The notes beneath the pieces were generated by a model. The model did no database searches. It worked only from the letters and a program-made list of their open reading frames with translations, and was not told where the DNA came from. The position numbers and the translations under genes were made by a program. This document shows, in pieces, positions 1 through 64,000 of a DNA stretch of 64,000 nt (its first letter is position 1; the number at the start of each line of letters is the position of its first letter). The stretch lies in IMG/VR virus record IMGVR_UViG_3300017917_001123, positions 62,001 through 126,000 of that record; one strand, written 5' to 3'.

Positions 1-433
1 GAGTGATTTAACTAAAGCCGCAAAAATAGCATTCGCAAGTGAATTTGCTTTTTACTTAAAAGCACAGAACTTCCATTGGAACGTCGAAGGTCCATTGTTC
101 CTTCAGTTCCACGATTTATTTGGTAAAATTTACGGCGAAGTTTATGATAGTATCGACGCATTCGCTGAGCAAATTCGTGCCTTAGGTTCTTATGCTCCTG
201 CGGCATTTAGCAAGCTCAGTATGCTAAGTCAAATAGACGATGAAGCAGATGTTTTGCCAGCAGACCAAATGCTTCAAGAACTTCTTGCTGATAATGAAAA
301 AATGATTAAAATCCTAAAAATGGTTTTTGATCTTTCTGAACAACAAGGTACAAACGGTTTTAGTGATTTCATCGCCGGACGCATGGATGCTCATGCTAAA
401 CACGGCTGGATGTTACGTTCTTCACTAAAATGA
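1..433 (+). CDS. dps: Dps/DNA-binding ferritin-like protein (5' end just outside the window)
   Basis: Frame is open from nt 2 (SDLTKAAKIAFASEFAFYLKAQNFHWNVEGP), upstream of the ORF-track start at 95. Dps motifs HWNVxG, FHxxF, D-x3-E (DAFAEQIRALG) and the C-terminal K-x2-WML are present. Confidence 0.9.
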   Translation, partial: SDLTKAAKIAFASEFAFYLKAQNFHWNVEGPLFLQFHDLFGKIYGEVYDSIDAFAEQIRALGSYAPAAFSKLSMLSQIDDEADVLPADQMLQELLADNEKMIKILKMVFDLSEQQGTNGFSDFIAGRMDAHAKHGWMLRSSLK

Positions 434-624
434 AAATCAACCAACTACTAGAAAATTTCGCCGATGGTAAAAAGCCAGGCCGCAAAGGCTTGGCAAAACG
501 TTCTGGAGTAAACTGTAAAGCATCAGTTTCAACTCTACGCAAGGTAGCTAAAAATAGCTCAGGCGAAAAACAACGTATGGCACACTGGTGTGCTAATATG
601 AAATCTGGTAAATCTAAAAAATAA
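430..624 (+). CDS. small basic protein, possibly an internal head protein
   Basis: ATGA overlap with dps; Lys/Arg-rich; N-terminal MKINQLLE resembles a prohead-protease-cleaved leader (L-x-E). Confidence 0.6.
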   Translation: MKINQLLENFADGKKPGRKGLAKRSGVNCKASVSTLRKVAKNSSGEKQRMAHWCANMKSGKSKK

Positions 625-731
625 GTGCGACCCCAATTTGCCCTGACGAATGCCAATTCGTTGATGCCGTACGAAGAAAAGTGGAAAATTCGTACATCTA
701 GGATCCTCGGAAGCCACTTTAACAGTCGCAC
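625..731 (+). ncRNA. candidate structured RNA with pseudoknot
   Basis: Pairings: 625-631/725-731, 645-651/656-662, 669-675/689-695, and a loop-tail pseudoknot 678-684/714-720. The G645-U662 pair favours the + strand. Confidence 0.5.
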
Positions 732-751
732 AAAATATTTAACATCAAGAC

Positions 752-781
752 TTGACTTTTATCTTAGCAGTAAAGTATAAT
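752..781 (+). promoter_or_regulatory. sigma70-type early promoter
   Basis: TTGACT-18 nt-TATAAT, followed by SD AGGAG and ATG 806. Confidence 0.75.
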
Positions 782-805
782 TAAACACATAGGAGAACAA
801 CACAC

Positions 806-1108
806 ATGAGCAAAATTTTTGGCGCACCAGAACAAGCAAAAATTAAACAACTAATTTCAGAAGGCGTTACTGTACTTCAAGAGATCGAGGATCTTAATGA
901 AGGTCTCAACGATACTATTAAAGCAGTCGCAGAAGAGCTAGAAGTAAAACCGAGCATTATTAAAAAAGCAATTAAAATCGCACAAAAGGGCGACTGGGAA
1001 CGTGTATTCAATGAGTTCGATGATCTAGAAACTATTGTCGACATCAGCGGTCATGCTATTCGTCAAGACGACTACGATGCCCAAAACCCAAACCGTAGCG
1101 AGGACTAA
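806..1108 (+). CDS. dsDNA-binding protein, T4 DsbA/GapR-like
   Basis: Helical 100-aa protein with the pattern LISEG..LQEIEDLNEGLNDTIKAVAEELEVKPSIIKKAIK typical of phage DsbA-like proteins; good SD. Confidence 0.6.
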   Translation: MSKIFGAPEQAKIKQLISEGVTVLQEIEDLNEGLNDTIKAVAEELEVKPSIIKKAIKIAQKGDWERVFNEFDDLETIVDISGHAIRQDDYDAQNPNRSED

Positions 1109-1407
1109 TGGATCATATTAGTAATGTCATTGTTGACATTTATAAGTGGGCGGAGAGGGACTATCGCGAATGGCCTTTTAGGTTTGTTATCGAAGTCCTT
1201 GCCTGGGCTATTAGCATTGGCTGTAGTATTACTATGGCCTTTACTGTGCCTACTCCTCCTCTACTTATTCTATATCCCATCTGGATCTTAGGATGTGCGA
1301 TGTACGGTTGGGCCGCGTGGACTCGCGGTAGTTTTGGAATGGTAGCTAACTATATTCTGCTAACCACAATAGATACTATTGGGTTAGTGAACATGTTAGT
1401 TAAATAA
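1108..1407 (+). CDS. small 3-TM membrane protein
   Basis: TAATG overlap; three hydrophobic helices. Confidence 0.7.
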   Translation: MDHISNVIVDIYKWAERDYREWPFRFVIEVLAWAISIGCSITMAFTVPTPPLLILYPIWILGCAMYGWAAWTRGSFGMVANYILLTTIDTIGLVNMLVK

Positions 1408-1415
1408 TAACGAGA

Positions 1416-1474
1416 AAGGTTTAGCGAGCCATAAGTCGCTGTTTAGAAGGTTAGCCGGCCATAAGCGGTAGGAG
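1416..1474 (+). promoter_or_regulatory. tandem hairpin translational operator upstream of DNA polymerase
   Basis: Two ~30-nt repeats AAGGTT(T)AGC-NN-GCCATAAG-NN-G: hairpins 1423-1440 and 1454-1469 with an identical 8-nt loop, abutting SD AGGAG at 1470-1474. Confidence 0.7.
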
Positions 1475-1479
1475 AAAAA

Positions 1480-4149
1480 ATGAGTTACATCGATGCCATC
1501 TGGGATCGTGACAACGACGTTGTACGTGTCGCTGAACGTGATCCTAAAAAGGGTAGAATCTTCGTAGATTATCCAGCCCGTTATCAATTTTATTACCCCG
1601 ACAATAAAGGAAAGTACAAATCCATTTACGGGGAAAGTCTATCAAAAGTCACTTGTAAAACATTCAAAGACTTTATCAAAGAACAAAAAATCCACTCAAG
1701 TCACAAGCTATACGAAAGCGACATTAACGCTGTGTTTCGTGTGCTTGAAGAAAACTATCTAGGAAAAGATGCTCCGAAACTAAATGTAGCATTTTTCGAT
1801 ATTGAGGTGGACTTCGATCCAGAACGCGGTTACGCATCTCCAGACGATGCGTTCATGCCAATTACTGCGATTGCTGTTCACCTACAATGGTTAGATACAC
1901 TGGTCTGTCTTGCTATTCCTCCAAAGACACTTACAATGGAGCAGGCACAAGAGTTAGTTAAAGATTTTCCTAACACACATCTCTTTGAAAGCGAAGCAGA
2001 GATGCTCGACACTTTCTTAAAGCTAATCGAAGACGCAGATATTCTTAGCGGTTGGAACTCGGAAGGTTTCGATATTCCGTACACCGTTAACCGGGTTACT
2101 AAAGCCTTAAGCAAAGAAGACACACGCAGATTCTGTTTGTTTAATCAATTTCCAAAGAAACGTGAGTACGAAAAATATGGGAAACAAGCTGTTACCTATG
2201 ATCTTGTTGGTCGTGTTCATTTGGACAGTCTCGAGCTGTACCGCAAATACACATACGAAGAACGACACACATATCGACTGGATGCTATTGGAGAGATGGA
2301 AGTAGGCGAAACTAAAACAGTCTACGAAGGCACACTTGACCAACTATACAACAATGACTTTAAAAAGTTTATTGAATATAACAGACAAGACTGTGCGCTA
2401 CTCGATAAACTAGATAAGAAACTAAAATTCATTGACCTAGCAAACGCTATTGCTCATGAAAACACAGTTCTGCTACAAACTACAATGGGTGCTGTAGCAG
2501 TTACTGAACAGGCTATTATCAACGAGGCACATCACCGTGGTATGATTGTTCCAAGTCGTACACGCAAAGACGAGCTTGGCGATACACAGGCCGCAGGTGC
2601 TTATGTTGCTTATCCAAAGAAAGGTCTTCATGACTGGATTGGATCTGTTGATATTAACTCTCTTTATCCGTCTGCGATTCGTGCCTTAAACATGGGACCA
2701 GAGACTATTGTTGGGCAGTTACGTCAAGATTACACCCAAGCAGAAATCGAAGCAAAAATGGCAAAAGGTAATTCTTTTGCGGCGGCTTGGGAAGGCAAAT
2801 TCGGTTCAAACGAATATGAGTTTGTTATGTCGCAAGACAAAGCCAACGACATTGTTGTCGAATGGGAAACTGGCGAAGAAGACATCTTGTCCGGTGCTCA
2901 GATCTATGACTTAATCTTTAATAGTAATCAACCATGGATGCTTTCAGCCAATGGTACAATCTTTACTTACGAAACAGAAGGTATTATTCCAGGCTTGCTC
3001 AAGCGTTGGTATGCTGAACGTAAGGACATGCAGAAAAAACTCAAAGAAGCAATTGACGCAGGTAATAAGATTGAAGAGGAATACTGGGACAAACGTCAGT
3101 TAGTTAAGAAGATTAACTTGAACAGTTTGTACGGTGCTATTCTTAACGCTGGTTGTAGATTCTTCGATAAAAGAATTGGGCAGTCTACTACGCTAGTAGG
3201 TCGTCAAATCTCCAAACACATGGCAAGTAAAATCAACGAAATTATTACAGGCGAATATGATTATCGTGGACGCTCTGTAATTTATGGAGATACTGACTCG
3301 TGTTACTTCTCTGCTTACAGTACACTAAAGAACGATATTGACAAAGGACGTTTGCCTTGGGATAAAGACGTTGCCATCCAACTGTACAACCAGATTGCTG
3401 ATGAAGTAAACGGCACATTCCCACAGTTTATGTTGGATGCGTTCCACTGTCCAAAGAGTCGCGGTGAAGTTATCAAAGCAGGTCGCGAAATTGTTGCGTC
3501 TAAAGGTTTGTTTATTACTAAGAAACGTTATGCTGTTCTTTATTACGATAAAGACGGAAAACGCTACGACACAGATGATAAGCCAGGCAAGATCAAGGCT
3601 ATGGGTCTAGACCTTAAGCGTTCAGATACTCCAGAATTTATGCAGAAGTTCTTGGAAGAAATCTTAACACGAGTCCTAAACGGCGCAGAAGAGCAAGAAG
3701 TGTTAGATCGTATTAGCGAATTCCGCACAGAGTTTAAAGCTCGCCCAGGCTGGGAAAAGGGTTCGCCTAAACGTGCTAACAACATTACAGAGTATGCGGC
3801 TAAGGAAAAGAAACAGGGCAAGGCTAATATGCCAGGTCACGTTCGAGCAAGCCTTAATTGGAATACTCTAAAACAACTTAACGGAGACAAATACTCAATG
3901 GGTATTGTTGACGGTATGAAAGTAATTGTTTGTAAGTTAAAAGATAATCCACTAGGTTATACCTCAGTCGCTTATCCGGTAGACGAACTAAGATTGCCTA
4001 AATGGTTCCAGGAATTACCTTTTGATCATGGCGAGATGGAAGCTACAATCATTAATAATAAACTGGAAAACCTAATCGGTGTGTTGGAATGGGACTTAGA
4101 CTCTACAACACAAAATAATACCTTTGGTAATTTGTTCACATTTGAATAA
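1480..4149 (+). CDS. gp43: family B DNA polymerase (T4 gp43-like)
   Basis: Exonuclease motifs FDIEV, GWNSEGFDIPY, YNRQD; polymerase motifs DINSLYPS, KKINLNSLYG, YGDTDS, KKRY. Confidence 0.97.
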   Translation: MSYIDAIWDRDNDVVRVAERDPKKGRIFVDYPARYQFYYPDNKGKYKSIYGESLSKVTCKTFKDFIKEQKIHSSHKLYESDINAVFRVLEENYLGKDAPKLNVAFFDIEVDFDPERGYASPDDAFMPITAIAVHLQWLDTLVCLAIPPKTLTMEQAQELVKDFPNTHLFESEAEMLDTFLKLIEDADILSGWNSEGFDIPYTVNRVTKALSKEDTRRFCLFNQFPKKREYEKYGKQAVTYDLVGRVHLDSLELYRKYTYEERHTYRLDAIGEMEVGETKTVYEGTLDQLYNNDFKKFIEYNRQDCALLDKLDKKLKFIDLANAIAHENTVLLQTTMGAVAVTEQAIINEAHHRGMIVPSRTRKDELGDTQAAGAYVAYPKKGLHDWIGSVDINSLYPSAIRALNMGPETIVGQLRQDYTQAEIEAKMAKGNSFAAAWEGKFGSNEYEFVMSQDKANDIVVEWETGEEDILSGAQIYDLIFNSNQPWMLSANGTIFTYETEGIIPGLLKRWYAERKDMQKKLKEAIDAGNKIEEEYWDKRQLVKKINLNSLYGAILNAGCRFFDKRIGQSTTLVGRQISKHMASKINEIITGEYDYRGRSVIYGDTDSCYFSAYSTLKNDIDKGRLPWDKDVAIQLYNQIADEVNGTFPQFMLDAFHCPKSRGEVIKAGREIVASKGLFITKKRYAVLYYDKDGKRYDTDDKPGKIKAMGLDLKRSDTPEFMQKFLEEILTRVLNGAEEQEVLDRISEFRTEFKARPGWEKGSPKRANNITEYAAKEKKQGKANMPGHVRASLNWNTLKQLNGDKYSMGIVDGMKVIVCKLKDNPLGYTSVAYPVDELRLPKWFQELPFDHGEMEATIINNKLENLIGVLEWDLDSTTQNNTFGNLFTFE

Positions 4150-4154
4150 TTTTG

Positions 4155-4183
4155 TTGACATTGACCAATTTTCTAAATATAAT
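4155..4183 (+). promoter_or_regulatory. consensus sigma70 promoter with overlapping TAAATA late box
   Basis: TTGACA(4155-60)-17 nt-TATAAT(4178-83); TAAATA at 4174-79; SD AGGAG downstream. Confidence 0.8.
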
Positions 4184-4207
4184 GTAACATACAGGAGAAT
4201 AATAAAA

Positions 4208-4942
4208 ATGAAAGACATCCTTCAAGATATCGTAAGTCATACACATAATCTAGGCTTCCTTAACATTGTTAAGATCACAGGCGCAGAAGACAAAACAGTT
4301 ATTGACTCAATGGCAGACGACCGCTCTGTAATTCTACAAGCAGAAACTGCTAATCCGTATCCAGACATGATTGGCGTGTTTGGTATGCCACAACTTAACA
4401 AACTAAAGATTCATCTAGATTGTCCCGAATATAAAGAGGACGCAAAGATCGATGTTGTTAAAGCAGATCGAAACGGTGTTACTCTTCCGGTAGGCCTTCA
4501 CTTTGAAAATAAGAAAGGCGACTTCAAGAACGACTATCGCTTTATGAACACAGAAATTATCAACGAAAAGTTGAAGACTGTTAAGTTCAAAGGTGTCAAT
4601 TGGGATGTTGAGATTGTTCCTAGCGTTGCCGCAGTTCAGCGTTTTAACTTCCAAGCAAGTGCTAACTCCGAACATACTACATTTATTGCCAAGACCGACG
4701 GCGATAAGCTAAAGTTCTATTTTGGTGACGCAAGTACACACGCAGGTGAGTTTGTTTTTGCTGAAGGCATTACAGGTAAGATTACAACTAACCTAGCATG
4801 GCCTGTTTCACAAGTTCTAGCAATTCTAAAGATTGCTGATGTAAACAATACTAAGATGAGCTTTAGTAACGCAGGTGCTCTTCAAATTGAGTTAGACAGT
4901 GGTCTAGCAAAATACAAGTACATTGTTCCAGCACAAGCATGA
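4208..4942 (+). CDS. putative sliding clamp (gp45-like)
   Basis: 244 aa from ATG 4208 (SD AGGAG), with a two-repeat alpha/beta pattern and clamp-like size, immediately after the polymerase (which ends in a clamp-binding-like NLFTFE). The ORF-track start at 4124 runs through the promoter. Confidence 0.6.
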   Translation: MKDILQDIVSHTHNLGFLNIVKITGAEDKTVIDSMADDRSVILQAETANPYPDMIGVFGMPQLNKLKIHLDCPEYKEDAKIDVVKADRNGVTLPVGLHFENKKGDFKNDYRFMNTEIINEKLKTVKFKGVNWDVEIVPSVAAVQRFNFQASANSEHTTFIAKTDGDKLKFYFGDASTHAGEFVFAEGITGKITTNLAWPVSQVLAILKIADVNNTKMSFSNAGALQIELDSGLAKYKYIVPAQA

Positions 4943-5319
4943 TAAAAGGCATTACACAATCAGGCAGATATACTGTGGTTAGTGGCGGTACTGCCTCTAA
5001 CCCGTATATTAGCCCAGGAGCAACTGGAGCAGGAATGGTTCGTTGGAATCCCAACATGAGCCAATTAGAAGTAAACGACGGCAATAATTGGCAGTCAATT
5101 GCAATGAGCTTTGCTAGCGTTGGATTAACTTCAGAAGCAGAGAGCATTTTAGATTGGGCAAGAAATAAAATGCGTGAAGAATTTGAAATGAAGGCTCTTG
5201 CCGAACAACATCCTGCTGTCAAGATTGCTCTAGAAAACCTAAATAAAGCACAAGAACAACTTAAGGCAACAGTAATATTAAGCAAGGATTATCAATCGAA
5301 TGAAGAAACCACCACTTAA
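4939..5319 (+). CDS. hypothetical protein
   Basis: ATGA coupling; 126-aa ORF. Confidence 0.7.
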   Translation: MIKGITQSGRYTVVSGGTASNPYISPGATGAGMVRWNPNMSQLEVNDGNNWQSIAMSFASVGLTSEAESILDWARNKMREEFEMKALAEQHPAVKIALENLNKAQEQLKATVILSKDYQSNEETTT

Positions 5320-6919
5320 CTTAACACCTCTACAGAAAGACTATGCTGTCTATTTGCCGGCTATTAGTTCTTTCTACGAGAACTATATCTCTAAGCAAAG
5401 ACTTGGGGAGTTTATTTCTACTGATCGTATCCCTAAAGGATTTGATCGCGGTATCGAAGGCATGAACTTCTTAAACGAAGAACAAGGATATTTTACATAT
5501 CGTTATGCTTTGTATTCCGCAGGTCACGCACAACTGGATCTGGAAAAAGCAATAGATCAAGAGTCTATGATTCAACAACGACAAAGAAATAGTACAGTTA
5601 TTGTCGGCGACTCCGGTGGATACCAGATTGGTAAAGGTGTTCTTAAGTTTGATTGGCTAAACTTTGAAGGTGCCGAAGCTAATAAGACTCGTCAAAAGAT
5701 TCTCGAGTGGTTGGAAATGACTGCTGATTGGTCAATGATGCTAGACGTTCCAACTTGGGCCTGTGACCACATTCATAGTCCAAAGACTGGATTAAAAACA
5801 TTTGAAGACTGTCTAGACAAGACACGTTTCAATAACGATTACTTCCTTAAGAATCGTTTAGGCCAAACAAAGTGGCTTAACGTTCTACAGGGTAGTGACT
5901 GGGATACTGCTGAAAAGTGGTATCAAGGCGTAAAAGAATTCAGCGACCCGAATGGTCCATACAAAGGCCGCGAAGCCGAAGGGTGGGCGTTTGGTGGCGC
6001 TAACATGTGTAAAATGGATATTACTCTAAAGCGATTAATGACGCTTAGAGAAGATGGTTTGCTGAAAGGCAAAAACTGGATCCACTTCCTGGGTACAGCA
6101 CAGTTAGATTGGTCATGCTATCTAACACTTATTCAACGTCAAATTAGGAAGCACATTAATGAAGAAATTACCATCTCTTTTGATTGCGCCTCACCGTTTA
6201 TCGCAACAGCGCACGGACTCGTCTACACAAATGCCCAACACACCAACAAACGTTGGTCGGTTATTATGGACAAAGCACCAGATAACAAAGCACTTGCAGG
6301 AGCAGATATCCCGTTCCCATTCGAGTCAGAGTTCGGTCGCAGACTAACAATGGGCGATATTGCCTATTACGATCTAGGTGTTAGAAAGTCTGATGCTGAA
6401 TTAAATGGTGCTAAGTTTGATCACTTGAATCCAGATCACTATCATGTTGTTCCTAAAATTAACAAGCTAGGTAAGATTCCCAATAAAACAAGTTGGGATA
6501 GTTTTAGCTATGCTTTAATGATGGGTCATAACGTTGAATGCCATATTGTTGCTGTACAACGTGCCCAACAATTAATGGATATCGAATGTGCTAGATTTAA
6601 ACCAGACTGGCGTCATTGGGGTATCGAAGGTAAGAAAGAAAAAGAATTTAGCGACTGGGTTCCACGCAGAATTCTATACTTTGCTACATTTGTTGAAGAG
6701 TTATTCAATACCAAAACAAAAGCAGAAGCATTTGACTTAATTGAATCTGCTTTACCACTTCTTCGTAGTTTAGAAGGTGCTCGACTACAAGGTGGTCCTG
6801 CTCAAAATACATTTGGTAGTTTGTTTGAGGTCGAAGAAGTTCGTCAAGAAGAAATTGATTTCGCAAGTCCAGATGATGACGAACTAAGAGCACTCGAAGA
6901 AGAACTAAAAGATCAGTAA
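5300..6919 (+). CDS. dpdA: TGT-family 7-deazaguanine DNA transglycosylase (DpdA-type)
   Basis: TGT barrel motifs in order: GDSGGYQ (catalytic Asp), MLDVP, NVLQG, WAFGG, WIHFLG, SFDCASP (nucleophile Asp), terminal GHN. Clustered with folE, queE and a queD paralogue. Confidence 0.85.
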   Translation: MKKPPLNLTPLQKDYAVYLPAISSFYENYISKQRLGEFISTDRIPKGFDRGIEGMNFLNEEQGYFTYRYALYSAGHAQLDLEKAIDQESMIQQRQRNSTVIVGDSGGYQIGKGVLKFDWLNFEGAEANKTRQKILEWLEMTADWSMMLDVPTWACDHIHSPKTGLKTFEDCLDKTRFNNDYFLKNRLGQTKWLNVLQGSDWDTAEKWYQGVKEFSDPNGPYKGREAEGWAFGGANMCKMDITLKRLMTLREDGLLKGKNWIHFLGTAQLDWSCYLTLIQRQIRKHINEEITISFDCASPFIATAHGLVYTNAQHTNKRWSVIMDKAPDNKALAGADIPFPFESEFGRRLTMGDIAYYDLGVRKSDAELNGAKFDHLNPDHYHVVPKINKLGKIPNKTSWDSFSYALMMGHNVECHIVAVQRAQQLMDIECARFKPDWRHWGIEGKKEKEFSDWVPRRILYFATFVEELFNTKTKAEAFDLIESALPLLRSLEGARLQGGPAQNTFGSLFEVEEVRQEEIDFASPDDDELRALEEELKDQ

Positions 6920-7497
6920 TGAACTTTATAGCAGAATACCAATTGAGCGACACAACTGTTTGTGACGCTCTTTTGGAACTTTTTAAACAAGCACATCAAC
7001 AAGGTTTTACCAAACCTGGTATAGTTGGGTTTGGAACAAAAGAAACTCCAGAAGTAAAGCGTAGCACAGATCTTTACTTGCCAGACGCTGACAGTTTGGG
7101 CTCTCCTGCTAATTTTCGTTTTCCGGAATATAACAACGATTTAACCAAATTCATTGACAATTATTGTATAGAGCGTAAAATATATAACTACTGCGGAAAA
7201 TTTGAAATGCGCTATGCGCCACAAATACAATGGTACAAACCAGAGGAAGGTTTTTATCAGTGGCATATAGATGGAGGTCAAGAACTTTGCGAAAGAGCTT
7301 TAGTTTTTTTAACTTATCTGAATGATGTTGAAGACGGTGGAACTGAATTCTTAAATCAAAACTTAACTGTTAAAGCAGTTAAGGGTAAGACAATTATTTT
7401 TCCAACTGGACTTACACATATACATCGCGGACAAGTTTCAAAAACTCAAGACAAATATATTTTAACTGGCTGGCTTTATTGGGATAACACAAAGTAA
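6919..7497 (+). CDS. 2OG-Fe(II) oxygenase (prolyl-4-hydroxylase-like)
   Basis: WHID...YLNDVEDGGTEF...HIHRG...KYILTGW (HxD...H facial triad, 2OG-binding Lys); TAATG-coupled to dpdA. Confidence 0.9.
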   Translation: MNFIAEYQLSDTTVCDALLELFKQAHQQGFTKPGIVGFGTKETPEVKRSTDLYLPDADSLGSPANFRFPEYNNDLTKFIDNYCIERKIYNYCGKFEMRYAPQIQWYKPEEGFYQWHIDGGQELCERALVFLTYLNDVEDGGTEFLNQNLTVKAVKGKTIIFPTGLTHIHRGQVSKTQDKYILTGWLYWDNTK

Positions 7498-7498
7498 T

Positions 7499-8026
7499 AT
7501 GAAAAGAGATTATACTATTGGCACCGCAGAAGACATTACGTTTTTTACCGGAGTAGAAGTCGAAAAAACTCCTGCTTTTGGTAAACGTACTTTGTTTGTT
7601 GTAGGTCTACAGGACCCGCATATTATCATTCATCTTGCCAAAGATAATAATTGCGACCATATCTATTTTGGTGCTAACCAAAGTTTTCCTAAACTCGAAG
7701 TAAATGATGCCAGCAATTGGCGAGAATGGGAAGATATGATTGTCGATTGTATCGAAGCAGGCTTCTTGTGTACGCTAGATCTTGATGTTTCACAAGTAGA
7801 GGGCCTGGTAGAAGGGCGTCTGGTAGAATACCGAAACTTTATTCCGCAAATTTCGGTGAAAGTGCCCTATTTACAACAGCTAGGATATAATGCTACAATT
7901 AAGCTAGACGACATTGATTTTAACGCAACTAATCATGGCGTTTGGTGTCATATGCTTCACGATCTAACTAAGCGTAAAAACTTTACAAGCTGGAATGAAT
8001 ACGGTAAGGATGAAATTATCAAATGA
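7499..8026 (+). CDS. hypothetical protein in the deazaguanine cluster
   Basis: 175-aa alpha/beta ORF (TLFVVG, HIYFGAN, CTLDLD, TIKLDD, GVWCH); ATGA-coupled to the next gene. Confidence 0.75.
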   Translation: MKRDYTIGTAEDITFFTGVEVEKTPAFGKRTLFVVGLQDPHIIIHLAKDNNCDHIYFGANQSFPKLEVNDASNWREWEDMIVDCIEAGFLCTLDLDVSQVEGLVEGRLVEYRNFIPQISVKVPYLQQLGYNATIKLDDIDFNATNHGVWCHMLHDLTKRKNFTSWNEYGKDEIIK

Positions 8027-8463
8027 GTCAAGAAAAAACACAAAGAGTTATGGATCAGGCCCAACGTCAAATCTGGGTAACCTTTCGCAAAGAAGGCATT
8101 CACAAATATCCTGCGGCCGCAACGGACCCCGCACTAGCAACCGGAGACGAATATGATGTTTCGTTCCTTGGTGTTCCTCATCGTCATATCTTCCATTTCC
8201 GGGTGTGGATTGATGTGTTCCACAATGACCGGGACATCGAATTCATCCAATTCAAACGTTGGCTCGAGAACCTGTATAATGGTCAAGGTGCCGTATTAGA
8301 ACTAAATTATAAGTCATGCGAGATGATCGCAGATGACTTATATCAGCAGATTACTTTGCGATATCCAGATCGCAACGTAAGCATTGAGGTAGCCGAGGAC
8401 GGCGAGAACGGATGCCTCATTCATTATAACCTTTCTCGCCCGTATCAAACTCTTTCTATTTAA
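8023..8463 (+). CDS. QueD-like T-fold protein of DpdL type (proposed CDG decarboxylase)
   Basis: H(KYP)...LGVPHRHIF = LxxxHRHxF in place of the QueD CxxxHGH; SCEM and C-terminal AEDGENG are the T-fold Glu positions. Confidence 0.75.
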   Translation: MSQEKTQRVMDQAQRQIWVTFRKEGIHKYPAAATDPALATGDEYDVSFLGVPHRHIFHFRVWIDVFHNDRDIEFIQFKRWLENLYNGQGAVLELNYKSCEMIADDLYQQITLRYPDRNVSIEVAEDGENGCLIHYNLSRPYQTLSI

Positions 8464-8474
8464 AGGAAAAGAAA

Positions 8475-8699
8475 ATGTCGCAACCAAAGTGGCTCGACAA
8501 ATATCTGGTTATGAAACCAGAAGTCAACAAGATCTTCGACGATCTTGAAGCATGGCACGATCATTGCCGTTTTGAAATGATCAACTTCAATCCGGCAGAC
8601 TTGTACAAGTCTAGGGAGTACAAGGAGTTTGCCAATAAGGGCAAGCGCCGTTTCCACAACTACAACGGATCGAAGCCATACCGTAAATTCAACCAATGA
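8475..8699 (+). CDS. hypothetical protein
   Basis: SD AAGGA; 74 aa; ATGA overlap with the glycosyltransferase. Confidence 0.65.
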   Translation: MSQPKWLDKYLVMKPEVNKIFDDLEAWHDHCRFEMINFNPADLYKSREYKEFANKGKRRFHNYNGSKPYRKFNQ

Positions 8700-9778
8700 C
8701 AGTATTCTTAGTAGACTTAGAAGCTGTTGAAACTAGGTACACTGGTCAGTGGAAGACTTGGGTACCTAGTCTTCTTAAAAAGGCGGGACACGATGTCACA
8801 GTTATCTCTGGACCTACTGACATTCCTAACAGTACCACTCCTGGTGCTTTTCTCAATTTTGGTGGTACAAATATATACAAAGCGAGACAAGTTGAGGAAT
8901 TTAGTAGGCTATTTTGCGCCGGAACAGTTAAGCCTGGCGATCATTTTCTGTTTACTGATGCTTGGCATCCTGGCATCACGAATCTAAAATACATGAGCGA
9001 GCTTCTTAACATACCTGTTAAGATTCACGCATTATGGCATGCTGGTAGTTACGATCCTCAAGACTTCCTAGGTCGTCTAATCGGAGATGCTCCTTGGGTT
9101 AGACACGCCGAAAAGAGTTTCTTCGAGTCAATCGATCACAACTATTTTGCTACAGACTTTCACATCGACATGTTCTTACATAATCTGCTCGACTTAGGTC
9201 GTTTTGCAGATAAAGAAATTGTCTTTGAAATGTTCAATACAGGAAAGATTGTACGTACTGGATGGCCAATGGAATATATGGAAGATACACTCTTAGACTA
9301 TAAAAATATGCCTAAGCGTGATTTGATTCTATTCCCGCATCGTATAGCACCCGAGAAGCAAGTTGAGATTTTTAGAGATCTCAAAGAACAGCTACCACAA
9401 TACGAATTTATTGTGTGTCAGGATCAACAGCTAACAAAGAATGAGTATCATAATTTGTTAGGCGAGTCGAAGTTGGTATTCAGTGCGAACTTACAAGAAA
9501 CCCTAGGTATTAGTTGGTACGAAGGTGCCATTGTAGATGCTATTCCTATGGTTCCAGATCGTCTAAGCTATTCAGAAATGGCATTTGATACATTTAAGTA
9601 TCCTAGTGAATGGACTGAAAGTTATGACGCCTATCTCAAACATAGACAAGAAATCTGCTTTAAGATAATCCAGTATATGGACAATTACGATCATATGTTA
9701 CCTATGCTTCGTAAGCAGACAGCTTATCTAACAGAAAACTTTTTTAGTGCTACAAAACTATTGGAAAATATAAAATGA
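8696..9778 (+). CDS. GT-B (GT4-like) glycosyltransferase
   Basis: FPHRIAPEK donor-binding loop; E-x7-E motif (QETLGISWYEG); VPDRLSYSE; two-domain length of 360 aa. Confidence 0.85.
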   Translation: MTVFLVDLEAVETRYTGQWKTWVPSLLKKAGHDVTVISGPTDIPNSTTPGAFLNFGGTNIYKARQVEEFSRLFCAGTVKPGDHFLFTDAWHPGITNLKYMSELLNIPVKIHALWHAGSYDPQDFLGRLIGDAPWVRHAEKSFFESIDHNYFATDFHIDMFLHNLLDLGRFADKEIVFEMFNTGKIVRTGWPMEYMEDTLLDYKNMPKRDLILFPHRIAPEKQVEIFRDLKEQLPQYEFIVCQDQQLTKNEYHNLLGESKLVFSANLQETLGISWYEGAIVDAIPMVPDRLSYSEMAFDTFKYPSEWTESYDAYLKHRQEICFKIIQYMDNYDHMLPMLRKQTAYLTENFFSATKLLENIK

Positions 9779-10557
9779 AGATTGGAATCGTCGGCGCCGG
9801 ATTTGTAGGTGGCGCAGTTAAAAATGCCTACGATACGTTTCAAGTACCTGTTTTGGTACACGATCCTGTTAAAGGATTTGTTGCCAGCTGGGAAGAACTT
9901 AAAACCTGTGATGGCGTTTATGTCTGCGTCCCTAGTCCCACTTCCGATACCGGCGAGTGCGATACAAGTATCTTAGAAGATGTTCTTAAAAATCTAGCAG
10001 GTATGGAAGGTGTTATTATTAGTAAAGTAACAGCACCTCCGGGTGTTTATTCTAAACTACAAGTAATCTACCCTAATCTAGTTCACGCACCAGAGTTTCT
10101 TGTTGCGGCAACTGCTAACGAAGATTATATCAATGGTACTTTTGCCTACATCGGCGGTGCTGAAGAATATTGTCAAAAGGCTGAAGCAGTTATCCGTGCT
10201 AGCCAACCAAGTTTGACAGATGTTACTTACTGTACCATTACCGAAGCAAGCCTAGCAAAATACACCATTAACAGTTTCCTAGCTACTAAGGTTGTGTTTA
10301 TGAATCAAATTTATGATCTAGCACAGCAACTAGGTGTAAACTTTAACTCGCTAACCAACATGCTTCTAAGCGAAAAGCGTTTTGGCAACAGTCACATGCG
10401 TGTTCCTGGTCCAGACGGAAGCAGAGGTTTTGGCGGAGCATGTTTTCCTAAAGATACTGCCGCACTAGTCTATGAAGCAGAAAGAGCAGGAGTTGATTTT
10501 TCCTTACTTAAGAGTGCTATCAGTGCTAATAAAAAGCTACGCGGCCTTGACAAGTAA
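9775..10557 (+). CDS. UDP-glucose/GDP-mannose 6-dehydrogenase-family protein lacking the C-terminal domain
   Basis: GxGxxG (GAGFVG), CVPSP, KVTAPPG, PEFL, EASLAKY, GFGGACFPKD (catalytic Cys); ends at 260 aa. Confidence 0.88.
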   Translation: MKIGIVGAGFVGGAVKNAYDTFQVPVLVHDPVKGFVASWEELKTCDGVYVCVPSPTSDTGECDTSILEDVLKNLAGMEGVIISKVTAPPGVYSKLQVIYPNLVHAPEFLVAATANEDYINGTFAYIGGAEEYCQKAEAVIRASQPSLTDVTYCTITEASLAKYTINSFLATKVVFMNQIYDLAQQLGVNFNSLTNMLLSEKRFGNSHMRVPGPDGSRGFGGACFPKDTAALVYEAERAGVDFSLLKSAISANKKLRGLDK

Positions 10558-10576
10558 ACCTAAATATTAGTATAAT
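10547..10576 (+). promoter_or_regulatory. sigma70 promoter with TAAATA in the spacer (folE)
   Basis: TTGACA(10547-52)-18 nt-TATAAT(10571-76); TAAATA at 10561-66. Confidence 0.75.
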
Positions 10577-10583
10577 AACATAT

Positions 10584-10609
10584 GGCAATCCTCTGCCTTA
10601 ACATCGGAG
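10584..10609 (+). promoter_or_regulatory. candidate H-type pseudoknot in the folE 5' leader
   Basis: GGCA-ATCCTC-TGCC hairpin followed by TTAACATC; the loop is complementary to SD GGAG. Confidence 0.4.
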
Positions 10610-10615
10610 TATTAA

Positions 10616-11311
10616 ATGAGTGAAAAAAATTTAGCGCAAGCAATTAGAGAAAACATGAGACGCAACGGAAAGCGTTTCTGGGCTGGCGACAATATCAGCG
10701 AATACGTAGACGAAAATGTTCTCCCCGAACTGGTAGACGAAGCAACAGAAGCGTTTGAAAAAGTGTTGGATGCGTTGTTAATTGATCGCGAAACAGATCC
10801 TAATAGTAAGGGCACAGCACGTAGACTGGCCAAAATGTACTTTAACGAAATAATGGCAGGAAGATATGCCCCAGCACCAGACGCAACAAGTTTCCCTAAC
10901 GATTCGGAGGACCGCTACGAAGGTATGTTGGTTGTTCGCAGTGAGCTTCGCAGTATGTGTAGCCATCATCACCAACCCGTTACTGGTGTTGCCTATATTG
11001 GTATTATTGCGGCTCAACACCTCATTGGCCTCTCTAAGTACACAAGGATTGCCCAATGGTGCGCCCGACGTGGTACTCTCCAGGAGGAACTTGCTAATGA
11101 TATTGCTCGCGAGATCGCCAAAGCCACAGGAGCAAAAGACCTAGGAGTTTATATTCAAGCCACGCATGGTTGCTGTGAAAATCGTGGCATTATGGCACAT
11201 AGTTCTTTAACACAAACAACTGTATTACGTGGTGCGTTTAAAGATGATCCAGGCACAAAGAAGGAATTCTTTGACAACATTAAACTCCAACAAGAGTTTG
11301 CTCCAAGATAA
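10616..11311 (+). CDS. folE: GTP cyclohydrolase I
   Basis: SMCSHHHQP, IGLSKYTRI, LQEEL, HGCCENRG (Zn ligands Cys/His/Cys). Confidence 0.95.
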   Translation: MSEKNLAQAIRENMRRNGKRFWAGDNISEYVDENVLPELVDEATEAFEKVLDALLIDRETDPNSKGTARRLAKMYFNEIMAGRYAPAPDATSFPNDSEDRYEGMLVVRSELRSMCSHHHQPVTGVAYIGIIAAQHLIGLSKYTRIAQWCARRGTLQEELANDIAREIAKATGAKDLGVYIQATHGCCENRGIMAHSSLTQTTVLRGAFKDDPGTKKEFFDNIKLQQEFAPR

Positions 11312-11324
11312 GAAAGGAACTATT

Positions 11325-11711
11325 ATGGGCGAAACAGGATACGCAGTAGAAGCAGAAGCATATATTCCAGAACAAAAGAAAAAGAAAAAGGGAAACTTTA
11401 TCTCACGTTGGATGCTTAAGGCTCTAAAGAGCGCAGTAGCAGAAGAACAACAACAAGAAAAAGAAAGAGCCGCAATGAATCAAATTAAAATGCCACGAAG
11501 CATCGGTACTATCCAAAGTGGTCCATCTTTAGATAGCGATAAGGGAATTCGCTTCCAAGTATATAAAGCACAAGGCGGATTTGTTGTTGAAACTAACTCC
11601 TACGATAGAACTAGAGATCGTCATTTTAGCAGTCTTCATATTGTTGGCGACGATGAAAAGTTTGGTGATAAAATTGAAAAAATTATCACCATGGAGGCAC
11701 TTAAACAGTGA
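11325..11711 (+). CDS. hypothetical protein
   Basis: ATG 11325 with SD AAGGA; the longer ORF-track start overlaps folE. Confidence 0.7.
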   Translation: MGETGYAVEAEAYIPEQKKKKKGNFISRWMLKALKSAVAEEQQQEKERAAMNQIKMPRSIGTIQSGPSLDSDKGIRFQVYKAQGGFVVETNSYDRTRDRHFSSLHIVGDDEKFGDKIEKIITMEALKQ

Positions 11712-11929
11712 ACCCAGATAGCGTTATGTACGAAATGTTTGACGGATACGTTACTATGTCGTCCGTTGATGCTCAACATGAGTGGATGAACCGATATCGT
11801 ATTGACGCTATCCGGATGGGCCGTATGTGTGAAAAGTTCCCAGCTTTACAAAAGTCATGGGACGATTTTAAATTAATCTACGAAATTTGCCGGAGTCAAG
11901 ATGACATCGATCGACAAACTCATAATTAA
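11708..11929 (+). CDS. hypothetical protein
   Basis: GTGA overlap; SD GGAGG. Confidence 0.65.
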   Translation: MNPDSVMYEMFDGYVTMSSVDAQHEWMNRYRIDAIRMGRMCEKFPALQKSWDDFKLIYEICRSQDDIDRQTHN

Positions 11930-12458
11930 CCAATCTCACTTTAACAGTCTTGTAAGTAAAATTTGCAGAGACATTACTGTTAGTGGTTGGAGACCTGACT
12001 ACATTGTTGGAATTACACGGGGAGGTCTTCTCCCTGCTCTTATGATGAGTCACTACTTTAATGTCCCGTTACATACACTAAATGTAAGTCTACGAGATAA
12101 TACAAATATAGGACCTGAATCAAATTTATGGATGGCCGAGGATGCGTTCGGTTACGATAGCAATCCAGAAACTTCAATTAAATCTAACGCAGATCTTAAA
12201 AAGAAAATTCTTATAGTAGATGACATTAATGATAGCGGAGCAACACTTAACTGGATTATGAAGGATTGGCAGTCTGGATGTTTACCTAATCAAAACGACT
12301 GGAATTATATCTGGAATAATAATGTAAAGTTTGCTGTAATTGTTGATAACCTAGCTAGTAAGTGTGATGTTAAAATGGACTTTGTTGGCATGGAAGTTAA
12401 TAAAGCAGAAAAAGATGTATGGGTTGATTTCCCATACGAGGATTGGTGGACAAAATGA
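11901..12458 (+). CDS. type I purine phosphoribosyltransferase (Gpt-like)
   Basis: IVGITRGGL, PRPP-binding ILIVDDINDSGATL, C-terminal WVDFPYE. Confidence 0.9.
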   Translation: MTSIDKLIINQSHFNSLVSKICRDITVSGWRPDYIVGITRGGLLPALMMSHYFNVPLHTLNVSLRDNTNIGPESNLWMAEDAFGYDSNPETSIKSNADLKKKILIVDDINDSGATLNWIMKDWQSGCLPNQNDWNYIWNNNVKFAVIVDNLASKCDVKMDFVGMEVNKAEKDVWVDFPYEDWWTK

Positions 12459-12658
12459 AATTAGTAAGACCCGGAACACGATGGTGGGATGGCACAAATA
12501 AAAGGTTTCTCGTACTCGCTGTAGTCGAAACAGACGATGGACATACATGGGTACATTACAGAGAAGACAAAGGAATAAAAACTCCAGCAACGGACTGTAA
12601 AGAATATAGCTGTTACATTGAGAGTTTTGAACAAAGATTTAGAAGCTTACCAGAATGA
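12455..12658 (+). CDS. small hypothetical protein (DUF1653-like pattern)
   Basis: ATGA overlap with the PRTase stop; all-beta pattern ending FEQRF. Confidence 0.55.
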   Translation: MKLVRPGTRWWDGTNKRFLVLAVVETDDGHTWVHYREDKGIKTPATDCKEYSCYIESFEQRFRSLPE

Positions 12659-13026
12659 CAAGATTAGAAGGATTCGTACAAAAGGGTTGGGGACACGAAT
12701 TAATTTGGTGTACCACTGACAAATACTGTGGCAAACTTTTGAAATTTAACAAAGGTGCCAAATTCAGTATGCACTTCCATGCTGAAAAAGATGAGACTTG
12801 GTTTGTCCTAGATGGCAAGTTCGAAGTGAAGTTTATCGACACTAAAGACGCACATCAAGGAAGCGCAATTCTTAATCCAGGTGATACGTGGCATAATCCG
12901 CCACTATTCCCACATCAAGTTATTTGTCTAGAAGAAGGTACTATCATCGAAGTTAGTACGCCCGATTCAATTCAAGACAACTATCGAGTAATGCCCGGAG
13001 ATAGTCAACGTGAGAGTAATGGTTAA
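12655..13026 (+). CDS. cupin (sugar-phosphate isomerase-like)
   Basis: KGWGHE, SMHFHAEKDETW, HNPPLFPHQ, EVST. Confidence 0.85.
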   Translation: MTRLEGFVQKGWGHELIWCTTDKYCGKLLKFNKGAKFSMHFHAEKDETWFVLDGKFEVKFIDTKDAHQGSAILNPGDTWHNPPLFPHQVICLEEGTIIEVSTPDSIQDNYRVMPGDSQRESNG

Positions 13027-13411
13027 CGGCACCTTTGATATTGTCCATAGAGGACATATCGAACTACTAAACTACGCAAAAAGTCAAGGCGATTTTTTGC
13101 TAGTTGCCATTGATACAGATCGTAGAGTTAAAGAACTCAAAGGAGAAAAACGTCCTATTAATAATCAATGGGACAGGTGGTTTTTGCTTGATAACCTACG
13201 AGCTGTAGATACTGTTAGATTTTTTGATAGTAAAGAAGAGCTAATAGAGATAATGAAAGAATACAAACCAGATGTCTACGTTAAGGGCGGGGATTGGAAA
13301 CGAGACAAGCCTGGTACAGCAGAACAATATTGTGATAAAGTAATTTACTATGACAGAGTCGGTTCATATTCAACAACCAAAACCATTGACGATATTATTA
13401 ATCGGGGATGA
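13010..13411 (+). CDS. nucleotidyltransferase, HldE/RfaE domain II-like
   Basis: NGTFDIVHRGH (HxGH), KG..RPIN, VKGGDW, STT. Confidence 0.88.
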   Translation: MRVMVNGTFDIVHRGHIELLNYAKSQGDFLLVAIDTDRRVKELKGEKRPINNQWDRWFLLDNLRAVDTVRFFDSKEELIEIMKEYKPDVYVKGGDWKRDKPGTAEQYCDKVIYYDRVGSYSTTKTIDDIINRG

Positions 13412-14120
13412 TTGCCTCGACGTCTACCAATTCGGTAGCGTAGATCGCATTTCGCCCGAGGCGCCTGTTCCCGTCTTTAAGTACGGGCGGAATGAAACTG
13501 TAGGCGGAATGGCACGTAACGTGAAGCGCAATCTAGAAGAACTAGGTTGTATTGTTACTTACATGTGCGGACAAACAAGTGTTAAGACACGCCTTATCGA
13601 CCAAAGATCAAAACAACATGTTCTCCGCGTAGACAACGACAATCGCAGTCAACCCCTATTATTTGAAGACATTCCATTCAACCTAAATAGTGCTAATCTA
13701 GATGCTATTGTAGTGTCTGACTATGACAAAGGTTATGTTAGTTACGAACTAATCGAAAAACTAATTGCTAATTTTAAAGGACCTGTATTTGTTGATACAA
13801 AGAAAACAGACTTAAAGCGATTAGAAGGCGCATACATTAAAATCAATGAGCTCGAGTATAGTAAATTGATTACTAAATGCTCAGGAATTATTGTTACACT
13901 AGGAGAAAAGGGTGCTCGTTACAACGACGTAATTGTGCCGGCTCCTAAGGTAGAAGTTAGTGATGTTTGCGGAGCAGGAGATACCTTTTTATCTGCTCTC
14001 ACATATAGATATTGCCTAAGTAAAGATATTATAGATGCTATGGAATTTGCGGTTAAGGCAAGCTCTATAACAGTACAGCATCTAGGAAATTACGCACCAG
14101 CGTTAGGAGAATTAAAATGA
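13350..14120 (+). CDS. PfkB sugar kinase, HldE/RfaE domain I-like
   Basis: GDDCLD..RISPEAPVP, GGMARNV, VSDYDKG, KINE, DVCGAGDTF. Confidence 0.9.
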   Translation: MTESVHIQQPKPLTILLIGDDCLDVYQFGSVDRISPEAPVPVFKYGRNETVGGMARNVKRNLEELGCIVTYMCGQTSVKTRLIDQRSKQHVLRVDNDNRSQPLLFEDIPFNLNSANLDAIVVSDYDKGYVSYELIEKLIANFKGPVFVDTKKTDLKRLEGAYIKINELEYSKLITKCSGIIVTLGEKGARYNDVIVPAPKVEVSDVCGAGDTFLSALTYRYCLSKDIIDAMEFAVKASSITVQHLGNYAPALGELK

Positions 14121-14446
14121 AATTTGGTGGATGGGATGTAGGCGGAAAAGTTGTTAAACAAAGTGACGTCTACACAGTAAAAGATAATACAGCATTAAAA
14201 AATTTAATCGTTAGTTCAACAACACTACATCCGGGCAAGAGTACATCCGGGCATAGCCACGCAGGCCAAGAAGAAGTTTATCAATTTATTCGAGGCCAAG
14301 GAAAGATGACTTTAGATAATGAGACCTTTAATGTCTACCCAGGTGATGTAGTGTTAATTCAAGACGGGGTGTTTCATCGTGTTCATAACACCGGACATGA
14401 AGACATGTACTTTGTTTGTGTTTTTGATGGGAAGAGGAATCACTAA
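14117..14446 (+). CDS. cupin domain protein
   Basis: GHSHAGQEEVY...GDVVLI..GVFHRV. Confidence 0.85.
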   Translation: MKFGGWDVGGKVVKQSDVYTVKDNTALKNLIVSSTTLHPGKSTSGHSHAGQEEVYQFIRGQGKMTLDNETFNVYPGDVVLIQDGVFHRVHNTGHEDMYFVCVFDGKRNH

Positions 14447-14856
14447 TGTTTAAACAAGACAATCATATTTTTAAAGGCATACCGGACGATATCGAGGATA
14501 GCAAGGCTCCGTGGACTGAACTTATTGCTGAAGACTATCATGTAAAAGTTTTCAAAGACAAATATCCCTGTACGCCCGGGCACTTGTTGTACGTGCCTAA
14601 ATATAACACCTTAGGAGTTTTAAGCGATGCGTTTGAAGATGCTGTTAGATACGGTAAGACAATGGTGGAAGCCGGAGAATGGGACGGTTTCAATGTTGGA
14701 CTTAACTATGGCGAAAGCGCAGGTCAAACTGTGCCTTGGCCTCATATTCATCTTATCCCGCGCAGAAACGGCGACGTCAAAGATCCGATCGGCGGTGTTC
14801 GAAACACGATCCCGGGCAAAGGAAACTATCGCTCTCCGGACTATTCAAACGATTAA
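14446..14856 (+). CDS. HIT family nucleotide hydrolase
   Basis: DKYP..PGHLLYVPK, AGQTVPWPHIHLIPR (first triad His replaced by Trp). Confidence 0.85.
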   Translation: MFKQDNHIFKGIPDDIEDSKAPWTELIAEDYHVKVFKDKYPCTPGHLLYVPKYNTLGVLSDAFEDAVRYGKTMVEAGEWDGFNVGLNYGESAGQTVPWPHIHLIPRRNGDVKDPIGGVRNTIPGKGNYRSPDYSND

Positions 14857-14908
14857 ACCAGCAACTTTTACTTATAACACAAGTGGAAATATTGGAATAG
14901 GAAACACC

Positions 14909-15223
14909 ATGCCACCTGCAGGTCAATTTGTTTTTAAATCGTACGAAAAAAGTATTTTAACTATAACTGCCGACGGTGATGTAATTTGGAACGGCAAACC
15001 GAGTCAAGCCGCAGAGGTTTTGGTTAAAAGTTTCCAAATGGCTGTTGAAGATAAAAAGGGTGTTACCAAAGCGGCCAAGCGTAGGTATTATTATCAAGCC
15101 TGTAAAAATATTCTAAATAAAGCTGAAAAAATGGAACATAAGGAGTTTATTGACTTTCTCCAAAAGCAAGTGTATAATAGAGAACGTAAAGTCATTATTG
15201 ATAGTTTAAAAGGAGATTCATAA
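14909..15223 (+). CDS. hypothetical protein
   Basis: ATG 14909 with SD AGGA; start uncertain (frame is open back to 14627 across HIT). Confidence 0.6.
   Translation: MPPAGQFVFKSYEKSILTITADGDVIWNGKPSQAAEVLVKSFQMAVEDKKGVTKAAKRRYYYQACKNILNKAEKMEHKEFIDFLQKQVYNRERKVIIDSLKGDS
15150..15178 (+). promoter_or_regulatory. intragenic sigma70 promoter for the CDGSH-queE pair
   Basis: TTGACT-17 nt-TATAAT inside the preceding CDS. Confidence 0.6.
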
Positions 15224-15384
15224 TGCAAGTAAGAGCTTCAGCAGATGTAGGTAAGTGCGGTTGCGGTCGTAGCCCAACTGGTAAATGTATCGGATGGCAT
15301 GGCCTAACCGAAGACGAGTTTAAGAAAAAACTCGAGGAATATAAACTTACTGAACAAAAAGCTACAGGAACTCCAAGTGAGTAA
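15223..15384 (+). CDS. CDGSH/NEET-type [2Fe-2S] miniprotein (53 aa, absent from the ORF track)
   Basis: MQVRASADVGKCGCGRSPTGKCIGWHGLTEDEFKKKLEEYK...; C-x-C-x2-S-x4-C-x-G-x-H; SD AGGAG; TAATG coupling; overlaps the queE start. Confidence 0.75.
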   Translation: MQVRASADVGKCGCGRSPTGKCIGWHGLTEDEFKKKLEEYKLTEQKATGTPSE

Positions 15385-16234
15385 AATCAAAGTCGCAGAG
15401 CTGTTTTACAGCATACAAGGAGAAGGACGCTTTATGGGCGTTCCTTCTGTCTTCTTACGTACATTTGGTTGTAATTTTACATGTGCCGGATTTGGCATGC
15501 CAAGAGGAGAACGAAGTGTTGAAGCAGAAAATATTGACGCATCTAAGTACACCGAGTACAAATCGCTTCCTTTGGTATCTACAGGTTGTGATAGTTACGC
15601 TTCTTGGGATCCTCGCTTTAAGCATCTATCTCCCCTTCTGGATACTACTGCGATTGCCGATGCTATTGTGGATACGTTACCTTACAAGGAATGGCGGGAC
15701 GAACATCTCGTAATTACAGGTGGCGAGCCTTTGCTAGGTTGGCAACGTGCTTATCCAGACTTGCTTAATCATCCTAAGATGACTAGCTTAAAAGAGCTAA
15801 CTTTTGAAACAAACGGTACAATGCGTTTGACAAAAGATTTTAGACATTTCTTGCTAGACTGGACACTAAGCCCAGTTCATGGTCGAAGAGGTTACAATGC
15901 CCTTACATTTAGTGTAAGCGCAAAACTTCCTTGCTCAGGCGAACCGTGGGAAGATGCTATTAAGCCAGAAGTTGTTTGTGACTACGAACAGGTTGGTTAC
16001 ACATACCTTAAGTTTGTTATTGCTTCAGAACAAGACGCACTAGATGCCGATCGTGCCGTAGAAGAATATCGCAAGGCAGGATTCAACGGTCCTATCTATC
16101 TAATGCCAGTCGGCGGCGTTGAAAGCGTTTATGCTCTTAACAATCGTCGTGTAGCAGATCTCGCTATGAAGAAGGGCTATAGATATTCCGATAGATTACA
16201 AGTTCCGCTCTTTAAAAACGAGTGGGGAACTTAA
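15377..16234 (+). CDS. queE: 7-carboxy-7-deazaguanine synthase (radical SAM)
   Basis: ELFYSIQGEG, FLRTFGCNFTC...GCDS, VITGGEPL, FETNGT, LKFVI, YLMP, RLQ. Confidence 0.92.
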   Translation: MSKIKVAELFYSIQGEGRFMGVPSVFLRTFGCNFTCAGFGMPRGERSVEAENIDASKYTEYKSLPLVSTGCDSYASWDPRFKHLSPLLDTTAIADAIVDTLPYKEWRDEHLVITGGEPLLGWQRAYPDLLNHPKMTSLKELTFETNGTMRLTKDFRHFLLDWTLSPVHGRRGYNALTFSVSAKLPCSGEPWEDAIKPEVVCDYEQVGYTYLKFVIASEQDALDADRAVEEYRKAGFNGPIYLMPVGGVESVYALNNRRVADLAMKKGYRYSDRLQVPLFKNEWGT

Positions 16235-16515
16235 TGTCAGGGTTCGCATCAAAGCGACAGATGGGGTTAAGCAGAATGAGTGACGAAGTTCAAGGAAGTC
16301 CTCGATCACAAGATTGGGGACTACAAAAAGCCAGAGGATGGAAGTTAAAGTTTTGCTGGCGTCCTAATACTTGTTTTCTAACAGGACAGCAACTATGGGG
16401 AAAGAAAGCATACCACGGTATTCGTATGATTACTGGACCCGGCGAGCCAGTCTTTGAAAATTACTGGATTGCCAAAGATGAATTTATTTTATGGAATTTA
16501 AAAGGTCGATGCTAG
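16234..16515 (+). CDS. hypothetical protein
   Basis: TAATG coupling to queE. Confidence 0.6.
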   Translation: MSGFASKRQMGLSRMSDEVQGSPRSQDWGLQKARGWKLKFCWRPNTCFLTGQQLWGKKAYHGIRMITGPGEPVFENYWIAKDEFILWNLKGRC

Positions 16516-17132
16516 AAGCAATTAATCCGTTTCCACCGCTTGTCTTTAAAGCACACTACGACGGCTTTACAAAAGAGCATGTAGAAATTGCTAGAGAAAT
16601 TTTATCCAATGCTCCACTTGGGGGATCGTTAAGTTTAGAAGAAGGCGATGCTCGCAGTTCTGTATATAATCAAAAACTTCCTCCACACGGGCATCCTGCT
16701 TTTAAAGAATTTTTTAATTGGCAACATGAGATTGCTCAGTATGTAATGTTTGAGCAATTTAAACTAATCTCAGAAATGCCGTATTGGATCAGTAACAGCT
16801 GGGTCAACTGTCATAAGAAGGGCGGAATTACTCTGGCACACGCTCACGGCATGTGCGCTCTTAGTATTGCCGCATATATACAGATGCCAGAGAACGGCGG
16901 GTATATTGAATTTAAAGATCCGCATTTTGATTTACGCAGTATCCATACACACAACAACGATGAAAAGAGCTTGTTTGAATGGAGAGAAGTTCCAGCAGTA
17001 ACAGGCGATGTTTTATTCTTCCCCGGATGGATACAGCATCAGACACAACCAAATCAAACCGATGAAGAACGTTGGGTTTGTACAACAAACTATGTTAATG
17101 TACAGCATCGACGTATGCCGGAGCGAGTATGA
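16509..17132 (+). CDS. putative 2OG-Fe(II) oxygenase (TIGR02466-like)
   Basis: SWVN..HAH..YIQ..G.IEFKDP..GDVLFFPGWIQHQT..ER. Confidence 0.8.
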   Translation: MLEAINPFPPLVFKAHYDGFTKEHVEIAREILSNAPLGGSLSLEEGDARSSVYNQKLPPHGHPAFKEFFNWQHEIAQYVMFEQFKLISEMPYWISNSWVNCHKKGGITLAHAHGMCALSIAAYIQMPENGGYIEFKDPHFDLRSIHTHNNDEKSLFEWREVPAVTGDVLFFPGWIQHQTQPNQTDEERWVCTTNYVNVQHRRMPERV

Positions 17133-17152
17133 TTTTAGACGGAGTTTTTGAA

Positions 17153-17527
17153 ATGTTAGATATTATAAAGAAGTGGTTTAAAAAGGGCAAGGCAAAGGAA
17201 ATAGCAAAAGACTACGTTCCAACAGAAACGCTAAGTCCAAAAGATGCGGCAACAGCCAAAAAAGAGCCCTATGTTTCTGTATTAAATACACACATAAATA
17301 CAGATAACATTAGAAATGGTTTTTTTGAACTTGACTGGAATGAGTATTTTATACTAAAATTAACTGAAGCCGGCTACAAGGGCGACACAGAAGAAGCGAT
17401 TGTAGATCAGTGGTTCAGGGACCTATGCCGTGACGTTGCTTTAGAAGAGGGCGTTAATATGGATCGTAGGGGAGCGGGTTATATAAACGTAACAGATATT
17501 GGTAATGGAAGATCAGAGGTCAGTTAA
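17153..17527 (+). CDS. hypothetical protein
   Basis: ATG 17153 with SD GGAG (alternative start 17129). Confidence 0.7.
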   Translation: MLDIIKKWFKKGKAKEIAKDYVPTETLSPKDAATAKKEPYVSVLNTHINTDNIRNGFFELDWNEYFILKLTEAGYKGDTEEAIVDQWFRDLCRDVALEEGVNMDRRGAGYINVTDIGNGRSEVS

Positions 17528-18528
17528 TGACATATATTTTGGTAGACACAGCAAACACATTTTTCCGTGCTAGACACGTTGTTCGAGGAAGTGCTGAAGA
17601 TAAGATTGGTATGTGTATTCATACCCTGCTCAGTAGTGTCCGTAAAGCATGGAAAGACTTCGATGGGAAACATGTAATCTTCGCACTCGAAGGTCGCAGT
17701 TGGCGTAAGGACTATTACAAGCCTTACAAAGCTAACAGGGCAGAAGCACGTGGTGCTATGACTCCATCCGAACAAGAAGAAGATAAACTGTTTTGGGAAA
17801 CGTTCGATGACTTTAAAACGTTCATCAACGACAAGACTAACTGTACAGTTTTACATCACCCGCAACTCGAAGCTGACGATTTAATTGCCGGTTTTGTTCA
17901 AGCGCATCCAAATGATAATCATGTTATCATTTCCACAGACGGCGACTTCGCACAACTTATCGCGCCTAACGTAAAACAATACAACGGCGTGACTCAAGTT
18001 ACAACTACACACGAAGGTTACTTTGACGAAAAGGGCAAGCCGGTTAAAGACAAGAAAACCGGCGAGGAAAAAGGTGCTCCGAATCCCGAATGGTTAATCT
18101 TTGAAAAGTGTATGCGTGGCGATACAAGCGATAACGTGTTCTCAGCATATCCGGGTGTTCGTACAAAAGGTAGCAAAAACAAAGTTGGTCTACTTGAAGC
18201 ATTTGAAGATAGAAATTCCAAAGGTTGGGCGTGGAACAATCTAATGCTACAACGTTGGACTGACCACGAAGGTGTTGAACACCGTGTTCTTGAAGACTAC
18301 CAGCGCAACGTAACACTCTGCGATCTTACAGCACAACCAGATCACATTAAGGCAATTATTGCCGAAACACTTGCCGCAGAAACCGGCAAGGACAAAAACA
18401 TTCCTCAGGTTGGAATTAGACTTATGAAGTTTTGTGGTCAGTATAACTTGATCAAAATTACAGAGCAGATTCAAAGTTATGCCGATCCGCTGAATGCGAG
18501 ATACTCAAATGAAAGTTTGTCAGTTTAA
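17527..18528 (+). CDS. rnh: T4-type RNase H / 5'-3' flap exonuclease
   Basis: ILVDTAN, SWRK.YY.PYKANR, EADDLI, STDGDFAQL, RGDTSDNV. Confidence 0.92.
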   Translation: MTYILVDTANTFFRARHVVRGSAEDKIGMCIHTLLSSVRKAWKDFDGKHVIFALEGRSWRKDYYKPYKANRAEARGAMTPSEQEEDKLFWETFDDFKTFINDKTNCTVLHHPQLEADDLIAGFVQAHPNDNHVIISTDGDFAQLIAPNVKQYNGVTQVTTTHEGYFDEKGKPVKDKKTGEEKGAPNPEWLIFEKCMRGDTSDNVFSAYPGVRTKGSKNKVGLLEAFEDRNSKGWAWNNLMLQRWTDHEGVEHRVLEDYQRNVTLCDLTAQPDHIKAIIAETLAAETGKDKNIPQVGIRLMKFCGQYNLIKITEQIQSYADPLNARYSNESLSV

Positions 18529-18574
18529 GGACACTTGTCCAAGTTATAACAAATATTGTGCTAAGGAGGTACAA

Positions 18575-19066
18575 ATGATTGAGGTACAAACTAAACCCTT
18601 GATTGAGGGCAAATTCTGGCTTATCGAAGCAGAAGGAGAAAAGTTAGGTACGCTTACAAAGGAAAAGAAGGGCTATAGTTTTATGCGAAAAGGCCAGAAG
18701 GTCGATATCGCAGATTTAGCCGTTTTCCAAACTTTGTTTGGCATCAGTATTACTGAAGACCAACTTAAGAAAGAAAAGCAAAGTGCGAAAATCGCACAAT
18801 CCAAAGACTACAGCATCTACGAGTTTCCCTGCTCTAGCAAGCCGTTCAACCCGGTGTACGATGTTCGTCAACGTCTTCCAATTTACTCAAAGAGCGATAA
18901 AAGTAAGAGCCAATATTGCGCCGGTTATTATGTAATCAAGTTCCGAAAAGGTTGGGTTAAGAGCTTCTGCCCTAAACTAATTACATTAGAACGCTATGAA
19001 CATCGCGGTCCTTTTAAAACCGAGCTTGAAATGAAACAAGTACTAAGTTCAATGAGTAAAGACTAA
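18575..19066 (+). CDS. hypothetical protein
   Basis: Strong SD AAGGAGG before ATG 18575. Confidence 0.75.
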   Translation: MIEVQTKPLIEGKFWLIEAEGEKLGTLTKEKKGYSFMRKGQKVDIADLAVFQTLFGISITEDQLKKEKQSAKIAQSKDYSIYEFPCSSKPFNPVYDVRQRLPIYSKSDKSKSQYCAGYYVIKFRKGWVKSFCPKLITLERYEHRGPFKTELEMKQVLSSMSKD

Positions 19067-19290
19067 TGAAGCAATTAAACACAATTCCTATCGAAAACTT
19101 CTTAGAAAAGGCCAGAATTGCTCAAAAATCAGGCGCAAAAGTAGTCAATTTAAGCGCAGACGAGGCTCAACAACTAAGCGATAGTCTAGCGGTAGTAATG
19201 ACACGTTTAAGTGGAGAATTAGATAAAATTCTAAGTCAATCTTCACAGCCGCAGGATTTACAAGTAAGTATGGACGGTGGTAATTTCTAA
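19066..19290 (+). CDS. hypothetical protein
   Basis: TAATG coupling; 74 aa. Confidence 0.7.
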   Translation: MKQLNTIPIENFLEKARIAQKSGAKVVNLSADEAQQLSDSLAVVMTRLSGELDKILSQSSQPQDLQVSMDGGNF

Positions 19291-19292
19291 AC

Positions 19293-19334
19293 TGCTATAA
19301 TAAATAAGTAGGTATATTTGGAGATGTACCTACT
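19293..19334 (+). promoter_or_regulatory. overlapping extended -10 and late promoters with an RBS-enclosing hairpin
   Basis: TGCTATAAT 19293-19301; ATAAATA 19300-06; 11-bp stem 19307-17/19324-34 with GGAG in the loop. Confidence 0.7.
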
Positions 19335-19628
19335 ATGAGCAGACCAAAGCCAAAAGTGCTTTTAGAAATTACTAATAAAAAGAATTACAAGACTGAGCAG
19401 GTTCTTGAAGCCGAGGCCATTTGGGCTGTTTTCTACAAAGGGAAGCCCGTTAATCTTAAGACTACATCCGTTGTAGCACAGCAACTGGGCCCGAAATATA
19501 AGAAAGTAAGTTTTTCAAACAGTGGCCATGCCTTCAATTTAGCCGAGAAGTTAAACAAGTTATTCAACTGCCAAGACTTCGAAGTGTATAAATTAACTAC
19601 AGGCGAACCAATTAAAGAACAAGAATGA
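19335..19628 (+). CDS. hypothetical basic protein
   Basis: 97-aa ORF behind the late-promoter hairpin. Confidence 0.75.
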   Translation: MSRPKPKVLLEITNKKNYKTEQVLEAEAIWAVFYKGKPVNLKTTSVVAQQLGPKYKKVSFSNSGHAFNLAEKLNKLFNCQDFEVYKLTTGEPIKEQE

Positions 19629-20011
19629 TCTCCAAAAAGGATTTAACTGAAAAACTACACACAGAGTACTGTTTAAAATTTGACGGAATTCCGTTTGAAC
19701 AATTTTACAAAACCATCTGGTTCTCACATCGTGATAAAAAATCAGGTGGTTTTCGTTTGACTGAGCAAGGCTTTGAAGTACTCAAAGACAAACTCGAATA
19801 TAAAGCCTACGAAATTGAGTATCCAAAAGAAGACGGCTTTATGATTACAAATAGTACAATTATCCAAATTGACCGATATTTGGACGCACCCTATTTTTTA
19901 GATAGAAAGTCCATTTGGGTTTTCAAAGAGAGAACTGCTGTAGAGCTTGTATTGTTTTCTGGCGACGTTGGAAAGTTTGGACGTAGCCATAAACTGTCAC
20001 AATCGTTGTAA
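19625..20011 (+). CDS. hypothetical protein
   Basis: ATGA coupling; 128 aa. Confidence 0.7.
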   Translation: MISKKDLTEKLHTEYCLKFDGIPFEQFYKTIWFSHRDKKSGGFRLTEQGFEVLKDKLEYKAYEIEYPKEDGFMITNSTIIQIDRYLDAPYFLDRKSIWVFKERTAVELVLFSGDVGKFGRSHKLSQSL

Positions 20012-20080
20012 AAATACAACACTTTTTTGGTAAACTACTTACCAAAATTTATTGACTTCTAACAGAGTCGGCGCTATAAT
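20005..20080 (+). promoter_or_regulatory. sigma70 promoter preceded by two palindromes
   Basis: GTTGTA-AAAA-TACAAC (20005-20), TTTTGGTAA-N5-TTACCAAAA (20025-47), TTGACT(20052)-17 nt-TATAAT(20075). Confidence 0.75.
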
Positions 20081-20136
20081 AATATACATAGAGCGTTGTT
20101 ATTCAACTTTGTTTTTTTAAAGAAAGAGGTCAAAAA

Positions 20137-21225
20137 ATGGCAAAAGGCGAAAGCGTTAGCGCAAACCGCACCCAAACTCCTAATGAAGCTAAAGCGGCAA
20201 TCCGCAAATGCTTTAAAGTCAATCGCCCTGTTTTTATGTGGGGCCCCCCTGGTATTGGTAAGTCCGATATTGTTCACCAAATTGGTGCCGAACAAGAGCG
20301 TGAAGTTATTGACGTTCGTTTGAGCCTTTGGGAACCTACTGACATTAAGGGTATTCCTTTTTACAATGCCAGCACTGGTACTATGGAATGGGCACCGCCT
20401 GTTGAACTTCCTAGCGATCCAGAATCTACCGCAATTTTGTTCCTTGACGAACTTAACTCTGCGGCTCCTGCTACTCAAGCGGCGGCTTATCAGCTAATCC
20501 TTAACCGTCGTGTTGGTACTTATAAGTTGCCTAAGGGTGTTTCAATTGTTGCCGCAGGTAACCGTGAAACTGACAAGGGTGTTACTTATCGTATGCCTGC
20601 TCCGCTGGCTAACCGTTTCCTACACTTGGAACTGAAAGTTAGTTTTGATGACTGGCAGGAATGGGCAGTTAACAACAAGATTAACGAACAAGTCGTTGGT
20701 TACATTGGTTTTGCTAAACAAGACCTTTACGACTTTGATCCTAAGAGCTCGAGCCGTAGCTTTGCTACTCCCCGTTCTTGGTCTTTCGTAAGTGATTTGC
20801 TTGGCGACGATGACCTGCCTGAATCAACGCTCACTGACCTCGTAGCAGGTGCTATCGGTGACGGTTTGGCTGTTAAGTTTATGGCTCACCGTAAGGTCGC
20901 CAAGCAAATGCCTAAGCCAGAAGATATTCTGAGCGGTAAGGTTAATAAGGTTTCTATCAAAGAAATCTCAGCGATGTACTCGTTGGTTATTAGTCTGTGC
21001 TACGAACTCCAAACTGAGCACGAGAAGAAGAACAAAGAGTGGAACGCTCTTGCTGATAACTTCTTTGGCTTTATGATGGATAACTTCCCAACCGAATTGG
21101 TTGTTATGGGTTCCAAAGTTGCTCTTACTAACTACGGACTGCCATTCGATAGTTCTAAGATGAAGAACTTTGATCGATTCCATGAACAGTACGGCAAGTA
21201 CATTATTACCGCAATGGAGAACTAA
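20137..21225 (+). CDS. MoxR-like AAA+ ATPase
   Basis: Walker A GPPGIGKS, Walker B LFLDE, AAGN, PLANRF, sensor-2 TPRSW. Confidence 0.92.
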   Translation: MAKGESVSANRTQTPNEAKAAIRKCFKVNRPVFMWGPPGIGKSDIVHQIGAEQEREVIDVRLSLWEPTDIKGIPFYNASTGTMEWAPPVELPSDPESTAILFLDELNSAAPATQAAAYQLILNRRVGTYKLPKGVSIVAAGNRETDKGVTYRMPAPLANRFLHLELKVSFDDWQEWAVNNKINEQVVGYIGFAKQDLYDFDPKSSSRSFATPRSWSFVSDLLGDDDLPESTLTDLVAGAIGDGLAVKFMAHRKVAKQMPKPEDILSGKVNKVSIKEISAMYSLVISLCYELQTEHEKKNKEWNALADNFFGFMMDNFPTELVVMGSKVALTNYGLPFDSSKMKNFDRFHEQYGKYIITAMEN

Positions 21226-21229
21226 AATT

Positions 21230-21251
21230 GGGCCCTCCGGGGCCCTTTTTT
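21230..21251 (+). terminator. rho-independent terminator
   Basis: GGGCCC-TCCG-GGGCCC followed by T6. Confidence 0.85.
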
Positions 21252-21253
21252 AC

Positions 21254-21282
21254 TTGACTTATTGGTAAAACGAGTATATAAT
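21254..21282 (+). promoter_or_regulatory. sigma70 promoter
   Basis: TTGACT-17 nt-TATAAT; SD GGAG before 21314. Confidence 0.75.
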
Positions 21283-21313
21283 ATATACATACTGTTAGAA
21301 ATTGGAGTAACAA

Positions 21314-22573
21314 ATGGCCGTAATGAAACAAGAAAAAATTAAAGTAGACAAAGATCGTGTCTACACTCCCCAAGAAAAAGCTAAAGTTCTAGACAAATTG
21401 ATTACTGCCCGAGTCGGTTTGCTTTTGAAGCATCCATTCTTTGGTAACATGGCAACTCGACTAGAGCTCATTGATGCCAGTTCTTGGTGTTCTACTCTTG
21501 CTACCGATGGTCGCAAGTTTTACTATAACGTTGGCTTTGTAGACAAACTTACTCCTCGAGAAGCAGAGTTTGGTTTCGCACACGAAGTTCTACATAACGT
21601 TTTTGATCACTTGGGACGCCGTAACGGCCGCGAACCCCAACTGTCAAACATTGCCGCTGACTATGCTGTTAACCAAATCCTCAAAGACGAACGCATCGGT
21701 GATGTTCCGTCTATGATTAAGATTTTCCAAGATAACAAGTATCGAGGCAAAAGCTACGAAGAAATCTACGACGAGCTCAAAGACAAAGTCCAGTATATTG
21801 ATCTAAGTCAGCTAGGTGAACTGCTCGACGAACACCTCGACGAAGACGACGGAATGGGTGGCGGTGACGGAGACAAAGACGGCAACGGTGATGGTAACGG
21901 ACGTCCAAAACTCAGCAAAGAAGATCTTAAGAAAATTCGTGATGAGATTAAAGAAGCAATGGTTTCGGCAAGTGCCGCGGCTGGCGCTGGTCGTGTTCCT
22001 GCGGCTGTTCAGCGTCTTATCAAAGAATTTACTGAGCCCAAGATGGACTGGCGTCAACTTCTGCGTCAGCAAATTCAAAGCATTATTAAAAACAACTTTA
22101 GCTTCAGTCGTCCTAACCGTAAGAGTATGCACTCCGGCGCAATTCTTCCAGGCATGATGAACGAAGAAACTATTGATGTTTCGGTTGCGATTGATATGTC
22201 TGGTTCTATTGGCGATGACCAAGCTAAAGATTTTCTAAGCGAAGTCAAGGGCATTATGGACGAATACAAAGACTTTAAGATGGAAGTCTGGTGCTTCGAT
22301 ACCGACGTCTACAACTACGCAAAATTTACCGGTGATAATGCCGATGAAATTATGGATTACGAAGTTAAAGGCGGCGGTGGTACTGACTTTGATTGTAACT
22401 TTGAGTTCATGAAAGATCAAGGTATCAATCCTAAAAAATTCATCATGTTTACAGACGGTTATCCTTGCGGTAGCTGGGGTGATGAGGACTACTGCGATAC
22501 CCTATTTGTTATTCATGGTCACGGAGCAGAATCCATAATTCCTCCATATGGCTCATATGCTCACTATAAATAA
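21314..22573 (+). CDS. HExxH metallopeptidase + VWA domain protein (DUF2201-like)
   Basis: ATDG, AHEVLH, NIAADYAVN; MIDAS DMSGS, GGGGTDF, FTDG. Confidence 0.9.
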   Translation: MAVMKQEKIKVDKDRVYTPQEKAKVLDKLITARVGLLLKHPFFGNMATRLELIDASSWCSTLATDGRKFYYNVGFVDKLTPREAEFGFAHEVLHNVFDHLGRRNGREPQLSNIAADYAVNQILKDERIGDVPSMIKIFQDNKYRGKSYEEIYDELKDKVQYIDLSQLGELLDEHLDEDDGMGGGDGDKDGNGDGNGRPKLSKEDLKKIRDEIKEAMVSASAAAGAGRVPAAVQRLIKEFTEPKMDWRQLLRQQIQSIIKNNFSFSRPNRKSMHSGAILPGMMNEETIDVSVAIDMSGSIGDDQAKDFLSEVKGIMDEYKDFKMEVWCFDTDVYNYAKFTGDNADEIMDYEVKGGGGTDFDCNFEFMKDQGINPKKFIMFTDGYPCGSWGDEDYCDTLFVIHGHGAESIIPPYGSYAHYK

Positions 22574-22585
22574 AGTTGGTACTTT

Positions 22586-22876
22586 ATGGCACTAGCAAAA
22601 GGTACTGTAAATCCGCTAAACGTTCTGGGGCTACGTCGTTTAGAGTGGCTACCAGAACATTTTACCAAAATGTCAATAACTAACCTTGATATTGACAATA
22701 TTAACAGTTGGATTTACAGCAATTTAAACGGGCGTTATGCTATAGCAAGGGCATTAAAACTAGATGAAAACAACAAAATGGTTGAAACTCAAGATCTAGG
22801 CTTTGAAGATCCTGCTGAGCTAACTATGTTTAGTCTGGCATGCCCATACTTACACAATAATAACAGGAGAATTTAA
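22586..22876 (+). CDS. hypothetical protein
   Basis: 96-aa ORF in a tightly packed operon. Confidence 0.7.
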   Translation: MALAKGTVNPLNVLGLRRLEWLPEHFTKMSITNLDIDNINSWIYSNLNGRYAIARALKLDENNKMVETQDLGFEDPAELTMFSLACPYLHNNNRRI

Positions 22877-23155
22877 ATGGCAGAATTAGATCAAGGTCAA
22901 GTACAAGCCGGTCAAGCAGTCGGTGGCGATGCTGGTCAACAACAAGCACCAGCAACACCAGAGCTGACAATCGCTGACCTAACAAACTTACGTGCAGTTA
23001 TCGACGTAGCTTCACAGCGTGGCGCTTTCCGTGCCGCAGAGATGAGTGCTGTTGGCGCAGTATTCAATAAGTTGAATAGCTTCTTAGAAGCAGTATATCC
23101 ACAACAACTACCACCCTCTGAAGGCAAAGAAGACGGCGTTAAGCAAGAAGCTTAA
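22877..23155 (+). CDS. hypothetical protein
   Basis: SD AGGAG; 92 aa. Confidence 0.75.
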   Translation: MAELDQGQVQAGQAVGGDAGQQQAPATPELTIADLTNLRAVIDVASQRGAFRAAEMSAVGAVFNKLNSFLEAVYPQQLPPSEGKEDGVKQEA

Positions 23156-23166
23156 GGAGGCCTAAT

Positions 23167-23739
23167 ATGAAACACGTTGGTAAAATGAAAAATAACGGGG
23201 CTAGGGTAGTTATTGCCTATCGTACCCTGCCCGGGGATCCGCTAAGTGCTCTTGTCATTGGCACTGGCAATCTTGGAGCTTCTTACCACGACGCTCTTAT
23301 GAGTGTCGTCGAGAGTGACAGTGGACAGCAATCTAACGAACTTTCTGATATTTTAGCTGTTAGAAAATTCCCGGATGGCAATAACATGTTGGCTTGGTTT
23401 CATACCAACGGACATCTAAAAAAGGTCCCTACTAATCTTGTATTAGTTACACCTGATCTACAAACTTCCATCCAGTTGGACGAGCTTAATCAAATCATTG
23501 CCGAACAAAAGGGCGTCACACTTGACGAACTAGCAGGCGGTGAAGCGAAAGCTAGTGTAGATGAAGTTGCAACAGCACAAGAAGTAAAAGCAGAAACTGC
23601 TGTTTCGACAGACTCTATGACTCCGGCAGAAATGCGTTCAAGAGCAGATGCTTTATATAAAGAAGCTGCCAAACTACGCAAGGCTGCAGATGAGCTAGAT
23701 CCACCAAAGAAGAAAGCAAAGGCGGAAGCCGAAGCGTAA
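23167..23739 (+). CDS. hypothetical protein
   Basis: SD AAGGAGG; 190 aa. Confidence 0.8.
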   Translation: MKHVGKMKNNGARVVIAYRTLPGDPLSALVIGTGNLGASYHDALMSVVESDSGQQSNELSDILAVRKFPDGNNMLAWFHTNGHLKKVPTNLVLVTPDLQTSIQLDELNQIIAEQKGVTLDELAGGEAKASVDEVATAQEVKAETAVSTDSMTPAEMRSRADALYKEAAKLRKAADELDPPKKKAKAEAEA

Positions 23740-23763
23740 AAAAAGCCCCTTCCGGGGCTTTTT
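23738..23763. terminator. bidirectional terminator between convergent modules
   Basis: A-tract, GCCCC-TTCC-GGGGC, T-tract. Confidence 0.88.
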
Positions 23764-25735
23764 ATTTGACCATTACTTCTATGACGCCCTGTTCACCTAA
23801 CCAATCTTCTAGGGCAATACCAATTACAGCATTAGGATCATCTCCTGCCTGGAATGCTTCAGCATACCCCGGTGTATAACTTGTAACAAGTCTACTACCT
23901 TTGGTAATCTTTCCTTTAACCTTACAAGGTACTCGTCCCTTTAATGCGATATATGGATGCGTAATATTGTCGCCGGCCGCATAGTTCATCTTAAATGCTG
24001 GAGATGTTGAAACAATGCCAGCAACCTTAACATCAGCACGTACAGATGTTGTTGTAACTTCTTTGCTACCGCCAATAACAAGAACGGTTCCAGGAGCATA
24101 TTCTTTATCTGCTTCATAACGTTCTGCTAAGTCTGCGTAAGTGGCTTCTAGCGTACTTGACCCAACTAATGTCCACTGTCCAGAAATTGTTCCGTTCGAA
24201 CTTGTTAATGAACCTGCGCTAAGAGCCTGTGTTGTTACTGAAGTAGCGTTAACACCGCCGGTGCTAGTTCTTTGAACGATTGTATTGTTTGCTCCCAAAG
24301 AAGAAGCACCAATGTAACCAACGTTGTCGGTACCTAACATTGTTGTCGCTTGAACTGTTGCGCCTGTACCGACTGTCCAGTTTCCAAAGAAAGATGAAGT
24401 CGTTGGCGCAACAATGCCTGAAGACCAAAGTCTTCCATCAGCATCGCGTTGAGCAATGCTTAATGCGTTTGTTGCCGTTTGAGCATGAACATAAGAAACA
24501 TTATCAAAACTTTGTAGGTTAATTGCGTTGGTTGCTGTTATTGCTGTAGTTGCTTGAACACTACCGCCAATGATACTAGAACCCGGAGCAAGAGACCATG
24601 TTCCTTGGATTAGACCCGTTGTTGATGTACTTAAAAGATTAGCATAGACGTTTTTAGTATATACTGATCTAAAACGTTGTGTTTCTGTTCCTATGTCAAC
24701 AGGATGAACAGGAGAATTTGTCGAACCTAATGGAGAATTAGGTAGAACTAATAATGTTCCAGAAGAGTAATCTAAAGAGATTACGTTAGTTGTTGTGTTT
24801 AACGTGTTAACGTTAAAGTTAAGTCTTGTGCTTTGTAGGTTTGTTAAATTACCAACAGTATTTCCAAAAGCAGGAACAACGTGTAATTTAACAATTTTAC
24901 CAGTTCCGATTGTAACACCGTCATTCGAAGAAGTTACTAGTTCACCGTTTAGGCTTAAACTATCTCCGATGCTTCGTCTAATATATTCTTTAGCATCATA
25001 AAACGCAACAGTAGATCCTGAATTATCCTTTTCTAACATTCCCCAAGCAGAACTTGCCGCCCCAAAGAATGTCCACTGGTTAGTTAAATCAGGAAGGGCA
25101 CCAATAATTGTTTGATCAAATGTTCCGCGAACTGCTGTGTACCCTGGTAAACTAATACCTCGTTGAATGTTTAAAAACTTCTGTTGTGTATAGTATTCGG
25201 AATTTGGTTCTGGTTCGAAGGACGATTTTGAAAATGCCGCAACAACTGAACCCGGTCCGGTATCAATACTTGCTTGTAAAACTGTATAAGAATTGTTGTC
25301 ATTGCCCGGAACTAATACTCCAGCAATCTGTGACTGAAGTGCCTTAGCCGACTTTTCTGGACCAATTTTGATAAAATCTTGTCCGTTATAAACATACAGA
25401 GCTTGATCAACAGGGTCAAACCATTGGTCGCCTTGACGAAGATCGCTGGGCCTCTTATTGTCAATTTCAGTTATTGTAAGGCTTTTAAATCTTATGCCAT
25501 CATAAACTTTTAACTTTAAAGTACTTGTATCAAACCAAACTTGACCAGTAATTGGATTTGAAGGGATTCTAGAACTAGAAAAATTTTCAAGTAGTTTTAA
25601 AAAGTTTTCGTTAACAGTTTGACCGTACCCAGCATAGTTCTTACCTACAAACACTAAGTCTGTAGAAGTCTCGATCGCACCATCTTGAATGATAGCAAGT
25701 GTTGATCCGTTGGTTTTTCGTAGTGTATATGGCAT
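23762..25735 (-). CDS. baseplate/tail-fibre protein with C-terminal intramolecular-chaperone-like domain
   Basis: Shared N-terminal GKNYxGYG...ENFLxLLENF...GQxWFD domain; C-terminal ATYADLAERY...IALKGRVPCKV...IGIALE. Confidence 0.75.
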   Translation of the reverse strand: MPYTLRKTNGSTLAIIQDGAIETSTDLVFVGKNYAGYGQTVNENFLKLLENFSSSRIPSNPITGQVWFDTSTLKLKVYDGIRFKSLTITEIDNKRPSDLRQGDQWFDPVDQALYVYNGQDFIKIGPEKSAKALQSQIAGVLVPGNDNNSYTVLQASIDTGPGSVVAAFSKSSFEPEPNSEYYTQQKFLNIQRGISLPGYTAVRGTFDQTIIGALPDLTNQWTFFGAASSAWGMLEKDNSGSTVAFYDAKEYIRRSIGDSLSLNGELVTSSNDGVTIGTGKIVKLHVVPAFGNTVGNLTNLQSTRLNFNVNTLNTTTNVISLDYSSGTLLVLPNSPLGSTNSPVHPVDIGTETQRFRSVYTKNVYANLLSTSTTGLIQGTWSLAPGSSIIGGSVQATTAITATNAINLQSFDNVSYVHAQTATNALSIAQRDADGRLWSSGIVAPTTSSFFGNWTVGTGATVQATTMLGTDNVGYIGASSLGANNTIVQRTSTGGVNATSVTTQALSAGSLTSSNGTISGQWTLVGSSTLEATYADLAERYEADKEYAPGTVLVIGGSKEVTTTSVRADVKVAGIVSTSPAFKMNYAAGDNITHPYIALKGRVPCKVKGKITKGSRLVTSYTPGYAEAFQAGDDPNAVIGIALEDWLGEQGVIEVMVK

Positions 25736-25740
25736 AGTCT

Positions 25741-27846
25741 TTAATATTTAATGATAGGTAAGAGCGCCACGTTACGTGGTCTTGTTTCATCGCCGCCTGT
25801 CGAGTGCATAAAGTTTCCTCTACCATCTCTGTAACAAGTAGAACCATCTGGTTCATCTGGGCTATGATAAATGTTTGGTCCGGACCAGTCAACTTGCGGG
25901 AATCCGTATTGATCGTGACTACCGCCCTGTTCTTGGCTCAGTGTTACACCGTGTTTGTGAGATCTAAATGAATCACCTTGCGATGTACCGACAGTTCTTC
26001 CGCCATCAATGCCTCGACCTTGGTCAGCACCGCGAATAAATTCGCCACGCAAATCTGGTAGATTAAATGTGCCGCCTGCTCCGCCGTATGTATAACCAAT
26101 CGCGGCAAATAAGGCAGGATATGACGCTGTTGATTTAGCAGAGCCATCACAGACTAAGAAACCGCTCGGCGGTGTACTTGCCGCATGGTAGAATACTGTT
26201 CCTGCTGGAACAAACTCTAAACCATTAATACTACCTTGTAAAGAACTTTGAACAGCATCAATTAAACTAAGTAAGGCGTTCTTTGTGGCATCGACGTATG
26301 CCTTAACTGCTCTTTGAGTAGGCAAACGAGAATCTGAGTTAGCAGTTAGTTGAGCATCACGATCAAAACGTGATATTGAGTTAGCAAAACTATCTAATAA
26401 CTGATTAACTGTAGCACTTAAACTACCGATATTAGCAGTATCAGAAACTATGCTAGAAGAATAAACTGTATTGTACGATGACTGAGGCGATCCAATGTTA
26501 TACACTTGGTCCTGTGTAGGAATAATTGAGCCGTCTAAAGTAAGTTCGCCTGTTACGTTTAACGTAGTAAACGGATCTGCAGCAGAAACGCCGTTAGTAT
26601 AAATTGTACTAAACTTTCTTCCTGAAGACCCAATATCGTTACTACCGTCTGTTTGAGGAATAAATTCAATTCCAGAAGCTAATTGCCAATTTCCTTTAAT
26701 AGTACCTTGGTCAGCGCCAGAGTTTAAACCAAATGCATAAACATTCTTCCAACGCAACGCAGGAGCGCCTAAATCATTTCCGTTATCAGAAGCAGGTGTA
26801 AATTGACTCGATGCTTCAACTTGCCAAGAGCCAATAATGCTTCCTGATGCTAGAGCAGAGCCTGCGTTAAGATTTTTTGTATATACGTTATTAAATCGTT
26901 GTCCTGCTGAACCAATACTTTGACTTTCATTTGCGTTCGGATTTAACGAGTCTCCGTTGAACGTTAACGAGCTTCCGTTTGATGATAATGTAATAACGCC
27001 GTTACCGTGTTCAATAACAAGTTTATCAGGGAAGTTTCCGCCCTGCTCTTGGAATGAAATTTTACTATGACCAGCACTTCCAAACTGGAGCATATAGTTA
27101 TTATCAATGAACCAATTTCCTGTAATGTGCTCGTCTTGATCACGTCTAGGGTATGTCTCGTCTAACTGTTCGTGTAACCCATGAAATACTACATCAGTTG
27201 ATGTTGTTGAATAACGAGTACTCGGACTGTAATTCTTTAGAGTTAATCCTCTGTAAACGTATCCAAAACCTATAGATGATGCTTCAACGCCTCCCATAAA
27301 TGTTTCGCTACTTAGAACGCCAATTACTTCGCCGTCTAAAATAATTTTAATAACAGGATGCGGATTTAGACCGTTGTCTAAAAGTGTTTCAGAACTTAAT
27401 TTTGTTTTTCCAAAACCAGGAACTGCTTCTGGGCCGATTAGTGTGTAAGAAGATCCTGTGTTAATGAATAATTGCTGTTTTTCGGTGTTAAACCAAAAGT
27501 CTCCGGGGGCTTGACTTGAAACTATTGCTCCACTAGCAATCGATGTATCAGTTGTGGTATTAGAAAATAAAGTAACAGACAACGGGCGCCATGTTCCACC
27601 GTCGTAAATCATAGGTCTCATTACATTAGCAGACTTGTCATACCAGAGCTGACCTGCTAATGGACTTGCTGGCGGAGTTTCCTTAGAAAAGTTTTCTAAT
27701 AGATATAAAAAGTTTTCGTTTTGTTGAGCGCCATAACCAGATACGTTCTTACCAATTAAATTAATAGACAACGTTGTGTTGTCAATGATATAATCATCTA
27801 AGGCAATTAGCGCCGAACCGTCTGATTTATAAATGTTGTATGCCAT
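25741..27846 (-). CDS. tail fibre with tail-collar domain (gp12-like tip)
   Basis: Same N-terminal domain; collar PAGTV..PPSGFLVCDGS..YPALFAAIG..FNLPDLRGEFIRG; HKH metal motif; ETRPRNVALL. Confidence 0.85.
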   Translation of the reverse strand: MAYNIYKSDGSALIALDDYIIDNTTLSINLIGKNVSGYGAQQNENFLYLLENFSKETPPASPLAGQLWYDKSANVMRPMIYDGGTWRPLSVTLFSNTTTDTSIASGAIVSSQAPGDFWFNTEKQQLFINTGSSYTLIGPEAVPGFGKTKLSSETLLDNGLNPHPVIKIILDGEVIGVLSSETFMGGVEASSIGFGYVYRGLTLKNYSPSTRYSTTSTDVVFHGLHEQLDETYPRRDQDEHITGNWFIDNNYMLQFGSAGHSKISFQEQGGNFPDKLVIEHGNGVITLSSNGSSLTFNGDSLNPNANESQSIGSAGQRFNNVYTKNLNAGSALASGSIIGSWQVEASSQFTPASDNGNDLGAPALRWKNVYAFGLNSGADQGTIKGNWQLASGIEFIPQTDGSNDIGSSGRKFSTIYTNGVSAADPFTTLNVTGELTLDGSIIPTQDQVYNIGSPQSSYNTVYSSSIVSDTANIGSLSATVNQLLDSFANSISRFDRDAQLTANSDSRLPTQRAVKAYVDATKNALLSLIDAVQSSLQGSINGLEFVPAGTVFYHAASTPPSGFLVCDGSAKSTASYPALFAAIGYTYGGAGGTFNLPDLRGEFIRGADQGRGIDGGRTVGTSQGDSFRSHKHGVTLSQEQGGSHDQYGFPQVDWSGPNIYHSPDEPDGSTCYRDGRGNFMHSTGGDETRPRNVALLPIIKY

Positions 27847-27859
27847 TGTTAATTCCTAA

Positions 27860-29680
27860 TTACACAATAATCTGATCAAAAACCCACTGTCTACCTAGAA
27901 CATAAAACTGTCTAATTTCTTGTGAGCAAACTGGAGCAGTGACCGGACTTGTGATTTGTACAGTGACCGCGGTTAATACACTAACTGAGCTAGGAACATT
28001 GTCCTTATCAACTGTTTCAACTGCGTAATTGTTGTTACCTGTAACAGTCCATGACGGAATAGCATAGTTCATACAGTTAACTCTACATCTTGCGTTTTCA
28101 GGAATGTGGAATGTATCAGTTATTTGTGTGTTAAGTGGTAACATCTTTGTTAAGAAAGAAATTACAAATAAATTAATGTCTGCTACACCGGTGACATCGA
28201 TTGAAAATACAAAGTTAGTACTGTTTTTTAAGTTTTGAAGTGTGTCAACATAGTATTTTGTAACTGCTGTTGATGTACTGTCTGCCGGAGTGTTCGGCGC
28301 AAGATCGACAATTTTCTTTCCGGCTACGCTTACATTACCAATTCCTAATTTACCTAAAACAAGATCGCTAGTACCGTCTGCTACAGAAATAGTAGAAGTA
28401 GAAATTGTTAAGTTACCAACGTTAAGGGTAGTTAACAATCCAACTGATGTAAGATTAGGAGCTGTCGAAACATAGATTCCAGAAGAATCAATTACTTTTG
28501 TGTTTGCTACGTAATAACCTTTACTTGCTACTAAGTTAAGGTTGTCGTTCATTTCCCAACCAGGTACCCCAGGTCTATATAAAATTGTATGATCAATTGT
28601 TCCGTGAAGAATCATACCGCCGCCGTCGATCGACGCATCTGGTAGACTTCCTGCTGGGCTAGCAAGTTCAATGTTAATATTTTCTACTGCTAAATTTTCA
28701 ACTACAACATTGGTAGAGGCTCCTTGAACTAGTAGATTTCCTCGAACTGTTAAATCACCATTTACATCTAGAGCAGTAGCTGGTGCTTCTGTCCATACAC
28801 CAATTTTCTTTCCAACTGGGTTAATTGATAAACCTGTAACTGTACCTTCTGATTGCCCGGTAACAACAAGTTTTAACTCAGCATCCGGATATGCTGAATA
28901 AATCGTTGATGCTTCGTTAGACAGCGAATCTACATAAAGTTGAATGTTGTTAAGTTCACCAACTTGAATACCGCCGTTGTCTAAGATTGCTAACTGCCCA
29001 TTGATTGTTTGGTTTGTATCATTGCGAACAAACTTAGTACTATCAACGTTGGCGATAGAAGTAGCATTAGTTGCAGTAGCAGTAACTCTGATTCCGCTAA
29101 TGCTGTTATTAAAAGTAAGTCCGGGATTAACTTGTACAATGCCTTGATACGGAACAGCAGGAGTAAATCCTACTTCGCTTAGAATTGCTAACAATATTCC
29201 GTTGTTGTATAAACTAGAAACTGTATATGTTTTAACATCTGTTGCTAAAATTTCTTCAACTACCCATCCTGCTTTGCCTTGAACAGAGTTAAAAATAGGA
29301 CCAGCAGTAATAAAATTATTACCGTCATAAACTTTAAGTTGTTTTGCGGCTGAATCTAACCAAAGTTCGCCAGCAACTACTCCTGTTGGTACTGTTGGGC
29401 TTACGATTGGCCCGCCGACTGGCTTAAATTGATTTGTTTGATTATAAACAAACATTCGACCAAGAGCAGTATTGTACCAGAGTTGGCCAACTAACGGACT
29501 TCTTGGTTGTGTTGGGCTAGCAAAATTTTCTAATAGATGAATAAAGTTGCTGTTGTAATATGTACCATAAGCACTGACGTTCTTACCAATTAATGTCAAA
29601 CTGGTAGTTAGTTCATCTGTCTTTTGATCTGACAGATTTAGCAGTATCTTTCCGTTGGTAAGTTTAAGTGTATATGCCAT
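27860..29680 (-). CDS. baseplate/tail-fibre structural protein
   Basis: Paralogous N-terminal domain; beta-rich body. Confidence 0.75.
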   Translation of the reverse strand: MAYTLKLTNGKILLNLSDQKTDELTTSLTLIGKNVSAYGTYYNSNFIHLLENFASPTQPRSPLVGQLWYNTALGRMFVYNQTNQFKPVGGPIVSPTVPTGVVAGELWLDSAAKQLKVYDGNNFITAGPIFNSVQGKAGWVVEEILATDVKTYTVSSLYNNGILLAILSEVGFTPAVPYQGIVQVNPGLTFNNSISGIRVTATATNATSIANVDSTKFVRNDTNQTINGQLAILDNGGIQVGELNNIQLYVDSLSNEASTIYSAYPDAELKLVVTGQSEGTVTGLSINPVGKKIGVWTEAPATALDVNGDLTVRGNLLVQGASTNVVVENLAVENINIELASPAGSLPDASIDGGGMILHGTIDHTILYRPGVPGWEMNDNLNLVASKGYYVANTKVIDSSGIYVSTAPNLTSVGLLTTLNVGNLTISTSTISVADGTSDLVLGKLGIGNVSVAGKKIVDLAPNTPADSTSTAVTKYYVDTLQNLKNSTNFVFSIDVTGVADINLFVISFLTKMLPLNTQITDTFHIPENARCRVNCMNYAIPSWTVTGNNNYAVETVDKDNVPSSVSVLTAVTVQITSPVTAPVCSQEIRQFYVLGRQWVFDQIIV

Positions 29681-29684
29681 ATCT

Positions 29685-31451
29685 TTAAGTCTTAATGTAG
29701 TATTGAATGTAAACTAATCCCGATCCTAGATTAGTTTGTAAGTTAGGTACCTGGAACTGACTTCCTGTTCCACCATATGTCTGCTGAATCGCATTGTATA
29801 AAGCAGGATACTGAGTAATATTATACGATGATCCGTCGCACTTTAACCATCCTGCTGGGACAAGATTTTCAGAGCCAGCAAAAGGAACAATACATCCGGT
29901 CCATAAAGCAGTGGCATACAAGTCTTGTAGGAATTCTGCCTTAGATTGTTTTAGTAGAGTACCATTACCAATTGGATTGTTGTCAGGCAATGCCGAAGGT
30001 CTGTAAATCATTACAGAATCAGTTAACGCAGTCGTTGATGTTGATGCTTTACTATAGATTGCCTGCCCTGTTAGTGTTGTGACATGATTATATGTCCCAG
30101 GAACTCCATTAAATCCTAAATTGTTAGTATTAGCAACATCTCCACTTAAGGTAAATGTACTAGTTCCAATTAATCGAGTAGCAATAGTTGCGGTACCGGC
30201 TAGATAACCAATAAACGTATTTGAGTAGATATTACGCCAACGTTTAGTTGGGCTTCCAATATCGTAAACAGATGTAGAATAAGGAATACATGCTGTAGGA
30301 CTTGTTACAATGTCGTCACCAATTGTTAATGGGCCTACAAGGATTTGTTCATACTTACATGTTAGAGTAGAATTAACATAAACGTTCTCAGCACGAACGT
30401 CTCCAACTACGTTTAGATTGTTAGTGAATGTACTAACTCCGGACGCATAAAAAGTACCGCCAACATGTAAATCGGCGATTGCCTGCGGCGCATTAATTGC
30501 CACACGCTGTTTTTCTCCGTCAATTTTTAAAATTGTATTTTGAACATTGTTTCTAATTACTCTAAAAACAAAAGATCCACTATCGTAGGCATTTAAGAAC
30601 GTAGCATCCCTTTGGTTGTTTCTTTGTAAAATAAATGTTGGATCAAGACCAATACGTAAACCACCGTCATTACCAATACTTACAATTCCGTTGAGTCTCT
30701 GATCAATATCGTTGCGAACAAAATTGTTAGCACTAACAATCTGTTCGGCAGGAATAGTTTGTTTCAGCGCGGCTGCTTGACTAGCAACACCGTTATATTG
30801 AGCATAGCTAGGAGAAGTAACTGTACCTAAGTTCTTAGTTGATAGATTACTACCCGATCTGATGGTAGCAAACCCGTCGATAACTTGTAAAGGCGAAAAT
30901 GAATCGCGAGAAATAATTTCAACTGCGTTGTCGTCAACGTAGTTAATTACAATATTATGACTTTGACCTAGAATATCAGTTGCTGTTGTAGCATAGCTTC
31001 CAGTCTTTAATGAGCTCGAGTAGTTAGGACCGATAAGTGTAAAGTCGGCACCGTTAAAAATCTTTAATTGATTGTTTGAAGTATCGACCCAAATGTCACC
31101 AATCTGTGTATTAACTGGCTCATTTGCTTGTTGATGTACTCCGCCGACCGGATACCAGGTCGCCGCATTGGCGGTACCGTCATTGATTTTTAATTTTTTA
31201 GCATTAGGATCAGAAGTGTCAAACCACAACTGTCCTTCAATTGGGTTGTTTGGAGGACTTGAGCTAGCAAAATTTTCTAAGATATGAACAAGGTCGGTGG
31301 CGATTGCCTGTCCATATCCTGGATAATTTCGACCAACAAGAGTTAGCGAAGTATCAACAGTATTTACTGTACCTTCTTGTACAGTAATGTAGTAACCGCT
31401 AGCATCTTTAGCCGGGTCTGTAAACGTTATTCTGTAGTCACCTGTTGCCAT
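29685..31451 (-). CDS. baseplate/tail-fibre protein with C-terminal collar domain
   Basis: Paralogous N-terminal domain; TGCIVPFAG..PAGWLKCDGS..YPALY..FQVPNL. Confidence 0.8.
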   Translation of the reverse strand: MATGDYRITFTDPAKDASGYYITVQEGTVNTVDTSLTLVGRNYPGYGQAIATDLVHILENFASSSPPNNPIEGQLWFDTSDPNAKKLKINDGTANAATWYPVGGVHQQANEPVNTQIGDIWVDTSNNQLKIFNGADFTLIGPNYSSSLKTGSYATTATDILGQSHNIVINYVDDNAVEIISRDSFSPLQVIDGFATIRSGSNLSTKNLGTVTSPSYAQYNGVASQAAALKQTIPAEQIVSANNFVRNDIDQRLNGIVSIGNDGGLRIGLDPTFILQRNNQRDATFLNAYDSGSFVFRVIRNNVQNTILKIDGEKQRVAINAPQAIADLHVGGTFYASGVSTFTNNLNVVGDVRAENVYVNSTLTCKYEQILVGPLTIGDDIVTSPTACIPYSTSVYDIGSPTKRWRNIYSNTFIGYLAGTATIATRLIGTSTFTLSGDVANTNNLGFNGVPGTYNHVTTLTGQAIYSKASTSTTALTDSVMIYRPSALPDNNPIGNGTLLKQSKAEFLQDLYATALWTGCIVPFAGSENLVPAGWLKCDGSSYNITQYPALYNAIQQTYGGTGSQFQVPNLQTNLGSGLVYIQYYIKT

Positions 31452-31455
31452 ACTA

Positions 31456-32124
31456 TTATCCAGTTAATGATGTTAGACTTTGAATTCTAACGGTGTAATC
31501 AATTTGAAGCATACGGTTTAATGATTTTTGTACAGGGTGGAAAATAACGTGTGTTAGTAAATTTCCAGTGCCGGGTCCATTAGAGTTATATGCTCTTAGT
31601 CCTAGTTCATCAAAAACATAGGTACCATTGTAATCTGTAGAATTGTCAAAAGCCGCTTGTCCGCTTGGTTCGCCAAAGTCTAATAAACAACTTACTAAAA
31701 CATCAGTATAAGGTGTACCTGTAACGTGACGAATTGTCATAAAATTACGACTAGGGTCTAAGTTATCAACGCTGTTAGCATCAATAACTTTGCTGTATGT
31801 TTCATTATACAAGCTCGCATTAATACCAGAACTGTTAGGAGTTAAGTATGTAATAATCCCAGTCGGATCTACACGGCTACCTCCGTTTCCAAAGGCCATC
31901 TCACCGATAAAGCCTTGTCCTTGATTACTAATAGCTTGTGCTAGAGCAATACTAAAGTTTTCGTAGTGAATAGCATTACGCTTATCGACAAAAACTTCGT
32001 TAGTTTGCGGGTCAAAAATCTTAATATGACCTTGAATATGAAGATTTCCTTGCTCGTTAGGCTTAGATTCTTGCTGTGGTTGTGGTTGATTTTCTGTCAT
32101 TTTAGCGTCTTTTGATTCGTCCAT
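31456..32124 (-). CDS. baseplate structural protein (fibre-attachment-like)
   Basis: N-x-I...MAFGNGG...FDELGL...H..F.PVQKS...IDYTVRI pattern; location in the module. Confidence 0.65.
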   Translation of the reverse strand: MDESKDAKMTENQPQPQQESKPNEQGNLHIQGHIKIFDPQTNEVFVDKRNAIHYENFSIALAQAISNQGQGFIGEMAFGNGGSRVDPTGIITYLTPNSSGINASLYNETYSKVIDANSVDNLDPSRNFMTIRHVTGTPYTDVLVSCLLDFGEPSGQAAFDNSTDYNGTYVFDELGLRAYNSNGPGTGNLLTHVIFHPVQKSLNRMLQIDYTVRIQSLTSLTG

Positions 32125-32129
32125 AATGT

Positions 32130-32136
32130 TATTTAT
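32130..32136 (-). promoter_or_regulatory. late promoter (ATAAATA)
   Basis: T4-like late -10 box, 5 nt upstream of ATG 32124. Confidence 0.65.
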
Positions 32137-32157
32137 CGCTTAGTTAATATCAGCAGT

Positions 32158-34776
<2,619 letters not shown>

Positions 34777-34778
34777 AA

Positions 34779-37700
34779 TTAAATTCCTTCTAGCGGGTTC
34801 TCGTCTTCGTCAGTTAAAACAGCGCCTGTTTCAAGTATAATGATTGGGTCGCCTGGGTAATAATCTTCGCTTGGTAAAACTCCAGGAGTTTCTTCCAAGA
34901 ATGAAAAGACCGTAGTATTTTCAAATATCTGTCCAGTTCTCTTTGAGACAAATACTTCTACTCCGGGCTGTACATTAAATCCAAAATGTAGTACTGGATA
35001 TTCGTTATTATTAATTATCACAGAACTCATTGTGAATTGGGCGGATACGGTACTTGTGCTTGGTGTTCCGAACGAATCGTTTTGTCCAGAATCGTAAGCA
35101 ATTTCTGTATCGGTTGTAACAACAGCGTTTGAAGTCGGTTTTAACAACGGAACTCCGCCGTATAAAACTTCAAACATGTCAGTTAAAGGAGGAGCATCTA
35201 ACAACTTAGCAATTCCTGTAGTAGGATCTACCCAAGTTTTTGTTACTGTTCCAGAAACTGTAATTGATGTTAGAGTATAGACATTTGTAGTAACTGTTGA
35301 AGTAAATCTTTCAATCTCTGTTGTATCTGTTGCTGGCAGATTTTGTCCACGGCCTTGATCAATTACAAGTGTTCCAGTTGGAAGCCCATCTAATACACCT
35401 GTACCAAGTGTGCCTCTTCTTAATTGGCTTAATTCATTATTAGCAACTCTAAAGAACTCAATGCGTTCGCCGGCAATATAAACAACTCCCGGAAGATTCT
35501 TTTCAGGATTTGGCGGAGTTAATACTCCAGCATTATCTACAAAAATCTTAGAGTCGGTTGCAATTAACGGTTGAGTTAACTTTGTTGAATATGCCGAGCT
35601 TAAACGCTTGTAGCTTGTTCTTCCTAAAATGTCTGTAAACATTCTATAAGAAATTGCTCCTTTGTATGCGTTGTCTGATAGGCTCATAATTACAACCTTA
35701 TCAGTAGAACTATTGTAAAAATCATCTCTAACTTTTACAGTAACGAGGTCTTCATCTACTGAGTAGTCTAAGTCATTAATTAATGGCTTACCGTTATATT
35801 CAACCCAAACATAATTCGTATTAACAATTGGACGGCTCATGACGTATTTGCCTGCTCTGTTTCCAGCAAATCTTTCTTTGCGAATCTTACTACCATCGTG
35901 GTTAGTAAATGTAACAACTCGCATAGTATCAGCGCCGGCTTGAGCTCGGGGAACGTTAACAAGAACCAATTGTCCTGCTTCTATTTTATATTGGTGTCCA
36001 GAAAGAACCGCAATAGCAATAGCATCTCCAGTAGAAACTTTCTCTGCCGGGAACAGTACTCTAGTTGGAGGAGGAGTTAGTTGGAAGTCAACTCCTGGAA
36101 CCAATTTTTCACCGTTACGATATACTTCGGTGTTTACTAAAGTTGCCTGACCGGCAATTAACGGATCGTTGGGGTCTACATCAAATTCAACCTGACCCGG
36201 TTCAACAACATAGTAGCTTACCTGTGGCGGAAGTAATCTGCGGCCATTCCACTCAACAATAACTTGGCTATGATGCGGTTGGATAACTCCAGGGGGTTGA
36301 GATAGAGTAAATGAGTCTTGTTGAATATTAACGTTTTGGAATATTTGCTCATGAACCTGACTAAACGCTTTAGGATCTTGATTAAATGCCCAAACTTGAA
36401 TTTCTTTTGTACCAATGGTGTTATGTAAAACTCTAATAGCACCCTTAGGTGTTTTGTTTTTTGCTCGACCAGGTGCGGCTTCAACTACAAAGTCTGTCCA
36501 CTCAGTACCGTTAACTACAACATACGCATCCTTAATGTTCTTAAGGGCAACGGCAGAGACAACAGTAGTCGAAGTAGAACCCGGCTGACTCTTAACAATT
36601 TGGTAGTCAACTAATCCTTGACCCCCAAGAGTCATAGCAGAAACACTTAACCAAGTTGCTCCAGGAACAGCCTGTGTTAGTGTAATTGTGTTAGCAATTG
36701 GGTTAACTGTGTAATCAACTGCGTATCTTAGAGGCTTAACATCTGTAAGAACAAATACCGATGCTGTACTAGCAACTTTAATGCCTAATGGATATGTTGG
36801 GCTACCGCCTAGTTCGAATCGACGATTAACAATTAATGGACTTGCTTCTGATTTTTGCTCAAATACAGAGATACCAACAGACTCTTGAATTTGTCCAGGA
36901 AGCATTTCTTCAGGAGCATAACTGCTTGTTGGGTCGATGAACTTATATCCGTCAATAACAATATCGCTCGGAGCAATACCAAGAATTACGGAGTCTAAAT
37001 CTCCTCCAGATATAACAGCATCTAGAGCATCAGGATCCGCAGGAAGAACAGTTCCATCACTAGATTGATCACGGAATGTGATAATGTTAGACGATACTGT
37101 ACTAAAATATGTTAATGGAACATATACTGTCGACGTCGAACCTTGACCAACAATAGTCGGAATTACTGCGGTGCTTGTACTTTGATCAATACGAACATTT
37201 ACACCAGTTCCTGTGTTTATATAAACATTAATAAACGTTCCTGTGCTAACATTAAAAGGTGTTGTAACAGGAACATTACCGTCTAACAAGAATAAAACTT
37301 GATTATCTAAAGAGTTCTTTCTTGAAGTCCAATATCCCAATTGTCCCTGAGCTTGTGCTAACTGGCTTAACAAATATTGATAGCCAGGATTTGGCACAAA
37401 CTGATTTGGGCCCACTGGAATAAATGGTGATGTAACTGAAAGATCTTGATTAAGTTGATTAATTCTAGACGTCCAGAACCCAACTTCAAAATCTGCGTTT
37501 GCGGCTTGAGCTTGTAAGTCAACTAGTTGACTAGCGTAACCTAGTTGTGGATCTTTAACTACACCATAGTTTGTTTCGCTAGCATAACTGTCCCACGCTC
37601 CTTCCCACCATTTTAAAGTATCCCAAGCACTAGAATAGCTGAAAGGTAGAGTATCGACTTTAACTCCGCCATAGCTTAAACCTGTCATTAACTGGTCAGG

Positions 37701-40700
37701 ATCTTTGCCAGGCATTCCTGGTTCTGGGGCATAGTAGTTTTCAATTCTATCAATAGCGTTGAATATTTCTACACTCTTCTTATATTCTAATGTTAAAGTA
37801 ATATTCTTTACAGGAACAAAAGAAAGGACCAATCTAGCATACTTCTTGCTATATGTCAATCCGTTAGTATTAGTAAAGTCTTGCTCAAAATATTCGATTG
37901 TAAATTTATCGTTTAGAACCAAAGAACCAGCTTGAGTTAACTTAATTCCATTTCTATCAGGCTGAGGTACCCATGTTAATAAGAACTCATAAGTAGAGCC
38001 ATCGCCTGTAAATTGATCAACAACATTAACATTCTGAACTTCTTTATTGTAAGAAATTCTATCAAACTTTAGAGTCAAGTTGTTTGCTCTAACTTTTCTG
38101 TTGCCTAATCGAGCCGATGCTCTTGCTTGTTTTCCTCCTAATCCTAGGCCGCCTTCTAATACAATAGTCGGTGTTACGGTGTATCCTGTTCCAGGATTTG
38201 TTACAGCTATTTCGTAAACTTTGCCTAAACTAATATATGCTTCAGCAGTTGCCCCAGTTCCAAAATCTCCAGGCGCTGGAATGATTTTTACAACAGGTGG
38301 CACAATGTAATCTGACCCTTGATCAACCACTACAATGCTATCAATAAAATTAGTATAGTTGTCAAACCAAGCACGATAAGGATACTGTAATACCTGAGTG
38401 CTTGTTGATGATAAAGAAATAAACTTATTGTTAACTGAATCATAGTACGGTGGTAAGTCAAAGTCAGACACAAACGTATTTGTATCGTCAACTGCTCCAT
38501 ACTTAACGGTAAAGTTTCTTATCTTAGTGTGATAAGGTTTAACTTCGTTGATCCAGTCCTCGTAATAAGAACTGTCTTGTAGTTTATATGTAGGACGCTG
38601 ATCTAAAAGACCAGCATTGTTTGTTACGTTAATAAACGAAGTTTTAAATGCCCACTCTAAAGATTGTTGTTCTTGTAAAGCATACTTGACGGCTTTGAAG
38701 AAGAACTTATTCCAATAAGGTTTTAACACACCAACAAATAAATCATCTTTGATCGCACGTAAGATGTAAACTAGCTCTTGGTTAATGCTTTGGTCAAACA
38801 ATGTTTGGTCAAATGCCGCAACTTCGTCAAACGCATAGTCTGTTAACGTATCATTCCAAATCTTGTCAACAATTTGGATGGTTCCTTGTTCTTCGTAGAC
38901 TACATCCCAGTTCTTATCCCAAGTACCGACTGTGCCTGTTTCTGTCTTGCGAACAACCATAAAGGTGCCGTTGCCAGAATTTTTAACTTTAACATACTCA
39001 CCTGCTGATACATCTAAAGAGGTTAGCTCATACGGTTCAGTAACAGTATCGGCAAAGTCCTGTAAAGGATTATAAGAATCTGCTTGCCAATCTACATATT
39101 TCCATAATAGACGTGTATCGTATTTTTGTGTTTCAATACGAATCCACTCTTTAACTTCTTGATCCCAAGCAAACTTTGTCCAAAAGCCGTTTGCCGCTTG
39201 GTCTGCTTGAACAATTACGGTGTATGGTCGCACAACTAGTTTAGGAACTGAAGTAAATCCGCGGCCTGCGCTTTCGACATAAGCACCTGTAATTTGACCA
39301 ATGTCGTTGACGATTGTCTTAATAACTGCGTCAAAACCAGTACCTTGAATTTCGACTGTAGGCGGTCTTTGTGAGTTGTAACCGTTTCCTGATTTAGTTA
39401 CTACAACTTTATCAATTTGACCATTTTTAGTAATTGTACAAGCTAGCTCTGCTTGTTGTAGGCCTCTTGTAATGATAGTCGATAAAACGTAGTTGTCTTC
39501 AACTATTACATCATATTCGTTAAGCAACTCGTCAGGTATTTGATCAAACGCATTTAAGTTATCAAAATCACATAACTTAACTACACGCTCCTTTAAAAGA
39601 ACAGAGTTTGTCCAAGTAATAAGATTTCGTAATGCCTCTAGTCTGTTAACAAACATACTTTGACGAGGTCTAATTGAAATGCCGTAACGCTGATTAGCTG
39701 ATAAATCTGTATCAGGAACTGTATTTCCTATAGCGTCAAATCCAGATAAACTATCAATTAACTTACGCTCAAGTAGTACAGGAGGTACGCTGAACTCGTC
39801 GTTTTCTTGTAACAACAGCCATTCAGTATGGCGCGGTGCCGATTCAGCAACGGTATCAATGTTTAGATGTAGGTTAACATCGGATGACTGAATAGTTTCT
39901 TTAATGTTAACTAAAGAAATACTATCTTTGTTTAAAACGTTGATTGCTTTAACATTCTGTCCTTTAGGATCAGCAATTAAACCAGCAACACCCAATGCGC
40001 TCAAACGGCGGCCGACTGCTTCAGCAGGAATGTTTACTTTGTTCTTAACCCAGTAGTAATAAACGTTTGTGAATTGCTGAGTGATTGAATTGTAGACTTG
40101 TTTGATACTTAAAACAGAATTGTCTGGATATCTTGGTTGGCCACTAATACCTTTAATCAAACCTTCGTTAGTATCAGCAATAGCCGACCATTCGCTTGGT
40201 AGATATTCAGAGCGGACCCATTCATATACATTAATAGAGCTACCAGGGAATGTAGTGCCCCAGTTATTCTTGCGATAATCTAAGTCGCCTTGTTCGTACC
40301 AAATGTACTTAACTGATCCAGTATCCCACCACAACTGACCAACATTATCGTCAATCCAGTTAGTGTTAGAATCAACTGTTACACCAGAATTTCCTAGACT
40401 GTAGACCGCAGGGTCAAACATAGTTTTATATGTTAGCTCTTGGTCGGCAGCGCCGGAAATTTTACCTTTCATTGGGTCGATGATTGACAAGTAGTCTTGA
40501 ATTCTATCGTGCTCAACATCAATTGTAAATGCTTTCTTGAGAGCGCCAATATCAATTAAACTATCTTGTTTTCTAATTTCAGCCCAGCTGTTTAGCGAAG
40601 TATCTTGTTTAACAAAGATTAAAATTTCTCCGTTGTTTGGACCATCTTCTGTGGTAGCTGTCGGAGCTCCAACATACAAGTGATCGTTAGACTGAGCTAT

Positions 40701-43700
40701 ACTTAGACCAAAGTTGCTGTTCTCATTAATAAGAATACTGTCTAAATCTTGAGCATAACTGAAGTATGTGTTGTATCTATTAAAGACACTAACCTGGCCT
40801 GCGTTTCTAATTGCGCTAAAGAACTTTGTACTATTTCCGTCGAATGTAGTCTTAAGAGTTCTTTTAACTGACTCTGGATCATTTACAAATTCCTGATCTT
40901 GATTCTGCGAACCAGGATACAGTTTTCTTGAGTAATTGTCAAAAGTAGTTGTCTTTGAATACAAATCTCCTAGACCGGTAATTACTAAATTTTGATTATC
41001 TTCATCAATACAAATGTCTGCTCCAAATACTGTGTTAGCAGTTTTGTTTGGATTTTCAATATTTTGTAGCCAGCTGTAATTTGTACCGTTCCACTTCCAT
41101 ACCGATACGAGGCCTTGACCGTAAATGGTTTGTTTACCCGGAGCCGAAATAAAGATGTAGTTTCCGTCTCGGGTCATAACAACTTTAGCGCCAAGATTGT
41201 CACCATAGCTAATAACGCCATTCAATCCATCGTCGTTCTTGTCAATAGTTTGAAGTAATGTATAAGTGTTTCCGTTTTTAACAAAGACTTCAACTGCGCC
41301 AGTGTTAGTAATATAGCCAGGAGCACCTACTGCCACTTTTGTTAGATCGTTATTTGCGCCAATGCTGTAACCAAACTTGCTACCAGCTACTGCTATAGTA
41401 GAAGGAAGAACAGTTTGTGAAGGGTCAACAAATACTGACTGTGTAGATGTTGAAACGCCAAGTTCAAATTCAACTACCGCATCAAGACCATTTGTACTGC
41501 TAAATTGAATTGTAGGAACAGTAGTGTAACCGTATCCAGGGTTATCAATAGTAACAGAAAGAATTTGACCGTTAACTAGCGTTGGATCATCTTGAAGTTC
41601 TTGAGCCGAGTAAGTAGTTACTGATGAAATACGTGCGGTTGCGTTAACACCGCCTGGCAGATTAGGAGCACTAACTGTTACTACTGTAGAAGTCGAATAT
41701 CTTCTTCCTGGGTCGTTAACTGTAGCACTAAGAACACTACCACCCATGTGATATACGTAAACTTTACCGGCAACACCATCGCCGGGTGCGCCAACTAAAA
41801 ATACTTTGTTGACTGTTCCTGTATTAACAGCAATATCATAACCAAACTGTCCGCCGGAAGTTGGATTAGGACTTGTTAAAACACCAAGAGTTAAATCGTC
41901 TTGCTCTGGTCTATAGATATGAGTAATCTTAACAAGACCTGCGTAGTTAGCAACTGTAGCAAAAGCTCCAGGATTTGCGTAACGTACATTATTAATTAAC
42001 GGGCCTGCTTTAACTTGGCTAGCATTTGGCGCACCCGCAAAAATTAAATCGTGTGCTTTGTCATACTTTAAACTAAAACCAAAGTTGCTCGGAATTGAAG
42101 AGGTATAATAATCAGTATTACCAACATCGTTTAATCTGTATGATAGTAACGGTGCGGCATCTGTGTTTTTTGCTGTGCTTCTTTCATAAACTGTAACAAG
42201 ACCTTTGCCGTAGTTAATATCCTCATATGTAGGAGCACTTACAGCAAATGTACTAGTAGTGGATTCGATCGAAACTCTAAAACCATAAAGCTGACCGGTG
42301 TTGTCTGCTCCGCTAGTTAAAACAGATGGCTGGTAGTTGTTAATCTTTTCATAGACAACAAACTTACCTTCTCCGTTGTCGTCTACCCAAATTTTATCTC
42401 CAAATGAAGTATTTGTTAATCTTTCTAAAGATCTTAAATCGTCAAAGCTAGAGAATCTAACTGATATAAATTTAAAGAGTTGGCCAATAAAAATAGATAA
42501 ACTTGGCGGGGCGTCAAGTCTAATAAATCTCGACACTGAAAAATCTTGATTTGATGTATGTTCAGAAGTACACTTGTAGTAGTCGCCTCTATAGTAAACT
42601 ATATCGCCTACAGCATAGAAAGAGTTTTCAGCCCATGTAACATAAGGGGCTTCATCAAGAGGTGTTGATGAAAGATCTGTAGCAACAACAAATGTTGTTG
42701 GGCTTGGACAACGTAGAACCGCATACACCTTGTTTAGTTCTGTTTTATATCTTGATACTGCGACAAGGTCTCCGGGTTGTAGGCCGTGCGGAGCACTTGT
42801 TAAAAACTGTCCGGTATTTCCCGGAACTAAGATGTTAAAGTCAATTACTCTATAAGATAAACGAGTATAACGCAATACATCCCAATCGCCGTCTTCACGG
42901 AAACCTACCCAGAATGTTGCGCCTTCTTTAATGCCGTCAACATTTCCAATATCAAGCAGACTGTTTCTATTAAAAGCAGTAGCAGTAACATCATCTAATC
43001 TTACATAACCAGCAACTGGCAACTCTGGAACATAGTCTTTAAAACTAATGTCAGTGGTTGGGAATACATTTGCAAAGTCGTAATCTTCTGGTTTAACTAA
43101 AACATCATCAACTGGTTTATAGTATATAAAGTCGTTGTTATTTCTAGCATAGTCTGTAAACTTGATAATTTGAGGATTTTGAACAAACTCACTGTCATCT
43201 AATTTAATTTCAAGCTCTTGATAGCTATTGTAGCCACCGAAGTGACCAATTCTAAATGCCCAGCTTTCGTTAAAAGTTGCTTCGCCTTTTAGTTGGTTAA
43301 CTGTTGCTTTAGCAATCTTATTGATTGCGTTGGCTGTACCTTTTTCACGAATATAACCTTGGTAGAATTTATATTGTGCGATAGGATCGTTAAAGATATT
43401 ATCTAGGTAACTACGAGGGCTGTAACCTGTTAGGTGTTGGGCCATCCTTTGTTGACCAATATCAAAGTTGTCAATGTCTAAACTATAAAAGTCTTCGAAC
43501 TGACCGATCTTGTATTCAAAGTTTGGAATTAGATCAGCAACCGGCTTGTTAGAGATTTGATTCCAATTACTAAAATTAAATTCAGCACTTCCAAAAATTT
43601 CAGACGCTTTTGGAGAATAATATCTTCCATTGTAGCGAACAATCTCTCCAGGGTAGTAATCTTTGTATGCTTGCCAATCGTTGATAGTTGCTTCATCAAA

Positions 43701-46700
43701 CACAAAACCGGGACTAGATAATCCACCATTCCACTCGCTAGTTCTAAAACCAATTAACTTGGCTCTACGCTGACGATATCCTGTTTCAATGTCATAAATG
43801 ATATCGTTAAACATACTAAAGTTATTGAAAACAATAGCGTGTTGCTTTTGTACAATATTGAACTGAGCAAAATATAAACCAACCTTAGGTAAAGTTACTT
43901 CAATTGTAAACTCATCGTCAATACGAGCACAATTGTGCATTTCATGAGGTAGCGCAGAACCGTCAGCAGTTAATAAACTATACTCATAGAACTGATTTGT
44001 AATGTTGTCAACAACACCGTAAATAGGATCTCGTGTTCCGGCAACTGTACTAAATTTTAGCTGTTGGGCAAAAGGGCTTAGAGTAATAATTGAACCGTTA
44101 GTCCAATTTTGTGTAGACCAGAACATAAATTCTCTAGCACTGAATTCCCAGTTTAAAATTTCCTTAAAGTCTTCTTGAAGGAAATCAAATACAAATCCTT
44201 GATTTTCTAGATAGCGTCCGTATCCAAGAATAAAATCAACAACTTCTTGAATCGAATCAAACTTAGTTCCGTATGGAATAATCGTTTCAGTTTCAGAGTA
44301 TTCAACTGCCTTGGCGATTGTTAGTCCGCCAGTAATTGGCAGAGAAGGTAATTTTTGAAATTTATCAGTATCAAATGTGTTTAAAGAAGTATGGCTCTTA
44401 ACTGTTCTGAAGAACTCGTTATTATGGAATACAACCTGTCCTGTTTGATAAAACTTTTCTTCAGACCATGTAACATACGATTCAGACTTGCCACCAACAC
44501 GCAATTCTCTATCTTGTAAACTATGAATTGGAGTAACAACTTTAAAGTAAGGTCTGTACTTATCATACCCTCTTACAGCATAAGATGCGTTATTTTTTTG
44601 AATTAAAATTCCGCTAATGTTAAATGTAAAAATTGGGTTAGATGTTGATAATACGATTTCGTAATCTTCCTGAGGTAGTAAAACACCAGGATTGGTACTT
44701 GTTGGATCAACAGAATCAATAATAACACGCAGTTTGTCTTTGTTAATAAAACCTTCGGCTTTATACATTAGCTGATAGTTAATGTTGATAATAGCTTCCT
44801 TCATTTCTGTTAGGAAGTTTTCTGTTCTTTGAAGTCCTGCTTCGATTAAGAAAACACTATAGCCGGACGCAACTTGTCTTTCTCCGGCTACGACATCTCT
44901 ATATAGAATAACATTATCTAGTTTTAAAAGTTCTTCGTTATCGCCGTAACTGTATTGGCCAGCAACTGATTTTTTAATTCTGCTAGGATCAAACATTAAA
45001 CTAGCGTATGCGCTAGGTTTAGTTAAAGCCATTAAAATTTGAACAGCAAACGGCCAAAGACTTGAACGTCTCCATGCCGCTTCAGCAGGAGCACAATCAC
45101 CGAACTTCCAAGCCTGATCAATCTTAGTCAAGTCAACTTCTTGTGCGATTCCAATTTGAATAGGATCTAACAGATTACCGTATTCGTCAACCGGAAGAAT
45201 ATCAAATAAGTTTGGTCTAGCATATTTGTTGTCAATACCTGCTCTTGTTCCTTGTTTGACCACTCCATCTCTCAAATCAGACCAAAGGATTTTATTTCCA
45301 GCTGTGTATGGTTTAGTTCCATATTCTGATTCCCACCAGCTCGGCTGTTCACTAAATCCAAGCATTTCCCAAGGATGGGTGTGAGGACGATCGGTGTCAT
45401 AGAAATACTTGTAGATTCCTCTCCAGTATCCTGGTAGTGATAGTCCAGTGTTTTTATCTTTAGAACTAGTTCTAAAATTGTAAGTCCACTGTGTATCTTC
45501 TTGTAGGTTGTTTGTTGTATAATCAACTCCGCTGTTTCCTGCCCATTTTAAGAAATCGGAAGAAAGAATATTCATAACTTCAGCATAGCTGAAATCTTTT
45601 GTACGATATGCTCCTGGCAGAATTTCGTTAATGTCAACTAAATCTGTGTTATAAGTTGCCTTAATATTGTTATAGATTCTCTTTTCAAACTCAAGAATAA
45701 TATCATCTCTATAATCATTAAAAGCAACAATGATGCTACCGTCGTGACCTTGAATAACTTTAGTAGGAGTTACATAAGTGTTATCGATATAGATAGATGG
45801 TTCAAACTTTGGGAACAATCCTAACTTTGTCGGTGTAGGAGGAACATAACATCCTTCTGTAGTTCTGTAATCTTTAATTTCAATTCGATCGCCTTCAGCA
45901 AGGTTAATAGAGAAAGTAACACTTGGATCAAAAGGATCAAAGGTGTAATCTTTTCCTAATAACAACTGAGTTCCGTTTAGGTATACCAGAATAGCACGTT
46001 CGCTAAGTTGAGAAGTATTGAATGCTGTAGATAAGCTATAGCTCTTGATTCTTGTATTAGTAACAGTATAAGTTCTTGGTACAAAATCTTTTCCGTAGGT
46101 TAGCATATCGCTATAACCATATGGGAACTTAACATCTTTACCTGCGTTAAGTTCAGTTAGAATAGCATCAACTGCGTCAGCCGGCGATGTTTCTACCGCA
46201 ATGCTTGAAGTCTTGTAGATAAAAGAATTCTTGTAGTAGAAATAATCATAAGCAACTTTTCTAATAGCAGGAACAACATTGTATTCTTTCTGTCCTAAAA
46301 AGAATTGAGCAAAACTTAATGGATGCTGATGACTAATTAGACGAGTTCCGTACTGACAAATATCTCCCGCATCTCTAAAATTATTTGCGCCATTAATTTC
46401 GCCGCTAAAATCTGGCCAACGTTCGCAAATAGTTTTGTAGTGGTCTGACATCTGTGCTAGAGTAACTTGACCAATTGGTCCGTTCTTAGGATTATTAGTA
46501 AGCGCAAGACTTGGCTCGTAGTAGCCTAATTTATTGGCGGCTCTATTTGTGTAAATCTTACATAGCACTCGATCGTGAGGTTTTAAATTGTTGTTAAAGG
46601 CAACAAAGTATTGCTGATCCTGAGTAATAAAATAAAAATCTACATCAGGTGTTTGTTTCTTATCGTTTAACCAAACATCGATTGTTAAGTTTGGTGTCCA

Positions 46701-48761
46701 CCCAGGATAATCAATCGCGGTAATTTCTACGTTGTTTGAAGTTTCAGTAATTAAATTGTACTGAAGGATTGGAATTTCAGAAGCAATAGTTTCTTCCCAA
46801 ACGTTTGTATATACAACATCAGAGTCAGTAGTAATCTTTAAGTAACCTGAACTTGTTGGGAATAGAATGTTTTCGCCTGTATTAGAAATAACAAAGCGAT
46901 CTGTATTAAAATAGTTAGTGAATAAGAAATCGCCAATATTAGCAACGTTTAAGAATTTTAAGTTTAAACCTAAAACGCTGTCATAGACATTTCCCTCAGC
47001 GTAGCCAAAAATCTTAGTACCAGAAAAAGAACCTTGATAGAAATTAATATTGCTAAAACTGATTCCGTTTTCGTCAAACAAATCAAACATAGGTGCTTGA
47101 TTTAAAGAAGATTTTTGTTGAGATAATAACCATTTTGAGTTTGTGTCATCCCAATGCCACGATGCGCCTTTATAAGAATTACCATTAGCAGTAACAATAG
47201 AGGCTCCGTCAAATGGAACTCCATTTAAATCTTCTACTAGATTAATTCTTTGATTGCCTTCAATGTTTTCAAATTTAACTTCGTAAACACGACCGCGAAC
47301 CAATGGATCGGTATCGGCATTAAAAATTACTCGATAGCCTTCTTCTAATAGAATACCATCAATATAGTAACCGGCTGATTTTTCTACTTTGCTAAAAGCA
47401 TCTAATGTTGTATTGTCAATCAGATGAACATTTGACATTGCCTTAAGACCAAAGTTGTAGAGTTTAATATTTGCTTCAAACTCAATAATAGGTCTTTGCG
47501 CTCTTTTGTTAACAGGATAGACAGGATCTACTCCGTTTGCTTTTGCGGCAGTAGTAATAACATCTTTATGGAACCAACGATTGTAACGTGTCCATGGATT
47601 TAAGTCAGCACTAGCGCGGTTAATAGTAATATACTCTGGTGTAATTGGAGCATTACTAAAATCGTCAAAAGGAAATTTGTCAAAAGGCTCAACGTCAAAA
47701 TCTGTATCTAAATTATTTGCCGCAGAAACATTATTTTGTAGGCTGTCAAAATCAACCAATACAATCTTACGGCCAACACCTTGGACTAAAAATCTGCGAT
47801 TGCGATATGAAGATGGCGTTACACTTTCTGTAAAATAAACCATCAGCCCGTTAGTAAATTCAACGTTGTTACCAGAACGATATGTCTTCTTTCCTAGAAT
47901 ATCTTTTTCAACATCTAGTTTAGTATTTTCTACTAACTTCTTAACATTAATTCTACCAACAACTCTATTGTCGTCTCCGGCAACGTAGTACAGTACCGGA
48001 GGAGTAGTGTCATCTATTGTTAAGATAACCTGTCCTTCCATTTTCCCATTGTTAACTACTTTTTCATATTGGTCTTCTTTACCGTAACTAATAGCAGTCT
48101 TAATATAAAAACTGTGTTTAGATGTTACGTTAAAGACATAGGTCATTCCTCTATAAAGTGTCAACAGAGGATTTGGAGTCAATCCGTCCGGACTTAATAA
48201 CCAAGTATCAGTGCCGTCATTGTTATCTGTTACAGTATAGGTGCTAACAGTTTCTTTTTGTGGTCCAGTAATTTGAACAGGATCTGGGCCTGCTTCTAAC
48301 CAATAGTATTGATTATAGTTTACAAACTTATCAAGGTCGATATGCGGATTGAAAGTAAATGTTTTTGGTTTTAAAATTCTGTTGTGATTAGAAATTTCAG
48401 CACCAAAAAATTCTAACTGCTTTAAAAAATCATCGTAAGTAACTGCTTTAGTAATTTGACCTCTTTCGTCTCGAATTACCATTGCAGGTTCTAACTGATA
48501 GTCTTTAGCCAGTTCTGTTGTACTGTCTAAATAGGTATCAGTTTCTGGATTATATGTTGGAGTAATTGTGCTACCGACGTATCCGTTGATACGCTCAATC
48601 TGGGGAACTTCAATTAACTTATCTAATGTAGCAGTTAAAAACTTTTTATTTTTATCTGTCTGAATATAGGCAGGGAGTAGATCAACTGCTTTTCTTTGAT
48701 GGTCTGACGCTTCTGCGTTGTATGCGTCGACTAACTGATTGCTACTTGGTTTTCTTTTCAT
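34779..48761 (-). CDS. giant (4660 aa) baseplate wedge-like virion protein
   Basis: Uninterrupted 14-kb ORF directly downstream of gp6 (the T4 gp7 position); FG-GAP propeller repeats; three W-x4-Y-x2-G-x2-V carbohydrate-binding-like modules. Confidence 0.8.
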   Translation of the reverse strand: MKRKPSSNQLVDAYNAEASDHQRKAVDLLPAYIQTDKNKKFLTATLDKLIEVPQIERINGYVGSTITPTYNPETDTYLDSTTELAKDYQLEPAMVIRDERGQITKAVTYDDFLKQLEFFGAEISNHNRILKPKTFTFNPHIDLDKFVNYNQYYWLEAGPDPVQITGPQKETVSTYTVTDNNDGTDTWLLSPDGLTPNPLLTLYRGMTYVFNVTSKHSFYIKTAISYGKEDQYEKVVNNGKMEGQVILTIDDTTPPVLYYVAGDDNRVVGRINVKKLVENTKLDVEKDILGKKTYRSGNNVEFTNGLMVYFTESVTPSSYRNRRFLVQGVGRKIVLVDFDSLQNNVSAANNLDTDFDVEPFDKFPFDDFSNAPITPEYITINRASADLNPWTRYNRWFHKDVITTAAKANGVDPVYPVNKRAQRPIIEFEANIKLYNFGLKAMSNVHLIDNTTLDAFSKVEKSAGYYIDGILLEEGYRVIFNADTDPLVRGRVYEVKFENIEGNQRINLVEDLNGVPFDGASIVTANGNSYKGASWHWDDTNSKWLLSQQKSSLNQAPMFDLFDENGISFSNINFYQGSFSGTKIFGYAEGNVYDSVLGLNLKFLNVANIGDFLFTNYFNTDRFVISNTGENILFPTSSGYLKITTDSDVVYTNVWEETIASEIPILQYNLITETSNNVEITAIDYPGWTPNLTIDVWLNDKKQTPDVDFYFITQDQQYFVAFNNNLKPHDRVLCKIYTNRAANKLGYYEPSLALTNNPKNGPIGQVTLAQMSDHYKTICERWPDFSGEINGANNFRDAGDICQYGTRLISHQHPLSFAQFFLGQKEYNVVPAIRKVAYDYFYYKNSFIYKTSSIAVETSPADAVDAILTELNAGKDVKFPYGYSDMLTYGKDFVPRTYTVTNTRIKSYSLSTAFNTSQLSERAILVYLNGTQLLLGKDYTFDPFDPSVTFSINLAEGDRIEIKDYRTTEGCYVPPTPTKLGLFPKFEPSIYIDNTYVTPTKVIQGHDGSIIVAFNDYRDDIILEFEKRIYNNIKATYNTDLVDINEILPGAYRTKDFSYAEVMNILSSDFLKWAGNSGVDYTTNNLQEDTQWTYNFRTSSKDKNTGLSLPGYWRGIYKYFYDTDRPHTHPWEMLGFSEQPSWWESEYGTKPYTAGNKILWSDLRDGVVKQGTRAGIDNKYARPNLFDILPVDEYGNLLDPIQIGIAQEVDLTKIDQAWKFGDCAPAEAAWRRSSLWPFAVQILMALTKPSAYASLMFDPSRIKKSVAGQYSYGDNEELLKLDNVILYRDVVAGERQVASGYSVFLIEAGLQRTENFLTEMKEAIININYQLMYKAEGFINKDKLRVIIDSVDPTSTNPGVLLPQEDYEIVLSTSNPIFTFNISGILIQKNNASYAVRGYDKYRPYFKVVTPIHSLQDRELRVGGKSESYVTWSEEKFYQTGQVVFHNNEFFRTVKSHTSLNTFDTDKFQKLPSLPITGGLTIAKAVEYSETETIIPYGTKFDSIQEVVDFILGYGRYLENQGFVFDFLQEDFKEILNWEFSAREFMFWSTQNWTNGSIITLSPFAQQLKFSTVAGTRDPIYGVVDNITNQFYEYSLLTADGSALPHEMHNCARIDDEFTIEVTLPKVGLYFAQFNIVQKQHAIVFNNFSMFNDIIYDIETGYRQRRAKLIGFRTSEWNGGLSSPGFVFDEATINDWQAYKDYYPGEIVRYNGRYYSPKASEIFGSAEFNFSNWNQISNKPVADLIPNFEYKIGQFEDFYSLDIDNFDIGQQRMAQHLTGYSPRSYLDNIFNDPIAQYKFYQGYIREKGTANAINKIAKATVNQLKGEATFNESWAFRIGHFGGYNSYQELEIKLDDSEFVQNPQIIKFTDYARNNNDFIYYKPVDDVLVKPEDYDFANVFPTTDISFKDYVPELPVAGYVRLDDVTATAFNRNSLLDIGNVDGIKEGATFWVGFREDGDWDVLRYTRLSYRVIDFNILVPGNTGQFLTSAPHGLQPGDLVAVSRYKTELNKVYAVLRCPSPTTFVVATDLSSTPLDEAPYVTWAENSFYAVGDIVYYRGDYYKCTSEHTSNQDFSVSRFIRLDAPPSLSIFIGQLFKFISVRFSSFDDLRSLERLTNTSFGDKIWVDDNGEGKFVVYEKINNYQPSVLTSGADNTGQLYGFRVSIESTTSTFAVSAPTYEDINYGKGLVTVYERSTAKNTDAAPLLSYRLNDVGNTDYYTSSIPSNFGFSLKYDKAHDLIFAGAPNASQVKAGPLINNVRYANPGAFATVANYAGLVKITHIYRPEQDDLTLGVLTSPNPTSGGQFGYDIAVNTGTVNKVFLVGAPGDGVAGKVYVYHMGGSVLSATVNDPGRRYSTSTVVTVSAPNLPGGVNATARISSVTTYSAQELQDDPTLVNGQILSVTIDNPGYGYTTVPTIQFSSTNGLDAVVEFELGVSTSTQSVFVDPSQTVLPSTIAVAGSKFGYSIGANNDLTKVAVGAPGYITNTGAVEVFVKNGNTYTLLQTIDKNDDGLNGVISYGDNLGAKVVMTRDGNYIFISAPGKQTIYGQGLVSVWKWNGTNYSWLQNIENPNKTANTVFGADICIDEDNQNLVITGLGDLYSKTTTFDNYSRKLYPGSQNQDQEFVNDPESVKRTLKTTFDGNSTKFFSAIRNAGQVSVFNRYNTYFSYAQDLDSILINENSNFGLSIAQSNDHLYVGAPTATTEDGPNNGEILIFVKQDTSLNSWAEIRKQDSLIDIGALKKAFTIDVEHDRIQDYLSIIDPMKGKISGAADQELTYKTMFDPAVYSLGNSGVTVDSNTNWIDDNVGQLWWDTGSVKYIWYEQGDLDYRKNNWGTTFPGSSINVYEWVRSEYLPSEWSAIADTNEGLIKGISGQPRYPDNSVLSIKQVYNSITQQFTNVYYYWVKNKVNIPAEAVGRRLSALGVAGLIADPKGQNVKAINVLNKDSISLVNIKETIQSSDVNLHLNIDTVAESAPRHTEWLLLQENDEFSVPPVLLERKLIDSLSGFDAIGNTVPDTDLSANQRYGISIRPRQSMFVNRLEALRNLITWTNSVLLKERVVKLCDFDNLNAFDQIPDELLNEYDVIVEDNYVLSTIITRGLQQAELACTITKNGQIDKVVVTKSGNGYNSQRPPTVEIQGTGFDAVIKTIVNDIGQITGAYVESAGRGFTSVPKLVVRPYTVIVQADQAANGFWTKFAWDQEVKEWIRIETQKYDTRLLWKYVDWQADSYNPLQDFADTVTEPYELTSLDVSAGEYVKVKNSGNGTFMVVRKTETGTVGTWDKNWDVVYEEQGTIQIVDKIWNDTLTDYAFDEVAAFDQTLFDQSINQELVYILRAIKDDLFVGVLKPYWNKFFFKAVKYALQEQQSLEWAFKTSFINVTNNAGLLDQRPTYKLQDSSYYEDWINEVKPYHTKIRNFTVKYGAVDDTNTFVSDFDLPPYYDSVNNKFISLSSTSTQVLQYPYRAWFDNYTNFIDSIVVVDQGSDYIVPPVVKIIPAPGDFGTGATAEAYISLGKVYEIAVTNPGTGYTVTPTIVLEGGLGLGGKQARASARLGNRKVRANNLTLKFDRISYNKEVQNVNVVDQFTGDGSTYEFLLTWVPQPDRNGIKLTQAGSLVLNDKFTIEYFEQDFTNTNGLTYSKKYARLVLSFVPVKNITLTLEYKKSVEIFNAIDRIENYYAPEPGMPGKDPDQLMTGLSYGGVKVDTLPFSYSSAWDTLKWWEGAWDSYASETNYGVVKDPQLGYASQLVDLQAQAANADFEVGFWTSRINQLNQDLSVTSPFIPVGPNQFVPNPGYQYLLSQLAQAQGQLGYWTSRKNSLDNQVLFLLDGNVPVTTPFNVSTGTFINVYINTGTGVNVRIDQSTSTAVIPTIVGQGSTSTVYVPLTYFSTVSSNIITFRDQSSDGTVLPADPDALDAVISGGDLDSVILGIAPSDIVIDGYKFIDPTSSYAPEEMLPGQIQESVGISVFEQKSEASPLIVNRRFELGGSPTYPLGIKVASTASVFVLTDVKPLRYAVDYTVNPIANTITLTQAVPGATWLSVSAMTLGGQGLVDYQIVKSQPGSTSTTVVSAVALKNIKDAYVVVNGTEWTDFVVEAAPGRAKNKTPKGAIRVLHNTIGTKEIQVWAFNQDPKAFSQVHEQIFQNVNIQQDSFTLSQPPGVIQPHHSQVIVEWNGRRLLPPQVSYYVVEPGQVEFDVDPNDPLIAGQATLVNTEVYRNGEKLVPGVDFQLTPPPTRVLFPAEKVSTGDAIAIAVLSGHQYKIEAGQLVLVNVPRAQAGADTMRVVTFTNHDGSKIRKERFAGNRAGKYVMSRPIVNTNYVWVEYNGKPLINDLDYSVDEDLVTVKVRDDFYNSSTDKVVIMSLSDNAYKGAISYRMFTDILGRTSYKRLSSAYSTKLTQPLIATDSKIFVDNAGVLTPPNPEKNLPGVVYIAGERIEFFRVANNELSQLRRGTLGTGVLDGLPTGTLVIDQGRGQNLPATDTTEIERFTSTVTTNVYTLTSITVSGTVTKTWVDPTTGIAKLLDAPPLTDMFEVLYGGVPLLKPTSNAVVTTDTEIAYDSGQNDSFGTPSTSTVSAQFTMSSVIINNNEYPVLHFGFNVQPGVEVFVSKRTGQIFENTTVFSFLEETPGVLPSEDYYPGDPIIILETGAVLTDEDENPLEGI

Positions 48762-48773
48762 TGTACTCTTCTG

Positions 48774-51700
48774 TTAGATAGTTAACTTGCCTGTGGTTAC
48801 AGCCCCAATGATTTCAATATCATTAACAGTAACACCGCTTATAAAAATTTCGTCTGTTTGGCTTGCGATTTCAAAAAGGTTTCCAAACGCACTTCCGTTC
48901 TTAGGAACAATAATAAAGTTTGTAATATCAGGTGTCATTACATTCATTACGTATGCCGATAGTTCACTAAAGTAGAAAGTGTCTCCAAAGTCCCAGTTTT
49001 CAATAGCAAAGAAATCGTTAATTGCCGCAAGGATTCTTGTTTTCAAATCATTGTCGCTTACAGAACGATTAGAGTTTTTGCTGGCTCTAAAGGTAGCTTG
49101 TAAATTAGCTGGAGCTTTTTCGCCAAACAATATTTTATATTTTGCTGGATGATAAACAATGCTATCACTTACACTCTTAATAGGATCTAGATACTGACTA
49201 TAGGTATCCTCAAGTTGACTTGTTGTAGGTGTAAGTGGAGCTGTTCCTCCATTAGCTAGATAGTATCTGTAATGTGTGTCATATGTTCCTGTTAGAATAT
49301 AAATGTCAATGATGTTGCTCTTAGCAGGATCAATTCTCTTCTCAGTTCCGCTGTTATGTAAGTAGTGGAACATCAAATTTGATCTACCTGATCTAGCAAA
49401 ATATTCGTTTGTTAAAACATATTGTTGTAAGTTGTCTGACCAATATTTGATAACATTGGCTGTATAAAAATAGAACAACTGTCCATCGATCGGTACTTCG
49501 TTGTTTGCCAAGAAATAATCCTGCGCTTCTGTTTCAGAAGGATATGCTGAAAACAAATTCTTATCGGCAATTTTATATCTTAGTCCGTCGCCTGTGCGTT
49601 GGAAATAAACAAAGTTTCCTAGATAGCCTGTTTGAATTGACGGCGAAGTTGAATCTGTAATCTTTTCAAAACTATCTGGGTCATCTAATTGTCCATCATT
49701 CTTAGCATCAAAGAAACTAACAAGAACTTTTTTAGGTTCTACGTAACCATCATTTTCTACAACACTACTATCAACTTGCCAGTTATAGTCGATGCCAAGC
49801 GCATTTGTTGTTGTAGAATTTGGAACTGTGTTAATTCCTAACACACTAATTTTATCTTTAATAATTGTGTTAGTTACATAGTCGAAGTTTGTTTTATAGT
49901 TGTCAACAAAGAAGCCGGTTTGTTGTTGACTTTCAAAGACATAGGTAGTTTCTCTATAGAAACAAGTGTAGCTCTTACCAGTCCATTGGAAAGCAATTTG
50001 CCAAGAGCCGTCAATGTTTAGATTGCTGGTATCGCCTTGGTATATTAGACCAAAATTAGATCCTAAGTCTAAATTAGTATCAACAATAATAAACCATTCG
50101 CGAGTCAATCTATCAAAACTTAAACCAAAGTTGCGTTTAGCAACCATTTGATTTACAATTTCATTTTCTAAAGCGTAACTCAGTGTTGTCTGATATGTTG
50201 GGATAACTTCAACAGCAACAGCACCTTCAGGAACGTAACCAGTTAAAATAACTGGACCGGTTCCGTCATACAACAAACCAAGTCCGCTATTTGCTCCGTC
50301 GCCGACAACTTTAGCAACTTTTGCCCAAATATAATCTCGGGTAGTTGCGTCTTTTACTGTTGTTAACTTTCCGTTAGGTAAGAAATATTGAGGAGCTGTT
50401 GTGTTTCCTGTTACCTTAGCAGGTGCTTGGAATTTAATTAATGCTCCCGCTTTAATGTATTGAGCATTATTGCTTGAAAAGTAACCTAACTGAATTGCGC
50501 CAACTTCTCCGGCGTTTCTAAAAATGTATCTAAAATATCCTCTTGTTTGATTAGAGTCTGCTTTAGCAAAAGACCAATCCATAGAAATGTTTGTAAGGTC
50601 TGGTCTAGGAAACTTATCTAAGTAGAAATTTCTAAAAGTCGAAGATTCAATTAATGGCTCCACTTGGTGTTTAAGCGCACCAAATGCTTCATTTCTAGTT
50701 GCAAAAGAAAAACTAAATTGTTTCTGGTGATCTTCTTTATATAGAATTCCGTCATGAGCAAAAATGTCAACTTGACTATATTTGCCTGTTACATCTGTTA
50801 AATCAAAGTATTTAGAAATACCAGAACTTTGTCTATTAACACTCTTAACTTTAAGAACGTCTGCCGCAATAGTTACAGGAGCAATGTTATAATCTTCCGC
50901 AGTAATCATTCTATTTTGAATGTAGTAATTCTGAGGAGCTTTTAATTTAATGCTTTCATCTGTCTCGCTAGGTGCGCTGTTGTTTACGTCATATTGAAGA
51001 CTTAGAGTGAAAGTTAGAATATGATTCTCCCCTGCCTTGTTAACATAAGGAATGCGAACAATGATGCCGTTCATGTCCTCAGGACTAATCACATAACTCA
51101 ATCCATTACTCTGACGATAGAACAGTCTAAATGCTCCTTTAGGTAAATCTCCAAAGTTACCATCGGCAAAGTTTAAATCAATCTGGTCATTAATTCGAGT
51201 TGTTATAGCATAAAACTTTCTATTGTCTTTGCTAATATTATTATAGATAGCGTTGTTACCAACTGTAGAGTCGACCTTGGTCCACTCAGATGTATAGTTT
51301 CCAAGACCGTCTAACTGCCATAACCAAACATCCGAGTTATTAATATCGCGGACATTGACTCCAACAATTTCATTAGCAACAGGTCTATCAACATTAAAAG
51401 TTGTGCTGTTTAACGTTCCTTGTTTAAACAGAACAAAGAAACCGGTACTGGCAGAGCCTGCGCCCTTATTATCATTTCTAAATACCATACCAAAGTCGGC
51501 ACCAGGTAATGGAGTTTCTTCTTTGATAGATTTAGATCCGTTTAATCCTGCGCTAACAAGTTCAAAGCCCATTGAAATACCTTTAACAGATTTGTTAAAA
51601 GCAAAGACCGGAACGTCTGTTGTTTGTGTTTTAATCTTATATTGATCTGTAGCGATTCCGTCAATAGTTTCGCTTGCGGCTGGCTGACCATAGATACTAT

Positions 51701-52196
51701 TATCAGCAAATGCGCTGTTAATAATTGTGATAAACTGTTGATACCAATTAATATTTGAAGGATCGTTCCAAGCAATAATTTGATTAGCTAAGTTAATGTT
51801 ATTGCTGTCAACAACGTTATCTGTTGTAGAAATTGCAGTAACTTTTAGGAAACCCTCTGCGGCTTGATTGCGTTTAGGATTGTAGCTGATTAGCTGTGCT
51901 AGTCGTAGAATACTATCGCGGCGTTCTGCGGTTTCTAAGAAGTTTTCTCTAGCATTTAAATCAATGCGGAAACTTAGGTTTTGACCTAAGTAAGCAATCA
52001 AGTCTACTAGAGCAATAAACTCCGAACTATCAATGTAATCATTAAACTCTTCGGGATAATTGTCACGAAGATATTGAATCATTACACGACGAAGCGTGTC
52101 AAAGTCGTAAGACTTAAAGTCAGCGTTTTTAAAAGATTGGTAAATTTTAGTCCAATCTTCTGTAACGAGTAGTTTAGTATTTGTTGATGGTATCAT
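48774..52196 (-). CDS. gp6: baseplate wedge subunit gp6-like
   Basis: DFDTLR..YL..F.DY..SS...LVDLIAY...ENFLETA.RRDSIL.LA..ISYNP; FADGNFG; ETDESIK..AP...QNRMITAEDY. Confidence 0.9.
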   Translation of the reverse strand: MIPSTNTKLLVTEDWTKIYQSFKNADFKSYDFDTLRRVMIQYLRDNYPEEFNDYIDSSEFIALVDLIAYLGQNLSFRIDLNARENFLETAERRDSILRLAQLISYNPKRNQAAEGFLKVTAISTTDNVVDSNNINLANQIIAWNDPSNINWYQQFITIINSAFADNSIYGQPAASETIDGIATDQYKIKTQTTDVPVFAFNKSVKGISMGFELVSAGLNGSKSIKEETPLPGADFGMVFRNDNKGAGSASTGFFVLFKQGTLNSTTFNVDRPVANEIVGVNVRDINNSDVWLWQLDGLGNYTSEWTKVDSTVGNNAIYNNISKDNRKFYAITTRINDQIDLNFADGNFGDLPKGAFRLFYRQSNGLSYVISPEDMNGIIVRIPYVNKAGENHILTFTLSLQYDVNNSAPSETDESIKLKAPQNYYIQNRMITAEDYNIAPVTIAADVLKVKSVNRQSSGISKYFDLTDVTGKYSQVDIFAHDGILYKEDHQKQFSFSFATRNEAFGALKHQVEPLIESSTFRNFYLDKFPRPDLTNISMDWSFAKADSNQTRGYFRYIFRNAGEVGAIQLGYFSSNNAQYIKAGALIKFQAPAKVTGNTTAPQYFLPNGKLTTVKDATTRDYIWAKVAKVVGDGANSGLGLLYDGTGPVILTGYVPEGAVAVEVIPTYQTTLSYALENEIVNQMVAKRNFGLSFDRLTREWFIIVDTNLDLGSNFGLIYQGDTSNLNIDGSWQIAFQWTGKSYTCFYRETTYVFESQQQTGFFVDNYKTNFDYVTNTIIKDKISVLGINTVPNSTTTNALGIDYNWQVDSSVVENDGYVEPKKVLVSFFDAKNDGQLDDPDSFEKITDSTSPSIQTGYLGNFVYFQRTGDGLRYKIADKNLFSAYPSETEAQDYFLANNEVPIDGQLFYFYTANVIKYWSDNLQQYVLTNEYFARSGRSNLMFHYLHNSGTEKRIDPAKSNIIDIYILTGTYDTHYRYYLANGGTAPLTPTTSQLEDTYSQYLDPIKSVSDSIVYHPAKYKILFGEKAPANLQATFRASKNSNRSVSDNDLKTRILAAINDFFAIENWDFGDTFYFSELSAYVMNVMTPDITNFIIVPKNGSAFGNLFEIASQTDEIFISGVTVNDIEIIGAVTTGKLTI

Positions 52197-52229
52197 AATA
52201 TGTTATGCCGCCTGCGATAACATATTTAT
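52197..52229 (-). promoter_or_regulatory. late promoter with RBS-enclosing hairpin (gp6)
   Basis: ATAAATA overlapping the left arm of a perfect 10-bp stem AATATGTTAT/ATAACATATT that ends at the ATG. Confidence 0.7.
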
Positions 52230-52250
52230 TGAAAAAATTATATTGGTATA

Positions 52251-52688
52251 TTATTGTACGCTTAAACCCGAGTCTTTATCGAAGATAAGACGCATAGTTT
52301 CTGACTGGTCTGTGCCAGTATAAGTTAGTGTAACTTCAAGCAAAAGACCGTATTCTGCCTCGGCAACTCTAATAACAGGATCGCTGATTCTAGGATCGGA
52401 TTCAATAATTCGTTTAATATCGGCGTCTACTGCCGTTCTAATTTCATCAGTAAAAGGTTCGTATAGAACATTCCAAATAATGCTACCAAACTCGGGCTTC
52501 ATTACACGCTCTCCCAGCCGTGTATTAAAGTGATTTAATAAATCCTGTTTAACAATGTCAAAATCGTAGACACTACTGTTACGATTTTCAGGATCAACTG
52601 TGCTAAATCCCTTATAAAACTGACTTGTTTGAAGTCTGTGTTGTTCAGAATATTGAGCAGGTTGTACAATAATGTTCTTATATGGCAT
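52251..52688 (-). CDS. gp25: baseplate wedge / sheath initiator gp25
   Basis: DLLNHFNTRLGERVMKPEFGSIIWNVLYEP...DPRI. Confidence 0.92.
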   Translation of the reverse strand: MPYKNIIVQPAQYSEQHRLQTSQFYKGFSTVDPENRNSSVYDFDIVKQDLLNHFNTRLGERVMKPEFGSIIWNVLYEPFTDEIRTAVDADIKRIIESDPRISDPVIRVAEAEYGLLLEVTLTYTGTDQSETMRLIFDKDSGLSVQ

Positions 52689-52693
52689 GACTA

Positions 52694-52699
52694 TATTTA
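52694..52699 (-). promoter_or_regulatory. late promoter (TAAATA)
   Basis: Overlaps the gp5 stop codon; 5 nt before the gp25 ATG. Confidence 0.6.
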
Positions 52700-54892
52700 C
52701 GATACAAACGTACCGCCCCCTTTCTTGTAATACGACAATGCGGCTTGGAATGATTTTTCATTCTGATCGTGAGTTGATCCAGGTAAGCTAGCCCAAATCT
52801 GTTTAACTTTATAAACTGCTTTAGTAAATTCGCCCTTCTTAACATTATCCAAGGCGCCGGCGCCTTTGATTAAATGAATTGCGGCTTTGTCTTGGCTAGC
52901 CGGTGAAAAGTCAGGCAGGTTAAGTGCTTTTTTACAGATATCCCACGTTGTAGAAAGGAACTGGTAAGCTCCAGTAGCGGTCGACGGAAGAACTCTAGTT
53001 TTTCCAGTCTTGTTGCTTGTAAACAATACTGTCATAACAAAGCGAGGATGATCTGCCCACTTATAGGCACGATTCGGCTGTCCGTCGTATTTCTGTGTGT
53101 AGGAATTAGTTGCTTTAAATGTAGGACTTTCAGGGTCAAATGTTGCGCCGGTGAACATTGTTTGATAGCCTTTGGGACCGCTTGTTCCTTCGCACACTCG
53201 GATTGTCCATAGGAACGCCGCAACGTTGTCTTCTTCAACATTGCCAGTAGGTACAGGAGGTACACCCGCAGTAGCTGGTTCTCTGTTATACGTTACAGAA
53301 GGATTCTTTCCAGGAAGACCTTTTCCTCTGTTATCAACTTCTAAGTCAGTATTTTCAAAATTGAATTGAGTCGGGTTAATATTTTCGTGCTGATCCCAAG
53401 GTTCGTGAGTAGGAACACGTTTCATAATACTAACAATATCTTCTGATTTAAAGAACTTTCCGTCAATCCAGCCATCAGCAGAAGAGCGGCCAGGTAAACT
53501 ATATAACGGTAACGGATCTGCCAAATCCGGCGGAAGTGGGGTATCTGCTACTAAAGCGTCGGGGGCAGGAGGACCATTTAAGTTTAAAACTCCCGTGCTA
53601 CTAAGAGTTAACGAGGTATCACCTTTTAGGCCGGCAGTTTTACTAGCGGCCATTTTTAAATCTGCCGCTCTAATACTAGTTGTTCCTACTGAATCGAGTT
53701 TAATTTCTTTTGATTTTAAATTAATAGCAGATGACGCAGATAATCTAAGCGCATCTGCTACAGTAATATCAAAATCATTTTCTGATTGAAGCGCAAAATT
53801 AGCCGACTTCCAATTTCCTGCGCCGCCAAATTGGAACGTGCCGTCTCTAGTTCCATTAAAAATTGTTTCACCGCCAACGTCCGCATGGAAATCATTTCCT
53901 GAGTTCATGTTAATTGAACGCCTTGCTTCAATATTAAAGTCTCGGCCAGCTCTAAGATTAAAGTCACCCTCAGAGTGAATACTTACAGAGTCTGCCGCAT
54001 AAACATCAATCTTGCCCTGTCCTGTTAATTCTATCCAAGCAGAGCCTGCGGCATTTGCGATGTAGATTAAGTCACTGCTGTTATGTAATAGAATTTGATG
54101 TCCGGTGCGTGTTCTAATTCTAAACAGTTCGTTCAATCCGTTTTTATCACCGTCGTCCATAACAAGCTGATGACCGCCAAGTCTGCTTACAAAGGCAAGT
54201 ACCTTGTTATTTTTATAACCAATTTGTCCTTTTGTAGCATTCTGAGTAGTGTCAACTGGACCGGGTGTGCTAATTCCAAAAACACCCGACGGATGCTCTC
54301 GACGTGCTGAACTAGAAGTTACTCCTCGAATGTCGTCAAGCAATAAACCTTGTTGTAATAATCTATCAGCAAAAGGATGGACAGGTTTAGTAAAATCGTT
54401 AACTACTGGCTTGCTAAGGTCTCTGTTCTTTTTTGAGAACTCAGCAACAGGTAGATATTTTGTTCCGTACTTTCTTTCTTGCTCAGGAGTAAGGGCAACA
54501 TTTTTAGATGCGGCAATACCTGGCACCATATGATTTTGATATCTATCAGGGACTACTCCGACCCAATACCCGTCGTTTCTGTTTCCTCCCATGAAGAAAC
54601 ACATAACCGTTGTCCCAATATCTGGCGGGACAAACCACATTCCGTAGGACTTTTGTACGTCGTTAAAACTTGCGCTATTATTACCTTCAAAGGAAATGCT
54701 AGTTGTTCCCCAAAACTGAGGAAGATATTTCACTGTAGCAGTATTGCCTTGCTCATCAGGAGAGCCGGTAGTTCCTTCGTAGAGAAGAACTTCAAGCCCT
54801 CCCATAAGGTCCGGGTCTAGGTTATTAACAACACGGCCTAGCCAAGGACCAGGATGTGGTAATAATATCGACTCTGTTGAATAATCTGCCAT
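52697..54892 (-). CDS. gp5: baseplate hub/central spike gp5-like with C-terminal lambda-type lysozyme
   Basis: OB fold (GRVV..DP..G...PPDIGTTVMCFF..G..YW), GHQ repeats, beta-helix; AFL.TI..CEGT..STATGAYQFLSTTW..DFSPASQD..WASLPG. Confidence 0.88.
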   Translation of the reverse strand: MADYSTESILLPHPGPWLGRVVNNLDPDLMGGLEVLLYEGTTGSPDEQGNTATVKYLPQFWGTTSISFEGNNSASFNDVQKSYGMWFVPPDIGTTVMCFFMGGNRNDGYWVGVVPDRYQNHMVPGIAASKNVALTPEQERKYGTKYLPVAEFSKKNRDLSKPVVNDFTKPVHPFADRLLQQGLLLDDIRGVTSSSARREHPSGVFGISTPGPVDTTQNATKGQIGYKNNKVLAFVSRLGGHQLVMDDGDKNGLNELFRIRTRTGHQILLHNSSDLIYIANAAGSAWIELTGQGKIDVYAADSVSIHSEGDFNLRAGRDFNIEARRSINMNSGNDFHADVGGETIFNGTRDGTFQFGGAGNWKSANFALQSENDFDITVADALRLSASSAINLKSKEIKLDSVGTTSIRAADLKMAASKTAGLKGDTSLTLSSTGVLNLNGPPAPDALVADTPLPPDLADPLPLYSLPGRSSADGWIDGKFFKSEDIVSIMKRVPTHEPWDQHENINPTQFNFENTDLEVDNRGKGLPGKNPSVTYNREPATAGVPPVPTGNVEEDNVAAFLWTIRVCEGTSGPKGYQTMFTGATFDPESPTFKATNSYTQKYDGQPNRAYKWADHPRFVMTVLFTSNKTGKTRVLPSTATGAYQFLSTTWDICKKALNLPDFSPASQDKAAIHLIKGAGALDNVKKGEFTKAVYKVKQIWASLPGSTHDQNEKSFQAALSYYKKGGGTFVS

Positions 54893-54895
54893 CTA

Positions 54896-57800
54896 TTAAA
54901 CCTTTGTCTGCATTAGTTTGTCAATTGGACTGTCTTTTCTTTGTGTTCCATACTGAGCGTAAGTTGTTTTTGATATTACATAGTACCCGCCGAAGCCCTG
55001 AACTTGAGCAGTTGTGTTTGCTAGACGAGATTCTACAGATCCCAATCCAGCTTGTGCGGGAGAAAGATTACTACTGCTTTCTAAATTTATGTTCATTGTA
55101 TTCAGTGTTTCTAACTTATCGAGTGTAGACTGAACAGTAAGTTGTCCGGTACCTGCGGCAAGCCCTGGAGACGGGGCGCCTTTGCTCCTGTTTAATAACG
55201 CAAGGAAACCTGCGATTCCTGGGAGGGCAAGGGCGCCTGGTAAATTTTTAATATCACCGCCAGATGCTAGAATCTTTTGAAGATCGCCTCCCGGAATATT
55301 AGCTAAAGGAGCAGTAGTTAGCGGCTGGAGTGCTGGAAGGTTTGGAATGCTTGCTCCGTAGACATGTTTCAAACTAATGCCAAGAGCTTTTAGTCCAGCA
55401 ATATCTGTATTTTCTGGAATCTTTTTAGATAACGAAACTAGCTGGGCAAGAATGTTGCTCTGCTGTTCTCCCGAAAGTCCGCTTAATTGAGCAGGATCAA
55501 TGCCAAGTTTATGTGCTAATGCTTTTGGATCAACAGGAGTACTGTTAGTAACTTCAGTAGATCTATTGCCGACGTTTGAAACTTTGTCATCAGCTGTTGT
55601 TATTCTAGAACTAATAATATTATTGTAATAGTTTTGATTTAATGTTCTTAAGTTGCCCGAATCTTGAACAAAGCTCGAAACAATACGACTTTGAGCAATA
55701 ACAGATGCTTGCTGACTTCCAGAATCGCCGACAGCAATATCGTTAAGGCCATTTGAATTAACTCTAATTCCAGAACTGTAAGGATTGTATCCGCCAACTG
55801 GATTTCCTAATCCCGGTGCGCCGCCTGGGTTGTCAAAGCCATTAATTAATGCCCGGCCTACTGCTACCAGTCCACCAACTTGCGCGGCAAAGTTTAAAGC
55901 AGTTTGAGCTTGTTGGAGGGCACCGTTAATTGGAGCAATAGCATTGTCAACTCGTTGAACCGTAGTTTGAAGTGCTCTATCAACACCACCGAGTGCTCCG
56001 CCGACTGCGTTTGAAAAGTTTGATAATAGTCCAGGAAGACCAACAGTCGGTAGTCCCCTACTGATTAAGTTTAGCAACGAAGCATCAGATGCTCTTGCTC
56101 CACGTTTGCTTACACTAGACGGTGCTGTATCTTTTGTTGTCTTTGTTCCTTCTTGAATACTCTTCTCAGGAGACGATGCTGTTTTAATAGACTTTGCTGT
56201 TACCTTTTGCCCAGGCATTCGAATGGCTGTAAATTTTTGTTCAAACTTACCTTCTCTAAAAGAATGGTAGACTTTATTGACCTGGTATATTCCGCTAAAA
56301 GGTAACAGGCCTTCTCCAAAATCTGCCCAGCCATCTCGTTTAATGTCTTTAGGATTTCTAAAATTAACATCAATAAAAACTGTACCACCGAGATATGCGG
56401 CTTGTCCGTCGACTGTTTGTCCTGGATTTTTTGGATCTACTTTTTCTTCTTGATTTCCAAAATTATTTGTAACAAGATAAAAAGGATCTCCTACAATGTC
56501 AAGATCAATAACGTGTAGATTGTTAGTATCTAACAATGTTTTATGAATAGCAAGACCTAATTGAAGATACGGTGATGTTTGCGAAGCTACTGCTGTGCCG
56601 CCTTCTGGACTACTTAAAGTCAATGACGGATCAACTTTCTTTGGTGTGCCGGGCTCATCTCTTTCTTTACTGTGTTTGCTTTCTGATTCTTTTAAGTTAT
56701 CTGTATTAGATGCTCCGGCGGCTTGAGTAGTGCCGTTAGAATCTTTATTACCTAGCTTATAGGGACGAGACTGTGTCCACAAATGATTGAATCTTAATTT
56801 AAAATTAAGTATGTCAACATTTTTTCCAGTATAATAATAGTTGTAGGATCTTCGAATTATGTCCTTAAGTCCGTCGACATCGTAAATTCCAGAAGCATAT
56901 CCTGGCAAAACACTATAATGAACTTTATAAGGACGTACTTTAAAGGTGTATGTATAATTTAAAGAACCAGTTTTTGAATTTGTGTCGGGTTTAATTTCGT
57001 CTATACTAACCGTAACTCTAAACCAGTTTACTAAGCCGTCCGGCGAAGACTTTGCTTTTTCAATATCGTCTAATACCTGTTTTGTGTAGGTGCTGTCCCT
57101 AACTACTGCTGTAATAATATCTGTAATCGATGCGCCTGCCGCAAAAGAAACTGTTTCCGATGTAGGGTCATACTCAACTTTAGAAAGGTCTTCTGCTGTC
57201 TTTGTTGCGTTTTTATCAGTTTTATCTTTTGGGCTTGGAAAGTTATAGACTTGATTTGAACGAAGTTCCTCGTTCATTTTACTACTAGCAATAGGACTTT
57301 TTTCTCCTACAACTTCTCCCTTCTCATCTAAAAATTGAATCTTATAGGAATTAAACTGTTTTGTTTCTTCCGAGCCAGTATCTTGTTTTCTAGATTGTTC
57401 AACTTGTTTTACAAGATTGTCAAGGACATCAAAAACTTTACTACCTCTCATCTTTATAGATGTTTGTAACTGACCGTCAGAACCTAAGCCAGTTGCGTTG
57501 AATGCGTTGGCGGCACACTTATAAACTGTACCTCTTTCTGTTGTTTCAAGGTGTATCTGATTGATGTTGATTGGAATAAAACGTGTTGTTCCTGGAATTA
57601 CTTCCGGAGCAGGCAAAGGATCAGAAGAGTTTTTAGTTTTCTTGTATCCAATAAACTCTACTTTTAGTACAAACGGTGCTGACATGTGATGATCATACCC
57701 AGCAGCCAAAGCATTTACTCTTAAGGATTCAATAAAGCCATTAATACTAAAGGGCTCAGTTACATCAAATCTTACAGATACAGGTTCAGAGCCGTTAAGG

Positions 57801-58207
57801 ACTCCCCAGTTACTGTTAATTTCTACGTTATCAATATAGAAATCAAATCTACCGTAACCTGTACTGTTAAATTCTTTCAATAACTCATTGGCTTCGTCGC
57901 CAGTCGGTCCGCTGGCAGGGGTGTTTTCATTTAGTTCAAACAAGGTAGCATCGGCTGTTTGAGTACCTTTGCCTTTTCCGCTAGATTTTAAAACTACGTA
58001 CTGAAGGTCATAGTTTGATTTATAAAGTAAAGATGAGTCATTATACTCAGTTCTTGACAGAACTGCTAATGTCCAGATGTAGTTGTAACTTCTATAATTG
58101 TGTAAAATATTATAGTTTTCAATGTCCAGATACTTTGGAGCATTCTCTCCAATATATATGTCATTGATTTGTTGTTCTTCAGATCTAATTGTAATTTCTT
58201 CTGCCAT
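54896..58207 (-). CDS. baseplate hub-like protein with low-complexity C-terminal extension
   Basis: Position between gp53 and gp5; IVGDP...SGIYQVNKVYHSF..GKFEQ hub-like motif; Gly/Ala/Ser-rich tail. Confidence 0.6.
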   Translation of the reverse strand: MAEEITIRSEEQQINDIYIGENAPKYLDIENYNILHNYRSYNYIWTLAVLSRTEYNDSSLLYKSNYDLQYVVLKSSGKGKGTQTADATLFELNENTPASGPTGDEANELLKEFNSTGYGRFDFYIDNVEINSNWGVLNGSEPVSVRFDVTEPFSINGFIESLRVNALAAGYDHHMSAPFVLKVEFIGYKKTKNSSDPLPAPEVIPGTTRFIPININQIHLETTERGTVYKCAANAFNATGLGSDGQLQTSIKMRGSKVFDVLDNLVKQVEQSRKQDTGSEETKQFNSYKIQFLDEKGEVVGEKSPIASSKMNEELRSNQVYNFPSPKDKTDKNATKTAEDLSKVEYDPTSETVSFAAGASITDIITAVVRDSTYTKQVLDDIEKAKSSPDGLVNWFRVTVSIDEIKPDTNSKTGSLNYTYTFKVRPYKVHYSVLPGYASGIYDVDGLKDIIRRSYNYYYTGKNVDILNFKLRFNHLWTQSRPYKLGNKDSNGTTQAAGASNTDNLKESESKHSKERDEPGTPKKVDPSLTLSSPEGGTAVASQTSPYLQLGLAIHKTLLDTNNLHVIDLDIVGDPFYLVTNNFGNQEEKVDPKNPGQTVDGQAAYLGGTVFIDVNFRNPKDIKRDGWADFGEGLLPFSGIYQVNKVYHSFREGKFEQKFTAIRMPGQKVTAKSIKTASSPEKSIQEGTKTTKDTAPSSVSKRGARASDASLLNLISRGLPTVGLPGLLSNFSNAVGGALGGVDRALQTTVQRVDNAIAPINGALQQAQTALNFAAQVGGLVAVGRALINGFDNPGGAPGLGNPVGGYNPYSSGIRVNSNGLNDIAVGDSGSQQASVIAQSRIVSSFVQDSGNLRTLNQNYYNNIISSRITTADDKVSNVGNRSTEVTNSTPVDPKALAHKLGIDPAQLSGLSGEQQSNILAQLVSLSKKIPENTDIAGLKALGISLKHVYGASIPNLPALQPLTTAPLANIPGGDLQKILASGGDIKNLPGALALPGIAGFLALLNRSKGAPSPGLAAGTGQLTVQSTLDKLETLNTMNINLESSSNLSPAQAGLGSVESRLANTTAQVQGFGGYYVISKTTYAQYGTQRKDSPIDKLMQTKV

Positions 58208-58208
58208 A

Positions 58209-58508
58209 TTACAATCCTAGTGCCTTTTTAACTGTAGTAGTCTGAGGAATAAAAATTCTTTGTCCCGGGATTAGATCGTAAATCGGATCTCTAAGAATGT
58301 CTTTATTTCTTGCCGCAAATACCCACCAAAGACCTGCGTCCTGATAAAGGTCGTATGCTAGTAAATCTGGTCGGTGTTTATACTGTGCGGTTACTTCCCA
58401 CTGAACATCATTAGGCAACGAAGGAATTTTTCTATAGTCGGCGACATCTAAAAATCCTCTAGTCTGACTTGTTGTGTAGAAAGGGCTAGTTCTAGAATAT
58501 GTTGCCAT
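58209..58508 (-). CDS. gp53: baseplate wedge gp53-like (LysM-like)
   Basis: RPDLLAYDLY.D..LWWVFA.RN. Confidence 0.88.
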   Translation of the reverse strand: MATYSRTSPFYTTSQTRGFLDVADYRKIPSLPNDVQWEVTAQYKHRPDLLAYDLYQDAGLWWVFAARNKDILRDPIYDLIPGQRIFIPQTTTVKKALGL

Positions 58509-59332
58509 TAGATATATCCTTTATCTGTATTTTTGCCTGATAAGAAATCATCAATGCTAAACTCTAACTGTTCTTTTCTACTATATTGAACAGCTAGATC
58601 TAGTGTTAATGTACAAAGAGTAGGAACAAAGGAGTTTCCGTAATCTTTAATACCTTGACCTACTTGAATGTAGTCAACTCCATCTGGGTATTCTAATTTC
58701 CAACTTTGAACAACAACCGGAACGTTCTGTAACATTGCGTTACCAAAAGCATGTAGTCTACAAACAGGCGGAGGTGCTCCGGCATTTTTATCTGAACCCC
58801 AACGCATTTTAGTCAGTGTTCTTAATAAATGCTGAACACCTAATATTAAAGATGCTTCGTATTCGTTCTGTGCTGTAAACTTTCCAGTAATTTGTATCGG
58901 GCCAACTGTGCTATTTTTAAAAGCATAAGATGCGTAGTTGCTGTGAGTAGGAGCTACCGTTTGATATACTGCCTGATTGCTAACAGTAATTGACGGAGTA
59001 TATGGAAATACAATTCCTTTAGTTCTTTGAAGAGGTCTAGTTGAGCCAGCGTTTGGGCCGCCACCTAGGCCAGTTAAGTATTCTGGAGGAACTTCTAAAC
59101 GAGCACGTAGATCTCTAGCAACTTTTCCTGCCCAAGAAATTTTAGGAGCGGCAGATGTTTTGCCTTTTGTTAGATCTTCGGCCTTGCCCTGTATTCTATC
59201 AGATGATGGTGATGGTGATTCGGGCGAGGTTGGCTTTAGTGGATTCGCATCGGTTTGGACTCCGTCGACTATATCGCCCTTTTCAGACGGAACGACTGAA
59301 GCAACTTTTTGAGAATCTGTAAGATTTGTCAT
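58508..59332 (-). CDS. tail tube initiator / baseplate cap (gp48/gp54-like)
   Basis: FPYTPSI, PPPVCRL, NVPVVV.SW, PT..TL.L; first gene of the late unit. Confidence 0.6.
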   Translation of the reverse strand: MTNLTDSQKVASVVPSEKGDIVDGVQTDANPLKPTSPESPSPSSDRIQGKAEDLTKGKTSAAPKISWAGKVARDLRARLEVPPEYLTGLGGGPNAGSTRPLQRTKGIVFPYTPSITVSNQAVYQTVAPTHSNYASYAFKNSTVGPIQITGKFTAQNEYEASLILGVQHLLRTLTKMRWGSDKNAGAPPPVCRLHAFGNAMLQNVPVVVQSWKLEYPDGVDYIQVGQGIKDYGNSFVPTLCTLTLDLAVQYSRKEQLEFSIDDFLSGKNTDKGYI

Positions 59333-59352
59333 TATTTTATTCCTCTATAGCT

Positions 59353-59421
59353 TATTTAACCTGGTAAATAAAGTACCAAGATAATAAAAAGTCTTGACTT
59401 GTTATTATTTTCTGTTATAAT
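59353..59421. promoter_or_regulatory. divergent promoter region: back-to-back TAAATA boxes plus sigma70 promoter
   Basis: TATTTA 59353-58 (- strand late box); TAAATA 59365-70 (+); TTGACT 59394-99 with extended -10 TGTTATAAT 59413-21. Confidence 0.7.
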
Positions 59422-59443
59422 ATTAGTGGGAGATTCTATACTA

Positions 59444-60364
59444 ATGACAACAACAATAACAACTACAAGAAAAGTCAAGTACCTTAATAACCGCGACTTG
59501 CTCGCAGAAATTCACAAAAGCAAGAACTCGTTTAGTAGCTTTACAAAGCAGGAATATAGCCAGTACGACATTATTTTACCAAGTTTAGACAAAATTAATA
59601 TCCGTACAATCGCTGATGCTAAACGTGCTAGAGCAAAACGTATGGGCATTGAAGCATTTAATGCCGCAAGAGCCGCAGGTGATAAAAAGGTAAAACTAGC
59701 TGAACTAACGCCAGACTACAAAACCATTGCTAAGACAGACGTTATTATAAGAATTATGACGTTTGAGCACATTCCGCTAGCACCGGGTAGAAAGAAAACA
59801 ACTAAAACAACTGCCGACGCTCACGAAAAAGTAAATTTTCCACCATTCCAACATTGGAAGTTTGATGATAATGACAACCTAGAGTGCGTAGGTAAAAGTC
59901 ACTGGAAGGGCGGAATTAAGACAGGCAAGTTTTCAAAGGATCACGGACGCATTACTGAAAACTTAGGAAAGATGTTTATTAAACTAAGCGAACGTTATGC
60001 TCAAAGATCGAACTGGCGCGGTTATACCTACATCGACGAAATGAAGGGGCAGGCAATTTTACAGCTGAGTCAAATCGGTCTACAGTTTGATGAGTCCAAA
60101 TCCGAAAACCCGTTTGCTTACTATACTGCCGCAGTTACTAATAGCTTTACCAGAATTCTTAATATTGAGAAGAAGAGTCAAAACATTAGGGACGACTTGT
60201 TAGAACAGAACGGTTTAACCCCATCAATGACTAGACAAAACAGTCAAGAGTTTGCCGAGGAAATTGCTCGCCAAGCAGAACTTTACAAAAATATGCGTAT
60301 GCCTAAGTCTGAAGAAGAACCAGTTGAAGAAGAGGGCAACGAAGAAGGAGAAGAGCAGGCTTGA
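59444..60364 (+). CDS. gp55: late-transcription sigma factor gp55
   Basis: YLNNRDLL, NWRGYTYIDEM, FDESKSENPFAYYT, FTRILNIEKK; canonical position before gp47/gp46. The ORF-track TTG at 59399 lies in the promoter. Confidence 0.88.
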   Translation: MTTTITTTRKVKYLNNRDLLAEIHKSKNSFSSFTKQEYSQYDIILPSLDKINIRTIADAKRARAKRMGIEAFNAARAAGDKKVKLAELTPDYKTIAKTDVIIRIMTFEHIPLAPGRKKTTKTTADAHEKVNFPPFQHWKFDDNDNLECVGKSHWKGGIKTGKFSKDHGRITENLGKMFIKLSERYAQRSNWRGYTYIDEMKGQAILQLSQIGLQFDESKSENPFAYYTAAVTNSFTRILNIEKKSQNIRDDLLEQNGLTPSMTRQNSQEFAEEIARQAELYKNMRMPKSEEEPVEEEGNEEGEEQA

Positions 60365-60390
60365 TTTGCCTGTTCTTCATCTGCTATACT
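60361..60390 (+). promoter_or_regulatory. putative sigma70 promoter for gp47-gp46
   Basis: TTGATT-18 nt-TATACT with TGn extension; the -35 lies in the loop of inverted repeat 60350-60378. Confidence 0.45.
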
Positions 60391-60408
60391 AACACACAGG
60401 AGGACTGA

Positions 60409-61422
60409 ATGGGTCTATTCAAAAAAGTAGCGTGTTTTACCGATATACATTTTGGTTTAAAATCTAACAGCCAAATACACAATCAAGATTGTGAAGAGTT
60501 TGTTGACTGGTTCATCGAAACAGCAAAAAAGGAAGGGTGCGACACCGCAATTTTCCTGGGCGACTGGCATCATAACCGCAACAGCATTAACCTAGTTACA
60601 CTGGATTCTAGCATTAGATGTTTAGAAAAACTAGGAGCGGCCTTTGATCAATTCTTTTGGTTCCCCGGTAATCACGATTTATTTTACAAAGACAAGCGAG
60701 ATGTTCACAGCTCTGCCTTTGGTAGACACATTCCGGGTGTTACTGTTGTTGAAAAGGTAACAACAGTTAACGATGTAACTCTTGTTCCGTGGTTAGTCGG
60801 TGAAGAGTGGAAGAATATCAGCAAAGTTAAGAGCAAATATATGTTCGGTCACTTTGAACTTCCCTTATTTTACATGAACGCAATGGTTCAAATGCCTGAT
60901 CACGGCGAGCTCCAAGTTGAGCATTTCCAGCATCAAGATTATGTATTCTCAGGACACTTCCACAAACGACAGTCTCGTGATAAAATTCACTATATTGGTA
61001 ACGCTTTCCCGCACAACTTTGCGGATACTTGGGATGACTCAAGAGGAATGATGGTATTAGAATGGGGCGGTGAACCAACATATATAGATTGGCCTGACTG
61101 TCCAAAGTTCAGAACTATCAAACTGAGCGAGCTTATTGATAAAGCAGACGAGGTTCTAAAGTCAAAAATGTATCTTAAGGTACATCTAGACTGCGACATA
61201 ACATATGAAGAAGCAAACTTCATTAAAGAAAACTACATGACGCAGTATGATATCCGAGAACTTAGCCTTATTCAAGAAAAGAATAACATAGAAGGTGTTG
61301 TTGACGATAATCCTGACGCAAAATTTGAATCAGTAGATCAAATTGTTACTGAGCAACTTGTAAGTATTGACTCAGAACAGTTTGACCAGAAACTATTACT
61401 AGACATTTACCACGGACTATAA
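60409..61422 (+). CDS. gp47: recombination endonuclease subunit (Mre11/SbcD-like)
   Basis: TDIHFG, LGDWHH, PGNHD, GHFE, SGHFH. Confidence 0.93.
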   Translation: MGLFKKVACFTDIHFGLKSNSQIHNQDCEEFVDWFIETAKKEGCDTAIFLGDWHHNRNSINLVTLDSSIRCLEKLGAAFDQFFWFPGNHDLFYKDKRDVHSSAFGRHIPGVTVVEKVTTVNDVTLVPWLVGEEWKNISKVKSKYMFGHFELPLFYMNAMVQMPDHGELQVEHFQHQDYVFSGHFHKRQSRDKIHYIGNAFPHNFADTWDDSRGMMVLEWGGEPTYIDWPDCPKFRTIKLSELIDKADEVLKSKMYLKVHLDCDITYEEANFIKENYMTQYDIRELSLIQEKNNIEGVVDDNPDAKFESVDQIVTEQLVSIDSEQFDQKLLLDIYHGL

Positions 61423-61425
61423 CGC

Positions 61426-63222
61426 ATGGCATTTAAGATTAAAGACATAACAGTTAAGAATTTTTTAAGCGTAGGTAATCAGACACAGGCTGTAGACTTT
61501 GCTAAAGAGCATCTTACACTTGTGCTGGGCGAAAACTTAGACTTAGGCGGAGATGACAGCGGATCACGTAACGGTACCGGTAAGACAACTATTGTCAATG
61601 CCCTGAGTTACGCACTCTACGGGCAGGCCCTTACAAACATCCGTAAAGAAAACTTAATCAACAAGACTAACGGTAAAGCTATGTTAGTTACTGTTGAGTT
61701 TGAAAAAGACGGCATTAGCTATCGCATCGAACGCGGTCGTAAACCTAACGTCTTAAAGTTATATGTAAACAATCAAGAGCAAAAGTCTGAAGACGCACAT
61801 CAAGAAGATGACGCACAGGGCGATAGTCGCGAAACACAAAAATACATTGATCAGCTATTAGGAATGAGCCATATGATGTTTAAGCATTTGGTTGCTTTGA
61901 ACACTTATACTGAGCCATTTTTGAGTCTTAAAGCGTCGGATCAACGAGAAATCATTGAGCAGTTACTTGGTATTACTGTGCTTTCAGAGAAGGCAGAGAA
62001 CCTTAAAACGCAAATGAAGGACACAAAAGATGCGATTACAGCAGAGTCTGCTCGCATTGAAGCTGTAAAAAATGCCAACGAAAACGTTCAAAAAAGCATT
62101 GATAGCCTAAGTATCAAGAGTTCTGCTTGGGAAACTAAGAAAGAAGAAGAGCTAGAAAGGCTAGGCAAGGCAATTTTAGAATTAAGTTCTGTGGACATTG
62201 ACGCAGAAATTAAACTACATGAAGAACTTAAGGCATGGTCTGACAAGAACAGTAAAGTTAAAGAGCTTACAAAACAAAAAGCGACTTTAGAGTCGGCGGT
62301 CGGGCAAGCAGAAAAAGCAGTTAAGAAATACGAAAAAGAATTACTCCAACTTGCTGATAAAAAGTGCCCAGCATGTGAGCAAGAGCTTCACGATCATAAG
62401 CATGAAGACATGCTGTCAAAGGCAACCAAGGACTTTGATGACGCAGTAATTTACTTTGACAAGGTTACCAAAGACTTTAAGAAAGTTGAATCCGAGTTCA
62501 ACGAAGTAAACAATTTAGGCAAAAAGCCTATTACATTCTACGAAACACTTGAAGAAGCGTACAATCACAGAAACAACCTTGCTAACTTAGAGCAAAGCCT
62601 AGAAGATACTATTAACAGAGCTAACCCTTACGTGGAACAAGTTAACGAGCTTAAGGCAACTGCTATTCAAGAAATTACTTGGGACGTAATTAACGAACTT
62701 ACTAGAATTAAGGAACACCAAGAATTCTTACACAAACTGTTGACTAACAAAGATTCGTTCATCCGCAAGAAAATTATTGACCAAAACTTGAATTATCTAA
62801 ACAAGCGTCTAAGCTATTACATTGACAAGATCGGACTGCCACATACTGTTGTGTTCCAGAACGACCTAAGTGTGTTGATTACTCAACTTGGACAAGAGCT
62901 TGACTTTGATAATCTAAGTCGAGGAGAACGCAATCGATTAATTCTATCCCTGTCATGGGCATTCCGTGATGTTTGGGAGAACTTGTATCAACACGTTAAC
63001 TTACTATTCATCGACGAGCTTATTGACGCTGGTATGGATGCGGCAGGTGTTGAAGCAGGATTGGCTGTGCTTAAGAAGATGGCTCGTGAAAGAAACAAGA
63101 ACATATACTTGATTTCGCACAAAGACGAGTTAATTGGTCGTGTTAACAACGTGCTTCATGTTGTTAAAGAGAACGGATTTACCAGTTACTCAAATGATGT
63201 GGACTACGTTGAGTCGCAATGA
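61426..63222 (+). CDS. gp46: recombination ATPase subunit (Rad50/SbcC-like)
   Basis: KNFLS, NGTGKTT, Zn-hook CPAC, signature LSRGE, LFIDE, ISH. Confidence 0.95.
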   Translation: MAFKIKDITVKNFLSVGNQTQAVDFAKEHLTLVLGENLDLGGDDSGSRNGTGKTTIVNALSYALYGQALTNIRKENLINKTNGKAMLVTVEFEKDGISYRIERGRKPNVLKLYVNNQEQKSEDAHQEDDAQGDSRETQKYIDQLLGMSHMMFKHLVALNTYTEPFLSLKASDQREIIEQLLGITVLSEKAENLKTQMKDTKDAITAESARIEAVKNANENVQKSIDSLSIKSSAWETKKEEELERLGKAILELSSVDIDAEIKLHEELKAWSDKNSKVKELTKQKATLESAVGQAEKAVKKYEKELLQLADKKCPACEQELHDHKHEDMLSKATKDFDDAVIYFDKVTKDFKKVESEFNEVNNLGKKPITFYETLEEAYNHRNNLANLEQSLEDTINRANPYVEQVNELKATAIQEITWDVINELTRIKEHQEFLHKLLTNKDSFIRKKIIDQNLNYLNKRLSYYIDKIGLPHTVVFQNDLSVLITQLGQELDFDNLSRGERNRLILSLSWAFRDVWENLYQHVNLLFIDELIDAGMDAAGVEAGLAVLKKMARERNKNIYLISHKDELIGRVNNVLHVVKENGFTSYSNDVDYVESQ

Positions 63223-63458
63223 TAAACAAGTACAAAGAACTTCACGAAAAACTAGTTGAAAAGTTTGTCGAATATCACAACGTTCATACTGCGTGGGTTC
63301 TTAGATTCTCGCAGGAGAAAACCATTACCCTGCGTCGAGTCTTAAGCGAGCTTCGCGTAATTGAAACTGAGTTACGAGCAGTAGCAAAAGAGATACAGCG
63401 TGAAGAAACAAAACGCAAACGTCAAAAATGGAATAGAGAAAAAGGAGACTCAGAATGA
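63219..63458 (+). CDS. helical basic protein, possible Hc1-like paralogue
   Basis: ATGA coupling; two-helix pattern (LRRVLSELR...LR) similar to the next gene. Confidence 0.55.
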   Translation: MINKYKELHEKLVEKFVEYHNVHTAWVLRFSQEKTITLRRVLSELRVIETELRAVAKEIQREETKRKRQKWNREKGDSE

Positions 63459-63649
63459 GCGCAACCATTGAAGCAATCAAACAAGCACTTTCCGCATGGG
63501 AAGCCGAGGATACTAAATTTGAAAAAGGCAACAATGCCGCAGGTACTCGTGCTCGTAAGGCATTAGCAGAAGTTAGCAAACTAATCAAGCAACGTCGAAA
63601 CGAAATCACAGAAACTAAGAATGCCCGCAAGGAAGCTAAAGCAGGGTAA
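63455..63649 (+). CDS. histone H1-like (Hc1-family) DNA-binding protein
   Basis: KFEKGNNAAGTRARKALAEV.KL.KQRR signature; SD AAGGAG. Confidence 0.8.
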   Translation: MSATIEAIKQALSAWEAEDTKFEKGNNAAGTRARKALAEVSKLIKQRRNEITETKNARKEAKAG

Positions 63650-64000
63650 TGACTTGGTTCTATCAAGGAACCGTTGTTAATGAGCTACCTGAAGATTGTG
63701 TTGGATTTGTCTACATTATTACGAACACAATCTCAGGTCGCAAATACATCGGAAAGAAATTAGCAAAGTTTTCAAAGACAACTTATAAAGTAGTCAAGCT
63801 AAAGAACGGTACAAAGAAGAAGAAAAAAATTCGTAGTAAAGTAGACAGTGACTGGCAAGAATATTACGGCTCATCCCCAAACCTCACAGAAGACATACAG
63901 AAACTAGGCAAAGAACACTTTCACAGAGAAATTTTACACTACTGCACATCAAAAGCACAAACATCATATCTCGAAGCCAAAGAACAATTTGAACGCAAAG
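63649..64000 (+). CDS. GIY-YIG (Seg-like) endonuclease domain protein, 3' truncated by the window
   Basis: Not in the ORF track. MTWFYQG..GFVYIITNTISGRKYIGKK...YYGSS..LGKEHFHREIL...YLE; TAATG coupling. Confidence 0.8.
   Translation, partial: MTWFYQGTVVNELPEDCVGFVYIITNTISGRKYIGKKLAKFSKTTYKVVKLKNGTKKKKKIRSKVDSDWQEYYGSSPNLTEDIQKLGKEHFHREILHYCTSKAQTSYLEAKEQFERK

What the first reader, a model, noticed from the sequence alone, without database searches (positions are those of the whole stretch)
625..731. ~107-nt intergenic RNA with a closing stem, two hairpins and a 7-bp pseudoknot
Seen: GTGCGAC(625-631) pairs with GTCGCAC(725-731). Inside are hairpin GACGAAT-GCCA-ATTCGTT (645-662) and hairpin GTACGAA/TTCGTAC (669-675/689-695), whose loop AAAGTGG (678-684) is perfectly complementary to CCACTTT (714-720). 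Four 6-7-bp pairings in ~110 nt of a gene-dense genome are unlikely to be chance, and there is no U-tract, so it is not a terminator. Inference: an unrecognised phage ncRNA, ribozyme or processing element. It starts at the base after the TAA of the 64-aa gene and that frame stays open to 780, so a readthrough stimulator is an alternative.
Basis: partly seen in the sequence, partly recalled or inferred. Interest (0 to 1): 0.7.

Follow-up and report, generated by a model that had tools for sequence, protein, structure and literature searches.

The report
Phage copy of the At1 small RNA
The ~107-nt intergenic structure is real, but it lies on the opposite strand: it is a divergent phage copy of an already catalogued small RNA of unknown function (Rfam Atu_At1, first seen in Agrobacterium), which turns out to be common in uncultured phages and to contain a conserved pseudoknot.

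Summary
Window 625-731 holds a genuine, conserved structured RNA. It is not unrecognised. It matches Rfam RF02496 (Atu_At1, "Rhizobiales sRNA") end to end on the MINUS strand (37.6 bits, below the family cut-off of 60). Phage relatives in the same alignment pass the cut-off (64.6 and 63.3 bits).

A covariance model built from phage sequences only found 86 copies: the window, 70 viral contigs and 15 alphaproteobacterial genomes. It also hits the Agrobacterium At1 locus on the mapped strand, its span one base short of the mapped 5' end and ending at the mapped 3' end of the 113-nt transcript.

Close relatives of the phage lack exactly this module. On the minus strand a U-tract follows the closing stem. 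In bacteria the RNA usually sits behind a general-stress (EcfG-type) promoter, in several cases just upstream of ligD or xth.

Function is unknown. The best reading is an autonomous, compactly folded small RNA. Readthrough, a plus-strand RNA and known ribozyme classes are not supported. It is a new member of a known kind, of moderate interest.

The parts
622..735 (-). Whole RNA as delimited by the covariance model. It corresponds to the mapped 113-nt At1 transcript of Agrobacterium.
   Evidence: R1 match 622-735 minus, 111 bits. Rfam RF02496 match 627-733 minus, model 1-108/108. R1 spans record 55273-55161 at the At1 locus; the mapped transcript is 55274-55161.
725..731 (-). P1 5' strand (GUGCGAC), pairs with 625-631.
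   Evidence: 7 of 7 pairs show compensatory changes in the family; coordinates.
625..631 (-). P1 3' strand (GUCGCAC). It starts one base after the stop codon (622-624) of the convergent 64-aa gene on the + strand.
714..720 (-). Pseudoknot 5' strand (AAAGUGG), preceded by the conserved GUUAA (723-719).
   Evidence: Pairs with 678-684. 92% paired and 5 of 7 pairs compensatory; not in the search model.
676..688 (-). P5 loop UUUU-CCACUUU-UC. 678-684 is the pseudoknot 3' strand; the flanking UUUU and UUUC are near-invariant.
707..710 (-). P2 5' strand. It pairs with 632 and 634-636 (G633 bulged; one G-U). P2 is weak in this copy.
700..702 (-). P3 5' strand, pairs with 641-643 (C-G, C-G, U-G).
   Evidence: P3 is 98% paired in the family, with 32 G-U and 0 A-C cells, which favours this strand.
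689..696 (-). P5 5' strand (U GUACGAA), pairs with 668-675.
   Evidence: Fully compensatory between the window and L156.
645..668 (-). Core GGCAUCAACGAAUUGGCAUUCGUC. Family consensus is GG(CAU)CAACGAAnUGGCAGnCGaG, about 20 invariant or near-invariant bases.
616..624 (-). UUAUUUUUU directly after P1: a candidate 3'-end or terminator tract. On the + strand the same bases are the last Lys codons and the TAA of the 64-aa gene.
   Evidence: Sequence. U-tracts follow P1 in the Dps-linked phage copies too. Inferred, not shown.
735..741 (-). TAAATAT box ending 3 nt before P1 (731): a candidate promoter element. It could instead be the UP element of the + strand promoter at 752-781.
   Evidence: Same box at the same distance in L156, in the L233/L238/L239/L053/L269/L039/L047 clade (TATAAATATCTA|G) and in L063. 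The sigma-70 scan finds nothing on this strand. Inferred.

Best explanation
SHOWN. Window 622-735, minus strand, is a divergent phage-borne member of the Atu_At1 RNA family (Rfam RF02496). The fold has a closing stem P1, then stacked helices P2 and P3 leading to a junction. The junction carries hairpin P5 and an invariant ~20-nt core. The P5 loop forms a 7-bp pseudoknot with the strand between P1 and P2. The module is discrete: close relatives of this phage lack exactly these ~107 nt. INFERRED. It is made as its own ~110-nt RNA from the minus strand, convergent with the 64-aa gene. It would start at or a few bases before P1 and end at the U-tract after P1. It would work as an autonomous, compactly folded RNA whose invariant exposed core binds a conserved cellular partner (a protein, an RNA or a small molecule), rather than as a cis signal for the flanking + strand genes. 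In Rhizobiales the same RNA is driven by an EcfG-type general-stress promoter and peaks in stationary phase. The phage copy is therefore most simply a captured host stress RNA that the phage expresses during infection. A local side effect here would be antisense pairing with any + strand read-through transcript between the 64-aa and 100-aa genes. The partner and the molecular effect are unknown.
For: Identity and strand. Full-length minus-strand match to RF02496; relatives L034 and L013 exceed the family cut-off. The phage-only model R1 finds 86 copies. It also hits A. fabrum pAt at 55273-55161 on the minus strand, against the dRNA-seq and Northern-mapped At1 at 55274-55161, 113/115 nt. G-U against A-C cells: P3 32/0, P5 25/7.
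Structure. Strong covariation including the unmodelled pseudoknot.
Autonomy. The copies sit in at least eight unrelated contexts. These include directly after a phage tmRNA and before tRNAs, and after endolysin, membrane-protein, Dps and ribonucleotide-reductase genes. Others are antisense between genes or tRNAs, or have -10-like boxes placed so that transcription would start at P1. In bacteria there is no constant neighbouring gene, with 1-2 copies per genome by the model in five genomes tested; R. lusitanum has three further core matches.
Presence or absence. Five of the aligned relatives lack exactly the element, while L156 has it at the same spot.
Stress link. GGAAC-N15-18-[CG][ACG]TT lies 33-38 nt upstream in 11 of 22 bacterial copies, against about 0.008 expected per 64-nt window (motif as in PMC6599016). 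At1 is highest at high optical density.
Against: No transcript data exist for the window; no RNA run was listed. No recognisable sigma-70 promoter lies on the minus strand, and the TAAATAT box may belong to the opposite promoter. Overall the G-U excess over A-C is small (102 against 67), so the fold is nearly as good on either strand. In L063 the element is antisense to a tight tRNA array. This copy scores below Rfam's cut-off, has a weak P2, and has changes in the core (GG to UU) that lengthen P4. No partner is identified, and no complementary target site was seen in five host genomes beyond further copies of the element. In several bacteria the RNA sits 19-56 nt upstream of a gene like a leader, which fits a cis role.
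Confidence: 0.55

Rival explanations
1. It is a cis-regulatory leader or riboswitch-like sensor. The fold is an aptamer that senses a stress-related ligand or factor and controls the gene downstream. The '113-nt sRNA' would be the terminated or processed leader.
For: In bacteria an EcfG-type promoter is followed by the element, then 19-56 nt, then a same-strand gene: ligD in A. fabrum, A. vitis and R. rhizogenes, xth in Sinorhizobium, a PNPOx-family gene in Shinella and a GXWXG gene in Rhizobium. A hairpin with what look like compensatory changes, judged by eye, lies between the element and ligD. The number of invariant bases in junctions and loops (about 30) is typical of aptamers.
Against: Most phage copies, including the window's, have no same-strand gene downstream; 39 of 86 lie between convergent genes. 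Some bacterial copies carry their own strong terminator (L320, L275, L350). The downstream genes are heterogeneous. At1's mapped 3' end is at P1, not at the downstream hairpin. No Rfam riboswitch model matches.
Confidence: 0.2
2. It is an RNA-end protection, terminator or insulator module. A very stable knot placed at the 5' or 3' end of transcripts would block exonucleases or stop polymerase. In the window it would act on whichever strand is transcribed.
For: It lies directly after stop codons of unrelated genes and between convergent genes in 39 of 86 loci. U-tracts follow P1 in the Dps-linked group and on the window's minus strand. In bacteria P1 begins a few nt after the predicted start site. 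Nearly all pairs are Watson-Crick, so both strands fold.
Against: Simple hairpins suffice for those jobs. An invariant ~20-nt unpaired core conserved from rhizobia to phages is not explained. Many copies are followed by a separate ordinary terminator hairpin. Relatives do without it at the same position.
Confidence: 0.12
3. It is a new class of self-cleaving (or other) ribozyme.
For: Its size, its pseudoknot, its invariant junction nucleotides and its sporadic spread in phages and on plasmids with no constant gene partner resemble twister, pistol and hatchet RNAs (the comparison is from general knowledge).
Against: No ribozyme family matches at E up to 10. By my recall of those classes, the order of helix strands (P1a-PKa-P2a-P3a-P5a-PKb-P5b-P4-P3b-P2b-P1b) fits none of the HDV, hammerhead, twister, pistol or hatchet folds. 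At1 runs as one full-length 115-nt band equal to the dRNA-seq size. Promoter-like boxes put the start at P1, leaving nothing for a 5'-edge cleavage to remove.
Confidence: 0.06
4. It is a + strand element: a readthrough stimulator for the 64-aa gene or a processing site in the + strand operon.
For: It starts one base after the TAA, and the + strand fold has z = -2.6. + strand transcripts probably cross it, because there is no terminator before the next promoter.
Against: The family orientation is the opposite strand. Relatives with the 64-aa gene lack the element. The extended frame crosses the conserved promoter at 752-781. Substitutions are helix-compensatory, not synonymous. P3 loses pairs on the + strand.
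Confidence: 0.03
5. It is a DNA-level element: a miniature mobile element or recombination site with inverted ends.
For: Precise presence or absence among close relatives. It occurs next to tRNA and tmRNA genes in both orientations. It is found on plasmids and in phages. The G-U excess is low.
Against: No target-site duplication is visible at the junctions. There are only 1-2 copies per genome as a rule. An internal pseudoknot and covarying helices need a single strand. The RNA was detected experimentally at exactly the element's size.
Confidence: 0.04

Closest known systems
Rfam RF02496 Atu_At1 (A. tumefaciens sRNA At1; Wilms et al. 2012, PMC3384568)
   Same: Full-length alignment on one strand, the same helices and the same invariant core. 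A model built from phage copies alone hits the At1 locus within one base of its mapped 5' end and at its mapped 3' end.
   Different: The window copy scores 37.6 bits, under the cut-off of 60. It is phage-borne and has no EcfG-type promoter. Its P2 is weak and its P4 lengthened. The consensus structure line printed with the Rfam alignment draws a small local 5' hairpin where the phage and bacterial sequences together support a loop-to-5'-strand pseudoknot. The Rfam family name points only to Rhizobiales; I did not see its member list.
GsrN and other EcfG-dependent small RNAs of Alphaproteobacteria (Tien et al. 2018, PMC5869019)
   Same: About 100-nt RNAs behind EcfG-type general-stress promoters.
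   Different: GsrN was predicted near the stress-response locus and acts by loop base-pairing with mRNAs. The At1 family has no fixed locus, lacks a typical terminator tail in bacteria, and is a knotted fold. No sequence relation was tested or seen.
Stable small RNAs and large structured RNAs found in phage tRNA clusters (T4 species 1 and 2 RNAs; GOLLD and ROOL). From general knowledge.
   Same: Non-tRNA structured RNAs of unknown function embedded among phage tRNA or tmRNA genes, as in L013, L034, L002 and L063.
   Different: No sequence or structure relation. Most At1-family copies, including the window's, are not near tRNAs.
THF-I riboswitch (RF01831): topology only, recalled from memory
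   Same: A closing stem, a multi-helix junction and a hairpin loop that pairs with a strand between the outer helices.
   Different: The pseudoknot partner is on the other side. No Rfam hit at E up to 10. There are no folate genes nearby. Not a member.
Phage-borne self-cleaving ribozymes (hammerhead, twister, pistol, hatchet, HDV-like theta; PMC10879173)
   Same: Small, knotted, sporadic in phages, sometimes next to tRNAs.
   Different: No model match, a different strand order by my recall of those folds, and no sign of cleavage in the one member studied.

Membership tests
Rfam RF02496 Atu_At1 | Covariance-model score at or above the curated cut-off (60 bits) | tested here: not met
   The window scores 37.6 bits (E 1.4e-4 on 601 nt; 0.015 on the whole window). 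Homologues aligned with it pass: L034 64.6 and L013 63.3.
Rfam RF02496 Atu_At1 | End-to-end match to the model on one strand only | tested here: met
   Model 1-108/108 at 627-733 on the minus strand; nothing on the + strand.
Rfam RF02496 Atu_At1 | Homology by an independent model: a model built without any bacterial sequence finds the founding locus | tested here: met
   R1, built from 11 phage sequences, hits A. fabrum pAt 55273-55161 (minus strand) at 70.5 bits, and 15 other alphaproteobacterial loci.
Rfam RF02496 Atu_At1 | Shared helices (P1, P2, P3, P5) kept by compensatory changes | tested here: met
   In the window P1, P5 and the pseudoknot are perfect; P2 and P3 are weak but present.
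Rfam RF02496 Atu_At1 | Invariant core CAACGAAnUGGCA..CG | tested here: met
   Window 663-647 reads CAACGAAUUGGCAUUCG. It differs from the consensus at the two bases before the closing CG (AGG/AGN in the family, AUU here).
Rfam RF02496 Atu_At1 | Expressed as a discrete RNA of about 113 nt in the model's orientation | not testable with these tools
   Shown for A. tumefaciens only. No RNA run was listed for the window.
Known self-cleaving ribozyme classes (Rfam models) | Match to a class model, or the class's helix order and core | tested here: not met
   No hit at E up to 10. The helix order differs from the known classes as I recall them.
Known riboswitch classes (including THF-I) | Match to a class model; position upstream of a coherent gene set | tested here: not met
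   No hit. The window copy has no same-strand downstream gene.
Intrinsic terminator | Short G+C-rich hairpin immediately followed by a U-tract | tested here: inconclusive
   None on the + strand. On the minus strand a U-tract follows P1, but P1 encloses 93 nt, so the scan does not call it.

The most novel reading that the evidence does not exclude
The At1 family is a functional RNA class of a new kind, either a ligand- or factor-sensing fold or a catalytic one. It would be shared between the general-stress regulon of Rhizobiales, where it precedes DNA-repair genes such as ligD and xth, and many freshwater or soil phages, which would carry it to manipulate or mimic the host's stress or DNA-damage state.
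Probability: 0.15. Interest if true: 0.8.

Novelty: new member of a known kind. Interest (0 to 1): 0.5.

Why it matters
An 'orphan' rhizobial sRNA known only from one transcriptome study turns out to be a complex, pseudoknotted fold. Its core is invariant from Agrobacterium plasmids to at least 70 uncultured phage contigs. That degree of constraint is usual for RNAs that bind a specific partner or catalyse a reaction, not for ordinary base-pairing sRNAs. The work gives a corrected structure, the correct strand, a much larger alignment and a regulatory lead (EcfG-type promoters, with DNA-repair genes as neighbours). These make the function testable in a tractable organism, Agrobacterium. For the window itself, it marks a minus-strand RNA gene in what looks like a plain + strand operon.

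Tried and rejected
1. Searched for close DNA relatives among isolated phages by blastn with three family members; none found. The nearest isolate by DNA polymerase, Sinorhizobium phage Phosso at 51% identity, has no copy.
2. Searched for RNA-seq evidence. Only DNA metagenomes hold the window, and no RNA run was listed.
3. Tested for a T4-type late promoter. TATAAATA occurs once in 64 kb against 5.3 expected, so there is no evidence this phage uses it. The sigma-70 scan finds only the + strand promoter at 752-781.
4. Tested tRNA or tmRNA linkage as a rule. It holds for L013, L034, L002 and L063 only; the window has no tRNA.
5. Looked for a constant protein partner; none was found. The phage has no Ro/TROVE or RtcB gene.
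6. Tested a base-pairing seed. The complement of the core has no recurrent site in five host genomes apart from further copies of the element.
7. Looked for extra tertiary pairs by mutual information; none beyond the six helices.
8. Looked for a second copy in the phage genome; none.
9. Tested global G-U against A-C counts as a strand test. The result is weak (102 against 67); only P3 and P5 are informative.
10. Tested a class-wide survey. Only 1 of 151 sampled Alphaproteobacteria matched, and that one was the centre genome itself, so the family is sporadic. The filters were strict.

Full report
WHAT IS IN THE SEQUENCE. The window is bases 62001-126000 of a 331.6-kb IMG/VR jumbo-phage record from a pond metagenome. 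Around the finding all genes are on the + strand. They are a ferritin/Dps-like gene (95-433; Pfam Ferritin), a 64-aa gene (430-624), a 181-nt gap, a 100-aa gene (806-1108), a 99-aa gene and a family-B DNA polymerase (1480-4149). A near-consensus sigma-70 promoter (TTGACT-18-TATAAT, 752-781) precedes the 100-aa gene and is conserved in relatives. The + strand fold is better than shuffles (z -2.6); the nested minus-strand fold alone is not (z -0.7).

IDENTITY. An Rfam scan gave one hit: RF02496 Atu_At1, 'Rhizobiales sRNA', model positions 1-108 of 108, at 627-733 on the MINUS strand. It scored 37.6 bits against a cut-off of 60 (E 1.4e-4 locally, 0.015 for the whole window). The Rfam model finds no second copy in the phage genome; my own model R1 gives only one further, insignificant match there (13.9 bits, E 0.47).

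Two pattern scans of viral contigs and one of bacterial genomes, using the most conserved stretch, brought in homologues. So did a synteny search with the 100-aa protein. Two phage copies exceed Rfam's cut-off (L034 64.6 bits, L013 63.3 bits).

I built a covariance model (R1) from 11 phage sequences only. It found 86 copies in 90 candidate loci: the window, 70 viral contigs and 15 bacterial genomes. All the bacteria are Alphaproteobacteria: Rhizobium, Mesorhizobium, Devosia, Pseudaminobacter, Ciceribacter, Sphingomonas and Sphingopyxis.

R1 also hits the At plasmid of A. fabrum C58 at 55273-55161 on the minus strand. Wilms et al. mapped sRNA At1 at 55274-55161: 113 nt by dRNA-seq and 115 nt by Northern, strongest at high optical density, function unknown (PMC3384568). 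The family's sense strand is therefore anchored by experiment; the model ends at the mapped 3' end and starts one base inside the mapped 5' end. By homology the window RNA is the minus strand, about 735 to 622.

STRUCTURE. On the 78 distinct sequences, 86.7% of cells in my six-helix structure are standard pairs, against 58.2% after shuffling. The covariation score is 0.658 against 0.179 (0 of 500 shuffles reach it), and 0.07-0.11 when partners are slid by 1-3 columns.

Read 5' to 3' on the minus strand the order is:
- P1 (731-725 with 631-625)
- a conserved GUYAA
- the pseudoknot 5' strand (720-714)
- P2 (710-707 with 632-636)
- P3 (702-700 with 641-643)
- P5 (696-689 with 668-675), whose loop reads UUUU, then the pseudoknot 3' strand (684-678), then UUUC
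- the core GG(CAU)CAACGAAnUGGCAGnCGaG (668-645), which holds a two-pair P4

The pseudoknot was not in the search model, yet it is 92% paired with compensatory changes at 5 of 7 pairs. The top 18 mutual-information column pairs, and nearly all of the top 24, belong to these helices; the few unlisted pairs that rank high are mostly unpaired or adjacent columns, so no further pairing emerged. The consensus structure line printed with the Rfam alignment shows a small local hairpin in place of the pseudoknot.

This copy has UU where the family has GG, which makes six pairs. In the family only C-G and G-C are kept, and the third pair forms in 8 of 78 sequences.

Strand evidence from wobble pairs is clear in P3 (32 G-U, 0 A-C) and P5 (25 against 7), but weak overall (102 against 67). 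The consensus nested helices score -17.4 kcal/mol on the window's minus strand and -12.9 on the + strand.

A DISCRETE MODULE. Several relatives carry the 64-aa gene, or only the Dps gene, followed by the same conserved promoter but without the element (L183, L187, L127, L128, L133). L156 has the element at the same place with different upstream genes. Homology breaks fall at 625 and 731/732. A wider clade shares the order 'element (antisense), 100-aa gene, 99-aa gene, polymerase' (L039, L047, L053, L085, L156).

CONTEXTS. Thirty-nine of 86 copies lie between convergent genes, directly after the stop codon of a same-strand gene. Those genes are unrelated: GH19- or lysozyme-type endolysins, a 136-139-aa membrane protein, a 74-aa membrane protein, Dps (14 loci) and ribonucleotide reductase.
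- In the Dps group a U-tract follows P1.
- In L013, L034 and L002 the element starts 4 nt after the CCA end of a phage tmRNA gene. In L013 it ends 8 nt before tRNA-Tyr, -Trp and -Glu, all in the same orientation.
- In L063 it fills the gap between two tRNA genes in the opposite orientation.
- In one group a -10-like TATACT or TACAAT box sits 7 nt before the first G of P1, and the next gene's -35 abuts P1's end.
- In the window's clade and in L063 a (T)ATAAATAT box ends 3-4 nt before P1. The window has TTAAATAT (742-735).

The window's minus strand has no sigma-70 match, and the phage does not seem to use TATAAATA. That box may instead be the UP element of the + strand promoter, so the window's own promoter remains an inference. 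Directly after P1 the minus strand reads UUAUUUUUU (624-616).

IN BACTERIA. The five genomes tested hold 1-2 copies by the model; R. lusitanum has three further matches to the core, five in all. There are copies on 79 plasmid or chromid records, all but a few unnamed ones listed as rhizobial or related alphaproteobacterial genera. None was found in the other 150 sampled Alphaproteobacteria, so the family is sporadic. Neighbouring genes are ordinary and varied.

Two regularities emerged. First, GGAAC-N15-18-[CG][ACG]TT lies 33-38 nt upstream of the model start in 11 of 22 copies, against about 0.008 expected per 64-nt window; by eye about five more (L317, L323, L375, L365, L319) carry near-variants (GCAAC or GAAAC with CGTT). 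This is the EcfG general-stress promoter motif (GGAAC-N17-20-GTT in PMC6599016). It fits At1's stationary-phase peak.

Second, in several species a same-strand gene starts 19-56 nt downstream: ligD in A. fabrum, A. vitis and R. rhizogenes, xth in Sinorhizobium, and PNPOx-family and GXWXG genes. A hairpin with what look like compensatory changes, judged by eye, lies between the element and ligD. Other copies have their own strong terminator.

INTERPRETATION. The identity, strand and fold are well supported. The function is not known for any member. The RNA keeps the same knotted fold and core in 5' leaders, 3' trailers, stable-RNA operons and stand-alone units. In the one organism studied it accumulates as exactly the folded domain. 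I therefore favour an autonomous folded RNA that acts through its invariant core on a conserved partner, with the phage copy as a captured host stress RNA.

A cis sensor role (bacterial leader arrangement) and an end-protection or terminator role remain possible. A ribozyme is unlikely: there are no model hits, the strand order differs from the known classes as I recall them, and At1 gives a single full-length band. The + strand readthrough idea is contradicted by strand, by relatives that lack the element, and by the substitution pattern.

The nearest isolated phage by polymerase is Sinorhizobium phage Phosso at 51% identity. This hints at an alphaproteobacterial host, but Phosso lacks the RNA.

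VERDICT. The finding is a real feature and was correctly spotted, but on the wrong strand, and it is already catalogued as a family. What is new is the phage distribution, the pseudoknot and core, the presence-or-absence behaviour and the general-stress promoter link. It is a new member of a known kind; interest 0.5.

Noticed in passing
L013:8-756; L034:617-1110; L002:~8440-8934: Phage contigs carry a one-piece tmRNA gene (Rfam RF00023, 74-88 bits) that ARAGORN did not report. It is followed 4 nt later by the At1-family RNA and, in L013, by tRNA-Tyr, -Trp and -Glu. This looks like a compact stable-RNA operon.
   Followed up: partly
L394:2925-3160 and other bacterial loci (L400, L409, L395, L396, L408, L282, L329, L350): EcfG-type general-stress promoter motif (GGAAC-N16-17-CGTT or CATT) upstream of bacterial copies. 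ligD, xth or general-stress-type genes start 19-56 nt downstream. A hairpin that appears by eye to covary lies between the RNA and ligD.
   Followed up: partly
window 752-781 (+): Near-consensus sigma-70 promoter TTGACT-18-TATAAT for the 100-aa gene (PHROG 12534; weak match to a transcriptional-regulator PHROG). It is conserved with its A/T-rich upstream box across dozens of related contigs.
   Followed up: partly
window 95-433 (+) and 14 viral loci (e.g. L019:2516-2944): Phage-encoded Dps/ferritin-like genes. In an unrelated phage group the At1-family RNA follows the Dps stop codon in the sense orientation. In the window it lies about 200 nt downstream of the Dps gene but inverted.
   Followed up: partly
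L063:1-1200: Phage tRNA array of at least 14 tRNAs with the At1-family RNA inserted antisense between tRNA-Val and tRNA-Glu (gaps of 1 and 13 nt by ARAGORN coordinates). An ATAAATAT box lies in the 13-nt gap.
   Followed up: partly
G005 (Rhizobium lusitanum P1-7): C30:1246, C31:176341, C44:544419, C48:56696, C77:11142: Five exact matches to the invariant core in one genome. Only two were scored as full copies by the model, so there may be up to five copies.
   Followed up: no
window 1-64000: No tRNA gene in 64 kb of this jumbo phage (ARAGORN). TATAAATA is under-represented (1 against 5.3 expected).
   Followed up: no
window 1401-1479 versus L122-L125, L132, L140, L197: In several relatives 0.7-1.6 kb of extra DNA sits between the 99-aa gene and the DNA polymerase gene. 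BLAST homology resumes at about query position 1401-1423. This is another variable insertion point in the same region.
   Followed up: no
L396 (Shinella sp. HZN7 pShin-02): The RNA lies 67 nt downstream of rtcR (RNA-repair activator) and next to UdgX and radical-SAM DNA-repair genes. No Ro or RtcB gene is present in the window's phage.
   Followed up: partly

What the first reader, a model, noticed from the sequence alone, without database searches (positions are those of the whole stretch)
1416..1474. Duplicated 8-nt-loop hairpin with compensatory stem changes against the DNA polymerase RBS
Seen: two ~30-nt-periodic copies, AGCGA-GCCATAAG-TCGCT (1423-1440) and GCCG-GCCATAAG-CGGT (1454-1469), each preceded by AAGGTT. 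Loops are identical while the stems covary (GA/TC vs CG/CG), and the second copy touches SD AGGAG. Established: T4 gp43 represses its own translation through a single 5-bp-stem, 8-nt-loop hairpin just 5' of its SD. Inference: a tandem autogenous operator with a different loop sequence, possibly cooperative; the loop GCC could also pair with the upstream GGU. A tandem ligand-binding aptamer is an alternative.
Basis: partly seen in the sequence, partly recalled or inferred. Interest (0 to 1): 0.68.

Follow-up and report, generated by a model that had tools for sequence, protein, structure and literature searches.

The report
Tandem mini-pseudoknot leader of phage polB
Just upstream of the DNA polymerase gene of an uncultivated jumbo phage lie two tiny, strongly conserved RNA pseudoknots, the second touching the ribosome binding site; they form a previously uncatalogued control element that most likely throttles synthesis of the polymerase.

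Summary
Window 1418-1469 holds two hairpins with 8-nt loops (GCCAUAAG). The second ends one base before the SD AGGAG of an 889-aa family-B DNA polymerase.

- **Conservation:** all 72 distinct leaders from relatives with 80-90% identical polymerases keep both hairpins. Cells paired are 94.8%, against 22-43% when partners are slid, and 10 of 13 pairs show double changes.
- **Pseudoknot:** The GGU upstream of each hairpin covaries with loop bases 1-3 without exception (148 GCC with GGU/GGC; 17 GCU with AGU; 3 ACC with GGU). Each unit is therefore a 21-23-nt H-type pseudoknot.
- **Specificity:** the motif occurs only in the polB leader, in the 64-kb window and in about 1 Mb of related loci. It matches no Rfam family.
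- **Distribution:** the tandem form marks one clade. Sister clades keep only the SD-proximal unit behind a different hairpin, or have no leader. Cultured relatives lack it.
- **Stability:** hairpin stability is held near -5 kcal/mol.

Best reading: a translational operator, probably autogenous as for T4 gp43, but not homologous to that operator. Binding is untested. A riboswitch is not excluded.

The parts
1401..1406 (+). TAAATA, a possible promoter -10-like element for a polB-proximal transcript (inferred)
   Evidence: TAAATA, TATAAATA or TATAAT is kept 3-25 nt before the conserved GAG that opens the leader, whatever the upstream gene. In the window, 9 of 26 TAAATA copies lie in the 3.7% of intergenic DNA. 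No transcript data are available.
1418..1420 (+). GGU, the 5' strand of pseudoknot helix 1; it pairs with 1428-1430
   Evidence: On alignment A1 the pairs are: cols 18/30 GC 62, AU 5; cols 19/29 GC 70; cols 20/28 UG 56, CG 9, UA 3. The remaining cells are misaligned rows that still carry GGU or GGC.
1423..1440 (+). Hairpin 1: stem 1423-1427/1436-1440; loop 1428-1435. Loop bases 1428-1430 (GCC) are the 3' strand of pseudoknot 1, and 1431-1435 (AUAAG) are the A-rich crossing loop.
   Evidence: All 5 stem pairs show double compensatory changes in 72 leaders. RNAalifold predicts the stem independently. Loop positions 2, 4, 6 and 7 are invariant.
1449..1451 (+). GGU, the 5' strand of pseudoknot helix 2; it pairs with 1458-1460
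   Evidence: Every SD-proximal unit with a GCC loop has GGU or GGC in the 11 nt upstream. Every unit with a GCU loop has AGU instead. The GCC/GCU state of the SD-proximal unit changes at least 3 times on the polymerase tree.
1454..1469 (+). Hairpin 2: stem 1454-1457/1466-1469; loop 1458-1465 (GCC plus AUAAG)
   Evidence: Four of 5 stem pairs show double changes, with G.U in 30 of 72 at the closing pair, which points to sense-strand RNA. The stem alternates between 4 bp GC-rich and 6-7 bp AU-rich at least 11 times on the tree with unchanged free energy.
1470..1474 (+). Shine-Dalgarno AGGAG, directly after hairpin 2
   Evidence: AGGAG follows the stem in 55 of 70 tandem leaders. In 31 of 70, 1-2 SD bases lie inside the maximal stem. 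In the 60-66% identity clade, the GG of GGAG is the 3' arm itself.
1480..4149 (+). polB, the family-B DNA polymerase gene (889 aa) that the leader precedes
   Evidence: Pfam DNA_pol_B 4e-38 and DNA_pol_B_exo1 5e-19. It is 51% identical to the Sinorhizobium jumbo phage Phosso polymerase and 26% identical to T4 gp43.

Best explanation
The 1418-1474 segment is a cis-acting translational control element in the polB mRNA.

**Structure (shown by comparison)**
- It consists of two compact H-type pseudoknots about 30 nt apart.
- In each, a 3-bp helix (upstream GGU with loop GCC) stacks on a 4-7-bp hairpin stem.
- A 5-nt A-rich stretch (A-Y-A-A-R) crosses the short helix.
- The 3' unit ends at, or overlaps, the Shine-Dalgarno sequence. 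It lies at -31 to -11 from the AUG.

**Mechanism (inferred)**
- That position is expected, from general knowledge, to fall within the region a 30S subunit occupies, so the unit would have to open, or be accommodated, for initiation.
- Its stability is held at a marginal level, so a bound factor could decide whether it stays shut.
- The factor is most likely the phage DNA polymerase itself when it is not engaged on DNA. That would be autogenous repression, as in T4 and RB69 gp43.
- The 5' unit would add a second, regularly spaced binding site or stabilise the mRNA 5' end.
For: **Structure**
- Cells paired are 94.8%, against 22-43% when partners are slid. Ten of 13 pairs show double changes in 72 leaders. 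RNAalifold finds the same stems.
- The same holds in 27 more distant leaders.
- The pseudoknot has no exception in 168 units. Fisher p is 2e-23, ignoring relatedness. Switches recur 3-4 times on the polymerase tree for each unit.
- G.U pairs place the structure on the sense strand.

**Link to polB**
- The covariance model finds only 1405-1484 in the window (78 bits; next best 12.6).
- There are no other copies in about 600 kb of L001-L080.
- Four architectures (five loci: L220, L224, L241, L243/L245) have an ORF inserted between leader and polB. In each, the ORF's stop overlaps the polB start as ATGA, which would allow translational coupling.

**Link to the ribosome binding site**
- The stem ends 9-13 nt before the AUG and the SD follows at once or overlaps.

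**Tuned stability**
- Hairpin free energy is -4.8 +/- 1.2 kcal/mol.
- Short GC-rich and long AU-rich stems give the same energy (-5.2 and -4.9).
- The loop-to-loop period is 29-30 nt in 61 of 70 leaders.

**Precedent**
- T4 gp43 represses its own mRNA through an 8-nt-loop hairpin next to its SD.
- The 3' half of the loop here, (U/C)AA(A/G), resembles T4 UAAC, RB49 UAAA and the SELEX variant CAAC.
Against: - No binding or expression data exist, and RNA-protein docking is not available here.
- Every conserved base can be explained by the pseudoknot fold alone, so no base demands a protein partner.
- The T4 operator is reported to have no pseudoknot, and some T4-like polymerases do not autoregulate.
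- The leader has been lost or is absent in many close relatives. Presence or absence needs at least 11 changes on the tree. Whatever it does is therefore dispensable.
- The window sequence alone does not fold better than shuffles (z = +0.49).
- The loop resemblance to T4 covers 4 nt and could be chance.
Confidence: 0.45

Rival explanations
1. The element works without any factor. The marginally stable pseudoknots simply damp initiation from a strong SD (AGGAG), protect the 5' end of a promoter-proximal transcript from decay, or both. They would set a fixed low polymerase output or respond to temperature or Mg2+.
For: - All conserved bases are accounted for by the fold itself.
- Stability is held in a narrow band whatever the stem type.
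- A promoter-like TAAATA, TATAAATA or TATAAT lies just upstream, so unit 1, or the alternative hairpin in relatives, would sit at the 5' end of the mRNA.
- Relatives without a leader have polB coupled to the upstream gene with little or no SD. This suggests that low, fixed output is acceptable.
Against: - A plain hairpin would give the same damping. The strict pseudoknot, the invariant AA and the fixed 29-30-nt period are more than simple occlusion needs.
- Exclusive use at polB is unexplained if the element is a general stabiliser.
Confidence: 0.2
2. It is an operator for another trans-acting phage protein rather than the polymerase. Candidates are a RegA-like translational repressor, the phage single-strand-binding protein, or the small conserved regulator-like protein encoded upstream (806-1108).
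For: - Two equally spaced, near-identical sites suit a dimer or cooperative binder.
- ORF 806-1108 matches phrog_639 'transcriptional regulator' weakly (5e-8).
- A small gene occupies the slot just upstream of polB in Phosso (annotated 'DNA binding protein'), in 121Q and in the Vibrio phage. This is an analogy of position only; homology to ORF 806-1108 was not tested.
- In T4 that slot holds the translational repressor regA.
Against: - A general repressor should have several targets, but only polB carries the motif in 64 kb.
- ORF 806-1108 has no similarity to T4 RegA or to any solved structure.
- Upstream reading frames ending in the same conserved ...TVGKTL tail occur in relatives with and without the leader. 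This was read from leader sequences; it was not a homology test against ORF 806-1108.
Confidence: 0.15
3. It is a tandem riboswitch. Each mini-pseudoknot would be an aptamer for a small molecule, for example a nucleotide or deoxynucleotide-related metabolite. Ligand binding would lock the 3' unit over the SD.
For: - The topology matches the smallest known translational riboswitches: an H-type pseudoknot, an A-rich crossing loop and SD involvement.
- The short helix is marginally stable and would benefit from a ligand.
- Aptamers are known to occur in tandem.
Against: - Each unit is only 21-23 nt.
- Only A6 and A7 (plus A4 in unit 1) are conserved and unpaired, and the spacer L1 is not conserved. 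That leaves little for a specific pocket.
- No Rfam riboswitch model matches, even at E up to 10.
- The motif is seen only at polB of one phage lineage and not in other gene contexts among the DNA examined.
- Sister clades replace unit 1 with an unrelated hairpin.
Confidence: 0.1
4. It is a DNA-level feature: two direct-repeat binding sites for a DNA-binding protein three helical turns apart. Alternatively, it is a chance duplication with no function.
For: The identical 8-mers lie 30 bp apart, and a promoter-like element is next to them.
Against: - A double-stranded DNA site needs no flanking inverted repeats.
- Here the stems covary at every position, and G.U pairs are frequent, which would be A-C mismatches on the other strand.
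- The upstream triplet covaries with the loop.
- Conservation across more than 100 distinct leaders rules out chance.
Confidence: 0.02

Closest known systems
Autogenous translational operator of T4 / RB69 / RB49 DNA polymerase (gp43)
   Same: - It lies in the leader of a family-B phage DNA polymerase gene.
- It is a hairpin with a short stem and an 8-nt loop just 5' of the SD. T4 reads AGCCU-AAUAACUC-GGGCU ... AAGGA ... AUG.
- The 3' half of the loop is similar: T4/RB69 UAAC and RB49 UAAA, against (U/C)AA(A/G) here.
- It is specific to the polymerase's own mRNA.
   Different: - Here each unit is a pseudoknot, whereas none is reported for gp43.
- There are two units rather than one.
- The loop's 5' half is GCC, committed to pairing.
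- The 3' unit touches the SD, whereas in T4 about 10 nt separate hairpin and SD.
- The polymerases are only 26% identical.
- The phages in between (121Q, Phosso, Vibrio 2.275.O) lack any such leader, so an independent origin is likely.
- Binding is untested.
preQ1-I riboswitch (Rfam RF00522), the smallest natural H-type pseudoknot aptamer
   Same: - It is a compact H-type pseudoknot with an A-rich loop in the groove of a short helix.
- It acts at the SD and sometimes occurs in tandem (from general knowledge).
   Different: - There is no match to the Rfam model.
- The short helix here is formed by a 5' tail, not a 3' tail.
- Units are 21-23 nt rather than about 34 nt.
- Far fewer conserved unpaired bases are present.
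- The gene context is a polymerase, not queuosine genes.
Pseudoknot operators of autoregulated nucleic-acid-binding proteins: T4 gene 32 leader, E. coli rpsO (S15)
   Same: A pseudoknot in the leader of the regulator's own mRNA is used to control initiation. A one-nucleotide loop 1 crossing a 6-7-bp stem 2, as in the AU-rich form here, is the geometry I recall for the T2/T4 gene 32 pseudoknot (from general knowledge, not checked here).
   Different: - The gene is different.
- The gene 32 pseudoknot lies far from the ribosome binding site and nucleates cooperative coating.
- The rpsO pseudoknot contains the SD and AUG.
- There is no sequence similarity.
Guanidine-II riboswitch (mini-ykkC): two hairpins with conserved loops before an SD
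   Same: Two small hairpins have covarying stems, near-identical conserved loops and a variable linker, placed directly 5' of a ribosome binding site (from general knowledge).
   Different: - The loops there are ACGR tetraloops that kiss each other.
- Here the loops are 8 nt, and each pairs with its own upstream triplet.
- No Rfam match was found.

Membership tests
T4-type gp43 translational operator | Lies in the 5' leader of the phage family-B DNA polymerase gene, with the hairpin just upstream of the SD | tested here: met
   Hairpin 2 ends at 1469, the SD is at 1470-1474 and the ATG at 1480. The gene is a family-B polymerase.
T4-type gp43 translational operator | Single hairpin, about 5-bp stem and 8-nt loop, with loop core UAAC (T4, RB69) or UAAA (RB49) | tested here: inconclusive
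   The loops are 8 nt and the stems 4-7 bp. The loop is GCC-N-Y-A-A-R. Its last four bases, UAAA/UAAG/CAAA, resemble UAAC/UAAA, but the rest differs, and there are two units.
T4-type gp43 translational operator | Plain hairpin plus 3' single strand; no pseudoknot | tested here: not met
   Loop bases 1-3 pair with an upstream triplet in 168 of 168 units. The review states there is no evidence of a pseudoknot in the gene 43 operator.
T4-type gp43 translational operator | Bound by its own polymerase, with translational repression | not testable with these tools
   This needs EMSA or filter binding, toeprinting and reporter assays.
T4-type gp43 translational operator | Continuity of descent with the T-even operators | tested here: not met
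   The polymerases are 26% identical. The leaders of Phosso, 121Q and Vibrio phage 2.275.O carry nothing similar. On the tree the motif is confined to a few sister clades.
Any Rfam 15 family (including preQ1-I/II/III, SAM-II/V, guanidine-II/III, fluoride) | Match to the family covariance model | tested here: not met
   cmscan at E up to 10 on window 1-5000 gives no hit in the leader. At E up to 5 on eight variant loci it gives no hit at all.
H-type RNA pseudoknot (structural class) | Two helices in which loop bases of a hairpin pair with a flanking strand, supported by covariation, with loop lengths that fit the geometry | tested here: met
   Helix 1 is 3 bp, seen as GGU/GCC, GGC/GCC, AGU/GCU and GGU/ACC. 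Helix 2 is 3-7 bp, L1 is 0-3 nt, L2 is 0 and L3 is 5 nt. No 3D or chemical probing was done.
Riboswitch (functional class) | Conserved ligand pocket; occurrence in several gene contexts or lineages; ligand-dependent folding | tested here: inconclusive
   There are few conserved unpaired bases and a single gene context. Ligand response is not testable here.

The most novel reading that the evidence does not exclude
The two units are the smallest natural aptamers yet seen (21-23 nt). Together they would form a tandem riboswitch that lets a jumbo phage set DNA polymerase synthesis according to a nucleotide-related metabolite. This would be a riboswitch class controlling a replicative polymerase.
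Probability: 0.1. Interest if true: 0.9.

Novelty: new variant of a known kind. Interest (0 to 1): 0.62.

Why it matters
- **Gap in the T4 work:** autogenous control of a DNA polymerase by its own mRNA is known experimentally only from T4, RB69 and RB49. No structure of such a complex exists.
- **What this offers:** a second, independent, sharply defined leader at polB. It is tiny, has unusually clean covariation, and occurs in a very large environmental phage lineage. That lineage has at least 8000 polymerase homologues at E <= 1e-50 and contigs of 330-380 kb.
- **If the polymerase binds it:** it gives a minimal RNA for asking how a replicative polymerase recognises a specific RNA. It would also show that this type of feedback arose more than once.
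- **If the polymerase does not bind it:** it is either a new small riboswitch or a model for tuned, factor-free control of the ribosome binding site.
- **As an evolutionary example:** the form of the structure is kept while its parts turn over. Stem type flips at least 11 times at constant stability, and one module is swapped between clades.

Tried and rejected
- **Single-sequence folding of 1400-1500:** the minimum-energy fold is not better than shuffles (z = +0.49) and does not show both hairpins. Thermodynamics alone would have missed the element.
- **megablast against cultured phages:** no close relative.
- **Pattern GCCATAAG...GCCATAAG across IMG/VR:** I checked the fetched loci L081-L198. 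Only L085, L103, L112, L141 and L174 are polB leaders; the other loci lack the tandem hairpin structure or the polB context and look like chance matches.
- **Other copies in the genome:** a regex-plus-stem scan gave 16 hits against 12.5 expected from shuffles. None of the extra hits had the upstream triplet and an SD. The covariance model gave nothing above 12.6 bits.
- **Cultured relatives (Phosso, Vibrio 2.275.O, 121Q):** no such leader.
- **The alternative upstream hairpin as a degenerate copy of the unit:** its loop could pair with the conserved AGU only in some members, so I rejected the idea as unsupported.
- **Conserved AUG after that hairpin as an upstream ORF:** rejected, because the position reads CA(U/A/G)G.
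- **ORF 806-1108 as a RegA analogue:** no similarity to T4 RegA and no PDB relative.
- **Literature:**
  - The primary paper on T4/RB69 operator determinants is not held.
  - A catalogue of about 8500 IMG/VR structured-RNA candidates does not mention polymerase in its text, and its tables are not held. I cannot say whether this motif is listed there.
- **Not attempted:** a column-by-column test of polymerase/leader co-evolution. About 10 independent contrasts against 890 columns give no statistical power.

Full report
**1. The observation**

- AAGGTT lies at 1416-1421 and at 1447-1452.
- Hairpin 1 is AGCGA/GCCATAAG/TCGCT at 1423-1440.
- Hairpin 2 is GCCG/GCCATAAG/CGGT at 1454-1469.
- AGGAG lies at 1470-1474 and the ATG at 1480.

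GCCATAAG occurs nowhere else in the 64 kb on either strand. The two copies are a 30-nt direct repeat.

**2. Context**

The ATG opens an 889-aa ORF (1480-4149) with Pfam DNA_pol_B and DNA_pol_B_exo1 domains.
- Its best cultured relatives are jumbo phages. Sinorhizobium phage Phosso is 51% identical. The 121Q/PBECO4/GAP32 group and Vibrio phage 2.275.O are about 44% identical.
- It is 26% identical to T4 gp43.
- No cultured phage is close at the DNA level.
- The environmental lineage is very large. At least 8000 proteins match at E <= 1e-50, the top 120 are all at least 84% identical, and they sit on contigs of up to 380 kb. The window's own protein comes from a contig of 331,570 bp.

**3. Both hairpins are conserved and covary**

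IMG/VR gave 80 loci with 80-90% identical polymerases. Every one carries two hairpins with 8-nt (rarely 9-nt) loops in the same place.

On a MAFFT alignment of 72 distinct leaders (A1), I counted the two stems plus the first pseudoknot helix.
- Cells paired are 94.8%, against 22-43% when the 3' partners are slid by 1-3 columns.
- Ten of 13 pairs show changes on both sides.
- The covariation score is 0.63 against 0.27 in shuffles, with 0 of 500 shuffles reaching it.

RNAalifold, given no structure, predicts the same two stems. All 8 predicted pairs show compensatory changes.

G.U pairs are frequent: 30 of 72 at the closing pair of hairpin 2, and 56 of 72 in the pseudoknot. The structure therefore belongs to the sense strand, that is, the polB mRNA.

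**4. Each unit is a pseudoknot**

I collected all hairpins with an 8/9-nt loop of form NNNNNAAN from 147 distinct leaders. I did not constrain the first three loop bases.
- All 148 units with loop GCC have GGU (126) or GGC (22) within the 11 nt upstream.
- All 17 units with loop GCU have AGU there, and none has GGU or GGC.
- All 3 units with loop ACC have GGU.
- There is no exception. AGU occurs in only 4 of the 148 GCC units. Fisher's test gives p = 2e-23, ignoring relatedness.

On a polymerase tree, the GCU state of unit 1 appears at 4 places, and the ACC state at 3. The GCC/GCU state of the SD-proximal unit changes at least 3 times.

The AGU variants also show that the triplet is not kept as an SD-like sequence.

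The geometry fits an H-type pseudoknot.
- Helix 1 is 3 bp.
- The spacer is 0-3 nt.
- Helix 2 is 3-7 bp.
- No base lies between helix 2 and the loop strand of helix 1.
- A 5-nt A-rich crossing loop follows.

Loop positions 6 and 7 are invariant A in both units, and position 4 is invariant A in unit 1.

In the window:
- Unit 1 spans 1418-1440. Its pseudoknot pairs are G1418-C1430, G1419-C1429 and U1420.G1428.
- Unit 2 spans 1449-1469. Its pseudoknot pairs are G1449-C1460, G1450-C1459 and U1451.G1458.

**5. The motif belongs to polB only**

- A loop-plus-stem scan of the window gave hits at chance level (16 against 12.5 expected). None of the extra hits had the triplet and an SD.
- A covariance model built from A1, run without filters, finds 1405-1484 at 78.4 bits. 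Nothing else exceeds 12.6 bits.
- In about 600 kb of L001-L080 there are no further copies.
- Among the fetched loci L081-L198, which share only the two 8-mers, only the five polB leaders have the structure.

The model also picked up leaders that are not directly against polB.
- In L241 and L243/L245, a 50-57-aa Cys-rich ORF lies between leader and polB.
- In L220, the inserted ORF is a 206-aa 2OG-Fe(II)-oxygenase-like protein.
- In L224, it is a 232-aa ORF of unknown function.
- In each of these four architectures (five loci), the inserted ORF's stop overlaps the polB start as ATGA. Control of the first cistron could therefore still pass to polB by coupling. Because polB starts ATGAGT, the prior chance of this frame is about one in three per insertion. 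The pattern is suggestive, not proof.
- In L275, the leader and seven polB codons are followed by an insertion of about 820 nt carrying a reverse-strand endonuclease-like ORF. polB then resumes.

**6. Distribution**

A second scan, seeded with an alignment headed by the Phosso polymerase, gave 80 loci whose polymerases are 38-70% identical to the window's. I built a FastTree of 152 polymerases.
- The tandem form is one clade of 75 rows with support of 100. It includes L063, which my parser mislabelled because of a 9-nt loop.
- The sister clades carry a single SD-proximal unit of the same design. In some of these, the GG of the SD GGAG is itself the 3' arm.
- In the sister clades the unit is preceded by a different covarying hairpin with conserved flanks, (A/C)GAGUC-stem-loop-stem-A(U/A)G. 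On alignment A3 that hairpin is 100% paired and the unit stem 90%.
- Other members have no leader at all, and polB overlaps or abuts the upstream gene.
- Presence or absence needs at least 11 changes on the tree.
- Phosso, 121Q and Vibrio phage 2.275.O have nothing similar.

The tandem form is therefore a derived state in which a second unit replaced the older 5' hairpin.

**7. Relation to the ribosome binding site, and stability**

- In 70 tandem leaders, the stem of unit 2 ends 9-13 nt before the AUG in 64.
- AGGAG follows directly in 55.
- In 31, one or two SD bases lie inside the maximal stem.
- Hairpin free energies are narrow: unit 2 is -4.8 +/- 1.2 kcal/mol and unit 1 is -4.25 +/- 1.15.
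- The stem of unit 2 is either 4 bp and GC-rich or 6-7 bp and AU-rich. These two forms interchange at least 11 times on the tree, with the same energy (-5.2 against -4.9).
- The loop-to-loop period is 29-30 nt in 61 of 70 leaders.

Selection thus acts on shape, spacing and a marginal stability, not on stem sequence. That fits a structure which must be able to open.

**8. Transcription**

- A strong sigma-70-like promoter (TTGACT-18-TATAAT, 752-781) precedes ORF 806-1108, so polB may be read from a polycistronic transcript.
- In addition, TAAATA (window 1401-1406) lies 3-25 nt before the conserved GAG that opens the leader; in relatives this is TATAAATA or TATAAT. It is kept whatever the upstream gene.
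- In the window, TAAATA is concentrated in intergenic DNA.
- A polB-proximal start that puts unit 1 near the 5' end is therefore plausible, but it is inferred.

**9. Comparison with what is known**

- No Rfam 15 family matches the leader or its variants.
- The T4 gene 43 leader, read from NC_000866, is AGCCU-AAUAACUC-GGGCU followed by AUAAACUAAGGAAUAUCUAUG.
- According to the T4 review (PMC3014915):
  - The operator is a hairpin plus the ribosome-binding-site region.
  - There is no evidence of a pseudoknot.
  - The loop core is UAAC in T4 and RB69, and UAAA in RB49.
  - The AC/AA loop bases matter for binding.
  - Some T4-like polymerases do not autoregulate.
- The present loops end in (U/C)AA(A/G). 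This resemblance is worth testing, but it is too short to weigh.
- The element works like the gp43 operator in position and gene. It fails the membership tests for structure (it is a pseudoknot, and tandem) and for descent.
- A large catalogue of IMG/VR structured-RNA candidates highlights leaders of gp20 and gp32 but does not mention polymerase in its text. Its tables are not available here.

**10. Mechanism**

Shown by comparison:
- two sense-strand pseudoknots;
- exclusive association with polB;
- contact with the SD;
- tuned stability;
- fixed spacing.

Inferred:
- Unit 2, at -31 to -11, lies where a 30S subunit is expected to sit (from general knowledge), so it would have to open or be accommodated for initiation.
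- Whether unit 2 stays folded decides the rate of initiation.
- A bound factor controls that, and the factor is the polymerase.

I put the autogenous operator at 0.45. The rivals are:
- a factor-free attenuator or stabiliser, 0.2;
- another phage protein, 0.15;
- a tandem riboswitch, 0.1;
- a DNA-level site or chance, 0.02.

**11. Limits**

- All evidence is comparative.
- The tree is FastTree only.
- Leaders from metagenomes may recombine, so counts of independent switches are approximate.
This was about 1 Mb of polB loci, plus the loci recovered by the pattern search and the 64-kb window.

Noticed in passing
window 625-733 (+): In the intergenic gap before ORF 806 lies a GC-richer segment of about 109 nt. 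It folds into a closed multibranch structure (closing helix GTGCGAC/GTCGCAC, -28.4 kcal/mol, z = -2.4). There is a sub-threshold Rfam hit to the Rhizobiales sRNA Atu_At1 on the minus strand (37.6 bits against a cut-off of 60). Copies 75-79% identical occur in L053 and L042. It is not a tRNA.
   Followed up: partly
window 752-781 (+): A near-consensus sigma-70-type promoter (TTGACT, 18 nt, TATAAT; 11 of 12 matches) lies ahead of ORF 806-1108. This suggests host-polymerase transcription of the ORF806-ORF1108-polB block.
   Followed up: no
window 806-1108 (+): A 100-aa protein (phrog_12534, with a weaker match to phrog_639 'transcriptional regulator') lies upstream of polB. Phosso, 121Q and the Vibrio phage also have a small gene just upstream of polB, though its homology to this ORF was not tested. 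It shows no similarity to T4 RegA or to any solved structure.
   Followed up: partly
window 95-433 (+): A ferritin/Dps-like ORF in a phage genome (Pfam Ferritin, E = 2e-11).
   Followed up: no
window-wide; e.g. 1401, 10561, 14598, 19301, 22567, 59365: TAAATA is concentrated in intergenic DNA: 9 of 26 copies lie in 3.7% of the sequence. It often sits 20-60 nt before a gene start. Relatives show TATAAATA, the T4 late-promoter consensus, before the polB leader.
   Followed up: partly
L259, L255, L260, L268, L273, L280 about 45-70 nt upstream of polB: In the 60-66% identity clade, a third small covarying hairpin sits directly after TATAAATA (for example TCTACTCAGTAGA, CTGTTTCAACAG, TTGCTTCGAACAGCAA). 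It precedes the GAGUC hairpin.
   Followed up: no
L275 668-1495: polB is interrupted after codon 7 (MSYVDAI) by an insertion of about 820 nt. The insertion carries a reverse-strand 247-aa endonuclease-like ORF (687-1430). The intact leader stays with the orphaned 5' stub.
   Followed up: partly
L220 884-1504; L224 806-1504; L241 1331-1504; L243 1352-1504: Unrelated ORFs are inserted between the leader and polB: a 2OG-Fe(II)-oxygenase-like protein, a 232-aa protein of unknown function, and 50-57-aa Cys-rich proteins. Each ends in an ATGA overlap with the polB start.
   Followed up: partly
L254 about 1440-1503: This leader keeps the GAGUC hairpin but has lost the pseudoknot unit. The hairpin is followed directly by UGGAG and the start codon. 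It is a natural deletion variant.
   Followed up: no

Follow-up and report, generated by a model that had tools for sequence, protein, structure and literature searches.

A pathway for replacement of guanine by 7-deazaguanine bases in phage DNA has been described for Cellulophaga phage phiST and for phage ACP17 (PMC10516641), where, with no QueC, it combines FolE, QueE, a transglycosylase (DpdA3) and DpdL, a QueD paralogue that carries an LxxxHRHxF motif and is predicted to decarboxylate 7-carboxy-7-deazaguanine (CDG) to 7-deazaguanine. Phage phiST carries plain dDG in its DNA. In contrast, dpdL plus dpdA of ACP17 alone gave no dDG in E. coli, and the authors suggested that further enzymes may be needed. 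Sugar decoration of phage DNA is established for a different base, where the α- and β-glucosyltransferases of T4-type phages act on 5-hydroxymethylcytosine. Sugars are also placed on 7-deazaguanine derivatives outside DNA, as by HuiG during synthesis of the natural product huimycin, whose acceptor is a free O-methylated preQ0 base, and by the eukaryotic queuosine mannosyl and galactosyl transferases, which act on queuosine in tRNA.

To compare a new locus with these systems, we examined a window of 64,000 nucleotides (positions 62,001 to 126,000 of IMG/VR record IMGVR_UViG_3300017917_001123), which is part of a 331-kb contig of an uncultivated aquatic jumbo phage. A sequence-only reading had proposed that the region directly after the polymerase and clamp genes is a 7-deazaguanine DNA-modification cluster with an embedded sugar-transfer arm. 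Inspection of the window confirms the gene run: all listed ORFs exist on the + strand at the stated positions and most are overlap-coupled, with the corrections given below. The features are as follows.

1480-4149 (+), family B DNA polymerase, the context gene that anchors the conserved replication block
4124-4942 (+), clamp-like conserved protein, real start probably the ATG at 4205
4155-4183 (+), perfect sigma-70 consensus (TTGACA, 17 nt spacer, TATAAT)
5300-6919 (+), DpdA-like DNA guanine transglycosylase, 539 aa
6919-7497 (+), 2OG-Fe(II) oxygenase
7499-8026 (+), conserved 175-aa orphan (orf175), a core partner of unknown function
8023-8463 (+), DpdL, predicted CDG decarboxylase
8475-8699 (+), 74-aa protein
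8696-9778 (+), GT-B, GT4-like, retaining-type glycosyltransferase (GT), 360 aa
9775-10557 (+), truncated UDP-glucose/GDP-mannose dehydrogenase-like protein
10547-10576 (+), second perfect sigma-70 consensus, just upstream of folE
10616-11311 (+), GTP cyclohydrolase I (FolE), the first step to 7-deazaguanines
11901-12458 (+), purine-type phosphoribosyltransferase (PRTase)
12655-14446 (+), cupin, cytidylyltransferase-like protein (13010-13411), PfkB/HldE domain I kinase (13350-14120) and a second cupin
14446-14856 (+), HIT-family protein
15223-15384 (+), 53-aa Cys-rich protein, CDGSH-like by eye only
15377-16234 (+), QueE-like radical-SAM enzyme (7-carboxy-7-deazaguanine synthase)

Family searches identified most of these genes directly. 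The polymerase matches PF00136 at 4e-38 and PF03104, and is syntenic in Pseudomonas jumbo phage PA5oct, Phosso and IMG/VR relatives. The neighboring clamp-like protein matches only phrog_12062 (2e-38), which is of unknown function, such that the clamp assignment rests solely on the annotation of its Phosso homologue as a sliding clamp. FolE matches PF01227 at 8e-39, the PRTase matches PF00156 at 1e-12 with weak matches to xanthine PRT and HGPRT models, and the HIT protein matches PF01230 at 7e-10. The oxygenase matches PF13640 and phrog_61, while the cupins, kinase and cytidylyltransferase-like protein were assigned by Pfam and NCBIfam hits. The dehydrogenase-like protein retains PF03721 and PF00984 and the catalytic Cys motif but has no C-terminal domain, which agrees with the proposed truncation; TIGR03026 scores 121 bits, below its cut-off. 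QueE is divergent, where five NCBIfam QueE models match the N-terminus at about 1e-11, below their cut-offs, and alignment shows an unusual Cx3Cx34C cysteine spacing. It is 30% identical to the "QueE-like" gp162 of PA5oct. The protein proposed as CDGSH has no Pfam hit and only an approximate motif, and the 74-aa protein has no family hit. Both sigma-70 sites match the consensus at 12/12 positions, and the first is the likely promoter of the unit running from the clamp-like gene through dpdA and the GT to the dehydrogenase-like gene. However, the total count of promoter-like sites is not above that of shuffled sequence, so both sites are leads only.

Three key assignments required deeper work. 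The 539-aa protein has no Pfam (including PF01702), PHROG, NCBIfam or PDB sequence hit. AlphaFold2 nevertheless predicts a tRNA-guanine transglycosylase (TGT) fold with confidence (pLDDT 89.6), and the top 28 Foldseek hits in the PDB are all TGT (E about 1e-6). D104-S-G-G, D149, H262 and D295 are invariant or nearly so in 73 homologues. The protein thus keeps the catalytic Asp residues, and we conclude that it is a divergent DpdA. It shares with bacterial TGT and with the bacterial DpdA of the Dpd restriction-modification system the TIM-barrel fold, the DSGG catalytic motif and a second invariant Asp in an FDC/YDS context, but has no conserved CxCxxC...H zinc site and carries a helical C-terminal extension of about 140 aa; no DpdB or DpdC partners were seen. 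The family is also separate from the DpdA3 proteins, with a link to ACP17 DpdA3 only at profile level (hhalign, 96.7% probability) and a weak link to phiST DpdA3. Homologues sit beside QueC, QueF, YhhQ-like and FolE genes in Vibrio phage 2.275.O.

The gene read from sequence alone as an HRH-type QueD paralogue is DpdL. Its LGVPHRHIF sequence matches LxxxHRHxF as defined in PMC10516641, and tblastn recovers the phiST and ACP17 dpdL genes. An HMM scan found no canonical QueD in the window. The reported absence of queC agrees with our finding of no QueC hit among the ORFs scanned; QueF and ArcS were not sought by model, and, the large minus-strand ORFs (23762-58207) and the 71-aa ORF at 12443-12658 (which was scanned) aside, short ORFs under 100 aa beyond position 17000 were not scanned. 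The third protein is predicted by AlphaFold2 to adopt a GT-B fold (pLDDT 92.2), for which Foldseek returns glycogen synthase, BshA, MshA and other GT4/GT5 enzymes at E 5e-10. R216, K221, E268 and E276 are invariant, the last two forming an EX7E motif, and 26 of 41 homologues hit PF00534.

We next asked which genes are conserved across 22 close and 30 more distant relatives. The GT and DpdL are present in 22/22 and 30/30, the clamp-like protein in 22/22 and 28/30, QueE in 22/22 and 26/30, FolE in 20/22 and 30/30, orf175 in 22/22 and 18/30, and the PRTase, a frequent member of the module, in 16/22 and 19/30. The orf175 family has more than 7,400 members, all hypothetical, with no Pfam or PDB match even by profile. 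The 74-aa protein is conserved only in the window's own clade (21/22 and 3/30). In contrast, the oxygenase is present in 1/22 and 0/30, the cupins, kinase and cytidylyltransferase-like protein each in 0-1/22 close relatives, the HIT protein in 10/22 and 10/30, the semi-variable dehydrogenase-like protein in 9/22 and 5/30, and the Cys-rich protein in 6/22 relatives. The sequence-only interpretation, that the inserted base may be oxidised and/or glycosylated, is therefore only partly supported: a 7-deazaguanine DNA-modification cluster with the GT as a real, conserved member is supported, whereas neither oxidation nor an embedded sugar-transfer arm is. That is to say, the oxygenase, cupins, HldE-like genes, HIT and truncated dehydrogenase are variable cargo. 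Genes of this type in jumbo phages (cupin, PfkB kinase, nucleotidyltransferase and GT sets) have been assigned to surface-glycan remodelling (PMC7824862), and the sequence-only reading had cautioned that the oxygenase and sugar genes here could act on virion proteins or host surface glycans. For the GT itself this is very unlikely, given its presence beside DpdL and DpdA in the relatives and its travel with DpdA in bacterial islands that have no surface-glycan genes nearby.

Whether the GT stays linked to dpdA and the HRH-type gene, or occurs independently of dpdA, had been set out in advance as the test of the proposal, and the linkage held. In GT-seeded scans, DpdL lies within 2.5 kb in 101/102 phage loci (49/49 and 52/53) and DpdA within 6 kb in 62/62 (29/29 and 33/33). 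In a DpdA-seeded scan, 39/41 loci carry the GT; the two without it also lack DpdL, and one of these carries QueC instead. These large counts come from related jumbo phages with conserved synteny and are not independent events. However, the GT stays next to DpdA and/or DpdL in at least seven phage lineages with different backbones, sitting beside DpdA in PA5oct, ACP17, Xanthomonas and Burkholderia phages and a cyanophage, and beside DpdL in Phosso. Independent backbones include PA5oct (dpdA-GT-dpdL-PRT-queE), ACP17 (queD-folE-orf175-dpdA3-GT-dpdL-queE), BUDD, BCSR5, Phosso and cyanophage BUCT-ZZ01, which also has the PRTase. Bacterial islands likewise have the GT adjacent to DpdA.

The closest cultured relative is PA5oct (Wroclawvirus), whose gp168-gp162 block is syntenic in the order PolB, clamp-like, DpdA-like (44.5% identity), GT (41%), DpdL (52%), PRTase (gp163), QueE and exonuclease. 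PA5oct lacks a detectable orf175 and the cargo genes, and FolE is not in that block. Its DNA is reported to resist restriction at G-containing sites, from which a modified G is inferred, although the modification has not been identified chemically. ACP17 has the same GT and orf175 genes in one operon, with orf175 (gp122) directly upstream of DpdA3, but neither was discussed as a pathway member in PMC10516641. Phage phiST lacks both.

The phiST case raises the possibility that the module makes plain dDG or dCDG DNA, and that the GT serves another target, such as a protein partner or a different base, or has a non-catalytic role beside DpdA. Nothing in the sequence names the acceptor, and the best structural matches of the GT act on small molecules or glucans, with T4 enzymes not among the 50 best matches listed from either structure library. 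We regard this alternative as possible but less likely, as the catalytic-type residues of the GT remain invariant across 24-93% identity, the gene stays adjacent to DpdA or DpdL on unrelated backbones and in bacteria, and it is lost together with DpdL in relatives where QueC takes over. A second alternative is that the GT glycosylates a free small molecule of the GTP-derived pathway whose product is not in DNA, either a pterin, as for the cyanobacterial tetrahydrobiopterin (BH4) glucosyltransferase, or a free deazapurine, as for HuiG. Foldseek hits include BH4 glucosyltransferases (5zes and 9v0l, ranks 25-29) and small-molecule GT4 enzymes such as BshA and MshA, and FolE and the PTPS-like T-fold protein DpdL lie beside the GT; homology between HuiG or the queuosine glycosyltransferases and the phage GT was not tested. 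This reading is doubtful, as the BH4 glucosyltransferase matches are no better than generic GT4 matches and the tightest partner of the GT is the DNA transglycosylase, including in bacterial islands that lack FolE, DpdL and QueE. A glycosylated free base could still be the substrate that DpdA inserts, which merges this alternative with our preferred explanation.

Taken as a whole, the region is best explained as a phage DNA-hypermodification module built into the replication gene block, where we place the probability of the full reading, including the sugar, at roughly 50%. Our analysis itself demonstrates the presence of FolE, a divergent QueE, DpdL, a TGT-fold enzyme of a new, Pfam-invisible DpdA family and a GT4-like enzyme genomically linked to DpdA and DpdL; the steps that follow are inferred. 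FolE and QueE, together with a QueD supplied from elsewhere in the genome or by the host, would make CDG, and DpdA would swap G in phage DNA for the deazaguanine base after replication. The GT would then add a sugar from a host NDP-sugar to that base, or possibly act just before insertion. The PRTase may recycle the released guanine to GMP, feeding FolE, and orf175 may be a further, unknown step. No chemical evidence for a sugar exists, and the product was not measured here. Plain 7-deazaguanine has no obvious O or N handle at C7, such that the attachment site is unexplained, and three bacterial islands have the GT plus DpdA but no DpdL, so the acceptor cannot depend strictly on DpdL. The logic would follow that of T4, with a phage GT-B enzyme adding a host sugar to an already modified base as a second layer of protection, but with a purine analogue rather than a pyrimidine, a different GT family and no evident hydroxymethyl handle. 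The result would be a glycosylated 7-deazaguanine that shields the DNA from restriction enzymes and from defences that recognise plain deazaguanines, and the DNA of this phage may thus hold the first known sugar-decorated purine.

To establish which gene assignments hold, each ORF of the run was first compared with family models. Every gene of the run lies on the + strand and most overlap by a few bases, and the gene run described by the sequence-only reading proved to be real. Pfam, PHROGs and NCBIfam searches confirm PolB, the 2OG-Fe(II) oxygenase, FolE, a purine-type PRTase, two cupins, a cytidylyltransferase-like protein, a PfkB/HldE domain I kinase and HIT, together with a second 2OG oxygenase just outside the run. 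The UDP-glucose/GDP-mannose dehydrogenase-like protein is likewise confirmed, with NAD-binding and central domains, but lacks the three-domain architecture (NAD-binding, central and UDP-binding C-terminal) of its family, as only PF03721 (partial) and PF00984 match and the protein ends about 30 residues after the catalytic-Cys motif, with folE as the next gene. The peptide read as CDGSH has no family hit, and the protein read as a clamp has only an unannotated PHROG match, although its homologue in Sinorhizobium phage Phosso is annotated as a sliding clamp. Pfam, PHROGs, NCBIfam and PDB sequence searches returned nothing for the 539-aa, 360-aa and 175-aa proteins themselves, and the 146-aa protein matched only an unannotated PHROG family and one insignificant PDB entry. 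The window is bases 62001-126000 of IMGVR_UViG_3300017917_001123. At the DNA level no cultured phage is close to this 331,570-bp viral contig, where a megablast of the whole region against cultured phages found only a 92-bp polymerase match. Features discussed below by coordinate are as follows (window positions).

4155-4183, perfect sigma-70 consensus site upstream of the clamp-like gene
7499-8026, 175-aa orphan (orf175)
10547-10576, perfect sigma-70 consensus site upstream of folE
15377-16234, QueE-like protein
20137-22573, MoxR-type AAA ATPase followed by a DUF2201 metallopeptidase/VWA protein
23762-58207, minus strand, run of large ORFs
34779-48761, minus strand, single 4,660-aa ORF within that run
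52251-52688, gp25-like baseplate wedge protein, also within that run
60409-63222, Mre11-like phosphoesterase and Rad50-like SMC ATPase with a zinc hook (gp47/gp46-type recombination nuclease)

The two promoter-like sites each match the consensus at 12/12 positions (TTGACA, 17-18 nt spacer, TATAAT) and lie at gene boundaries. They suggest one transcription unit from the clamp-like gene to the dehydrogenase-like gene and another starting at folE. The overall count of such sites is no higher than in shuffled sequence, such that these sites are a lead only, yet their placement is unusual for a jumbo phage replication block and suggests early transcription by the host polymerase. Downstream of the module, the MoxR-type ATPase is shared with the Pseudomonas jumbo phage PA5oct, the 4,660-aa ORF is probably a giant structural or fibre protein, and the recombination nuclease pair lies at the far end of the window. 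In PA5oct (locus L081:5605-10831) the orthologous PolB is split into two ORFs by a Hef-like homing endonuclease gene, whereas the PolB of the window is intact.

Inspection of the QueE-like protein reveals a divergent sequence. Five NCBIfam QueE models match it at 39-45 bits and E of about 1e-11, all far below their cut-offs and mainly over the N-terminal 35 residues, and it shares 30% identity with the PA5oct protein annotated as QueE-like; these matches leave its membership of the family unsettled. The same holds for the three-Cys radical-SAM cluster motif, where the cysteines are spaced Cx3Cx34C instead of Cx3Cx2C or Cx14Cx2C. This pattern is shared with PA5oct (L081:16451-17323) and Xanthomonas phage BUDD (L084:10858-11751), whereas ACP17, Phosso and BCSR5 keep the usual Cx3Cx2C, and may represent an undescribed QueE cluster-binding variant.

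Given the lack of sequence hits for the 539-aa protein, we next examined its family and its predicted fold. The family is very large, with more than 6,800 homologues, contigs of 330-360 kb among them, and 858 representatives at 50% clustering. An alignment of 73 diverse members has invariant D104-S105-G-G107, H262, G265 and D295, with D149 present in 72/73. A profile of the family reaches bacterial TGT in the PDB only at E of about 1, but in the correct register, with DSGG aligned on the DSGGYQ motif of TGT. The AlphaFold2 model is confident (pLDDT 89.6, pTM 0.90) and its best 28 PDB matches are all tRNA-guanine transglycosylases (E 1e-6 to 1e-3, probability 1.00), which establishes the TIM-barrel TGT fold. 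Both catalytic-type aspartates of the superfamily are present, where equating D295 with the TGT nucleophile is an inference from the local 'FDC' context. In contrast to canonical TGT, no Pfam hit to PF01702 was obtained at E <= 0.01, there is a helical C-terminal extension, and the C-terminal zinc site (CxCxxC...H) is not conserved. No conserved Cys cluster follows D295, and only C171 (59/73), C355 (42/73, Ala in the window protein) and H410 (61/73) are conserved.

Comparison with DpdA3 in the sense of Cui et al. (2023, PMC10516641) gave a graded result. Profile comparison by hhalign links the catalytic core to ACP17 gp123 at 96.7% probability and E 4e-10, whereas the match to the short phiST DpdA3 (CGPG_00065) gives 80.7% over 84 columns, the BLASTP E is 0.012, and tblastn finds no DpdA3 phage. 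These values do not settle membership of the DpdA3 subfamily and are best read as indicating a sister family rather than a described subfamily. Genomic context is independent of these comparisons, in that the protein is linked to FolE, QueE and DpdL here and in relatives, and a homologue in Vibrio phage 2.275.O lies next to QueF, a YhhQ-like transporter, QueC, an amidotransferase and FolE, while in the IMG/VR relative L189 the homologue lies near QueC. We therefore accept the earlier assignment as dpdA as a function call, although exchange of G in DNA for a deazaguanine was not measured here.

The protein previously read as a QueD paralogue is DpdL. Its motif LGVPHRHIF, at residues 49-57 and conserved in the alignment, is the LxxxHRHxF signature that replaces the QueD CxxxHGH motif and that Cui et al. 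used to define DpdL (PMC10516641). These authors predicted DpdL to be the CDG decarboxylase giving 7-deazaguanine, and it occurs in phages that have FolE, QueD and QueE but no QueC. Hits by tblastn fall on the DpdL genes of phiST and ACP17, where the phiST match has 34% identity over 79% of the query (E 1e-8) at the position of CGPG_00067, with an HMM E of 2e-19. Decarboxylase activity was not assayed in this work and is unproven in the literature, as the heterologous test failed (PMC10516641). No canonical QueD is in the window; QueD is probably elsewhere on the contig or supplied by the host, but the rest of the 331-kb contig was not examined for it. PA5oct encodes its PTPS far from the cluster (gp230), and some relatives carry QueD inside the cluster.

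For the 360-aa protein, which itself has no family hit, several lines of evidence agree on a glycosyltransferase (GT). Six homologues at 24-52% identity share invariant R216, K221, E268 and E276, where the two glutamates form an EX7E motif and R216 and K221 are invariant across 41 homologues; in GT4 enzymes such basic residues bind the donor. The window protein has no hit to PF00534 (Glycos_transf_1) at E <= 1 but 26 of 41 aligned homologues do, the best at 7e-15, a split outcome that does not settle this family match. The model is confident (pLDDT 92.2) and depicts a two-Rossmann-domain GT-B fold, and Foldseek matches it to retaining enzymes such as glycogen synthase, BshA, MshA, GlgM and PglA at E 5e-10 to 1e-6. 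One of the alignments used for structure prediction was built from IMG/VR loci. In the viral structure library the best match is the ACP17 protein (TM about 0.9). T4 alpha- and beta-glucosyltransferases are not its closest structural relatives, as neither is among the 50 best matches listed from the PDB or the viral library. A special relationship to the tetrahydrobiopterin glucosyltransferases was also considered and rejected, as those matches rank below generic GT4 enzymes.

To address whether the GT stays with dpdA and dpdL, which the sequence-only reading had set in advance as the check on its own proposal, loci were collected with GT peptide patterns and those with enough flanking sequence were kept. 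DpdL lies within 2.5 kb of the GT in 49/49 close relatives and 52/53 more distant ones, with a median gap of about 200 bp, and a DpdA lies within 6 kb in 29/29 and 33/33. The proposal passes on this point, although these loci are related jumbo phages with conserved synteny, such that the counts are not independent events, and GT-versus-DpdA co-phylogenies were not built. Different backbones provide the stronger evidence. PA5oct has the order dpdA-like, GT, dpdL, PRTase, queE; the T4-like Acidovorax phage ACP17 has queD, folE, an orf175 homologue, dpdA3, GT, dpdL, queE; Xanthomonas phage BUDD has GT, dpdA3, dpdL, queE; Phosso has dpdL, GT, folE; and Burkholderia phage BCSR5 provides a further backbone. 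The cultured T4-like cyanophage BUCT-ZZ01 of Synechococcus (L188:7358-11515) has queE, PRTase, queD, folE, a weak GT-like gene, dpdA3, dpdL and GT. In this phage the GT after DpdL is clear (HMM E 2e-37), whereas the 447-aa gene before DpdA3 is only weakly GT-like (E 2e-4), and the PRTase between QueE and QueD is a xanthine-guanine PRTase. If the weak match is real, two GTs could mean a disaccharide.

Bacterial genomes, scanned with an alignment of four sequences, carry the same GT directly beside the same DpdA family in mobile or defence-island-like settings (loci L179:6086-9038, L180:5593-9071, L182:7357-12321 and L183:7404-12321, from the genera Pelagibacterium, Methylobacterium, Sulfitobacter and Pseudooctadecabacter). 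In Pelagibacterium the pair lies next to a resolvase, a patatin and an OLD-family nuclease, and in Methylobacterium it occurs with DpdL, a serine recombinase and a VapE-like protein. In Sulfitobacter and Pseudooctadecabacter the order is YhhQ-like, GT, DpdA, then a conserved 585-aa unknown protein, with a C5 DNA methylase nearby in Pseudooctadecabacter. These loci may represent a bacterial DNA-marking system.

Seeding on DpdA instead gave a consistent picture, where 39 of 41 loci carry the GT and the two that lack it also lack DpdL. One of these two, the IMG/VR relative L189 (L189:10741-14002), has the same PolB, clamp-like and DpdA backbone but carries QueC, and a myo-inositol-1-phosphate-synthase-like gene lies right after its DpdA. 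That is to say, on one phage backbone a DpdL plus GT cassette alternates with a QueC route.

To separate core genes from cargo, the presence of each gene was counted in close and more distant relatives.

Presence of each gene in close relatives, then in more distant relatives.
DpdA, DpdL, GT, QueE, FolE: 20-22/22; 26-30/30
orf175: 22/22; 18/30
PRTase: 16/22; 19/30
74-aa gene: 21/22; 3/30
2OG oxygenase: 1/22; 0/30
Cupins and PfkB kinase: 0-1/22; 0-3/30
Cytidylyltransferase-like: 1/22; 9/30
HIT: 10/22; 10/30
CDGSH-like peptide: 6/22; 0/30
Truncated dehydrogenase: 9/22; 5/30

The interpretation first offered from the sequence is therefore supported only in part, as its proposed oxidation step and its 'sugar arm' are not conserved parts of the pathway. 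The sugar-nucleotide genes fit the cargo reading given for jumbo phages by Iyer et al. (PMC7824862). The dehydrogenase-like gene follows the GT in about 40% of close relatives and might tune the donor sugar, but this is speculation.

The 175-aa orphan belongs to a family of more than 7,400 clustered proteins, including Tara Oceans genes, all of which are unannotated. Its invariant residues (T31, K135, D137, D138, N145, W149) suggest an enzyme. Profile searches against PDB and Pfam gave nothing, a large protein search returned only hypothetical proteins, and no structure prediction was made for it. No credible homologue was found in PA5oct, BUDD or phiST, a weak N-terminal resemblance in BCSR5 is not significant, and the Phosso 'glycosylase' at the equivalent position is unrelated.

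Placing these genes in a pathway draws on established chemistry, where FolE, QueD and QueE make CDG and DpdA enzymes exchange G in DNA for deazaguanines after replication, whereas DpdL is predicted, but not proven, to give 7-deazaguanine (PMC10516641). What our analysis demonstrates directly is the presence and conservation of these genes and their tight linkage to a catalytically intact GT; we infer from this that the GT adds a sugar to the deazaguanine, in DNA or just before insertion, that the PRTase recycles the guanine released by base exchange, and that orf175 performs a further unknown step. The attachment chemistry is the weak point, because plain 7-deazaguanine has no heteroatom at C7, and no DpdA-GT complex was modelled. 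Three bacterial islands have the GT without DpdL, such that the acceptor feature may be common to several deazaguanines. Circumstantial support comes from PA5oct, whose DNA resists five restriction enzymes and is targeted by nucleases that sense modified G, and whose base is unidentified (PMC12191111), from the absence of dDG in E. coli given only dpdA plus dpdL of ACP17, where the authors suspected that enzymes were missing (PMC10516641), and from sugar-bearing 7-deazapurine bases that exist as natural products. We are confident that the module makes deazaguanine DNA and consider it likely that the GT belongs to the pathway, whereas we place the probability that the final DNA base carries a sugar at about 0.45-0.5.

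A deazaguanine synthesis and incorporation system in PA5oct has been noted before, and the DpdL route is published (PMC10516641). In the literature searched, we found no report of the GT as a conserved pathway member, of the orf175 partner, of this DpdA family as a defined group, of the bacterial DpdA-GT islands, or of any glycosylated deazaguanine in phage DNA or other DNA. The deazaguanine DNA bases listed in the 2023 survey carry no sugar (PMC10516641), our searches found none since, and known DNA glycosylation is on hydroxymethyl-pyrimidines. Both this Pfam-invisible DpdA family and the orf175 family are currently annotated as hypothetical in very abundant aquatic jumbo phages, an annotation gap that this work fills.

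A glycosylated deazaguanine would be a new class of DNA base and would explain two open results, namely the unidentified modified G of PA5oct (PMC12191111) and the failure of ACP17 dpdA plus dpdL alone to give dDG in E. coli (PMC10516641). Such bases affect sequencing, cloning and restriction of phage DNA, and the enzymes could become tools for site-selective DNA labelling. Hosts now deploy END nucleases and Dag glycosylases that target modified G, which gives a selective reason for a second protective layer, and a sugar could be such a layer, as glucosylation is for T4. In this still tentative view, a DpdA-glycosyltransferase pair, found in thousands of aquatic jumbo-phage contigs, in cultured phages of Pseudomonas, Acidovorax, Xanthomonas, Burkholderia, Sinorhizobium and Synechococcus, and in defence-island-like loci of Alphaproteobacteria, would write a sugar-bearing 7-deazaguanine into DNA. 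This would be the first glycosylated purine-type base in any genome, and in the bacterial loci it might mark self DNA.
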